Shown piece by piece: positions 1 to 32,000 of a DNA stretch of 32,000 nucleotides. The stretch is from positions 90,001-122,000 of the forward strand of contig NZ_PQWO01000002.1 of assembly GCF_003231495.1 (NCBI RefSeq), in the 5' to 3' direction. Position 1 is the stretch's first letter; each line of letters opens with the position of its first letter. Source of the stretch: Acaryochloris thomasi RCC1774. GTDB lineage: Bacteria > Cyanobacteriota > Cyanobacteriia > Thermosynechococcales > Thermosynechococcaceae. Under the pieces are notes generated by a model. It worked only from the letters and a program-made list of their open reading frames with translations. It had not been told where the DNA came from and searched no databases. The translations under genes were made by a program, and so were the position numbers.

Positions 1-1135
1 GTCCTTCGATGACGGTGCCGCCCTCTAGCTTCAGGGGCTTACGGTTTTTGACCTCTCCGGCGCTGCTGTCGATGTAAACCGTGAGGTTGCCGGTGTTGAA
101 CTGGCCGCCAATGTCTTGGATCAGCGTTAAGAAGTTGCGATCGCTTCCCCCTCTCCGCACCACGATCTGTCCTGACTCCTCAACGACTTGGCTGTTGACC
201 GTATCGCCCACGCCAATGATTGTTGGCATCTGATCGGGATCAAAATTGGTTTTTACTAGGTCTAGTAAGGCGTTGCGATCACTCGGTGCCTGTCGAGCGT
301 TGAAGCCTTCCCCGAGTGGGTATGTTCCTGTGCGGTTAAAGATATAGCGATTGAGCAGCGCCAGCACTCCTGCTTCTTTGATCGCTCCTTGAACCATGAA
401 TTGAAAATCTGTCGTTCCTGAACCCTCTGGACCCGCAAACCAAATGAGCTCTTGCCCCTGCGAATCTTGTCCAAGATTGGGAGCATAGTGAACAAAGAAA
501 GAATCCCCTAAGTCCTTTTCCTGTGCTTCTGCAAGTAGCCGATCAATGAGGGCCTTTATGTTTTTCTGAAGTGCCACGTATACCTCTGGAGCATCTTGGA
601 GATGGGCATAGAACGTATTGAGATTGGCCGTGGGTGACGCTTTGTTATCCAGGACAGAAGCAGCAATACACTCTTCTAGAATGCGTGATTCTAGTATCTC
701 TGGATATTGTTGAAAAAAGTCGTGGAGTTGCCTCGCAATGCGGTCTGGAACGGCTTGGAGAAAGGCGAGCTCTGCCTCACTCACGCCAGGATGTGATACA
801 GCCCCCTCTCGGTCTTGCCACTGGATACCGCCTGCTGCCAGTCCCGGCAGATAATTAGGGACTGAAGAATCTTTGAAGGCTTTCTCAACAATGTGATTAA
901 CGCCCCGCTGACCGATATGCTCACCATTGGTTAAGACGTAGAAGTGCTGATCAAAGGCATTCGTCGCCCGAACGTAGTCAGATGTAATCACCCGCGTGAG
1001 GGGATCTTTAACCAACCCCATACAAACCCCATCTAGATCTTGAATAATCAACAGATTCTCGGTGGTCGCTAACAAAGCTGCGAATGTCTGATGGTCAAGA
1101 CTCAGAGATTGATCATGGAGCGGGGTATCAGGCAT
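1..1135 (-). CDS. stpA: Glucosylglycerol-phosphate phosphatase (StpA type); the 3' end runs off the window start
   Basis: My own minus-strand translation from ATG 1135..1133. The ORF is absent from the track because it is open to the window edge. Sequence: MPDTPLHDQSLSLDHQTFAALLATTENLLIIQDLDGVCMGLVKDPLTR..FYVLTNGEHIGQRGV..LPGLAAGGIQWQDREGAVSHPGV..FFVHYAPNLG..GSGTTDFQFMVQGAIKEAGVLALLNRY..IIGVGDTVNSQV..RRGGSDRNFLTLIQDIG. These blocks match my recollection of Synechocystis StpA (slr0746). The purine tract GAGGAGAGG lies just upstream of the ATG. The gene is divergent from a sugar ABC operon. Confidence 0.8.
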   Translation of the reverse strand, partial: MPDTPLHDQSLSLDHQTFAALLATTENLLIIQDLDGVCMGLVKDPLTRVITSDYVRATNAFDQHFYVLTNGEHIGQRGVNHIVEKAFKDSSVPNYLPGLAAGGIQWQDREGAVSHPGVSEAELAFLQAVPDRIARQLHDFFQQYPEILESRILEECIAASVLDNKASPTANLNTFYAHLQDAPEVYVALQKNIKALIDRLLAEAQEKDLGDSFFVHYAPNLGQDSQGQELIWFAGPEGSGTTDFQFMVQGAIKEAGVLALLNRYIFNRTGTYPLGEGFNARQAPSDRNALLDLVKTNFDPDQMPTIIGVGDTVNSQVVEESGQIVVRRGGSDRNFLTLIQDIGGQFNTGNLTVYIDSSAGEVKNRKPLKLEGGTVIEG

Positions 1136-1618
1136 CGGGAACCTCTCCTCAAAAAGTGGCGGTGGACTTGCTCTCAATAGTCTAAGGGAGTAGGCCGACG
1201 GTCTGGAGACCCATGCTCATATTGATGCTTCAGTGCGTCTCTTAACTGACTGCGCCTGAACGATGCCGAAGTTCCTTCGCCTTCAGTGGTTTGCAGTATC
1301 TAAAATTCCTGAAAAAATCCGATTGTGGTGACGGCTTGTATGTCGGAGACTTGCGATATAGAAACGCAATCTCCATGGATGGAAACGCTCTATGCGTGGC
1401 AGGTCGGGGGGCGACCCTCGCAGCAGCATTAGAGGACAGCGTGTTGCTAAACTAAGTGCCGAAAGGACTTCAAAACTGCCTGAAATGCATTCAACGTCCT
1501 CAATCCCTCATTTTGAGGAACTTTGACCTTCAACACCTCCCTCGGGAGCAGGAGGTCAATCCTATAAATAAGCGCTTTTAGCAACGGCTTATTAAATATC
1601 AATCGTTTCGCTAAGGTA

Positions 1619-2887
1619 ATGATGAAATTTAACTGGTGTGTAAGGATTTTTCTCGGGATAAGCCTGCTGGGTTTAACCGCCTGTGAGTCCACTGACGACC
1701 CCAATAAGAAAACAGTCACGATCTTAGGGGTCGTGGTCGGTGAGCAGCAAGACAAATTAGAAGCAGCCTTGGTGCCCTTTGAAGAGAAGACCGGCATTGA
1801 GGTCGAATATGAAGGCACAGACGCCTTTGCCACTCTTCTGCCCGTGCGTGTTGAAGCCGGTGATGCCCCCGATGTTGCCATGTTTCCGCAGCCCGGTTTG
1901 ATGCAGGACTTTGCCAAGTCTGGCAAGCTGATTCCCGTGACCAACTTTATGGAGCCGTCGGCGCTAGAAGCGGCCTACCCAGAAGACTGGCTGAACTTGG
2001 CAACCGTCGATGACAAGCCCTATGGTGTCTGGTACCGAGCCTCTGTGAAAAGCTTGGTGTGGTACAACCCAGAAGCCTTTGCCGCCAAGGGCTATGAAAT
2101 TCCTAACAACTGGACTGAGCTGATCGCCCTGAGCGACAAGATTGTGGCCGATGGTGAAACCCCCTGGTGTCTCGGCATGGAAAGTGGCGACGCGACCGGC
2201 TGGGTCGGTAGCGACTGGGTTGAAGACATTATGTTGCGTACGGCTGGCCCGGAGACCTACGACCAGTGGGTCAGTCACGACATTCCCTTTGATGCGCCCC
2301 CTGTGAAGGCGGCCTTTGAAAAGTTTGGTGAAATCGTACGCAATCCGAAATATATTTCGGGTGGTGCCGTCAGCGTTATTAGTACGCCCTTTGGCGATTC
2401 TCCGAAGGGGTTATTCAATGACCCACCCCGCTGCTATCTCCATCGGCAGGCTAACTTTGTGTCTAGCTTTTTCGGCGATGACGTCATCCCTGGCGAAAAT
2501 GTGGATGTCTTTCCCTTCCCGGAGATCGATGCCAAAAATGGTTTGCCGATCTTGGTGGCAGGCGACGTGTTTGGGATGTTCAACGATACCCCAGAGGCCC
2601 AGGCGCTGATGGAGTATTTGGCGACCCCTGAACCTCACGTCATTTGGGCTAAGAGCGGTGGCTTTATCTCTCCCCATAAAGAGGTGCCGCTAGAAGCTTA
2701 TCCCGATGATGTGGCGAAGAAGCAGGCTGAGATTTTAGCCAATGCTGAAGCCATTCGGTTTGACGGTTCAGATCTGATGCCGGGGGCCGTCGGGACGGGG
2801 TCTTTCTGGAGTGGGATCGTCGATTATGTCAACGGCGCTCAGGTGGATGCCGTCGTGTCGAAAATTGAGTCGAGTTGGCCAAAGTAA
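1619..2887 (+). CDS. ggtB: CUT1-family sugar ABC transporter substrate-binding lipoprotein, probably the glucosylglycerol/sucrose/trehalose binding protein GgtB
   Basis: 422-aa ORF. The N-terminus MMKFNWCVRIFLGISLLGLTAC has a signal peptide and the lipobox LTAC. The protein is MalE/UgpB-like in length and composition. It is the first gene of an SBP-permease-permease-ATPase operon placed divergently from stpA. Substrate assignment is inferred from context. Confidence 0.7.
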   Translation: MMKFNWCVRIFLGISLLGLTACESTDDPNKKTVTILGVVVGEQQDKLEAALVPFEEKTGIEVEYEGTDAFATLLPVRVEAGDAPDVAMFPQPGLMQDFAKSGKLIPVTNFMEPSALEAAYPEDWLNLATVDDKPYGVWYRASVKSLVWYNPEAFAAKGYEIPNNWTELIALSDKIVADGETPWCLGMESGDATGWVGSDWVEDIMLRTAGPETYDQWVSHDIPFDAPPVKAAFEKFGEIVRNPKYISGGAVSVISTPFGDSPKGLFNDPPRCYLHRQANFVSSFFGDDVIPGENVDVFPFPEIDAKNGLPILVAGDVFGMFNDTPEAQALMEYLATPEPHVIWAKSGGFISPHKEVPLEAYPDDVAKKQAEILANAEAIRFDGSDLMPGAVGTGSFWSGIVDYVNGAQVDAVVSKIESSWPK

Positions 2888-3874
2888 ATGCTAGATGCCG
2901 AAAATCTCAATCGCATTCTAAATGCACTGGTCGCCATTGTGGTTGGTTCCGGTGGCGTGATTGCGCTGTTCTATGCCATGAATGCGCTGGTGGCTGCGCT
3001 GCCCTTCAAGGGGAAGTCGAGGCTGCTGCCCTGGGTTTATATCAGTCCGGCGCTTGTCATTTTGGTAGCTTATCTGGTTCTGCCAACGATCTGGACAGTG
3101 TACATCAGCTTTTTTGATCGCCGCTCAGAAGATTTTGTGGGGCTTGATAACTACATCTTTGCGTTTACCGATGCCTCGATGCTGGTGGCGTTCCGTAATA
3201 ATTTGCTGTGGCTGGTGTTAGTGACCGGCGTGAGCGTGGCCCTGGGGCTGGTGATTGCGGTGCTGGTGGATAAGGTCAAGTATGAAGCCTTTGCCAAGGG
3301 ACTGATCTTCATGCCCATGGCGATCTCCTTTGTTGGGGCTAGCGTCATCTGGCGGTTTGTCTACGCCTATACACCGCCGGAGTTCGAGCAGATTGGGTTA
3401 TTGAATGCGATCTTGGTCCAGGTCGGCTTTGAACCCATTGGCTGGCTGGTGAACAAGTCGGTGAATAACTTTGCCCTGATCGCGATTATGATTTGGCTGC
3501 AGACCGGCTTCTGTATGGTCCTGCTGTCTTCAGCCGTTAAGGGTATTCCTGGCGATGTGCTAGAGGCGGCCCGCATGGACGGGGCCAATGAGCTGCAGAT
3601 CTTCTGGCGGATTACGATTCCGATGATTCGCTCCACGATTACGGTGGTGGCGACGACGGTGGTGGTCTTGGTGTTGAAGGTCTTCGATATTGTGTTTGTG
3701 ATGACGGCAGGGAGGCTGGACACGGATGTGATTGCCAGCCGCATGATTAAAGAGATGTTTAATTCCCGAGATTTTGGCAGAGGAAGTGCGATCGCAGTCA
3801 TTCTTTTAATCGCAGTTATTCCCGTAATGGCGGCCAATATCCGACGGTTTCGTCAGCAGGAGGTGAGTCGATGA
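2888..3874 (+). CDS. ggtC: Sugar ABC transporter permease (MalF/UgpA-like), GgtC-like
   Basis: 328-aa polytopic membrane protein. Its ATG directly abuts the ggtB TAA (2885-2887). It carries an EAA-loop-like segment, EAARMDGANELQIFWRITIPMIRS, typical of CUT1 permeases. Confidence 0.72.
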   Translation: MLDAENLNRILNALVAIVVGSGGVIALFYAMNALVAALPFKGKSRLLPWVYISPALVILVAYLVLPTIWTVYISFFDRRSEDFVGLDNYIFAFTDASMLVAFRNNLLWLVLVTGVSVALGLVIAVLVDKVKYEAFAKGLIFMPMAISFVGASVIWRFVYAYTPPEFEQIGLLNAILVQVGFEPIGWLVNKSVNNFALIAIMIWLQTGFCMVLLSSAVKGIPGDVLEAARMDGANELQIFWRITIPMIRSTITVVATTVVVLVLKVFDIVFVMTAGRLDTDVIASRMIKEMFNSRDFGRGSAIAVILLIAVIPVMAANIRRFRQQEVSR

Positions 3875-4761
3875 CTGCCGCTAAGCCCATTAAAAAGAAG
3901 CGTTTCAGCAAGTTTGAGACTTTCGTGAGCCGTGCCCCCGTGCATATCGCAGTGATCGCGATTGCGCTGATCTGGACGTTGCCGACGATTGGACTGCTGG
4001 TGAGTTCAATTCGCATGCCCGATGTGCTGCTGGAATCAGGCTGGTGGACGGTCTTTCAGCTCCCCTTTGACTTCACGCAGTTCCAGCTCAAGAACTATGC
4101 TGACGTTCTTCAAGGGGAAGATATGGGTCAGGCGTTTCTCAATAGTCTGGCGCTTTCGATTCCGGCGACGGTGATGCCAATTGCGATCGCAACTTTCGCC
4201 GCCTACGCCCTCGCCTGGATGGAATTCCCCGGACGGCAGGTTCTGTTTGCCCTAATCGTTGGCTTACTTGTTGTTCCCCTGCAGATGACGTTGATTCCGA
4301 TTTTGCGGGTCTACAACGAGACCAACCTAGCGGGCACATTCTTGGGCGTCTGGCTCGCTCACACGGGATATGGACTGCCCTTAGGAATCTATCTGCTTCG
4401 TAACTACATTGGGTCGCTACCTCGTGATCTAATTGAGGCCGCTTCAATGGATGGCGCTTCGCACCTGAAGATTTTTACGCGACTGGTGGTGCCGCTTTCG
4501 ACACCTGCGATCGCATCTTTTGCTGTCTTTCAATTCCTGTGGGTGTGGAATGATCTGCTTGTGGCGCTGGTGTACTTAGGAGGCGATCAGAAAGTGGCTC
4601 CAGTGACGTTGATTTTAAGAAATCTAGTAGGCGACCGCGGTCAGGATTGGCATCTGCTCACGGCTGGGGCCTTTATCTCTATGATTGTGCCCTTAATTGT
4701 GTTCTTCTCTCTGCAGCGCTACTTCGTGCGAGGCTTGTTAGCCGGATCGGTAAAAGGATAG
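3871..4761 (+). CDS. ggtD: Sugar ABC transporter permease (MalG/UgpE-like), GgtD-like
   Basis: 296-aa membrane protein. Its start overlaps the ggtC stop (ATGA at 3871-3874), indicating translational coupling. EAA loop: EAASMDGASHLKIFTRLVVPLSTP. Confidence 0.72.
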   Translation: MTAAKPIKKKRFSKFETFVSRAPVHIAVIAIALIWTLPTIGLLVSSIRMPDVLLESGWWTVFQLPFDFTQFQLKNYADVLQGEDMGQAFLNSLALSIPATVMPIAIATFAAYALAWMEFPGRQVLFALIVGLLVVPLQMTLIPILRVYNETNLAGTFLGVWLAHTGYGLPLGIYLLRNYIGSLPRDLIEAASMDGASHLKIFTRLVVPLSTPAIASFAVFQFLWVWNDLLVALVYLGGDQKVAPVTLILRNLVGDRGQDWHLLTAGAFISMIVPLIVFFSLQRYFVRGLLAGSVKG

Positions 4762-4778
4762 AAATTGGAGCGATAAAC

Positions 4779-5873
4779 ATGGCAGGCATTGTTTTTGAGC
4801 AGGTCACCAAGCAGTATGAAAACGGGTTTGAAGCGGTCAAGAACTTCAACCTTGAAATTGGCGAGCAAGAATTTTTGGTCTTAGTCGGACCCTCTGGCTG
4901 CGGCAAAACCACATCACTCCGGATGCTGGCGGGGCTAGAGTCCATTAGCACGGGCAACATCTACATCAATGACAAGCGCGTTAATGATGTGGCCTCGAAA
5001 GATCGAGATATTGCGATGGTGTTTCAGTCCTACGCCCTGTATCCCCACATGACCGTATTTGAAAATATGGCCTTTAGCTTAGATCTGCAGGGCGTTTCTA
5101 AGGCTGAGCAGAAAGAACGGGTTCAGAAAACAGCCACACAGCTCGGGATCGAGGCCCTGCTGGACCGGAAACCCAAGCAGCTCTCGGGGGGACAGCGGCA
5201 GCGAGTAGCGGTGGGACGCGCCATTATCCGTGACCCTGCGGTATTCCTAATGGATGAACCGCTCTCTAACCTAGATGCCAAGCTCAGAGGACAGGCTCGG
5301 ACAGAGCTGAGCGACCTGCAAACAAAACTCGGCACCACCTTTGTCTACGTTACCCACGATCAGGTGGAGGCGATGACGATGGGCACCCGGATTGCCGTGA
5401 TGAATCAGGGCATTTTGCAGCAGGTTGATACGCCCCAAACGCTCTATGAGCGTCCCAATAATATGTTCGTGGCCGGATTTTTAGGCAGCCCGTCCATGAA
5501 CTTTCTCAAGGCAAAGCTTACGGCAGAGCAAGGGCAGCTTTGGGTCGTCAATCAAGCCGTCAAGCTACCGTTGCCGCCGCAATTACAGGCAAAATACCAG
5601 CAATATCAGGGCATGGAGGTTATCTTTGGCCTCCGCCCGGAGCATATTGCGCTGTCTGCCGCTGGCGATTCTGCCACAGATGTTGCGGCTCAGGTTTCTG
5701 CCCTAGAGATGATGGGGCATGAGGCTATGGTTTACTTCACGCTATCCGATGGTCAAAACTGCATTGCTCGCGTTCCTCCTCAACTGCAGCTTGTGCCGGG
5801 AGATAACTTCACAGCCTATTTCGACATGAATTACTGTCATTTATTCGATCTCGATTCGGAGCATGTCCTGTAG
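4779..5873 (+). CDS. ggtA: Sugar ABC transporter ATP-binding protein (MalK/UgpC-like), GgtA-like
   Basis: Walker A GPSGCGKTT, signature LSGGQRQR, Walker B FLMDEPLSNLD and H-loop YVTHDQ, plus a MalK-type C-terminal regulatory domain. I place the start at ATG 4779 (MAGIVFEQVTKQY), 17 nt after the ggtD stop. The track start at 4647 would overlap ggtD by 115 nt. Confidence 0.8.
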   Translation: MAGIVFEQVTKQYENGFEAVKNFNLEIGEQEFLVLVGPSGCGKTTSLRMLAGLESISTGNIYINDKRVNDVASKDRDIAMVFQSYALYPHMTVFENMAFSLDLQGVSKAEQKERVQKTATQLGIEALLDRKPKQLSGGQRQRVAVGRAIIRDPAVFLMDEPLSNLDAKLRGQARTELSDLQTKLGTTFVYVTHDQVEAMTMGTRIAVMNQGILQQVDTPQTLYERPNNMFVAGFLGSPSMNFLKAKLTAEQGQLWVVNQAVKLPLPPQLQAKYQQYQGMEVIFGLRPEHIALSAAGDSATDVAAQVSALEMMGHEAMVYFTLSDGQNCIARVPPQLQLVPGDNFTAYFDMNYCHLFDLDSEHVL

Positions 5874-5920
5874 CCCCTATTCTTTACCCATAACTCCTGC
5901 AATTCCTGTGAAGACCGGGG

Positions 5921-6055
5921 TCTAGCCCCCCTTTTTAAGAGGGTGGGTGGGCGAATCTCCCCTTAACTATCGCTATACAACTGACGATTTTGGAAAGCCC
6001 GTTGCATAGCGATGATCTAAATCCCCCCAGCCCCCCTTGCAAAAGGGGGGAGAAT
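5921..6055. repeat. Two C-tract/G-tract hairpin elements in the convergent intergenic region
   Basis: Positions 5926-5950 read CCCCCCTTTTTAAGAGGGTGGGTGG, an imperfect hairpin. Positions 6031-6050 read CCCCCCTT-GCAA-AAGGGGGG, a perfect 8-bp stem with a GNRA-type tetraloop. Neither element has a flanking U-tract. Confidence 0.4.
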
Positions 6056-6130
6056 ATAAGCTATAAGTAGACTTCAGGGCTTATGGGCGAATGCGAATGC
6101 AGCGCCAGCGGCGATTTGCTTAGCGCTATT

Positions 6131-6328
6131 TTAAGAGCGCTGGCCCCACTTTTTAAGCAGCTCAGCAGCAACCTCCACCATCCTGGGGTCAAAGGTTTCG
6201 ATATAGTCGATCATGGGTTGCGGAACAGATGAATCCTGGAGCTGTTCAAGGACTGTCTCCCCATCACTAGAAGTAAAAAGAGTTTCCAACAGATGGTCCT
6301 GAAAGGCTGCGAGTTCCCTTTCCTGCAT
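6131..6328 (-). CDS. 65-aa acidic helical protein translationally coupled to the MNIO enzyme; candidate minimal MNIO partner or peptide-recognition subunit
   Basis: ATG 6328..6326 lies 4 nt after the MNIO TAG (6335..6333), with GAAGGA 9-14 nt upstream. Sequence: MQERELAAFQDHLLETLFTSSDGETVLEQLQDSSVPQPMIDYIETFDPRMVEVAAELLKKWGQRS. The function is inferred only from position. MbnC, TglI and DUF2063 partners sit directly downstream of MNIO genes in the same way. Confidence 0.55.
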   Translation of the reverse strand: MQERELAAFQDHLLETLFTSSDGETVLEQLQDSSVPQPMIDYIETFDPRMVEVAAELLKKWGQRS

Positions 6329-6332
6329 TGTC

Positions 6333-7211
6333 CTATCCTTCTCTGTCGGCTTGCACAATAGCTTGAATCCGGGCAAAGTCTTGTCGAAATTGGCTTTGTT
6401 CAGAGGCGGGTCCCAGCGTATTGCCTAGACGCTCAAAAATCACGAACTGGACATTAAGGCACTGCTGCAAAGCCAAGGTCAGCAGCTCAAAGACCGCTTC
6501 TGGAACAGGTTGGTCATGGGTGTCGCGTCGAATTTGCCCCCCTGTCCCTTTGCTCCAAGAGCCACCAGAGATATGGATCTCTCGAACCCGATGGAGGGGG
6601 TAGAGTGCCAATAGTTCGGTGGCAGAGATCTGAAAGTTGCAGACTTGGCAGTACAAATTATGGACATCCAGCAGCAGAAAACCATCGACTGACTCTAGGA
6701 GCTTCTCTAGAAAGATACCCTGCTCTCGTACGTCCTGCTGGCTGAAGGCGAACGCTAAATTCTCCAGCCCCACCGGCACTTGTGCCACCTCAGCAAGTCG
6801 CTGTAATCGTTCACGCCCCAACTGTAGAGTCTCAGGGCATAACGGCATGGGTAAGGGGGCACTTTGACGAAAGGTCTCTGTTGCTAGCCAGCCAAAATGT
6901 TCTGAAATATGTTGATAGTGATACTGTCGACGCTCTGCTTCTAAACAGGCTAACCAGTGACTCCGATCGAGTTGGGCCGACAGTAGAGAGTAGCTAACGC
7001 CGTGCCCCAGCAAACGATCTTGCTGACTGAACTGATCTAGCAGAGGCGGCACCCACGTTGGCAGGCCAACCTTACCCCATCCCATATCAAAGCTCCATTC
7101 CAGGACTTCGACAGCACTAGATTCAAGTAGAGGTTGAGCCGTTTGCCAAAAATCGGCCTGAGGCATCAAAGACAGGCCTAGGCTGGGGCGAGTGGTTGTG
7201 GTTGTCGCCAC
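6333..7211 (-). CDS. DUF692 / MNIO (multinuclear non-heme iron oxidase, MbnB/TglH/BufB-like) enzyme
   Basis: TIM-barrel DUF692 signature blocks are seen in order: SLGLSL (beta-1), LGHGVSYS, ISEHFGW, GLENL, LLLDVHNLY, EIHISGG, RRDTHDQPV, VIFERL. The start is ambiguous. GTG 7211 lies 2 nt after the precursor A2 stop with GGGGG upstream. TTG 7238 is the track start and would overlap A2 by 25 nt. ATG 7166 would delete beta-1, so I reject it. Confidence 0.85.
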   Translation of the reverse strand: MATTTTTRPSLGLSLMPQADFWQTAQPLLESSAVEVLEWSFDMGWGKVGLPTWVPPLLDQFSQQDRLLGHGVSYSLLSAQLDRSHWLACLEAERRQYHYQHISEHFGWLATETFRQSAPLPMPLCPETLQLGRERLQRLAEVAQVPVGLENLAFAFSQQDVREQGIFLEKLLESVDGFLLLDVHNLYCQVCNFQISATELLALYPLHRVREIHISGGSWSKGTGGQIRRDTHDQPVPEAVFELLTLALQQCLNVQFVIFERLGNTLGPASEQSQFRQDFARIQAIVQADREG

Positions 7212-7213
7212 GA

Positions 7214-7504
7214 TTACCCCCGACCACAGGGTGGGCAATAGCCGGCCCGATAGCGAGGGTCTTTGGGATTGAGATGTGTTGGGAGGGTCTGAACAGGTGG
7301 CTCGTCCTTGGGCTTTACCTCAATGTTGTTCGACTCAGCTTTGGCCTGTGCTTCCAGGACCTGTGGCTGGGAATCAGATGGCTCAATTTCACCTGAGGGA
7401 ATTGCTTCGAGCGGTTTTTCGTGACGTTTTGGGCTAGCCCGTACGTTCTCTATACCGCTCAGAAGAAACAATAGGCCGAGCAGAAACGGAAGATAAAGCT
7501 TCAT
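7214..7504 (-). CDS. Secreted small protein, candidate MNIO precursor peptide A2 (96 aa) ending in YCPPCGRG
   Basis: From ATG 7504: MKLYLPFLLGLLFLLSGIENVRA|SPKRHE..., a Sec-type signal peptide. This is followed by a Pro/Glu/Gln-rich, Cys-free linker and the C-terminus KDPRYRAGYCPPCGRG*. It is a paralogue of A1 and lies immediately upstream of the MNIO gene. The track start at 7576 would add 24 aa in front of the signal peptide and overlap the A1 stop. Confidence 0.65.
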   Translation of the reverse strand: MKLYLPFLLGLLFLLSGIENVRASPKRHEKPLEAIPSGEIEPSDSQPQVLEAQAKAESNNIEVKPKDEPPVQTLPTHLNPKDPRYRAGYCPPCGRG

Positions 7505-7551
7505 AGAACATAGGGGAGTGAGTGAATGGAATGACTTCAGTCGCCTGACTG

Positions 7552-7872
7552 TTAACCCATGCCGCAGGCGGGACAATTACCGTCGAAGCTGTGGCGAGGA
7601 TCCTCTAGCTGATAGAGGGGAGTTGTCAGTGGGACTTTAGGCTGTTCTACTTGGGGCGTTGGCTGTTCGGCTCTCGTCGATTCGACCTTGGCTGTGATCG
7701 CCTCTATCTCTTCTGAGGTGATTGGCGCTTGCGAGTGGCGTTCGGTGACTTTAGCGGCAGGGGGCTGATGATTTTGAGGTGGCTCACTCAGTCGTGGCTT
7801 GGCCTGTGTGCTCCCGACAAAGCTCAATAGAGGCAACAGGCTTAGCAGGGCGGGCAAAGAAAGTGATTTCAT
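7552..7872 (-). CDS. Secreted small protein, candidate MNIO precursor peptide A1 (106 aa) ending in NCPACGMG
   Basis: MKSLSLPALLSLLPLLSFVGSTQA|KPRL..., a Sec-type signal peptide with an AxA-like site. A Cys-free Pro/Glu/Gln-rich linker follows, then the C-terminus EDPRHSFDGNCPACGMG*. It is the first gene of the minus-strand operon. Confidence 0.65.
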   Translation of the reverse strand: MKSLSLPALLSLLPLLSFVGSTQAKPRLSEPPQNHQPPAAKVTERHSQAPITSEEIEAITAKVESTRAEQPTPQVEQPKVPLTTPLYQLEDPRHSFDGNCPACGMG

Positions 7873-7907
7873 GGGCAGCGTCTCTTCAGGAGGGCTTGAG
7901 TACTTTT

Positions 7908-7913
7908 ATTCTA
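7908..7913 (-). promoter_or_regulatory. Candidate -10 box (TAGAAT on the minus strand) for the precursor/MNIO operon
   Basis: The minus strand reads ...CCCCATAGAATAAAAGTACTC..., with the hexamer 36-41 nt upstream of the A1 ATG. I saw no convincing -35 box. Confidence 0.25.
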
Positions 7914-7973
7914 TGGGGGTGCTTCCATTACTGCTGTTGTGGTTTCACTTTTAGTAACTGCTTTTCTTCTTTG

Positions 7974-7992
7974 CGATCTCTAAAGGAGATCG
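7974..7992. promoter_or_regulatory. Inverted repeat CGATCTC-N5-GAGATCG in the divergent intergenic region (candidate operator)
   Basis: Perfect 7-bp arms with the 5-nt spacer TAAAG. The site lies about 100 nt upstream of the A1 ATG and about 55 nt upstream of the phosphohexomutase ATG. Confidence 0.25.
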
Positions 7993-8047
7993 TTGAGTAG
8001 GAATGCATTAAGGTGAACTGAAGGTAAGCGTCTATCCCCGGCCCACC

Positions 8048-9571
8048 ATGCAAAACTTCAACTGGCATCAGCTTCAAAACGGTTCAGATATTCGTGGGGT
8101 TGCCCTCGATGGCGTGGCGGGCGAAGCTATTAATCTGACTCCCGAAGCGACCACCATGCTCGGGAAAGCCTTTGTGAGCTGGTTGGCTGAGCAGGTGAAT
8201 AAACCGGCTGCTGATTTGGTTATTTCTATTGGTCGAGATAGTCGCCTATCGGGGCCTGACCTAAAGCAGGGACTTATTTCAGGGATTACGGCAATGGGGA
8301 GTCGGGGCTATGATTTTGAACTGGCTTCGACGCCCGCGATGTTCATGAGCACGGTGACGGATGGCTTCAACTGTGATGGAGCGATTATGCTGACGGCGAG
8401 CCACCTCCCTTTTAACCGCAATGGCCTCAAGTTCTTCACGACTCAGGGGGGCTTAGGCAAGCCTGATATTAGCGCGATTCTTGCTTTGGCCGAGGCCGAT
8501 GCGTTTACGACGGCGGCTCAGGCTGGAACCGTTGAGCCACGGGATTTTATGGGTGTTTATGCCCAGCAGCTTGTGCAAACGATTCGCAAGGGCGTTGATC
8601 ATCCTCAGCAGTATGAGCAGCCGCTGCAGGGTCTTAAGATTGTGGTGGATGCAGGGAATGGCGCTGGAGGATTTTTTGCGGAGCACGTCCTGCAGCCGTT
8701 GGGGGCTGATACCACCGGTAGCCAATTTTTAGAGCCAGACGGGACGTTCCCGAATCATATTCCCAACCCTGAAGATGGAGATGCGATCGCATCCCTAAAA
8801 AAAGCCGTCACCACCCACAACGCCGACTTTGGCATCATTTTCGATACTGATGTTGATCGTTCAGGGGCTGTCGATCATACCGGCCAAGAACTCAACCGCA
8901 ACCGGTTAATTGCCCTGATGTCCGCCATCGTCTTGAAAGAGCATCCCGGCTCCAGCATCGTCACCGACTCGATCACCTCCGATGGATTGACCCAATTTAT
9001 CGAGCAACAATTAGGGGGGCAGCATCATCGCTTTAAGCGGGGTTATAAAAACGTAATTAACGAAGCTATCCGACTCAATCAATCAGGCCAAGACGCTTGG
9101 CTAGCCATCGAAACTTCAGGCCACGGAGCTATGAAAGCCAACTACTTCCTTGATGATGGTGCCTACCTGATCAGCCAGCTCCTGATTGAACTTGCCAAAG
9201 CAAAGCAGTCTGGGCAAGCGCTCTCCGATTTAATTTCTACGCTACAGGAACCGACAGAAAGCCAAGAGCTACGCATCGAAATTACTGCGGATGATTTCAA
9301 AGCCTGTGGCAATCAGGTGATCGAAAAACTTCAGGCCTTTGCTGCTCAACAAGCAGACTGGACCTTGGTCCCCAACAACTATGAAGGGGTTCGGATTGCC
9401 TGTACATCGCCTTCAGAAGCAGGCTGGTTCCTCCTGCGTCTCTCGCTTCATGATCCGGTTTTGCCGCTCAATATCGAGTCAAATGTCACGGGTGGGGTGG
9501 CTCAAATTGCTCTACGACTGATGGCCTGCTTGCAAAAGTTTGAATCTCTAGATATCCCACCCATCACTTAA
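8048..9571 (+). CDS. alpha-D-phosphohexomutase family protein (phosphomannomutase/phosphoglucomutase type)
   Basis: 507 aa. N-terminal GSDIRGVA, active-site serine loop TASHLPFNRNG, metal loop FDTDVDRSG, and sugar- and phosphate-binding loops (ETSGHGA, RLSLHDP). Substrate specificity cannot be read from the sequence. Confidence 0.85.
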   Translation: MQNFNWHQLQNGSDIRGVALDGVAGEAINLTPEATTMLGKAFVSWLAEQVNKPAADLVISIGRDSRLSGPDLKQGLISGITAMGSRGYDFELASTPAMFMSTVTDGFNCDGAIMLTASHLPFNRNGLKFFTTQGGLGKPDISAILALAEADAFTTAAQAGTVEPRDFMGVYAQQLVQTIRKGVDHPQQYEQPLQGLKIVVDAGNGAGGFFAEHVLQPLGADTTGSQFLEPDGTFPNHIPNPEDGDAIASLKKAVTTHNADFGIIFDTDVDRSGAVDHTGQELNRNRLIALMSAIVLKEHPGSSIVTDSITSDGLTQFIEQQLGGQHHRFKRGYKNVINEAIRLNQSGQDAWLAIETSGHGAMKANYFLDDGAYLISQLLIELAKAKQSGQALSDLISTLQEPTESQELRIEITADDFKACGNQVIEKLQAFAAQQADWTLVPNNYEGVRIACTSPSEAGWFLLRLSLHDPVLPLNIESNVTGGVAQIALRLMACLQKFESLDIPPIT

Positions 9572-10205
9572 ACCGCAGGTGAACAAGCTAGCGCGGCGCT
9601 GCAAAGCAACGGTTGTGTTGAGATTTGATGACATTCCTGACGTTTGATCAGGGGCATGCAGGCTCCTGTTTAGCAATGGGCGCATGGCAGAAAAAATTGG
9701 CTTCGATCTGATCACGAACCGGGCTGTGTTTTGAGTGCACCCAGAGTCTAGATCTCTGCTGCTAGAGCCTGTACCGTCCCTGAGGCAATTGTTGACGATA
9801 GGGTCTGAGCGATGAGAGAGACTGGGCACAAGATGCTGAGAATCTTATAGCGAGAGATCTCTCGGGGCCAGCCACCCGCTAACTTGAGTGCGTATTTTGT
9901 CCCCATCATGATGACGATTGTCAACTAGATTCTGCCAGAGAAAAGTTACACCCCTCACTAAAGGTGGGCACTCTACTAATAGAGAGCTAAAACTCCAGAC
10001 AGATTATTCAAGTTAGGCGCATACGCACACTGTAGTCAACAAGTGGCTGAATACAGTCGTTCCATTGCAGACGTCTATGTTCTAAGACCCCTGTAGCAGA
10101 GTTTAAAGAGTCAATCACAAAGACTTGGGAACCCAAAAAACAGGCTCTTTACGTCCCACTAACTGCTGTCAAGGTATTCCGCGAAGTCAGCCCCTGTAAT
10201 CGCCC

Positions 10206-11378
10206 ATGATTCAACAAGCACCCACCCAGCAAGAGACCTTTGCCTTCGGTCCTCAAGAGCTTTCCCAAAAGCTCCTGCGGCTGCCCCATACTGAAACATC
10301 TGGCTATTGGAAAATTAGCTTTGACCGATTGGCCCATAAAAATCATCACTGGTATATTGGCCTATCTGCCAATCAAGAGGTCTGTTATACAGGGACACAG
10401 CCTTTCTCCTGTCAGACGCTGCTCAAGATAATCAAGCGCTATTTACCGCAGTCTCGTCGGGAGCCGACGCGGTCTTTTCTTGCGGGGCTGCACAAGACGA
10501 GCAAAGAACAATCATTATCGACTGTAGACACGATTGAAGAGCTGATTCAGATGAATATTCTGGATCTCAAGCAGCTAGCAGACATCCTGCGCTCGAAAAT
10601 TCTCGCTGATTTTGAGCTGTATCTCTCGATTGGGGCTGGAGGGGCTGTCTTTGTCCCTGACGAGTCTCTATCGACACAGATTCCCGTCCCTGGCTTGCCG
10701 ATAGAGACGCTTCTCAAACAGACTCAGCAGCGGCAGGTTCAGTGGCAGCGCGTCAAGCAGATTGTGCCGTCTATGAACGTGATTCCGATTTTAGATACAG
10801 AGCGCCTAGAGCAGTCTGAGCTACCTGAATCCCAGCGTCAGTGGCTAAAAGGCGTTGTTCGTTCGGGCAAAACCCTCAACGACATTAGCGTACTGGTTGC
10901 CAAAGATGTCTTAGAAATTGCCACCGCATTCGCAAAATTTATGCAGGCGGGCGTGATTCGACTGGACTCTGCAACGCAGTCTGAGCCTGGGACGGTGATG
11001 ATTATTGATGATTCACCGATGGTGCTCATGCAGTTTCAGCGCTTGGTTACGGCGTTGGGGCATCCTGTTGTTGTGAATCAAGAAGTTGAGAAATCAATTC
11101 CCATGATTTCTCAGGTTAAGCCTGCCATTATCTTCATCGATATCAATATGCCCGGCATTTCTGGTTTTGAGCTGGTCAAGCAAATTCGGCAGACCCCTGA
11201 GATTGCTTCGATTCCACTGGTTATTTTGACGGGCGAGCAAAAGCTGTCCAACAAGTGGCGTGCCCAGTGGAGTGGCTGTGACTTTCTAACGAAGCCACTG
11301 TCAATGAACGAAATCAATCAGTTTCAGGTTGCTCTACAGGAAAAACTTGAAACGGTGATGTCGACTGCGTCTGTTTAA
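10206..11378 (+). CDS. PatA-type response regulator (N-terminal PATAN-like domain plus C-terminal receiver), PilG/PixG/TaxP class
   Basis: 390 aa. C-terminal REC domain: VMIIDDSPMV...IIFIDINMPGISGFELVKQIR...LVILTGEQ...FLTKP. The roughly 260-aa N-terminal domain is typical of cyanobacterial PatA-like regulators. It is the first gene of the chemotaxis-like operon. Confidence 0.8.
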   Translation: MIQQAPTQQETFAFGPQELSQKLLRLPHTETSGYWKISFDRLAHKNHHWYIGLSANQEVCYTGTQPFSCQTLLKIIKRYLPQSRREPTRSFLAGLHKTSKEQSLSTVDTIEELIQMNILDLKQLADILRSKILADFELYLSIGAGGAVFVPDESLSTQIPVPGLPIETLLKQTQQRQVQWQRVKQIVPSMNVIPILDTERLEQSELPESQRQWLKGVVRSGKTLNDISVLVAKDVLEIATAFAKFMQAGVIRLDSATQSEPGTVMIIDDSPMVLMQFQRLVTALGHPVVVNQEVEKSIPMISQVKPAIIFIDINMPGISGFELVKQIRQTPEIASIPLVILTGEQKLSNKWRAQWSGCDFLTKPLSMNEINQFQVALQEKLETVMSTASV

Positions 11379-11417
11379 GTCTTCCTATCCCTCTACCCCC
11401 CTACCCTGGAGAATATT

Positions 11418-11780
11418 ATGCGATTTCTAATCATTGACGATAGCTCTGTTGATCGTCATTTCTTAGCCAAGCTGTTAGAAACAATTGGTCATGATGTTGA
11501 TCAATGTGATACCCCCAAAGAAGCATTGAGCTTAGTCGAATCGGGTGAGTATGACTTAGTCTTTTTAGACGTTGTGATGCCGGAGCAGGATGGCTACAAG
11601 TTTTTGCGAGAGCTTCGGATGAATCCGACAACGGCAAATCAGTATGTTGTCTTCTGCTCTAGCAAGAAAACGCCCCTAGAAATCAACTACGGTCTCAAGC
11701 GAGCCGGAGCCAATGACTACTTAACGAAGCCGGTCTCCCGCGAAACGGTTGAGCAGGTACTAGAGCGCGTTGCCGCTTAA
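11418..11780 (+). CDS. CheY-like single-domain response regulator (PilH/PixH class)
   Basis: 120 aa: MRFLIIDDSSVDR...LVFLDVVMPEQDGYKFLRELR...VVFCSSK...YLTKP. The acidic pocket, phospho-acceptor Asp and conserved Lys are all present. Confidence 0.9.
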   Translation: MRFLIIDDSSVDRHFLAKLLETIGHDVDQCDTPKEALSLVESGEYDLVFLDVVMPEQDGYKFLRELRMNPTTANQYVVFCSSKKTPLEINYGLKRAGANDYLTKPVSRETVEQVLERVAA

Positions 11781-11791
11781 AGGAGAATTCT

Positions 11792-12256
11792 ATGTCTGCC
11801 GTTGCAGAACGTCCTTCAACAGCGTTGGAACAGCGTTTGGTCTTAGCCCAAGTTGGAGCTTTTACCCTGGCAATTCCCGCATTATGGGTGTCTGAGATTG
11901 CTCGCTTTGAGCCATCTCAGATGCTGGAACTTCCCTTTTACCCGTCCCCGCTCATGGGCCTCATGCACCAAGGCGGACAAGTTGTACCTCTTGTGTCGGC
12001 GGCTCAACTGCTGCAGCAAGAGCGGCAAATGCGTCAAGAGCGACCCACCGTTATTTGCCTAGGAGAAGCGGCTGAGTCACTGAATCAAGTCGGAATTGTT
12101 GTGGATAAGATTCTGGGCAGTACAACCCACTCTGAAGTACCGGCGACGCTCTTCGAGCCGATTGATGTCTCAGCGTTGGGCTCTGAACAGATGGTTCTTC
12201 TGAGCCAGGAATGGTTCTCTTCAGATGTCTGGAAGCCCCAGCAGTGGGCGATTTAA
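11792..12256 (+). CDS. CheW-like coupling protein (PilI/PixI class)
   Basis: 154 aa, with single CheW-domain size and pattern (FTLAIPALWVSEIARF...GLMHQGGQVVPLVS...VGIVVDKILG). It sits between the CheY and MCP genes, 11 nt after the CheY stop. Confidence 0.8.
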   Translation: MSAVAERPSTALEQRLVLAQVGAFTLAIPALWVSEIARFEPSQMLELPFYPSPLMGLMHQGGQVVPLVSAAQLLQQERQMRQERPTVICLGEAAESLNQVGIVVDKILGSTTHSEVPATLFEPIDVSALGSEQMVLLSQEWFSSDVWKPQQWAI

Positions 12257-12364
12257 ATAACTGCAACTGTCCAAACCGTCATTCTAAAATCTTGCCTTTT
12301 TACCTACCTGATCGCTGATTCTGTGATCGGGAAACTCATCTAGCCGTTTTCCCTTTGTTTCGCC

Positions 12365-14278
12365 ATGAATACCCTAGAGTCTCAAGATAACCTCCAGCTT
12401 ACAACTGTTGAGCCGACCACGCCTGTGGGAAAGCTGCGGCAATATGTGCGCTCCCATCTGCTCGGAACGATGGGAGTCACTGTGGCCGGTAGTGTTGTCC
12501 TCACCTTTGTCTCCGTTGGGAATATGGTCCGCACCTATCAAGGATTCCAGTCGACGGTTAATAAGCAGTTTGAACTCCAGAAGCAAGCAGATAAAATCAC
12601 CTATGCTGACGAAGTTCTAACGATGTCGTCTCGGATGGCGGCCAGTACCGGCGATCTGAAGTGGGAAGAGCGCTATAACAATTTTGTGCCGCTGCTAGAT
12701 GATGCGATCGCAAACACCCTAGATAATGTCACCGACGAGATTCGGGCTGAGGCCAGCAAAACCGACGCTGCCAACCAAGCCCTGATTGAAATGGAAACTC
12801 AGGCCTTTGAACTCGTTCGGGCTGGTCGAGCATCTGAAGCTCTTCAGCTTTTGCTGGGACCGGAATACGGTGAGCAGAAAACAATCTATGCCGAAGGGAA
12901 TGCGCGTGTCCTAGCTGACGTAGAGGCTTTTATTGATGCACAGCTAGAGAGCTATCGCCAGGGCTTCCGGGCCTCCATCGGTTTTTCTGTCGGTACGCTG
13001 TCACTGTTAATGATTGCCTGGGTGCTGGTGTTATCTGCCGTTCGAGACTACATTCGAGATCGTATCAGAGCCCAGTCCGCGCTCAAGCAGTCACAGTCTG
13101 AACTCTCCGCCATTAACAACGAACTCCGTCAAGAAGCAGAGGCTCGCCGCCAGCAGGAAGAAAAAATCAGAGCTGAAAGTGAGCAACTGCAAGAGGATAT
13201 CGGTGAACTGCTAGATGTGGTGTGTGACATCGAAGAAGGCGATCTAACCGTTCAAGCCAAAGTGAACGACCGAGCCACCGGGTTGGTTAGCGACACGCTC
13301 AATCGTCTGGTTGAATCGCTAGGCAGTATTCTGCAGCAGGTAGATGCTAACACTCAAGAGGTCTCGCTCAGTGGTCAGCGCCATAAGCGGATTGCGGCAG
13401 TGGTTGCTGAAAGCACCGAGCAACAGACTCAGGCTGTTAATAAAGCCCTTGAACTGACCACGATCGTACAGAAAGCCGCTAACAGCGCTGCAGATCAGCT
13501 CGATACGACGAAGCAATCTCTATTGACGCTCCAGGGAACGGTCGTCAACGGCCAAGCCACAATGCAGCACTTGACCGCAGACATTGATGTTCTTCGGCAG
13601 GGAAGCGATCGCATCGTCCAGCAGATGAAGACTTTGGGTGAATTTGTCGGTCAAACCGATCAGTTTGTGCTTGACCAGAGTGAAATTGCCGCAGAAACGC
13701 AGGTTCTGGCCCTCAATGCTTCCTTGGTGGCGGCCCGAGCGGCTGAACAGCGTGATCCGCAGCAGTTTGCCCGCGTTGCCCGAGATTTTGAATTAATCGC
13801 CAACCAGGTCAGTCAGCTGGCCCAGCAGACGAACGACGGACTGAATACCCTAGAGCAGCGTAGCGCTCAAATTCACCAGGTGGTCTCTGACGTCGATGCC
13901 AACGTTCAAAGTCTAGGTGGGCTTGTGGAAGATTTCAATCGAGGCGTACAGCAAACCGACATTGTCTTCCAGGATGTTCAACAGGTTACTGGACAGGCTG
14001 TAGAAGCAGGTGATGTGGTAGCTCAGACGAGCCAAACAATTGTGGGATCCGCTGAAATTACGGCCCAAAGGATGCAGGCCATTGCCGATTTCTCGGCGCA
14101 AATCGCCCAGCAGTCCCAGCATGCTCGAGAGGTGTCAGACACTATGAACACCTTATCGACCGATCTTCTAGAAAAAGTCCAGGTCTTCAAGTTACCTGCC
14201 CAGGCCGAGACTCCAGCTTCTGAGACTCCAGCTTCTGAGGCTGCCGCAACTGAGCTGCCTATCGCTGTCGAAGTCTAA
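12365..14278 (+). CDS. Methyl-accepting chemotaxis-like protein 1: two TM segments, about 170-aa helical extracytoplasmic domain, HAMP-like region, MCP signalling domain
   Basis: 637 aa. TM1 GVTVAGSVVLTFVSVG. TM2 FSVGTLSLLMIAWVLVLSAV. HAMP-like EEGDLTVQAKVNDRATGLVSDTLNRLVESL. Long heptad-rich MCP domain including QVLALNASLVAARAAE. There is no GAF or PAS sensor domain. Confidence 0.85.
   Translation: MNTLESQDNLQLTTVEPTTPVGKLRQYVRSHLLGTMGVTVAGSVVLTFVSVGNMVRTYQGFQSTVNKQFELQKQADKITYADEVLTMSSRMAASTGDLKWEERYNNFVPLLDDAIANTLDNVTDEIRAEASKTDAANQALIEMETQAFELVRAGRASEALQLLLGPEYGEQKTIYAEGNARVLADVEAFIDAQLESYRQGFRASIGFSVGTLSLLMIAWVLVLSAVRDYIRDRIRAQSALKQSQSELSAINNELRQEAEARRQQEEKIRAESEQLQEDIGELLDVVCDIEEGDLTVQAKVNDRATGLVSDTLNRLVESLGSILQQVDANTQEVSLSGQRHKRIAAVVAESTEQQTQAVNKALELTTIVQKAANSAADQLDTTKQSLLTLQGTVVNGQATMQHLTADIDVLRQGSDRIVQQMKTLGEFVGQTDQFVLDQSEIAAETQVLALNASLVAARAAEQRDPQQFARVARDFELIANQVSQLAQQTNDGLNTLEQRSAQIHQVVSDVDANVQSLGGLVEDFNRGVQQTDIVFQDVQQVTGQAVEAGDVVAQTSQTIVGSAEITAQRMQAIADFSAQIAQQSQHAREVSDTMNTLSTDLLEKVQVFKLPAQAETPASETPASEAAATELPIAVEV
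14207..14236 (+). repeat. Perfect 15-bp tandem duplication (GAGACTCCAGCTTCT x2) inside the MCP-1 C-terminal tail
   Basis: Seen directly in the sequence. It encodes ETPAS-ETPAS. Confidence 0.9.
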
Positions 14279-14321
14279 CCACATCTAGTCCCCCACTCAT
14301 CCATTGTTGAAGGTAATAACC

Positions 14322-16256
14322 ATGACCGCTGAACAAATTGCTGTGACGCAAACATCAGGATCCAAAGCTTCGCTTCTCCGACGTCTACAGTCAGGGCTAC
14401 AGGCTCGCCTCGTCCCTACTATTACGGTCTCGGTACTGTTTAGCTTGGCGTTGACCGGCACCTCTGCCTGGAATATCTGGCGTATTTATCAGGGCCTACA
14501 GAGCACGATTACGAAGCAATTTAAACTGCAGGAGCGTAGTGGTCAAGTCATTCACCTTGATGAAGTGTTGACGATGTCCGCTCGGATGGCTGCTAGTACA
14601 GGTGATCTACAGTGGGAAGAGCGCTACAACATCAACGTCCCGCCCCTGGATGAAGCGATTGGTGCGGTCTTAAGTGAACTGCCTGAGGCTGAGCAAACGA
14701 ATCCGGCTAAGACTAATGCTGCCAACCAGCGTCTGATCGAAATGGAAACGCAGGCCTTTGAACTCGTGCGGCAAGGACAGTCTGAGACTGCCCTAGATTT
14801 ACTGCTCAGCCGTAAGTATAGGATGCAGAAGTTTATCTATAGCCAAGGTATCAATGGCACCCTGCAGACGGTACAGCAAAAGGTTGCAAATCAGCTAGGA
14901 GCCTACCAGCAACGTCTTGCTTGGTCTGTAACCTATGCGGTTTCGAGTTTGTTGCTGTTGGCTTTGACTTGGTACATCGTGCTGATGGCAGTACGCGGCT
15001 ATATTCAAGAACGACGCCAGTCCCAAATTGATCTGGAAGCATCGCAGACGAACCTGCTGTCTCTCAACAGCACTCTAGAGGGTGAGGTTAAGCAGCGAGC
15101 CGCGCAAGAGCAAGCGATTCGAGAAGAAAGTGAGCTGTTGCAGATGGATGTGGGGCACATCTTAGACGTGGTATCTGCCCTAGAAGATGGCGATTTGACC
15201 GTCGAAGCAGAAGTGAATGAGCGCGCCACAGGTCTTGTGTCTGATACGCTCAACCGACTGATTGAATCTCTGAGTCGAGTGGTTTCTTCGGTTGTTACAA
15301 CCGCAGAGCAGGTGACAGAGAGCGCCGAACAGCTTGAGGGTATTGCTGTTGAGACCGCAGAGCAGGCTCAGTTCCAGACCGCCTCGGTCCAGGACGTACA
15401 GTTGCTGATGGAAGCGGTGAACACACTGACCTCTGACTCGCTGGAGCAGGCGCTCGCAACCGGGCAAGCCGTGGAGAAAGCTAAGACTGCGGTGTTCACC
15501 GGTCAGCAGGGGATGGACGCTATGGTCGGTGGCATTGAAACCCTACAGGTCGGAACTGAGCAAATTGTGAAACGAACGCAGCTCTTGGGTGAGTTTGTGG
15601 ATTTGGCAACTCAGTTCTCTAAAGACCAAAAGCGAGTGGCTTCGCTCACGCGAGTTCTCTCTCTGAACGCTTCTACCGTAGCGTCTCGTGCCCTTAAAGA
15701 AGAGGATCCAGAACAGTTTGCCAGCCTTGCCAATGAGTTTGACGTGATTGCTCGCCAAGTTAATGATTTGGCAACTGAAACCAATAATGGTTTGGTCCTT
15801 CTGCAGCAGCGCACCAATCAAATCCAGACGGTGTCTTCGGGCCTCAATTACGATGTTTCTGAGATTAGCGAACTGGTGCAGGCCTTTACGCAAGAGGTGG
15901 GCCAGGCCCGTCAAGCCTTTAGCAACATTCAGCAGGTGACCGATCAAGTAGAGCAGGTGGGTCAGCAGGTCAGTTTATCTAGTCAAGGCATGGTGAAGGT
16001 GACCCAGAATACTCTGGCTGCTACCCAAAAGATCGCAGAGATTGCCCAAGAAACGGATGCTAAAGCAGCCATCACTCGTGTGCAGGTCGAAGCTATGGGT
16101 AACGTGGCCCGCACATTGCTAGAGGTTGTGTCATTCTTCCAGGTTCAGGCAGAGGAATCGCCAGAGTCGGTTGCGGTGGCTTCCTCAGAAGAATCTGCTG
16201 CAGCTCCCATGACGGAAGAGCCAATTTCTGAATCACAGCAGCTTGTCTCCGCTTAG
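14322..16256 (+). CDS. Methyl-accepting chemotaxis-like protein 2, a tandem paralogue of MCP-1
   Basis: Start placed at ATG 14322 (MTAEQIAV); the track start at 14304 is a TTG. It has the same architecture as MCP-1, with colinear blocks: DEVLTMSARMAASTGDLQWEERYN, RLIEMETQAFELVR, ERATGLVSDTLNRLIESL, RVLSLNASTVASRA. Confidence 0.85.
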   Translation: MTAEQIAVTQTSGSKASLLRRLQSGLQARLVPTITVSVLFSLALTGTSAWNIWRIYQGLQSTITKQFKLQERSGQVIHLDEVLTMSARMAASTGDLQWEERYNINVPPLDEAIGAVLSELPEAEQTNPAKTNAANQRLIEMETQAFELVRQGQSETALDLLLSRKYRMQKFIYSQGINGTLQTVQQKVANQLGAYQQRLAWSVTYAVSSLLLLALTWYIVLMAVRGYIQERRQSQIDLEASQTNLLSLNSTLEGEVKQRAAQEQAIREESELLQMDVGHILDVVSALEDGDLTVEAEVNERATGLVSDTLNRLIESLSRVVSSVVTTAEQVTESAEQLEGIAVETAEQAQFQTASVQDVQLLMEAVNTLTSDSLEQALATGQAVEKAKTAVFTGQQGMDAMVGGIETLQVGTEQIVKRTQLLGEFVDLATQFSKDQKRVASLTRVLSLNASTVASRALKEEDPEQFASLANEFDVIARQVNDLATETNNGLVLLQQRTNQIQTVSSGLNYDVSEISELVQAFTQEVGQARQAFSNIQQVTDQVEQVGQQVSLSSQGMVKVTQNTLAATQKIAEIAQETDAKAAITRVQVEAMGNVARTLLEVVSFFQVQAEESPESVAVASSEESAAAPMTEEPISESQQLVSA

Positions 16257-16315
16257 CGGCCTACCGTAGTTTCTTTCTCCCCTTCAATTGTCTTGTATTG
16301 AGTCACAGTGGCACC

Positions 16316-19300
16316 ATGACACTCGAACCTTCATCTTTTCCTTCTCAGACTTCTGTTGATGCAGCGGAAGCACAGCTACAGCAAGAATTGTGTGCCATGT
16401 TTGAACTGGACACACAGCAGCACTTTCAGGCTTATGTTGAGGTGGTTCAGCGCCTCGATGCTCAGTCTTGGACTGCCGATATTCAGCACATTTATCGCGC
16501 CGTCCATACTGTTAAGGGCGGGGCCGTAACGGTGGAAGCTGAGGCGGTTCTCAGAGCTGCTACTGTCCTTGAGGATTTACTCTCTGACCTTCGCTATCTG
16601 GATCAAGCGCCGCCCCTAGAGGACGGACAGCTTGTGCGGATGCTGCAGGAAGCTGGGGAATTACTCAGCAGTACGCTGGAGGTAAAGGGAACTGGGGAAG
16701 ATGCGATCGCATCTATTCAGCCCACCCTTGATCGCATCCAGGCGCTGCATGCTCAGATCAAGCAGCGCTATATCCCAGACTGGAACGAACTGACCCAGGT
16801 CCACCAAGAATTCGCAGAACAGGGCTTTGACCTCGTAATCCTAGATCTTGAGATGGCGGTCAATCAGCTCCCGGTTCAGGGACAGATCTCAGATGCAGCC
16901 CTACAGATAGCTCAGCAGACCCTAGCGCAGCTCACCCAAATCGGGGATGACCTCCAGTTGGCTGAAGACTGGACTGCCCTCGTTAACCGGAGCCACGAAC
17001 TGGCCCAGCACCCCGACAGTGCCGTCTGGAAATATGTCTGGCCGCTTTATTTCGCCGCCCTAAAAGACTGTGCCAAGCACAGTGGTCACTATGCGCTTGA
17101 ACAGCTAGCCGATCTTAGCGTAATGGCTGCGAATCTCCCTGCGGTTGCGAGTCTAGAAACGCCAGCTGCTTCAGAGGCAGAAATAGAGTTGGTCTCTAGT
17201 GATGTGGATCTCATTGCCGACTTCCCTGACGACCTAACTGATATAGATTTGCCGGATCTAGAGCTGTCTAGCCTAGATGAAACTTTGTTCGCAGAGAGCG
17301 ATGCTGGACTCGGTGGTACCCTCAGTGATGATGTGTTCTCCACAGCGTTCACCGACGACCTTGGGGCCGAAGATCTAGACCTTGCTGCTCTCGAAGAGGA
17401 TGAGGCCGCTATTCATCAACTCGTCGATGCAGATCCTGAAGATCCAGAGCTAACCTTCGACTCAGGTGACGTTCAGGGACTCTTTCCTACACCCGTTGCT
17501 GAGGCTGGCCTCTTCCCCACGACCCTGGCACCCGCAAATGTGCCCGCAAAGGCTGATGCTCCTGAGTCCAGTGTCACCGCCGAGGGTGCCGACGCTGAAC
17601 TTAGGCGTCGGATTAAAATTCCAGTGCCGCTAGAGCGACTAGATCAATCTGCCCAGCAGGTTGTTGAGACGCTCCTGACCACTCGGTCCACGCTCACCGT
17701 CTCCCAATCGCTAGAATTCCAAGTCTCGCAGCTGGCGGCATTGACTCAAGAAAGCTCGCAATATATTACCCGCCTCCGTCAGCTCCAAGATGACTACGCG
17801 TTGCTGCGGAGCCTAAGCCATGAACAAGACCCCACTAACGGTACCTCTGTTGAGCAATATCGTCAGGGGTATACAACGATCAATCGCCTGCTGGAAAACA
17901 TTCTGCGGATGTCGGAGCTGAGCAGAGAAATTGAAGGCATGTCACACCAAGCGGTGGCGGGCATGGGACAGCTCGACCGGGACATGCTGTGCCTCAAGGA
18001 TGAGATTGAATCTAGCCGTCTAGTCCCGTTCAAAAATCTGACGCTGCGGGCTAAAGCCATTGTGCGAGATCTCAGCAATCGCTACGATAAACCGGCTCAA
18101 CTGGTGATTCATGGTGAACAGCTAGAGCTGGATGCCGGTGTGATTCAGCAGATCGAGCCAGCCCTACTGCACCTGTTGCGCAATGCCTACGACCATGGTC
18201 TCGAATCTGTAGAAGAACGAATGGGCAAGGGTAAGCCTGTGGAGGGCGTGATCCAGCTTGTGCTGCAGCGCCGAGGTAATCTTTATCGTCTGACAATTCA
18301 AGATGATGGCCGAGGGATTGATGCTGCTGCCATTCACCAGAAAGCGCAAGAGAAAGGCTTCCCGCTCACCGAGACTCAAACCTCTGCTGATTTGTTGGCC
18401 GTGCTCTGTCAGCCGGGCTTCAGCTCTCGCAACGTTGCCGATGATGTCTCCGGTCGGGGCGTGGGTATGGATGTGGTGGCTGGACAAATCGCCAATATGG
18501 GCGGACGACTGAGCCTCAATTCACGCCCAGGTGAGGGATCAACGTTTACGATTGAAGTACCTGCGCCCCAGCTATTGGTGCCCTGTGTGCTGCTCCAGGT
18601 GGGTAAGCGAACCGTCGCAATTCCCACGGAAGAAATTCGTGAAACAGTCTTGGCTAGCTCGATTCAGGTGCGTGCCAATGCAGAACCTGATGCTCTCTGT
18701 CCTTGGACGGTGGAAACGGCTCGGGGAGAAGCCCCCGGCTTTGGTTTAGCCGCCTATTGGCAGCAGTCTCAGACAGAGCTATCTGAAACCGCAGTGTGTT
18801 TACGGATTCGCCAGAATTTCGATCGCCTATCTGATGGTTCAGAAATGTGGTTGATTGCCGATGAACTGCTGGGGCAAGAAGCCCTGCTTATTAACCCGAT
18901 TCCGAGTCCACTAGTGGTACCGGCTGGTTTGTTAGGGGTGAGCCTACGCTCTGATGGCAGGCTGATTTCGGTGATTGACCCCATCGCGCTGATAGAAGCG
19001 ATTGAGACAGAGACACAGACTCAGCCAAAGATTCAGCCTCAGCAGCCTATAGTTCCTGCCGCTCAACCAGAAGATTCAACGGCTCCTACCCTCCTGATTG
19101 TGGATGATGCAGCTTTAATGCGTCGTCGTCTTGAGGGAAGTTTGCGTACCTATGGATTCGTCATACAGGCCTGCGTTGATGGTCTAGAGGCGCTCCAGTG
19201 GCTCCAGTCTCATCCGGCTCCAGCTCTGCTGATTACAGATATCGAAATGCCTAACATGGACGGGTTTACGCTTGTAGATCGCTGTCGGGCGCAGGGCTTG

Positions 19301-19465
19301 GAAATGCCAATCCTGGTGATTTCTTCTCGGATCTCAGAGGAATGGGGGCGAGAGGCCCAGCGATTAGGAGCCAACGCCTATCTCAATAAAGGGTTTGCCA
19401 CCCCAGAGCTGCTTCAGCAGGTGAACCAACTCTTAGAGGCAAAGCAACCGCAGGCGATCTCCTGA
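16316..19465 (+). CDS. Hybrid CheA-type histidine kinase with C-terminal receiver (Hpt, acidic linker, dimerisation, HATPase, CheW-like, REC); PilL/PixL/TaxAY class
   Basis: Start placed at ATG 16316; the track start at 16298 is a TTG. Hpt motif AVHTVKGGA. N-box LLHLLRNAYDHGLE. G-boxes DDGRGID and GRGVGMDVV. A CheW-like segment follows (CVLLQVGKRTVAIPTEEI...). The C-terminal REC domain reads LLIVDDAALMRRRL...LLITDIEMPNMDGFTL...LVISSR...YLNKG. Confidence 0.9.
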   Translation: MTLEPSSFPSQTSVDAAEAQLQQELCAMFELDTQQHFQAYVEVVQRLDAQSWTADIQHIYRAVHTVKGGAVTVEAEAVLRAATVLEDLLSDLRYLDQAPPLEDGQLVRMLQEAGELLSSTLEVKGTGEDAIASIQPTLDRIQALHAQIKQRYIPDWNELTQVHQEFAEQGFDLVILDLEMAVNQLPVQGQISDAALQIAQQTLAQLTQIGDDLQLAEDWTALVNRSHELAQHPDSAVWKYVWPLYFAALKDCAKHSGHYALEQLADLSVMAANLPAVASLETPAASEAEIELVSSDVDLIADFPDDLTDIDLPDLELSSLDETLFAESDAGLGGTLSDDVFSTAFTDDLGAEDLDLAALEEDEAAIHQLVDADPEDPELTFDSGDVQGLFPTPVAEAGLFPTTLAPANVPAKADAPESSVTAEGADAELRRRIKIPVPLERLDQSAQQVVETLLTTRSTLTVSQSLEFQVSQLAALTQESSQYITRLRQLQDDYALLRSLSHEQDPTNGTSVEQYRQGYTTINRLLENILRMSELSREIEGMSHQAVAGMGQLDRDMLCLKDEIESSRLVPFKNLTLRAKAIVRDLSNRYDKPAQLVIHGEQLELDAGVIQQIEPALLHLLRNAYDHGLESVEERMGKGKPVEGVIQLVLQRRGNLYRLTIQDDGRGIDAAAIHQKAQEKGFPLTETQTSADLLAVLCQPGFSSRNVADDVSGRGVGMDVVAGQIANMGGRLSLNSRPGEGSTFTIEVPAPQLLVPCVLLQVGKRTVAIPTEEIRETVLASSIQVRANAEPDALCPWTVETARGEAPGFGLAAYWQQSQTELSETAVCLRIRQNFDRLSDGSEMWLIADELLGQEALLINPIPSPLVVPAGLLGVSLRSDGRLISVIDPIALIEAIETETQTQPKIQPQQPIVPAAQPEDSTAPTLLIVDDAALMRRRLEGSLRTYGFVIQACVDGLEALQWLQSHPAPALLITDIEMPNMDGFTLVDRCRAQGLEMPILVISSRISEEWGREAQRLGANAYLNKGFATPELLQQVNQLLEAKQPQAIS

Positions 19466-19641
19466 GCGCGCTCATGGAGTCGCTATTCTCTCTTTCTCGG
19501 GGGCGTAAAAAAGGAATTGATAGCTAAATTGGCATCAATTGCGTATCCTTGAAAAGATTTTGCAAGGAACCTGCGCCCCTGTTTGAACGTTAACAACGTA
19601 GGAGTGGCGTAAGCCCTGCGGTGTGATCTGGGAGAAAGATA

Positions 19642-20391
19642 ATGACGATTCGACGAGTGCTGATGGCTCTGCCGGTGGCGAGCCTATTGTTAATGGGACT
19701 GATGGCCCCAGGGCTAACACAGTCAGACGGTGTTGCAGAGTCCGAGAAGTTGGATAAAAAGCTGGAGCAGGCCGAAGGTGAGGTTGAAGAGGCCATTCAG
19801 GTCTTTGAAAAAATCATGAGTGATCCCGATAAGCGGATCCCTGCGGAGCTGCTAGCAGAGAGTGAGGGCATTGCCATCATTCCTGATGTCTATCAGGCGG
19901 GCTTTATCTTTGGGGGTCGCCGGGGAACCGGGGTGATGATGGTGCGTTATCCCGATGGCACCTGGAGCAACCCGACGTTTGTGAGTTTGACGGGTGGAAG
20001 CTTTGGCCTTCAAATTGGTGCTAAGTCTAGCGATATTGTCTTGGTTTTCCCGAGCCGAGAAACGGTGAATGAAGTGCTTTCCCGCGACTATCGGCTGGGG
20101 GGTAGCATCTCGGGGACGGCGGGACCTGCTTCTACGAAGGGGGGCTCTGCTGAGCGCTATAGCAAGGACAAAGTCTATACTTACTCTCGTAGTCAGGGGC
20201 TGTTTGGTGGGCTGACGCTCAACGGTTCTAAGTTAGGGCTTAAAAAAGATCGGGTGCAATATTTCTACGGAGATGATGCAATCACGACCCGTAAGATTTT
20301 CACCGATCCGTTTATCCCAGCTCCGGTGGTGGTGAATTCTCTCCGCGATGTGCTGGAGCAGTCAGAGTTAGGGACGTTCCGTCGCTTCTAA
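19642..20391 (+). CDS. Secreted SYLF (Ysc84/DUF500) lipid-binding-domain protein
   Basis: 249 aa. Signal peptide MTIRRVLMALPVASLLLMGLMAPGLTQS. SYLF blocks: GIAIIPDVYQAGFIFGGRRGTGVMMVR..GTWSNPTFVSLTGGSFGLQIGAKSSDIVLVF..LGGSISGTAGP..YTYSRSQGLFGGLTLNGS. Confidence 0.8.
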   Translation: MTIRRVLMALPVASLLLMGLMAPGLTQSDGVAESEKLDKKLEQAEGEVEEAIQVFEKIMSDPDKRIPAELLAESEGIAIIPDVYQAGFIFGGRRGTGVMMVRYPDGTWSNPTFVSLTGGSFGLQIGAKSSDIVLVFPSRETVNEVLSRDYRLGGSISGTAGPASTKGGSAERYSKDKVYTYSRSQGLFGGLTLNGSKLGLKKDRVQYFYGDDAITTRKIFTDPFIPAPVVVNSLRDVLEQSELGTFRRF

Positions 20392-20413
20392 GCAAATTTT
20401 GGAGGTGACGATC

Positions 20414-22042
20414 ATGAAGCCGTGGGTGCGCAGTCTGCTTTTGTGGAGCTGTTGTCTCACGGCTTTGGGGTTTCTATTGGTACGACAACGGCAGACGGTG
20501 CAGGTACAGGCGCTGCCCACGCTGCCGCAGCATTCTCGGGTTCAGGTGTATATGAATCAGAACCCGACGGCATCCTACCAAGATCCCTATCGTCAGATAC
20601 TGCGGTCTGGTGATGATCTCGAACAAATCATTGTGGATCAGATTCTCGCGGCTCGGTCGAGCGTTGAGGTGGCGGTGCAGGAGTTGCGATCGCAAAAAAT
20701 AGCCAAAGCCCTCCGCAATAGACACCAGGCTGGTGTGCAAGTCCGTCTGATTCTAGAAAACATCTACAGCCGACCGTGGAGCAGCTTTACGCCATCAGAA
20801 GTGGCCCAATTTACCGAACGTCAGCGAGATCGGTATCAAGATGGATTGGCGCTCATTGATCGAGATAGGGACAATCAGATCAGCCCCAGCGAAAGTGCTC
20901 AGTTTGACGCCCTACAAATCATTCAAAATGCAGGCATTCTCTGGCTAGACGACACCGCTGACGGATCGGCAGGCAGTGGTCTCATGCACCATAAGTTTGT
21001 CGTTATTGATCAGCAAATCGTCGTTTCCACCACTGCGAATTTCACCCTGTCTGGCCTACATGGTGATCTCCAGAATCCAACCAGCCGGGGAAACGCCAAT
21101 TCGTTACTGGTGCTTGAAAGCCCTGAGTTAGCGACAGCTTTCCGGGATGAATTCGACGTGATGTGGGGCGACGGTCCCAGTGGTCAAGTTGACAGCATCT
21201 TTGGCGTGCGGAAGCCGTTTCGGCCCGTTCAACGGTTTACGCTGGATGATGCCACCATTCAGGTGAAGTTTTCGCCGACCTCTAGCCGTCTGCCCTGGCA
21301 GAGCAGCACCAACGGCCTCATTGGTTCCACACTTCAGCAGTCAAAGGATACGGTCGATTTAGCGCTGTTTGTCTTTTCAGAGCAAAATTTGGTGAATCAG
21401 TTGGCTACGGAGCATCAGCAAGGCACCGTTGTTCGAGCGCTTGTAGATTCAAGTTTTGCCTATCAAAGCTATAGCGAAGTGTTGGATATGCTGGGGGTGT
21501 TCCGGTCTCGGCTGCCAAATACTTGCGCTATTGAGGTGAATAATCAGCCCTGGCAAAGACCGATTGAGACCGTTGGGGTGCCGCGATTGCCTAAAGGCGA
21601 TCGCCTCCATCACAAATATGGGGTCATAGACCAGCGCACAGTCATTGTCGGCTCACACAACTGGTCGGATGCTGCCAATGAGATTAACGATGAAACGCTT
21701 TTGGTGATTGAGCATCCCACAGTAGCGGCTCATTTTCATCGGGAATTCGAGCGACTCTATGCCAGCAGCCGGTTGGGTATTCCCAGCTTTTTGCAGCAAG
21801 AATTTGAACGTTGTTCAGGAGTCGAGTCAGGACGTTCAGTCACGCAGCAGGCCGAACCTGTCAACTTGAACACCGCAACGCAGGCAGAGTTAGAGAACCT
21901 ACCCGGCATCGGGCCTAAATTAGCCGCCAATATCATCACAGCCCGACAGATACAGCCCTTTAACTCACTAGAAGAGATTGATCGCGTTCCCGGTGTGGGG
22001 CCGAAATTACTGCAGACGCTACAGGGTCAAATAACGTGGTGA
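20414..22042 (+). CDS. Membrane-anchored or secreted PLD-superfamily (two HKD motifs) nuclease-like protein fused to a ComEA-type helix-hairpin-helix DNA-binding domain
   Basis: Start at ATG 20414, preceded by GGAGGT; the track start at 20399 is a TTG. N-terminal hydrophobic segment MKPWVRSLLLWSCCLTALGFLLV. HKD motifs HHKFVVIDQQIVVSTTANFTLSG and HHKYGVIDQRTVIVGSHNWSDAAN. The C-terminus VNLNTATQAELENLPGIGPKLAANIITARQIQPFNSLEEIDRVPGVGPKLLQTLQGQITW matches the ComEA HhH repeat region. Confidence 0.8.
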   Translation: MKPWVRSLLLWSCCLTALGFLLVRQRQTVQVQALPTLPQHSRVQVYMNQNPTASYQDPYRQILRSGDDLEQIIVDQILAARSSVEVAVQELRSQKIAKALRNRHQAGVQVRLILENIYSRPWSSFTPSEVAQFTERQRDRYQDGLALIDRDRDNQISPSESAQFDALQIIQNAGILWLDDTADGSAGSGLMHHKFVVIDQQIVVSTTANFTLSGLHGDLQNPTSRGNANSLLVLESPELATAFRDEFDVMWGDGPSGQVDSIFGVRKPFRPVQRFTLDDATIQVKFSPTSSRLPWQSSTNGLIGSTLQQSKDTVDLALFVFSEQNLVNQLATEHQQGTVVRALVDSSFAYQSYSEVLDMLGVFRSRLPNTCAIEVNNQPWQRPIETVGVPRLPKGDRLHHKYGVIDQRTVIVGSHNWSDAANEINDETLLVIEHPTVAAHFHREFERLYASSRLGIPSFLQQEFERCSGVESGRSVTQQAEPVNLNTATQAELENLPGIGPKLAANIITARQIQPFNSLEEIDRVPGVGPKLLQTLQGQITW

Positions 22043-22071
22043 GCTATGGACCCACAACCGATTCGGCAATC

Positions 22072-22455
22072 CTAGATCCCTTGTCTGGCTGCATTGTGCC
22101 GAAACATGATTCCCTCACGAACTTTAGTGTCTCTTGCATTGTTAGAAATATCGACGATTTTCTCAGATCCATCAGGATATTTGAAGACAAATTCTTGAGA
22201 GTGCTGATCAATGCTAGCGGGACTGGTATTCACTCCAGAAACGGAACGAATGGCTTCCTTCTCCACCCATGCAGTCCGAGGTGCTTGACTATCAGCGACG
22301 CAGCTACGGTTCAGGGTGTAGGCAAGACTGAGAACAGATATGCCCCCAATCATGACCATCACTGAGAACATCTTGTAGTCAAAAATATTGATCTGATTAC
22401 TCTCGCAAGAGTCATTTTTTCTACGTAGCATGCTATTACCCCGTACCGTCATCAC
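22072..22455 (-). CDS. Hypothetical small protein with one predicted TM segment, in an AT-rich patch
   Basis: 127-aa ORF. The internal Met sequence MFSVMVMIGGISVLSLAYTL is a more plausible start and would give a protein of about 99 aa. I recognised no family. The local composition is visibly more AT-rich than the rest of the window. Confidence 0.35.
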   Translation of the reverse strand: MMTVRGNSMLRRKNDSCESNQINIFDYKMFSVMVMIGGISVLSLAYTLNRSCVADSQAPRTAWVEKEAIRSVSGVNTSPASIDQHSQEFVFKYPDGSEKIVDISNNARDTKVREGIMFRHNAARQGI

Positions 22456-22623
22456 ATAATATTTATCCAGCGAATCGTCACCCCTTTATGCGAGAAAATA
22501 GAATCCTTTATAGGAACTTAATAATCCTCATTAACGAATAAAGATTTAGGGGCTGTCGGTTGCATACAGACTGTTTTTAATCCTGTTCTGGGGGAGCCTT
22601 TGCGTATTGAGCCGAATATCGAC

Positions 22624-22672
22624 AATAAAAAGCAGCCCAAGACTCCCGGTTTAGAGAGATTGTTAGGCTGCT
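22624..22672 (-). terminator. Possible intrinsic terminator downstream of the yjbQ-like gene
   Basis: The minus strand reads AGCAGCC-(28 nt)-GGCTGCT followed by TTTTATTG. The stem is 7 bp and the loop is large, so this call is weak. It lies about 100 nt after the stop at 22769. Confidence 0.3.
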
Positions 22673-22768
22673 TGATTGCTGACTACAGTGATTAAAGCGT
22701 TAGAAAGGAGAGAGCGTGAAAAGTTGATATCTTCAGCATGCCCACTTCGATTAGCAAATTGATCAGGT

Positions 22769-23185
22769 TCATTCGCCTGAAAGGTGAACCACGACTTCAC
22801 GGGTCGATCCGCGGGCGCGATGCTCCCAGAGATAAATGCCTTGCCAGGTGCCGAGCGCGAGTCTGCTGTTGCCAATGGGAATGTGTTCTGACGTTTGGGT
22901 GAGTGCGGTGCGAATGTGGGCTGGCATGTCGTCTGAGCCTTCAGTGCTGTGGCGATACTGCCGATCTTCTGGTACGAGATCGGCAAAAAACGATTCCATA
23001 TCGCGCAGAACGTCGGGGTCGGCATTCTCTTGAATCATGAGGCTAGCAGAGGTGTGACGAATGAAAAGCGTACATAACCCTGTTGAGATGCCCGATTCAG
23101 ACACCAGCGCCTGAACTTGGCCTGTAATGTTCGCGAGCGATTTTCCCTGGGTTGAGATTCTTAACGGACGTTGAACTTGCGGCAT
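22769..23185 (-). CDS. YjbQ/UPF0047 family protein (secondary thiamine-phosphate synthase-like)
   Basis: 138 aa with characteristic blocks: NITGQVQALVSESGISTGLCTLFIRHTSASLMIQENADPDV, DDMPAHIRTALTQTSEHIPI, LGTWQGIYLWEHR. Confidence 0.85.
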   Translation of the reverse strand: MPQVQRPLRISTQGKSLANITGQVQALVSESGISTGLCTLFIRHTSASLMIQENADPDVLRDMESFFADLVPEDRQYRHSTEGSDDMPAHIRTALTQTSEHIPIGNSRLALGTWQGIYLWEHRARGSTREVVVHLSGE

Positions 23186-23308
23186 GGGTTAAGTCATTGA
23201 GGCTGCATGTTCTAGCGTAATCGACCTTGTCCTGATCAGGGGAACGCTACGGCATACAATGGGTGCGCTAGGGCCGGTGTCCAAGGCTAATATCCAAAGA
23301 GAGTACTG

Positions 23309-24799
23309 ATGTCCTCGGATCAACGCTATCAAAGTCAGATTTTTAACGTTATTTTGCGTCAGTCACGGGAGCTGACGGATCAATGGCAGCGCAATGTGCG
23401 ACAGGCGAAGGTGGCGTCGTTCTGGGGGATGCAAATGGCTGTCTACCCGGTTTATTTGCTCTTCCAGGTGACCCGATTGAGTGAACAGGTTCTGCGGCAG
23501 GCCGATACCCAAGGGCAGCGATTGCTGAAGGCGGCTCTTGATCCCGATCAGTCGCCGCTGCAAGGCGCTCAGTCTGATCTGCCGATTCGTCGGGTGCTGG
23601 AGGCGATTCAGATTGTGACCGCGTCTGTTGAGGCAGAAGACGCTCAGTTTGTCGTTGAAATTACCGCTCCGTCTGCTCAGCGCTCTAGCCTCTTGCAGCG
23701 ATACCGGCGTTGGTTTAGGCGTCTCAGTCAGCGCCGTTCCCTACACCCTAAGAATCATGATGGCTCAATGCTGCGGGGGCTGGCGACGAATATTGAGAGT
23801 CGTCATTTAATTTTGGTGACGCCCGCGAATGAACCGCTAGATGTCTTGACGCCAGCACAGCAGAAAACGCTGCTGCAGCTGATGACCTGGGAGGTGGCGC
23901 ACTACCAGCGTCAGCAACGGCTCAATCAGCAGCTTTGGAGTGTCACAAAGCTCAAGCAAAAACCGCTCAAGCAGCCGGTGATGCGATCGCAAATGCTGCC
24001 CCCTGTCCGTGGCTTCCGTAAAGTGATGGGCTGGTTTCAAACGAGCCCAATGGCGACCACCACCAACTTATTCCAAGAAGCGAAGGCGGCTGATCCCCTG
24101 CTCGTGCTGATGGGCGGTCACGAGCATATCCCGCTGCCGGATGATTTAGGTGCTGCTTTGAAACGTTTGTCCCCTCAGGTTACCCCTGAAGCATGGGAGA
24201 TGATGGATGTTGCGATCGCATCTCTAGAAGCTAAATCACAGCAGCTCATGGGACCGACCACAGAGCGACTTGCCCAGCAAATAACCCAGCAGCTCCGAAA
24301 CCACAGCCCTCACGTGCGGTCTAGTCCCGATCTCAACCCACCGACCCCTGCTGTGCAGGCAACAGGCTGGCTTCAATCTGCCTTTGCGACTCTCTTCGGC
24401 AGCGGTCCCGTGTCGCCGCGTTCATCTGCGACCGTTGCCCCAACCGTATCTGAACCTTCCGTCTTCGAGGCTGGACTGTCATGGAATGAACTCTATGGCG
24501 CTAAAGTTCTGCAGACGTCACCGCCTAGCGCTACCAAAGATGCGTCACCAGTTTCGCTTGAGTCATCAGCCGGAGACGTTCTTGTTGCGTCTGACCTAGC
24601 CGGACGCGTCACGATAGATGAGCAGGGCATTGAAATTGAAGTAGATGCCGTTTTTGTTGAGTACGAGCAGCATTCCTTAGAGCGAATTTTGAACACTCTA
24701 GACCGCGTTGTCTCTTGGCTCGAAAAGCGTCTGATTCCTTGGTTTGAGCAGAGCTGGTCCGTCGTCAAAGTTTACTTTCAAAAGCTTGGACAGCCATAA
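23309..24799 (+). CDS. Hypothetical protein (496 aa), Gln/Arg-rich, no family recognised
   Basis: A long ORF with coding-like composition, divergent from the yjbQ-like gene. It has one hydrophobic stretch near the N-terminus (VASFWGMQMAVYPVYLLFQV). Confidence 0.55.
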   Translation: MSSDQRYQSQIFNVILRQSRELTDQWQRNVRQAKVASFWGMQMAVYPVYLLFQVTRLSEQVLRQADTQGQRLLKAALDPDQSPLQGAQSDLPIRRVLEAIQIVTASVEAEDAQFVVEITAPSAQRSSLLQRYRRWFRRLSQRRSLHPKNHDGSMLRGLATNIESRHLILVTPANEPLDVLTPAQQKTLLQLMTWEVAHYQRQQRLNQQLWSVTKLKQKPLKQPVMRSQMLPPVRGFRKVMGWFQTSPMATTTNLFQEAKAADPLLVLMGGHEHIPLPDDLGAALKRLSPQVTPEAWEMMDVAIASLEAKSQQLMGPTTERLAQQITQQLRNHSPHVRSSPDLNPPTPAVQATGWLQSAFATLFGSGPVSPRSSATVAPTVSEPSVFEAGLSWNELYGAKVLQTSPPSATKDASPVSLESSAGDVLVASDLAGRVTIDEQGIEIEVDAVFVEYEQHSLERILNTLDRVVSWLEKRLIPWFEQSWSVVKVYFQKLGQP

Positions 24800-24874
24800 T
24801 GCGGCAACATTCCGATATGATGGAGAGAATTAATCTTCGTTAAGCTGTCTACTCTACAGTTGGAATAATCAATC

Positions 24875-24991
24875 ATGTTTGCCCTTAAAGTAGTTGTTTA
24901 CCTATTCGTCTTTTTCTTTATTGGCCTTTTCTTCTTTGGCTTCATCTCCAGCGACCCCACTCGCAACCCCAAGCGCCAAGACTTCGAATAG
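24875..24991 (+). CDS. psbI: Photosystem II reaction-centre protein I (PsbI), 38 aa
   Basis: My own translation is [38 protein letters not shown]. It matches the conserved PsbI pattern (..LK..VY.VV..F..LF.FGF.S.DP.RNP.R.D.E). It is absent from the track because it is shorter than 60 aa. Confidence 0.9.
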
Positions 24992-25187
24992 GCTCACTGT
25001 TCTAGTACAGGAATAACTCATCCTTGGTTATTCAATGAACTGAATAGACATTTTTGAGATGGCTGTGCTCTTGTTCTTATAGAGTGCAGCCGTTTCAGTA
25101 TTATGATTACGGCTCTGAGCGACAAAACCTTCTGACTGGTTGAAGCCACAAACATCAAAAGAGTATCCAACTCTTGCGCTGGGCCCT

Positions 25188-25286
25188 CGTCCCCCAGTCT
25201 CTTCTCTCACTCGTTGGGAGAAGGGGGCAAGATAAAAGCACTCAAAGTCCCTCGCCCAGAATTGGGAGAGGGATTTAGGGTGAGGG
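25188..25286. repeat. Pair of short GC-rich inverted-repeat elements (cyanobacterial intergenic hairpin-repeat type)
   Basis: Element 1 at 25188-25226: GTCCCCCAGTCTCTTCTCTCACTCGTTGGGAGAAGGGGG. Element 2 at 25246-25286: GTCCCTCGCCCAGAATTGGGAGAGGGATTTAGGGTGAGGGC. Both contain a CCC..TTGGGAGA(A/G)GG hairpin. The 107-aa track ORF across them is probably an artefact. Confidence 0.4.
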
Positions 25287-25561
25287 CCGTGCAATACTTT
25301 CGCTAAAGTGGGATGCTCCCAACGTAAACCCAGCTTCTGCGGATGGCTCAAAAGCTTGATATATCGCGGTCTATCGATTGATTAAGCGCCTAGGCCGCAA
25401 CTCATTTACGGTGCAGCAAGGCTGTCCAAACGCAGTCGAGCGCTGCCATACAGTCTGTGGCGGCAAACTGGGTTCTGATCGGCGCGAATGTTACTGGCTG
25501 AGCTTGACTTGCCAGCGTCGCAGCATCCCCTTATCCTAGCGATTTGTAGCCCCAGGAACCA

Positions 25562-27739
25562 ATGCCCTATCCCGCTCTCCCGCCAGAGCCGCCCGCACTC
25601 GTTTCTGCCCCTGCCGAGGGCCGGTCGTCTCTCTGCCCGGATGTCACCGCTGTAGATGGCTCGAAGCTCCCCCCAGCCGCGACCTTGCCGCGACTCTCTT
25701 CAACCCTGTGGCCCACTGCTCCCTGCGCTGCTCAAATAACGGACCAGCAGCAAACAGCTTTACCTTTTTTCGCCGAGCCGATCACCTCCTATTCTGTTGC
25801 GCCTCGAGCTTCAGTCCTGCTCTCTCAACTAACCATTGACCCGCAGCCCCCAAGCTCTGATGCTGGCACTGAACGAGATCCGTTAACTGAGATCGATCGC
25901 CCTGCAGGCAATCCGCCAGACCTGGAGACCACGCCGGACCTAGCGCCCACACCAGAGACTGCACCCGTCGAACAGCAGCCTGACATTCTCGAGGTGACTG
26001 GAGACCGTCAAGACTACGACACTCTTAAGCAGGTGTTGTCTGCTGTCGGCAATGTCCTGCTGCGGTTTCGAGAAGCTGAGCTTACGGCTGACCGCGTGAA
26101 AACCACAGTCCAAAATCGTCAGGTGGTCGCCGAAGGGCAGGTGAAGCTAACGCGGGGCAATCAGGTTCTAGAGGGTGAGCGATTAGAGTTCAGCCTCGAT
26201 CAAAATCGCGGGGTGTTCTTCAAGCCCAGTGGGACAATTTCGTTCCCCACCAGCGATCGTGACTTTTCCCTTGACACCACCAGCACCAATATCACCGGCA
26301 GTACGCCCCTTGATCCGCTCAGCGATCCAAGGCAGACCGATCAGACCGTTGAATCCGGTACCGGTATTCAGACGGTACGCTTTGAAGCCGACCGGATCGA
26401 ATTTATCGATGGCACCTGGACCGCCACCAATATTCGGATCACCAATGATCCGTTCTCGCCACCCGAACTGGAAATTAGAGCGGATGAGGCTCGTCTGACG
26501 CGCGTGTCAGAGACCGAAGACGAAGTAAAGCTGAAGCGGCCCCGCTTAGTCTTTGACCAAGATGTCTCGATCCCGCTGTTGCGCTCTAGCATTCGACTCG
26601 GGCGAGGGCGTCAAGATCCCTTTGGTTTCCAAGTGGGTTTCGATAATGAAGATCGGGGGGGCTTGTTCGTGGGCGGACGCTTCTCACCGTTTACAGGTGA
26701 AAAGCTCAATTTGACCCTGACGCCGCAGCTGTTCCTCGGCCGGCTGATTAACCGTGGGTTTGATGTGACCGATCCTGAGGTCTATGGTTTTACTGCAGCC
26801 CTGAGCAGCCAGTTTACCCCGACGACTAGTTTTGATGCCTTTCTGTTTTTCAACACCATTGACATCACCAATGCCGCTGATAACATTCGCGGTCGCCTGC
26901 GTCTCCGGCAGCGGCTTGGCGATCATCAGCTCTCTCTCGAATCTGCCTATCGAGAGCGCAGCCTGAATGGTTCTTTGGGCGAGCAGGAAATTCTTAATCG
27001 TAACGGTCTGATCTTGACCTCCCCCACGATCCGTCTCGGCAAAACAGGTCTGGATTTGAACTATCGTGTGGCTGCAGAATATGTAATCGCCGTGAGCGAT
27101 GACCCGAGTCTTGGCGATCCGGCGGACCTGGGCCGCTTTCAAGGGAGTCTCACCCTGGGGCGTTCCTTTACGCTCTGGAAGGGGAAGACGCTGCCAACCA
27201 CCGCCACAGAAGGGCTGCGCTACACGCCCGAACCAGTTCTTCCGCATTTGCGCTTGGTGACGCGCCTGACGGGAACGGCCACTAACTACACCAGTGGTGA
27301 TACCCAAACAACCCTGATTGGCTCGGCTCGCCTAGAGGGACAGTTTGGTCATTTTTCTCGACCGTATCTGGACTACACCAGTTTTAATGTGGGTTATGCC
27401 CAGGTTCTGCAGGGAGGCAGCTCTCCGTTTCTGTTTGATCGAGTTGTGGATCAGCAGGTGCTATCGGCTGGTATTCTGCAGCATATCTACGGTCCATTTC
27501 GGTTGGGCTTCCAGACCTCTGTGAATCTCGAAAACGGCAATTTTTTTAATTCAGATTTTATCCTGGACTACAGCCGCCGCACCTATGGGATTACGCTGCG
27601 CTTTAATCCTGAACTAGAGGCGGCCTCGCTGCTGTTCCGTGTAGGTGGCTTTAACTTTGTGGGCAATCGCGGCCCCCTCTCTAGTCCTGAAATTGGTGTG
27701 GTGGAGGCAGGGGTGCAGGAGACAAACGATTCCTTCTAG
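25562..27739 (+). CDS. OstA/LptD-like outer-membrane protein (cyanobacterial DUF3769-type beta-barrel with an LptA/OstA-like N-domain)
   Basis: 725 aa. OstA_N-like segment: LTADRVKTTVQNRQVVAEGQVKLTRGNQVLEGERLEFSLDQNRGVFFKPSG. The C-terminal half has an alternating beta-strand pattern rich in aromatic and Gly residues, ending ...FRVGGFNF..., typical of barrels. A Pro-rich extension of about 140 aa lies at the N-terminus. Confidence 0.6.
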   Translation: MPYPALPPEPPALVSAPAEGRSSLCPDVTAVDGSKLPPAATLPRLSSTLWPTAPCAAQITDQQQTALPFFAEPITSYSVAPRASVLLSQLTIDPQPPSSDAGTERDPLTEIDRPAGNPPDLETTPDLAPTPETAPVEQQPDILEVTGDRQDYDTLKQVLSAVGNVLLRFREAELTADRVKTTVQNRQVVAEGQVKLTRGNQVLEGERLEFSLDQNRGVFFKPSGTISFPTSDRDFSLDTTSTNITGSTPLDPLSDPRQTDQTVESGTGIQTVRFEADRIEFIDGTWTATNIRITNDPFSPPELEIRADEARLTRVSETEDEVKLKRPRLVFDQDVSIPLLRSSIRLGRGRQDPFGFQVGFDNEDRGGLFVGGRFSPFTGEKLNLTLTPQLFLGRLINRGFDVTDPEVYGFTAALSSQFTPTTSFDAFLFFNTIDITNAADNIRGRLRLRQRLGDHQLSLESAYRERSLNGSLGEQEILNRNGLILTSPTIRLGKTGLDLNYRVAAEYVIAVSDDPSLGDPADLGRFQGSLTLGRSFTLWKGKTLPTTATEGLRYTPEPVLPHLRLVTRLTGTATNYTSGDTQTTLIGSARLEGQFGHFSRPYLDYTSFNVGYAQVLQGGSSPFLFDRVVDQQVLSAGILQHIYGPFRLGFQTSVNLENGNFFNSDFILDYSRRTYGITLRFNPELEAASLLFRVGGFNFVGNRGPLSSPEIGVVEAGVQETNDSF

Positions 27740-28299
27740 TTAAGAGCTGCATCCTTTATTGTGGCGGAGGTTGCGAGTCGGTTAGCCCCTGCCTGCATGG
27801 TTGTGATGTCAGCATCAGTCCAAGGCCGAATTCCTTGGCAGTGGTGGGCTGCTAACAGTCCCCATAGTCCTTGGGAGATTAACACCGGCACCACTAGATT
27901 TGACTTCACCTGAATGCTGCGTAAAAAATCGCGATGACAGTCGTGGATGGGTTCTGATTCGATATCTTTTATAGCTCGATATCGACCGTCCTCGTATAGG
28001 GCTGCGTATTCATCATTGAAGCAGTCATCGGCTCCAGTTATGCCAAAAATAGAGTAGCTGGGGTGACTGAGGGCTTCGAAGGTCACTTGGCCTTTCCAGC
28101 GTCGGTAGAAGTAGTACAGTACGACCCGATCAATCTCTAGGGATAAACGGAGGCCGTGAACAACGTTTTGCACGAGATCATCGCGTTCAATAGACTGAGC
28201 GAGTCGTGAAACGACATCCTTTAGTTCAGGTCGAGGGTCGGGATGTGGGGGAAGTTCAAAGGCACCATCTGAGATGCGATCGCTAGGTTTTTCAGACAT
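27736..28299 (-). CDS. Stand-alone GAF-domain protein with DXCF-type cyanobacteriochrome-like cysteines
   Basis: 187 aa: DRVVLYYFYRRWKGQVTFEAL..GADDCFNDEYAALYEDGRYRAIKDIESEPIHDCHRDFLRSIQVKSNLVVPVLISQGLWGLLAAHHCQGIRPW. This is a cyanobacterial phytochrome-class GAF fold with a DDCF motif (Cys93) and a CH motif (Cys121). Confidence 0.8.
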   Translation of the reverse strand: MSEKPSDRISDGAFELPPHPDPRPELKDVVSRLAQSIERDDLVQNVVHGLRLSLEIDRVVLYYFYRRWKGQVTFEALSHPSYSIFGITGADDCFNDEYAALYEDGRYRAIKDIESEPIHDCHRDFLRSIQVKSNLVVPVLISQGLWGLLAAHHCQGIRPWTDADITTMQAGANRLATSATIKDAALN

Positions 28300-28427
28300 G
28301 GATGACAGACTTTCGAGAGATCTGAGCTATGAATCAGTGAACAGAGAGCGCTATGTCGCACGATATTTTAACCTTACCGCAGATAAATTATTGATATGTG
28401 GTTCTTTAGGGCTGACAGAGAAGTCCG

Positions 28428-29228
28428 CTAGCCTTTGCGAGAAAGGTTCTGGAGGGTTTGCTGACAAAATGCGATCGCAACTCTCAAATCACCCGTCTGC
28501 TGCGGATAAGCGAGCTGGGGCCGTTGAATCACCACTAAAGGAATGCCTAAAGCTTCTGCAACCTGACGCTTGACCCCCTCTCCACCGGGCTGTCCTGACG
28601 CCTTAGTGACCACCCGCTCAACGTTCCATTGCCGCCACAGCGCCATCTCTAGTTCCATTGAAATGGGGGGCCGTAGCGCGATTAAGCGTTTTTGGGCAAA
28701 ACCTGCGGCCATTGCCGCCTGTAAAGCCGTCTCTGACGGTAGAATGCGCGCAAACAACGTGCTGCGGGACTGCCAGGGCTGAAACTGATTCAGGGCCTTA
28801 GCCCCGAGCGTTAGCAAAACCCGCTGTCCTAACAAATATTCAGGCGTCAGAACCGCCGCCACGTTCTGGACTTCTTGGACCCCACAGGCCATCTCTGTGA
28901 TCGTTGGACGTTCCACCCGCAGATAGGGAATCTGAAAATCCTGCGCCACCTGGATTGCCAATGTAGAAATTTCAGCAGCATGGGGATGCGAGGCATCCAA
29001 GATCACCGCAACATTTTGGACGGTCAAAAACTGAGTCAGCGTTGTGTAGTTGAACTGTCGGATGCAGATCTGCAACAATGGCGAACAGGGATAAGGATAT
29101 CTAGCAACGTCAGTCGTCACCGAAACAGTACAGCGCAGAGACTGCTGTGCTATGAGTTCTGCGAGTTCAAGACCCTCTGTTGTGCCGCCAATTAACCAGA
29201 TTTGTGGAGGTGTATCCCTTGATAGCAT
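28428..29228 (-). CDS. cobK: Precorrin-6A / cobalt-precorrin-6A reductase (CobK/CbiJ)
   Basis: Blocks seen: IWLIGGTTEGLELAELI, DASHPHAAEIS, IPYLRVERP, VVTKASGQPGGEGVKRQVAEALGIPLVVIQRP. I prefer the start at ATG 29228 (MLSRDTPPQIWLIGGT). The track start at 29288 adds 20 aa that are not typical of the family. Confidence 0.8.
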   Translation of the reverse strand: MLSRDTPPQIWLIGGTTEGLELAELIAQQSLRCTVSVTTDVARYPYPCSPLLQICIRQFNYTTLTQFLTVQNVAVILDASHPHAAEISTLAIQVAQDFQIPYLRVERPTITEMACGVQEVQNVAAVLTPEYLLGQRVLLTLGAKALNQFQPWQSRSTLFARILPSETALQAAMAAGFAQKRLIALRPPISMELEMALWRQWNVERVVTKASGQPGGEGVKRQVAEALGIPLVVIQRPQLAYPQQTGDLRVAIAFCQQTLQNLSRKG

Positions 29229-29405
29229 TGAGACATGGCGCAACATCTGGTGCCTGAAATTGTCAGCCGTACTACGAACTTTGGGCACTCTTTAAGTATG
29301 GGCCATATCTTGACGCTATAGCCGCTCACGATTCGAAGTTTGACTTAATGCAGCGCAGGCAATAGCCACTTTGCCCGCCTAGATAGACCGGAGTGTGTCT
29401 CAACT

Positions 29406-32000
29406 GTGGAGATTAATCAGCAAAAACAGGTGCGACACCTGTTAGTTATTGGAGGAGCGGCAGGGTTTAGTCTAGTTCCACTAGAAGCCTCATCCCACTC
29501 CATTGGGCGAGACCCCACAAACTCGATTGCCCTAGCTTCTAAGGCCGTTTCTCGCCAGCATGCGCTATTGCTGCGCGTGACCAGCGCTGACGCCAGTAGC
29601 TTTGGCTTTTTGCTCATTGATGGTGATCTGCAGGGCAAACGGAGCACCAACGGTATTAAAGTTAACGGCAAAAAGCAATTCTCCCGTCGTCTCAAGGGGG
29701 GAGACTGTATCCTATTTGGCAATCAGGTCAAGGCTCGATACTTGAACCTACAGCCGCTGTCTGACGAAGAGTTTGAGCTTTACTGTCAAGACATTAACTA
29801 CGAAGAGTTACTGGCTGAAGAAAACTTTGTGTTTTCTCCGACAACAGGGGATTCCCTTGAACAAGAGAGCTTTGATGAAGCCTCGTTAATTCGACTCGCT
29901 TCCTTCCCAGAGATTATTCCCAGCCCCATGTTTGAGGTTAATCTAGAGGGAGAATTAACCTACCTCAATCCAGCCGCTGCCAGCACCTTCCCTGAACTGC
30001 CCGTCGAAAGAATCGAACATCCTGTGCTCCGGGGATTGCTGGAGCTGATCTCGGCCTCTGAGCAAAATATTCTTGTGCGGGAAGTCGAGGTGGCTGGCAA
30101 CGTCTATGAGCAGTCTATTCACTACATCTCTGAGAGTGATCTGGTCCGCTGCTGTGTTTTTGATATCACTGAGCGCAAGCATGCTGAAGCTGAACTGATA
30201 AAGCGAGATCGCCTCCTGCAGAGCGTTGCCCAAGCAACTACGCACCTGCTTGAGAGCACGGGGTACGACCTCGCGATTTTTAAAGCCCTAGAAATCTTAG
30301 GGAAAGCAGCAGGAGTCGATCGCATCAGCATCTGCGAAAACCATCCGCTGGCGCAGACCCATGAAGTCGTGACCAGCATGCGCTTTGAATGGACCCGCGA
30401 TTCTATTGAATCCATTCGTCACAAAACCCACCGCCAAGGTCTGTCCTATCGCAATCCGACCCTTGCCCAGTGGCATCAAACTTTCCAAGCCGCTGATGCT
30501 GTGTGTAGTCTCACCCAAGAACTCCCTGATGCTGAACGAACCCTGCTGTTGAGAGATGGCATTCTTTCGATTTTAGTCGTGCCTATCTTTATCAATGGTG
30601 CGCTTTGGGGCTTCATTGAGCTTGATAACTGCACTGTTGAATATCGCTGGTCTCCGCAGGAAGAATCGGTGGTGTTCGCAATGGCGGCCAGCATTAGTGC
30701 GGCGCTACAGCGTCAAGATAAAGAAGAAATTATTCGCCACCAAGCCTTCCATGATGCCCTCACTGATTTACCCAATCGAGTTCTGTTTAACGATCGTCTC
30801 AAGCTAGCGCTGGCGGGTGCCCAGCGAACCAAGCAAGACATTGCCGTCATGTTCTTAGACCTGGATCGCTTCAAGGTTATCAACGACAGCCTCGGCCACT
30901 CCGTGGGTGATGAACTGCTGCTAGAGGTGGCGAATCGGCTGCGAGCTTGTCTGAGAGAGGGGGATACCGTTGCTCGTTGGGGCGGGGATGAGTTTACGCT
31001 GCTGCTGCCGCAGGCCCAATCGATTGATGATATTACGTTGACGGCCTACCGTATCTTAGAATCTCTCAAGCTCCCCTTTGTGATTCGTGAGCATGAGCTG
31101 CACGTGACGGCGAGTATCGGGATTTCGGTCTCTGCTGGCGCAAGCGATAGTGCAGAGACCCTAATGCAAAGTGCTGATGTCGCGCTCTACCGCAGTAAAG
31201 AGCACGGTCGGGGTACCTACCAGCTTTACAGTCCGGCCATGAATTCTAAGGCTCCAGACTTACTGGCCCTAGAGAATGGACTACGCTACGCCATTGAGCG
31301 TGATGAGCTGCTGCTGTGCTATCAGCCCAAAATCAATATTCAGACCGGAGCCATCATGGGCCTTGAAGCTTTGATTCGGTGGCAGCATCCAGAGCGGGGC
31401 TTGGTCTCACCAGCCACTTTTATCCCTCTTGCTGAAGAAACGGGCCTGATTATCGAGATTGGTGAGTGGGTTCTTCGCACGGCCTGTCAACAAACCGTGG
31501 AGTGGCATCGTCAGGGACTGCAGCCGCTTTCTGTCGCCGTCAACCTCTCGGCTCGGCAGTTTTTCCAGCCCAACTTGCCCGAGATTGTGGCCCAAGTCTT
31601 GCTGCAAACTCAGCTCGATCCCCAGTCTCTGGAGCTAGAAATCACTGAGACAACGGCGGTGAAAAATATGGACTTCACCAAGTCGGTTTTGGCTCAGCTC
31701 AAGGATCTTGGGGTCCATATTGCTATGGATGATTTTGGCACCGGCTACTCGTCCCTCAACTATCTCAAGGAGCTACCTTTCAATACCCTGAAAATTGACC
31801 AGTCTTTCATCCGCGATCTAAAGCCTAAATCTAAGGATGTTGAAATTATTAATGCCGTTCTGGGTCTGGGGCGAGGCCTGAAGCTAGATATTGTGGCAGA
31901 AGGAGTTGATAGCGAAGAGCAGCTCACAGTGCTGCAGTCGCTAGAGTGTGAGATTGTACAGGGCTATTTGTTTAGCCGCCCGCTTCCGGCAGATGAGATC
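29406..32000 (+). CDS. FHA-PAS-GAF-GGDEF-EAL multidomain c-di-GMP signalling protein; the 3' end runs off the window
   Basis: My own translation from GTG 29406, which is in frame to position 32000; an in-frame TAA lies at 29346. FHA: HSIGRDPTNSIALASKAVSRQHALLLRV..LIDGDLQGKRSTNGIKVNGKK. PAS: ends ..FDITERKHAE. GAF: ..LVVPIFINGALWGFIELDNC..RW. GGDEF: ARWGGDEFTLLL. EAL: GLEALIRW, ELEITET, DDFGTGYSSL, QGYLFSRP. The ORF is not in the track because it is open-ended. Confidence 0.85.
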   Translation, partial: MEINQQKQVRHLLVIGGAAGFSLVPLEASSHSIGRDPTNSIALASKAVSRQHALLLRVTSADASSFGFLLIDGDLQGKRSTNGIKVNGKKQFSRRLKGGDCILFGNQVKARYLNLQPLSDEEFELYCQDINYEELLAEENFVFSPTTGDSLEQESFDEASLIRLASFPEIIPSPMFEVNLEGELTYLNPAAASTFPELPVERIEHPVLRGLLELISASEQNILVREVEVAGNVYEQSIHYISESDLVRCCVFDITERKHAEAELIKRDRLLQSVAQATTHLLESTGYDLAIFKALEILGKAAGVDRISICENHPLAQTHEVVTSMRFEWTRDSIESIRHKTHRQGLSYRNPTLAQWHQTFQAADAVCSLTQELPDAERTLLLRDGILSILVVPIFINGALWGFIELDNCTVEYRWSPQEESVVFAMAASISAALQRQDKEEIIRHQAFHDALTDLPNRVLFNDRLKLALAGAQRTKQDIAVMFLDLDRFKVINDSLGHSVGDELLLEVANRLRACLREGDTVARWGGDEFTLLLPQAQSIDDITLTAYRILESLKLPFVIREHELHVTASIGISVSAGASDSAETLMQSADVALYRSKEHGRGTYQLYSPAMNSKAPDLLALENGLRYAIERDELLLCYQPKINIQTGAIMGLEALIRWQHPERGLVSPATFIPLAEETGLIIEIGEWVLRTACQQTVEWHRQGLQPLSVAVNLSARQFFQPNLPEIVAQVLLQTQLDPQSLELEITETTAVKNMDFTKSVLAQLKDLGVHIAMDDFGTGYSSLNYLKELPFNTLKIDQSFIRDLKPKSKDVEIINAVLGLGRGLKLDIVAEGVDSEEQLTVLQSLECEIVQGYLFSRPLPADEI

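Follow-up and report, generated by a model that had tools for sequence, protein, structure and literature searches.

Four genes lie tightly packed on the minus strand of Acaryochloris thomasi RCC1774 DNA, at 6131..7872 of the window (the whole stretch of 32,000 nucleotides that was analysed), and the gaps between them measure 47, 2 and 4 nt (Table 1). A preliminary description of the same DNA had read them as a compact operon of an MNIO (DUF692) enzyme, two exported peptides and a 65-aa protein, and the open reading frames were confirmed as it gave them. Downstream, the convergent neighbour encodes a MalK-type ABC ATPase of a glucosylglycerol-type transporter, and the divergent neighbour upstream is a PGM/PMM gene, again as described. 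No terminator-like sites were found inside the operon. The divergent intergenic region contains no consensus sigma-70 match, a promoter and terminator scan of 5700..8200 gave nothing exceeding shuffle expectation, and tRNA and Rfam scans of the whole window returned no matches. Examination of the window also bore out that no DUF2063/MbnC, DoxX, TonB receptor, exporter or peptidase gene lies near the operon.

Table 1. Features of the operon and of the adjoining upstream region (positions in the window).
Feature	Position	Strand	Accession or basis
A1, ChrA-type precursor, 106 aa, ATG start, ending NCPACGMG	7552..7872	-	PZD74899.1, 'hypothetical protein'
A1 predicted SPI signal peptide, MKSLSLPALLSLLPLLSFVGSTQA, cleaved before KP	7801..7872	-	heuristic: n/h/c regions, -3/-1 rule
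A1 core motif CPACGMG, C-terminal, predicted modification site	7555..7575	-	same motif as modified by ChrH, DybH and MelH-Hc
A2, paralogous precursor, 96 aa, ATG start, ending YCPPCGRG	7214..7504	-	PZD74911.1, 'hypothetical protein'
A2 predicted SPI signal peptide, MKLYLPFLLGLLFLLSGIENVRA, cleaved before SP	7436..7504	-	heuristic
A2 core motif CPPCGRG, natural CPxCGxG variant	7217..7237	-	sequence
MNIO (DUF692) enzyme, ChrH/DybH/MelH subfamily, TIM barrel only, 292 aa	6333..7211	-	WP_110984643.1
Hc, 65-aa four-helix protein, MelHc-like, separately encoded ChrH C-terminal bundle	6131..6328	-	PZD74951.1
Divergent intergenic region, A1 to PGM/PMM gene; presumed operon promoter	7873..8047	.	by position only

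A1, whose exact sequence is present in NCBI, and A2 are 36% identical over their full length. Their only cysteines are the motif pair (residues 100 and 103 in A1, 90 and 93 in A2), which confirms an earlier observation. Each begins with a hydrophobic h-region, with 12-residue Kyte-Doolittle maxima of 2.4 for A1 and 2.6 for A2 against 0.6-0.7 for the enzyme and Hc, neither of which has a signal peptide. The h-region is followed by a putative cleavage site between TQA and K in A1 and between VRA and S in A2. These putative signal peptides were called by a heuristic and agree with the Sec-type export signals proposed before. No lipobox Cys occurs in either peptide, and a lipoprotein (DAG-RiPP) reading was rejected on that ground; lacking both a lipobox and a third Cys, A1 and A2 should be soluble.

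The enzyme start at GTG 7211, which is the RefSeq start, leaves the 2-nt gap from A2. The reading frame itself extends without a stop as far as TTG 7238 (301 aa), and the GenBank record starts at ATG 7166 (277 aa, PZD74685.1).

The enzyme and Hc belong to the ChrH subfamily

The enzyme matches PF05114 (E 3e-35), and by far its best NCBIfam model is NF050165 MNIO_ChrH, which scores 353 bits over profile positions 1-284 of 363. The other scores are all under their cut-offs: BufB 109 versus 310, HvfB 88 versus 360 and MbnB 12 versus 325. The MNIO_ChrH equivalog cut-off of 600 bits is missed as well, both by the enzyme alone and by the enzyme joined to Hc (361 bits); judged by its sequence, the enzyme is a ChrH-subfamily member and not a ChrH equivalog. 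The metal-ligand blocks GHG, SEH, EN, DxHN, HxSG, DTHD and ER, which the preliminary description had picked out, are invariant or nearly so in 22 homologues (H70, H105, E150, D182, H184, N185, H213, D230 and H232 invariant, E260 nearly), and they align with 3BWW and, where the alignment covers them, with TglH and MbnB. Identity to the experimentally characterised MelH is 50%. Two homologues occur as natural fusions, P0003 with 81% identity to the enzyme and P0004 with 79%; the P0003 model consists of a TIM barrel plus a helical bundle, and its top PDB structural matches are TglH and MbnB. Furthermore, PZD74685.1 and WP_110984643.1, both of which are the window enzyme, were matched by accession number in the ChrH-subfamily list of the PMC12636315 supplement (a van der Donk preprint), in the part of the supplement that Supplementary Table 2 occupies.

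A hallmark of this subfamily is an extra C-terminal helical bundle of ~7.8 kDa, which is either fused or, in Cyanobacteria, a separate polypeptide; this separate C-terminal domain of the ChrH type has been described for Cyanobacteria as MelHc (PMC13056109). In the window the ATG of Hc lies 4 nt past the TAG of the enzyme gene. When Hc was joined to the enzyme, the ChrH profile match grew to positions 1-360 of 363. The C-termini of P0003 and P0004 are 69% and 63% identical to Hc, MelHc is 42% identical (E 1e-14), and AF2 models Hc as a bundle of four helices with a pLDDT of 87. On its own Hc matched nothing in NCBIfam or Pfam, and its identity comes only from the joining to the enzyme, the natural fusions and MelHc. 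These comparisons identify Hc as the C-terminal helical bundle of ChrH, here with a gene to itself.

The precursors point the same way. CPxCGxG, most often as CPACGMG, is the hallmark of ChrA-type (chryseobasin) precursors (PMC10214503, PMC13056109), and the chemistry of ChrH on CPACGMG has been described (PMC10214503). A1 gives a weak C-terminal match to NF050125 ChrA_rel_RiPP (E 0.018) and to NF050124, under both cut-offs (NF050124/NF050125: 15.7 bits versus 40; 13.8 versus 50); these matches cover the C-terminal part only, and the remainder of A1 and A2 is low-complexity. A2 matches neither model. Because the enzyme and A1 fall under their cut-offs and A2 has no ChrA-model match, the locus is a divergent member of the family. 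We consider it highly probable that it is a minimal chryseobasin-type RiPP operon, with two ChrA-like precursors, a ChrH-subfamily MNIO and a separate Hc.

The preliminary description could not place the peptide core in a named family, and had suggested a new MNIO substrate class yielding a periplasmic chelator of copper or another metal, with thiooxazole or oxazolone-thioamide chemistry like that of bufferins or methanobactin. We find such a reading very hard to sustain, although putatively secreted Cys peptides paired with an MNIO do recall bufferins, a free thiol would persist in an unmethylated product, and the function of the chryseobasin-type product class is stated as unknown (PMC13056109), so that the product might bind metal. 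The described ChrH subfamily accommodates the motif, the enzyme and Hc alike, and the enzyme is listed in its published table. Neither A1 nor A2 gives a Pfam or NCBIfam match of the DUF2282, BUF_6/12Cys, EGKCG or MbnA type, the operon lacks a DUF2063 partner and a DoxX gene, and the BufB and MbnB scores lie far under that of ChrH (353 bits, versus 109 for BufB). No metal-homeostasis gene adjoins the operon in the window, the window offers no support for a chelating product, and the flanks of the cyanobacterial relatives vary. The preliminary description had also foreseen that a described family would remove the novelty and leave the function in place. This part stood, with the difference that the family is the chryseobasin-type one and not that of bufferins or methanobactin.

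CPxCGxG precursors in related loci

Synteny was assessed in 80 related genome loci, one of which (L030) is the mel cluster of Melainabacteria SJ512. An Hc-like domain directly follows the enzyme in 76 of them, and 60 carry at least one ORF ending in CxxCGxG on the enzyme strand. These 60 loci hold 72 such ORFs, all but one of them (71/72) on the strand of the enzyme, and 800 shuffled loci yielded 0. ORFs ending in CxxCGxG thus occur beside the enzyme far beyond chance. This result bears out the proposed association of the enzyme with CPxCG peptides and supports A1 and A2 as its substrates. The short precursors of oxygenic cyanobacteria have a conserved Asp-Pro-Arg 6-8 residues ahead of the first Cys and are often paired, one ending in CPACGMG and the other in CPPCGRG. 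Genome context gave no clue to function: the cyanobacterial loci have differing flanks, in which the sole recurring neighbour is a BlaI/BlaR1-like pair, seen in three loci of two genera and absent from the window.

L081, a close relative whose fused enzyme is 81% identical, retains an intact A1 orthologue. Its A2 orthologue survives as a relic that lacks a start codon and has lost its signal peptide, and the motif there reads YYPPCGKG, with Tyr in place of the first Cys. Given this decay, A2-type peptides may be dispensable. A1 could even be the sole true substrate in the window, with A2 a poorly modified or unmodified paralogue heading for loss. We nevertheless judge this unlikely. In the window A2 is intact: it keeps its predicted signal peptide and the two Cys, only 2 nt separate it from the enzyme gene, and CPPCG(R/M/Q)G endings account for 11 of the 72 precursors beside enzyme relatives. 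In L001, L020, L022, L029 and A. marina L082 this is the sole precursor type by the enzyme; in L001 and L020 the adjoining peptides are CPPCGRG-ending A2 orthologues. The x positions are moreover tolerant, as HymA, which ends in CPGCGLG, is modified.

Proposed pathway and comparison with characterised systems

By analogy with the characterised systems, we infer that the enzyme and Hc would form a cytoplasmic heterodimer, that modification would depend on Hc, and that the complex would recognise little beyond the C-terminal CPxCGxG of A1 and probably of A2. This complex would use O2 for a four-electron oxidation in which the second Cys, together with the backbone of the Gly-x after it, is rearranged to give a hydantoin (imidazolidinedione) and a small macrocycle closed by a thioaminal link. 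The expected product is a thiohemiaminal thiol that differs by -4 Da and most probably lacks S-methylation, like those of MelH/Hc and DybH. From the N-terminal sequences of A1 and A2, we infer that the modified peptides would undergo Sec export and cleavage by signal peptidase I (SPI), which cyanobacterial precursors of the chryseobasin-type family use (PMC13056109). The predicted mature forms are soluble Pro/Glu/Gln-rich peptides of ~82 and ~73 aa, with a modified C-terminus, that would reside in the periplasm or outside the cell.

Within the same family, the product could instead be an S-methylated chryseobasin (+10 Da, SAM-dependent), as known from Chryseobacterium ChrH and in part from Archangium ArlH. 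The CPACGMG of A1 is identical to the ChrA motif and ChrH is the top-scoring model; what causes methylation in ChrH and ArlH is not understood, and for a divergent member such as this one sequence does not tell whether the product would carry the methyl group. Still, we hold a methylated product to be quite improbable: the enzyme is well under the ChrH equivalog cut-off, no methyltransferase gene is present in the operon or its flanks, and only -4 Da was seen with MelH/Hc, at 50% identity the closest system to have been characterised, and likewise with DybH, ChsH and HymH.

An unmethylated, Hc-dependent product would be common to the window locus and to the Mel system (MelA1/MelH/MelHc of Candidatus Melainabacteria SJ512), in which MelH modifies its substrate only with MelHc and gives a -4 Da product (PMC13056109). 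Both loci have a CPACGMG-ending precursor, for which an SPI signal is predicted in the window, and a ~292-aa MNIO without C-terminal domain, directly followed by a gene for a separate helical Hc protein of ~65 aa. The host in the one case is a melainabacterium and in the other an oxygenic cyanobacterium, and the second window precursor differs by carrying CPPCGRG. The Mel system is the only cyanobacterial-type one to have been tested, and its substrate is a 34-kDa TPR protein, whereas the predicted substrates in the window are short and of low complexity (106 and 96 aa); we count this difference against our preferred explanation.

Chryseobacterium ChrA/ChrH(/ChrI) (PMC10214503) and the locus have in common the C-terminal CPACGMG, an MNIO with ChrH as best model, a helical C-terminal domain and a precursor of similar length, whose SPI-type secretion is predicted for the window. 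However, Chryseobacterium ChrH is a single polypeptide of ~363 aa and the window enzyme is split, with the domain in a separate gene. Its product is S-methylated (+10 Da), and the chr operon also has genes for an M42 peptidase, an epimerase and the DUF1772 protein ChrI, all absent from the window; ChrI is dispensable (PMC13056109).

The DybA/DybH cluster of Bacteroidota (DAG-RiPPs, PMC13056109) is likewise a minimal pair of precursor and MNIO with a CPxCGxG core. We also count as probably shared, by analogy on the window side, an unmethylated macrocycle-hydantoin, cytoplasmic modification before export and leader-independent recognition. DybA, unlike A1 and A2, contains a third conserved Cys, placed in a lipobox, and becomes a triacylated lipoprotein; DybH is fused to its C-terminal domain. 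Small operons are a feature that the locus has in common with bufferins (BufABC) and oxazolins (HvfABC), whose Cys precursors are Sec-exported after modification by an MNIO, as is predicted for A1 and A2. Bufferins and oxazolins differ in having DUF2282, BUF_6/12Cys or EGKCG-repeat precursors, a DUF2063 partner, thiooxazole or oxazolone-thioamide chemistry and a demonstrated copper-handling role, none of which was found for the window. Bufferin, oxazolin and methanobactin assignments were accordingly rejected on the Pfam/NCBIfam scores and the lack of a DUF2063/MbnC partner.

Standing of the locus within the family

The published ChrH/DybH/MelH family already counts this cyanobacterial locus among its catalogued members, and very little about it is new: earlier publications cover the system type, the split cyanobacterial enzyme, the CPxCGxG signature and secretion through SPI. 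The locus adds nothing on what chryseobasin-type C-termini do. One could speculate that the short, soluble, SPI-secreted precursors of oxygenic cyanobacteria form a functionally distinct chryseobasin branch, in which CPPCGRG would give a new macrocycle congener and the free thiol would have a periplasmic role. We give this idea little credence; if true, the free-thiol role (metal or pyrophosphate/lipid-II-type binding) would provide the product class with a function.

With four genes and two short substrates, in an oxygenic cyanobacterium that can be cultured, the operon would be convenient for knock-out and localisation work. For annotation, the GenBank start of the enzyme should shift to GTG 7211, and names can be given to C1752_00658, 00660 and 00661, now 'hypothetical proteins': the Hc subunit and two precursors of the ChrA type.

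The operon and its DUF692 enzyme

The operon comprises four minus-strand ORFs, all present where the preliminary description had placed them: two predicted precursor peptides (A1 and A2), a DUF692/MNIO enzyme and a 65-aa protein (Hc). Intergenic gaps measure 47, 2 and 4 nt, and the operon contains no terminator-like site. All four encoded proteins are exact matches of C1752_00658 to C1752_00661 of Acaryochloris thomasi RCC1774, the source of the window. The feature is real and its gene-level reading was correct.

GTG 7211 is the most likely start codon of the enzyme: in the alignment, a homologue (P0002, 85% identical) has its N-terminus, MATTTANPP, at this position, a GGGGG stretch is found 5 nt ahead of the codon, and RefSeq WP_110984643.1 uses the same start. 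With the GenBank start at ATG 7166 (277 aa), the conserved P-x-LGLSLMP N-terminal strand is lost.

Coordinates of features in the window and in related loci (L-numbers)
Feature	Position	Strand	Description
A1	7552..7872	-	106 aa, C-terminus NCPACGMG
A2	7214..7504	-	96 aa, C-terminus YCPPCGRG
DUF692 enzyme	end at 6333, likely start GTG 7211	-	292 aa
Hc	6131..6328	-	65-aa ORF, ATG 4 nt past enzyme TAG
Asp-Pro-Arg of A1	7594..7602		6-8 residues ahead of first Cys of CPxCGxG
Asp-Pro-Arg of A2	7253..7261		6-8 residues ahead of first Cys of CPxCGxG
Glucosylglycerol-type module	2..5873		GG-phosphate phosphatase (PF09506), binding protein, two permeases, MalK-like ATPase
Convergent intergenic region	5874..6130		between ABC ATPase gene and Hc
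Terminator-like site	5917..5929	+	within 5874..6130
Chemotaxis-like cluster	10206..19465		PatA-type regulator, CheY, CheW, MCP, hybrid CheA
650-aa ORF	14304..16256		inside chemotaxis-like cluster, no Pfam match
496-aa ORF	23309..24799		beyond chemotaxis-like cluster, no Pfam match
FHA-GAF-GGDEF-EAL protein	29349..32000		long ORF extending past window end
Close relative, L081	4490..6107		metagenomic locus
A2 relic, L081	4810..5004		no start codon or signal peptide
Second TPR protein, L030	5093..6079		328 aa, downstream of MelHc
BlaI/BlaR1-like neighbours	L082 3302..4581; L086 4308..5587; L084 7181..8436		Acaryochloris marina-type loci and a Leptolyngbya genome

Profile searches bore out the expected match to PF05114 (E 3e-35). 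The best NCBIfam model by a wide margin is ChrH, with 353 bits compared to 109 for BufB, 88 for HvfB, 46 for ApyH and 12 for MbnB, the match ending at profile position 284 of 363. The enzyme is also 50% identical to MelH of Melainabacteria SJ512, whose published mel cluster is L030 among our related loci. ChrA precursors are defined by a terminal CPACGMG, which ChrH modifies (PMC10214503), and precursors of the entire ChrH subfamily end in CPxCGxG (PMC13056109). A1 gives weak C-terminal matches to two NCBIfam chryseobasin precursor models. Since the enzyme scores under the ChrH equivalog cut-off, and both A1 and A2 under the ChrA cut-offs, the locus is placed as a divergent member of the subfamily rather than an equivalog of the system in Chryseobacterium. 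Bufferin, oxazolin and methanobactin systems were rejected for this operon; a DAG-RiPP was rejected too, in that case because the precursors lack a lipobox.

The preliminary description had suggested a possible new MNIO substrate class, plausibly with a metal-chelating product. The novelty does not hold: this kind of system, its split-enzyme cyanobacterial form and even the enzyme itself are already in the literature. A metallophore seems unlikely, and neither the window nor the flanks of related loci, which vary, offered anything in its favour.

Hc as a separately encoded C-terminal domain

Throughout the ChrH subfamily, the enzyme has an additional helical bundle of ~7.8 kDa at its C-terminus; in Cyanobacteria this bundle is a separate polypeptide, MelHc, which purifies together with MelH and without which MelA1 is not modified (PMC13056109). 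Hc is this domain. When enzyme and Hc are joined, the ChrH profile match grows from 1-284 to 1-360 of 363, with a gain of 8 bits. Single-chain homologues also occur in nature: P0003 and P0004 (368 aa) share 81% and 79% identity with the enzyme, and their C-terminal domains share 69% and 63% with Hc, which is itself 42% identical to MelHc (E 1e-14). AlphaFold2 models Hc as a four-helix bundle (pLDDT 87) and P0003 as a TIM barrel joined to a helical bundle (pLDDT 88); the top PDB matches of the latter model are TglH, MbnB and 3BWW.

Among 80 related loci, an Hc profile search places the domain directly past the enzyme in 76, as a separate ORF in ~68 and fused in ~8. The split form is thus the majority, also outside Cyanobacteria (Planctomycetota, Verrucomicrobiota, Bdellovibrionota, Omnitrophota and Chlamydiales MAGs), which modestly extends the published picture. 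Some cyanobacterial and Obscuribacterales loci (L040, L048, L044, L055, L066) carry a fusion, which is also found among close relatives of the Acaryochloris enzyme.

Precursors and proposed pathway

A1 and A2 are paralogues (36% identity over their full length), each with two cysteines, all within the C-terminal motif. The association of the enzyme with small Cys-motif ORFs, predicted earlier, was recovered across genomes: 72 ORFs ending in CxxCGxG occur in 60 of the 80 loci, 71 of them on the enzyme strand and most immediately upstream, compared to 0 in 800 shuffled loci. Two-precursor loci are common, and CPPCG(R/M/Q)G recurs often as a natural core among precursors beside enzyme relatives, a further small extension.

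Beyond the operon anatomy, family assignment, Hc identity and synteny established here, a pathway can be proposed by analogy. The MelH/MelHc product is an unmethylated macrocycle-hydantoin (-4 Da), and the precursors of Cyanobacteria and Chryseobacterium use the signal peptidase I (SPI) route for secretion; on the product's role, the only remark is that its ring resembles the lantibiotic B ring (PMC13056109). In the cytoplasm, an enzyme-Hc heterodimer would bind the C-terminal motif without needing the leader peptide and carry out a four-electron oxidation to a macrocycle and hydantoin, the thiol probably staying free. Heuristically, the hydrophobic N-terminal segments followed by TQA|K (A1) or VRA|S (A2) fit SPI processing; Sec export and cleavage would then yield soluble Pro/Glu/Gln-rich peptides of ~82 and ~73 aa.

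The Asp-Pro-Arg ahead of the core, another addition of this study, is kept in precursors of the Acaryochloris/Thermosynechococcaceae clade (L001, L002, L003, L006, L020, L081, L082) but does not extend to more distant precursors; it may serve for recognition or processing.

Related loci and flanking genes

L081 shares the window's PGM and PatA/CheY/CheW flank; there, P0003 combines enzyme and Hc in one chain, and the A1 orthologue is intact. In its A2 relic, Tyr replaces the first Cys (YYPPCGKG). A2 has decayed in this sister lineage, also a small new observation. The second TPR protein of the mel cluster ends in YVACGMG, which includes just the second motif Cys. In L082, L086 and L084, the precursor-MNIO-Hc core has as neighbours a BlaI/Penicillinase_R-family repressor and a BlaR1-like M48 peptidase, a possible sign of linked regulation; the window lacks this pair. 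Genes for a peptidase, exporter, TonB receptor, DUF2063, DoxX or DUF1772 were likewise not found in the window.

Upstream of the operon lies the convergent glucosylglycerol-type module, whose phosphatase ORF extends beyond the window start; this PF09506 phosphatase beside sugar ABC transporter genes backs the earlier 'ggt' label. The convergent intergenic region holds G/C-run hairpins (for example CCCCCC-TTTTGCAA-GGGGGG, minus-strand reading, near 6030..6050), which together with the terminator-like site are probably the terminators of both converging units. On the divergent flank, a PGM/PMM gene precedes the chemotaxis-like cluster. The FHA-GAF-GGDEF-EAL protein at the window end is of a type active in cyclic-di-GMP turnover.

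Follow-up and report, generated by a model that had tools for sequence, protein, structure and literature searches.

A chryseobasin-like operon with two divergent precursor cores in the cyanobacterium Acaryochloris thomasi RCC1774

The window analysed here, a stretch of 32,000 nucleotides of the Acaryochloris thomasi RCC1774 genome, contains a small operon whose first two genes, A1 and A2, encode peptides ending in CPxCGxG. These peptides are paralogues and very probably serve as substrates for a multinuclear non-heme iron oxidase of the ChrH type that is split into an MNIO core and a separate helical protein (Hc) encoded further downstream. The four genes belong to the known chryseobasin-like (ChrH/DybH/MelH) kind. 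The first description of this peptide family dates from 2023 and its report from cyanobacteria from 2026, so the locus adds another example to an established kind and opens no new category. What sets it apart locally is the pairing of two different cores within one operon and a DPR motif specific to its clade. It represents a compact, genetically defined cyanobacterial addition, from a cultured strain, to a RiPP family with remarkable chemistry. It further provides natural experiments on three points: two cores (CPACGMG and CPPCGRG) placed with one enzyme in a single operon, an enzyme either split or fused among close relatives at 81% identity, and a clade-specific DPR that might have a recognition or processing role. 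No paper joining Acaryochloris with MNIOs was found, and the words 'Acaryochloris' and 'thomasi' do not occur in the searched supplementary files of the MNIO landscape survey (PMC12452194) and of the 2023 ChrH paper (PMC10214503).

Organization of the operon

All four genes lie on the minus strand and are tightly packed. A1 (7552..7872) encodes 106 aa plus stop; its product matches C1752_00661 of A. thomasi RCC1774, annotated by NCBI as a hypothetical protein, at 100% identity. After 47 nt comes A2 (7214..7504), which has its ATG at 7504 and codes for 96 aa plus stop. The gene for the MNIO (DUF692), a ChrH-like maturase of 292 aa comprising the catalytic TIM-barrel part only, follows after 2 nt (6333..7211), and Hc (6131..6328; 65 aa; C1752_00658), a separate ChrH-type C-terminal helical-bundle domain, after another 4 nt. 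These genes form one operon in which A1 and A2 come first; it is flanked by genes for a sugar ABC transporter and a phosphoglucomutase.

Some start sites differed between mechanical and adopted reading frames. The mechanical ORF of A2 extends to a TTG at 7576, overlapping A1; a protein identical to the 96-aa A2 is present in the representative library (P0130). For the MNIO, the mechanical ORF begins at a TTG (7238), and NCBI annotates a 277-aa protein from an internal ATG. Translation is likely to begin at the GTG at 7211, 2 nt past the A2 stop codon; the MNIO orthologue in the related locus L084 also starts 2 nt past the stop codon of its A2.

Among the Pfam matches of the window ORFs of at least 110 aa, ChrI (DUF1772), the ChrE epimerase and the ChrP M42 peptidase were absent, and the same scan revealed neither a methyltransferase nor a protease gene. 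A promoter and terminator scan of positions 5800-8100 returned counts at or below those expected from shuffled sequences, and Rfam gave 0 matches over the entire window.

The precursor peptides and their orthologues

A1 ends in YQLEDPRHSFDGNCPACGMG and A2 in HLNPKDPRYRAGYCPPCGRG, in both cases with the stop codon directly after. The two C-termini share the arrangement DPR-x(5,6)-CPxCGxG-stop. In A1, the DPR motif covers residues 91-93 (7594..7602, minus strand) and the core CPACGMG residues 100-106 (7555..7575, minus strand); in A2, DPR covers residues 82-84 (7253..7261, minus strand) and the core CPPCGRG residues 90-96 (7217..7237, minus strand). As the initial annotation of this DNA had pointed out, each protein contains exactly two cysteines, both within the last seven residues (C100 and C103 in A1, C90 and C93 in A2). 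The six-frame translation of the window contains two occurrences of CxxCGxG followed by a stop. The longer pattern originally proposed, DPR[HY]-x(2,3)-G-x-CPxCGxG, fits A1 and A2, but its [HY] and G positions drift in the orthologues, the tails of which include DPRHSINDNC, DPRYGIHDNC, DPRDWAEYC and DPRTWHSGYC. The motif kept across orthologues is DPR-x(5,6)-[N/Y]-CPxCGxG. DPR was invariant in all nine aligned A1-type and A2-type sequences and, with 9 of 74 precursors carrying it, is restricted to one subclade of cyanobacteria.

BLASTP aligned A1 and A2 over 95 residues with 36% identity (E = 0.007 for this single comparison). The sequence blocks earlier described as loosely shared were recovered in part: AKVES and AKAES were aligned and QPKVP fell roughly opposite the DEPPV stretch, but EEIEAI and GEIEPS were unpaired and only loosely similar. 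The middle regions had been characterized as Cys-free, rich in Pro and Glu and probably disordered. Composition (about 77-78% disorder-promoting residues), GRAVY values (-0.95 for A1 and -1.18 for A2) and the AF2 model of A1, which showed no confident fold (pLDDT 56.6, pTM 0.17), agree with that description.

Both peptides begin with a predicted Sec signal peptide. These are heuristic predictions based on hydrophobicity and the -3/-1 rule: MKSLSLPALLSLLPLLSFVGSTQA (24 residues; 7801..7872, minus strand) in A1, read as a signal peptidase I type, and MKLYLPFLLGLLFLLSGIENVRA (23 residues; 7436..7504, minus strand) in A2. Lys occupies position 2 in both, and the 10-residue Kyte-Doolittle maximum of the hydrophobic core was 2.28 for A1 and 2.72 for A2. 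A heuristic n-h-c analysis placed candidate cleavage sites that fit the -3/-1 rule after T-Q-A in A1 and after V-R-A in A2. Neither peptide has a lipobox, there being no Cys near the signal peptide. Signal peptides had been considered unusual on RiPP precursors; they are, however, already known for the MNIO-class bufferins, oxazolins and chryseobasins (PMC12452194, PMC13056109).

Neither A1 nor A2 matched any Pfam or NCBIfam model at threshold. Among the NCBIfam models for the chr equivalogs (NF050124, NF050125 and NF050165), sub-threshold ChrA-related matches covered the last 18-39 residues of A1 only, with 13.8 bits against the ChrA model (cut-off 50) and 15.7 bits against the ChrA_rel model (cut-off 40). 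A2 matched neither of these two models and had no NCBIfam match even at E = 1. Since A1 and A2 have only seven residues in common with ChrA, a sequence search cannot reach it, and the link to ChrA was therefore made through the enzyme and the genome context.

A word-indexed protein search with A1 found only three non-self homologues. The orthologues of A1 were 52-59% identical to it by search, and P0003 and P0004 reached 61% and 60%, respectively, in a MAFFT alignment. When a profile built from five precursor sequences was run as a full HMM search against 1.84 billion representatives, it retrieved only six clusters, all from the same cyanobacterial clade. Orthologue pairs showed purifying selection, which peaked in the signal peptide and in the last 20 residues; reading frames were preserved and every indel comprised whole codons. 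For A1, dN/dS was approximately 0.25-0.35, and its signal peptide was the best-conserved part outside the C-terminus. For A2, dN/dS was about 0.3-0.4 over the whole gene and lower, about 0.1-0.25, in the last 20 residues.

These data bear on whether A1, with its CPACGMG core, might be the only true substrate, A2 (CPPCGRG) then being either a duplicate in decay or a peptide that serves another role without being a substrate. The close relative L001 has a single precursor and lacks A2, no published test of a CPPCGRG core was found, and the failure of A2 to match any NCBIfam model points the same way. However, at least five other cyanobacterial sources have kept A2-type peptides (DPRxW..YCPPCGRG). 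Orthologues of this type are present in L082, L084, L002 and L020, and in the last two of these they are the sole precursor adjoining the enzyme. The order A1-type, A2-type, MNIO and Hc recurs in L084 and L083. The CPPCGRG core adjoins MNIO genes in five related ORFs (for example in L002 and L020), and cores of the form CPPCG[MRQ]G were found next to MNIOs 12 times. Together with the low dN/dS of the last 20 residues of A2 and the translational coupling of A2 to the MNIO across the 2-nt gap, this makes a substrate role restricted to A1 improbable.

The split enzyme and related loci

The MNIO matched PF05114 (3.2e-35), and its best-scoring MNIO model was NF050165 (MNIO_ChrH; 2e-105, 352.8 bits, model positions 1-284 of 363), a score below the NCBIfam equivalog cut-off for ChrH of 600 bits. 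Since the scores of the MNIO and of A1 lie under the NCBIfam cut-offs and A2 has no match, these proteins are not assignable as orthologues of the Chryseobacterium system. The MNIO is 50% identical to MelH and 81% identical to the fused 368-aa enzyme of L001. The AF2 model of this fused relative consists of a TIM barrel, a low-confidence linker and a four-helix bundle, and its top Foldseek matches were TglH, MbnB and 3BWW. Nine residues of the MNIO (H70, H105, E150, D182, N185, H213, D230, H232 and E260) were invariant in 17 homologues. They follow the His/His/Glu/Asp/Asn/His/Asp/His/Glu pattern of MbnB and TglH, and from the structures of these two enzymes we take them to be candidate Fe ligands. 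Most of the candidate metal-site residues align with TglH or 3BWW.

Hc shares 69% identity with residues 303-367 of the fused L001 enzyme and 42% with MelHc. A DUF2063 or RRE-type partner was considered for this 65-aa ORF and rejected: it has no Pfam match and aligns with the fused ChrH-like C-terminal domain. The possibility that the split between MNIO and Hc is a frameshift artefact was also rejected. The Hc ATG is located 4 nt past the MNIO stop codon and is preceded by AAGGA, stand-alone Hc homologues of 65-68 aa exist in independent assemblies, and a separate Hc ORF is the majority state, occurring in 65 of the 74 sources with this domain.

A survey of related loci placed this arrangement in a wider context. 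ORFs ending in CxxCGxG-stop numbered 74 in 692 kb, as compared to 0.15 in shuffled sequences (about 500-fold). They were found in 62 of the 82 sources, nearly all on the strand of the enzyme and ending just before it; the adjacency to DUF692 genes anticipated for such small ORFs was thus borne out, as they lie directly upstream of homologous enzymes. An Hc-type domain followed the MNIO in 74 of the 82 sources, separate in the 65 mentioned above and fused in nine. The commonest core was CPACGMG (19 of 72). The module formed by one or more precursors, the MNIO and Hc is kept in Cyanobacteriota, Melainabacteria, Planctomycetota, Verrucomicrobiota, Bacteroidota and other groups. Among the loci recovered was the mel cluster already published for Melainabacteria bacterium SJ512 (L029).

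The MNIO might instead form a 5-thiooxazole or an oxazolone-thioamide, as in bufferin or methanobactin/oxazolin systems, to give a copper-chelating peptide. Bufferin and oxazolin systems (BufABC, HvfABC) use enzymes of the same superfamily and Sec-exported precursors whose cysteines are modified by a cytoplasmic MNIO before export, and their role in copper stress has been demonstrated (PMC11626156, PMC12452194). Further, the MNIO gave secondary matches to the BufB (108.9 bits, 2.5e-31) and HvfB (87.8 bits, 8.8e-25) models. However, the enzyme belongs to another MNIO clade, the score of the ChrH model is three times that of BufB, and the MbnB model reached only 12.1 bits (cut-off 325). No DUF2063 partner (BufC/HvfC), required in bufferin and oxazolin systems, and no MbnC partner is present; the ChrH-specific helical domain is found in its place. 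A1 and A2 lack the DUF2282, Buf_6/12Cys and EGKCG-repeat features of those precursors, and Pfam returned no match for A1, A2 or the 65-aa ORF. The chemistry of the closest characterized enzymes also differs: the cyanobacterial-type MelH/Hc pair yields a product of the chryseobasin type (-4 Da), and that of DybH shows no aromatic UV-vis feature (PMC13056109). A thiooxazole or oxazolone product is thus very unlikely.

Proposed maturation and the DPR motif

The initial annotation had read A1 and A2 as RiPP precursors with the C-terminal CPxCGxG as the modified core. The ChrH-like MNIO directly downstream supports this reading, and modification of the motif by ChrH, DybH and MelH/MelHc has been demonstrated experimentally (PMC10214503, PMC13056109). 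ChrH modifies both cysteines of CPACGMG (PMC10214503), a core identical to that of A1 and the commonest of the ChrA family (PMC10214503, PMC13056109). MelH/MelHc convert the C-terminal CPACGMG of MelA1 into a macrocycle plus hydantoin (-4 Da), a change that requires both MelH and MelHc (PMC13056109). The reading needs one refinement: what precedes the core is no recognition leader of the classical sort but a predicted Sec signal peptide followed by a drifting spacer. In the published view, the enzyme recognizes a minimal C-terminal motif (PMC13056109).

Of the characterized systems, the mel cluster (MelA1, MelH and MelHc; PMC13056109, PNAS 2026) is similar in its minimal biosynthetic gene cluster, in its split enzyme, where a separately encoded helical protein of about 65-68 aa directly follows an MNIO core of about 293 aa, and in a precursor that ends in CPACGMG and carries an SPI signal peptide of the kind predicted for A1. 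MelA1, however, is a folded, dimeric 34 kDa protein lacking DPR, whereas A1 and A2 are disordered, about 100 aa long, and have DPR and two divergent cores. The chryseobasin precursor ChrA (PMC10214503), a small SPI-secreted peptide, shares with A1 the CPACGMG at the extreme C-terminus, and its enzyme also has the helical C-terminal domain. In contrast to the present case, ChrH is a single polypeptide of the 363-aa class, the chr cluster also contains ChrI (DUF1772), ChrE and ChrP, and its product is S-methylated (+10 Da), a methylation not expected here. DybA/DybH, from the Bacteroidota RiPP-lipoproteins, share the CPxCGxG core, the enzyme subfamily and a minimal precursor-plus-MNIO cluster, and give an unmethylated -4 Da product as proposed for A1 and A2 (PMC13056109). 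Unlike A1 and A2, DybA has an SPII signal with a lipobox and matures into a lipoprotein, and DybH is fused.

By homology with ChrH, DybH and MelH/MelHc, the MNIO-Hc heterodimer would bind the free C-terminal CPxCGxG in the cytoplasm. A four-electron oxidation with O2 would then join the sulfur of the first Cys to the beta-carbon of the second, forming a macrocycle, and a backbone rearrangement would produce an imidazolidinedione (hydantoin), the second sulfur remaining as a thiohemiaminal. The net change would be -4 Da; S-methylation most likely does not occur, in line with MelH/Hc and DybH. ChrA and MelA1 have SPI signals according to SignalP, and since the enzymes lack signal peptides, modification is held to precede export (PMC13056109). 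Modified A1 and A2 would likewise be exported by Sec and lose their signal peptides to signal peptidase I. The end products are expected to be disordered peptides of about 9 kDa (A1) and 8 kDa (A2), located in the periplasm or the medium and bearing a modified C-terminal cap.

CPxCG is a common metal-knuckle motif, and the peptides might be exported unmodified, with the dithiol serving as a periplasmic metal-knuckle or redox site and the MNIO acting elsewhere. A metal role is also conceivable for the final product, given that methanobactins, bufferins and oxazolins bind copper (PMC11626156, PMC12452194). However, a single CxxC supplies only two ligands. Neither peptide has a second CxxC, a CxxH or a match to a metal-binding family of Pfam or NCBIfam, any of which would characterize a zinc ribbon or metal knuckle. 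The motif is always found at the extreme C-terminus and beside a ChrH-like MNIO and Hc, and the enzyme consumes both cysteines in three homologous systems (PMC10214503, PMC13056109). An unmodified knuckle is rendered highly unlikely by the conservation of the three-gene module. That A1 and A2 are chance reading frames, as their low-complexity sequence and the lack of Pfam matches could suggest, can be practically dismissed in view of their in-frame orthologues with whole-codon indels, dN/dS values below 1, conserved synteny and the roughly 500-fold excess of the terminal motif over shuffled sequences.

The clade-specific DPR motif lies 6-7 residues before the first Cys. It probably provides either an extra contact with the enzyme of this clade or a later cleavage site. 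A more speculative idea, to which we attach a rather low probability, is that in the Acaryochloris/Thermosynechococcaceae clade DPR marks a second maturation in which a periplasmic or extracellular protease frees macrocyclic hydantoin peptides of 12-13 residues (HSFDGN-CPACGMG and YRAGY-CPPCGRG, each ending at the native C-terminus). Were this so, one operon would give rise to two different small diffusible molecules, and the disordered spacer of about 60 residues would be a disposable carrier. In L003, a related Acaryochloris, the same DPR..CPACGMG tail follows a double-glycine leader, which would mean that the core module has moved between two export routes.

Paired precursor genes with CPxCGxG tails

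The tandem ORFs which the initial annotation proposed as RiPP precursors were found exactly where it had placed them, on the minus strand: A1 (7872..7552; 106 aa) ends in EDPRHSFDGNCPACGMG-stop and A2 (7504..7214; 96 aa counted from the ATG) in KDPRYRAGYCPPCGRG-stop. Each contains, as claimed, exactly two cysteines, both inside the last seven residues. A1 is 100% identical to the hypothetical protein C1752_00661 of Acaryochloris thomasi RCC1774. Residue 2 is Lys in both ORFs, the N-terminal core is strongly hydrophobic (Kyte-Doolittle 10-residue maximum of 2.28 in A1 and 2.72 in A2), and a heuristic signal peptide check identified small-x-small candidate cleavage sites, after TQA in A1 and VRA in A2. 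The predicted mature peptides past these sites (82 aa for A1, 73 aa for A2) are acidic to neutral and contain 16–18% Pro and ∼11% Glu, with a GRAVY near −1. AlphaFold2, run for A1 with a 9-sequence alignment, yielded no confident fold (pLDDT 56.6, pTM 0.17). An end-to-end BLASTP of A1 against A2 showed 36% identity (E = 0.007, single pair). Six-frame translation of the window revealed CxxCGxG-stop in two places only, the A1 and A2 tails, and in 692 kb of DNA from related loci it was observed 74 times, versus 0.15 in shuffles. The positions of the ORFs, their cysteine count, N-termini and paralogy, and the rarity of the motif therefore confirm what was first observed; that A1 and A2 are chance ORFs was excluded.

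The shared tail originally described held for DPR and CPxCGxG, while its [HY] and Gly positions were seen in the alignment to drift in orthologues, where the conserved motif is DPR-x(5,6)-[N/Y]-CPxCGxG. The DPR tripeptide is invariant throughout the A1/A2 clade and occurs in only nine of 74 precursors, all cyanobacterial and accompanied by enzymes at least ∼64% identical to that of the window. Overall dN/dS was ∼0.25–0.4 (Nei-Gojobori, three orthologue pairs per gene) for A1 and A2, with lower values for the predicted signal peptide and the final 20 residues and higher ones for the middle, and all indels between orthologues were of whole codons. A1 and A2 are coding genes, constrained at both ends, with a spacer between them that drifts.

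A predicted ChrH-type oxidase encoded in two parts

The gene for the DUF692-type multinuclear non-heme iron oxidase (MNIO; GTG 7211 to 6333, minus strand, 292 aa) opens 2 nt past the A2 stop, and a 65-aa ORF, Hc (ATG 6328 to 6131, minus strand), follows 4 nt past the MNIO stop, with AAGGA ahead of its ATG. MNIO matches PF05114 (MbnB_TglH_ChrH; 3e-35); among NCBIfam MNIO models, ChrH scored 352.8 bits, BufB 108.9, HvfB 87.8 and MbnB 12.1. The ChrH-model match spans only positions 1–284 of 363. An extra C-terminal helical bundle is present in all ChrH-subfamily enzymes, and in Cyanobacteriota it is a separate polypeptide (PMC13056109). Hc is 69% identical to residues 303–367 of the fused 368-aa enzyme of the syntenic relative L001, whose core is 81% identical to MNIO. 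The AlphaFold2 model of this fused enzyme comprises a TIM barrel (1–295), a low-confidence linker (296–304) and a four-helix bundle (305–363), and the break between MNIO and Hc lies within the counterpart of that linker. Foldseek grouped the barrel with TglH, MbnB and the DUF692 structure 3BWW. Nine candidate metal-site residues (H70, H105, E150, D182, N185, H213, D230, H232 and E260) are invariant in 17 homologues, and most align with TglH or 3BWW.

The NCBI annotation of MNIO (C1752_00659, 277 aa) begins at an internal ATG (start region, window 7166-7238), while the ChrH model and orthologues reach upstream of that start; GTG 7211 has the same geometry relative to the A2 stop as the ATG start of MNIO in locus L084. 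In L001 the enzyme is fused (6512-7618, 368 aa), whereas in the window it is split (6131-7211, 292 + 65 aa), and L001 has a single precursor, of A1 type. Since these enzymes are 81% identical, both the fission or fusion of the enzyme and the gain or loss of a precursor are recent events.

Related loci and alternative readings

Eighty loci were retrieved by enzyme profile from species-representative genomes, which with L001 and the window made 82 sources. In 62 of them at least one ORF ended in CxxCGxG-stop; nearly all of these ORFs shared the strand of the enzyme and terminated no more than a few dozen bases from where it starts. The linkage of small ORFs to DUF692 genes extends beyond the window, and several loci had two such ORFs. 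In the remaining 20 (e.g. L024, L031-L033, L039, L040, L043 and L045) no such ORF was present in the fetched flanks; their precursors may have variant motifs, lie at a greater distance or have been lost at contig ends. The 65-aa domain directly followed the enzyme in 74 of the 82 sources (HMM); 65 encode it as an ORF of its own, and in nine it is fused to the enzyme. Precursors ranged from 54 to 328 aa; 54 of the 72 with at least 45 aa had a hydrophobic N-terminus, 14 with a lipobox-like Cys as well. This Cys, past the hydrophobic stretch, was frequent in Planctomycete and Bacteroidota precursors. CPACGMG, the A1 core, was the commonest (19 cases); CPPCGRG, that of A2, occurred in five. The order A1-type, A2-type, MNIO (293 aa), Hc (65 aa) beside the same phosphoglucomutase recurred in an independent metagenome assembly (L084/L083), and a MAG contig (L082) carried A2-type, MNIO and Hc, then the same ABC transporter as the window.

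Two precursors with different cores were common (L014, L019, L021, L025, L030, L034, L035, L059, L060 and L063), e.g. CPFCGRG with CPGCGMG, or CAGCGLG with CPPCGRG. In L003 (1308-2005; MAG Acaryochloris sp. IP29b_bin.148) the Sec-type precursor, MNIO and Hc have upstream of them two small ORFs whose leaders are of double-glycine type in place of signal peptides. The first (MSELFTELSDQQQELVAGG followed by AITT...) lacks a Cys core; the second (MTMSQLFSDVSEQQQEKLSGG followed by CMFCGSDGS...GSDPRHTGGGCPACGMG) therefore has the same DPR..CPACGMG tail with another type of export leader in front of it.

Although no publication was found that tests a CPPCGRG core, the possibility that A2 is a dead duplicate is disfavoured by the conservation of A2-type orthologues, which are the sole precursor in L002 and L020, by its low tail dN/dS and by its translational coupling to the enzyme. 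Bufferin- or oxazolone-type chemistry at the tails is likewise disfavoured, by the model scores of MNIO and because the locus has the ChrH-specific domain and no DUF2063 partner. An unmodified CPxCG metal knuckle is hard to square with the motif's invariant terminal position, its strict linkage to MNIO and Hc, and the single CxxC.

Proposed maturation and genomic setting

Reading A1 and A2 as RiPP precursors was essentially correct, and by homology the locus would work like the characterised mel, dyb and chr systems. This kind of system was first described in 2023 (PMC10214503), and the cyanobacterial split-enzyme form with signal peptidase I (SPI)-secreted precursors in 2026 (PMC13056109). 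ChrH requires both cysteines of CPACGMG (PMC10214503). MelH and MelHc, to which MNIO and Hc are 50% and 42% identical, co-purify, and MelA1 yields an unmethylated −4 Da product only in the presence of the two together (PMC13056109). ChrA and MelA1 have SPI signal peptides, and since the enzymes lack a signal for secretion, their substrates are modified before export (PMC13056109). Recognition is thought to rely on the minimal C-terminal motif, leaving the rest of the precursor free to vary (PMC13056109). The best explanation, on these homologies, is that the CPxCGxG tails of A1 and A2 are substrates of cytoplasmic MNIO-Hc, which would give them a macrocycle, a hydantoin and a thiohemiaminal at −4 Da, probably without methylation. 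Sec export and SPI cleavage would then yield peptides of ∼9 kDa (A1) and ∼8 kDa (A2), each capped at the C-terminus by the modified tail.

All features that define the ChrH-like subfamily and can be computed were found at the locus, the signal peptides as heuristic predictions. It does not qualify as an equivalog of the chr system of Chryseobacterium: it missed the NCBIfam cut-offs, and ChrI, ChrE and ChrP were absent from the scanned ORFs. Among the large window ORFs scanned for Pfam families, none was a DUF1772 (ChrI), methyltransferase or peptidase gene. In contrast to mel, the cyanobacterial-type example so far characterised, whose substrate is a 34 kDa folded protein, A1 and A2 are small and disordered, have different cores and carry DPR. 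Among the related loci, L029 is the mel cluster published for Melainabacteria bacterium SJ512. Downstream of MelHc (5093-6079) it encodes another large secreted protein, ending in ...PPYVACGMG, whose terminal motif has a single Cys, making a two-Cys macrocycle impossible. Among the papers searched, none named Acaryochloris together with MNIO. Experiments could exploit the pairing of two cores in an operon, the DPR motif and the fact that close relatives have the enzyme either split or fused.

The locus is flanked by a sugar ABC transporter and a phosphoglucomutase. Two other window ORFs, 14304-16256 (650 aa) and 23309-24799 (496 aa), had no Pfam match at E ≤ 1e-5. The former belongs to a chemotaxis-like operon (10206-19465, plus strand), which further comprises two response-regulator genes (390 aa, with a long N-terminal extension, and 120 aa), a CheW-like ORF of 154 aa, and genes for an MCP and for a hybrid Hpt/HATPase/receiver kinase of 1055 aa. 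In L001 and L083 the RiPP locus is in synteny with the first genes of this operon and with that for phosphoglucomutase.
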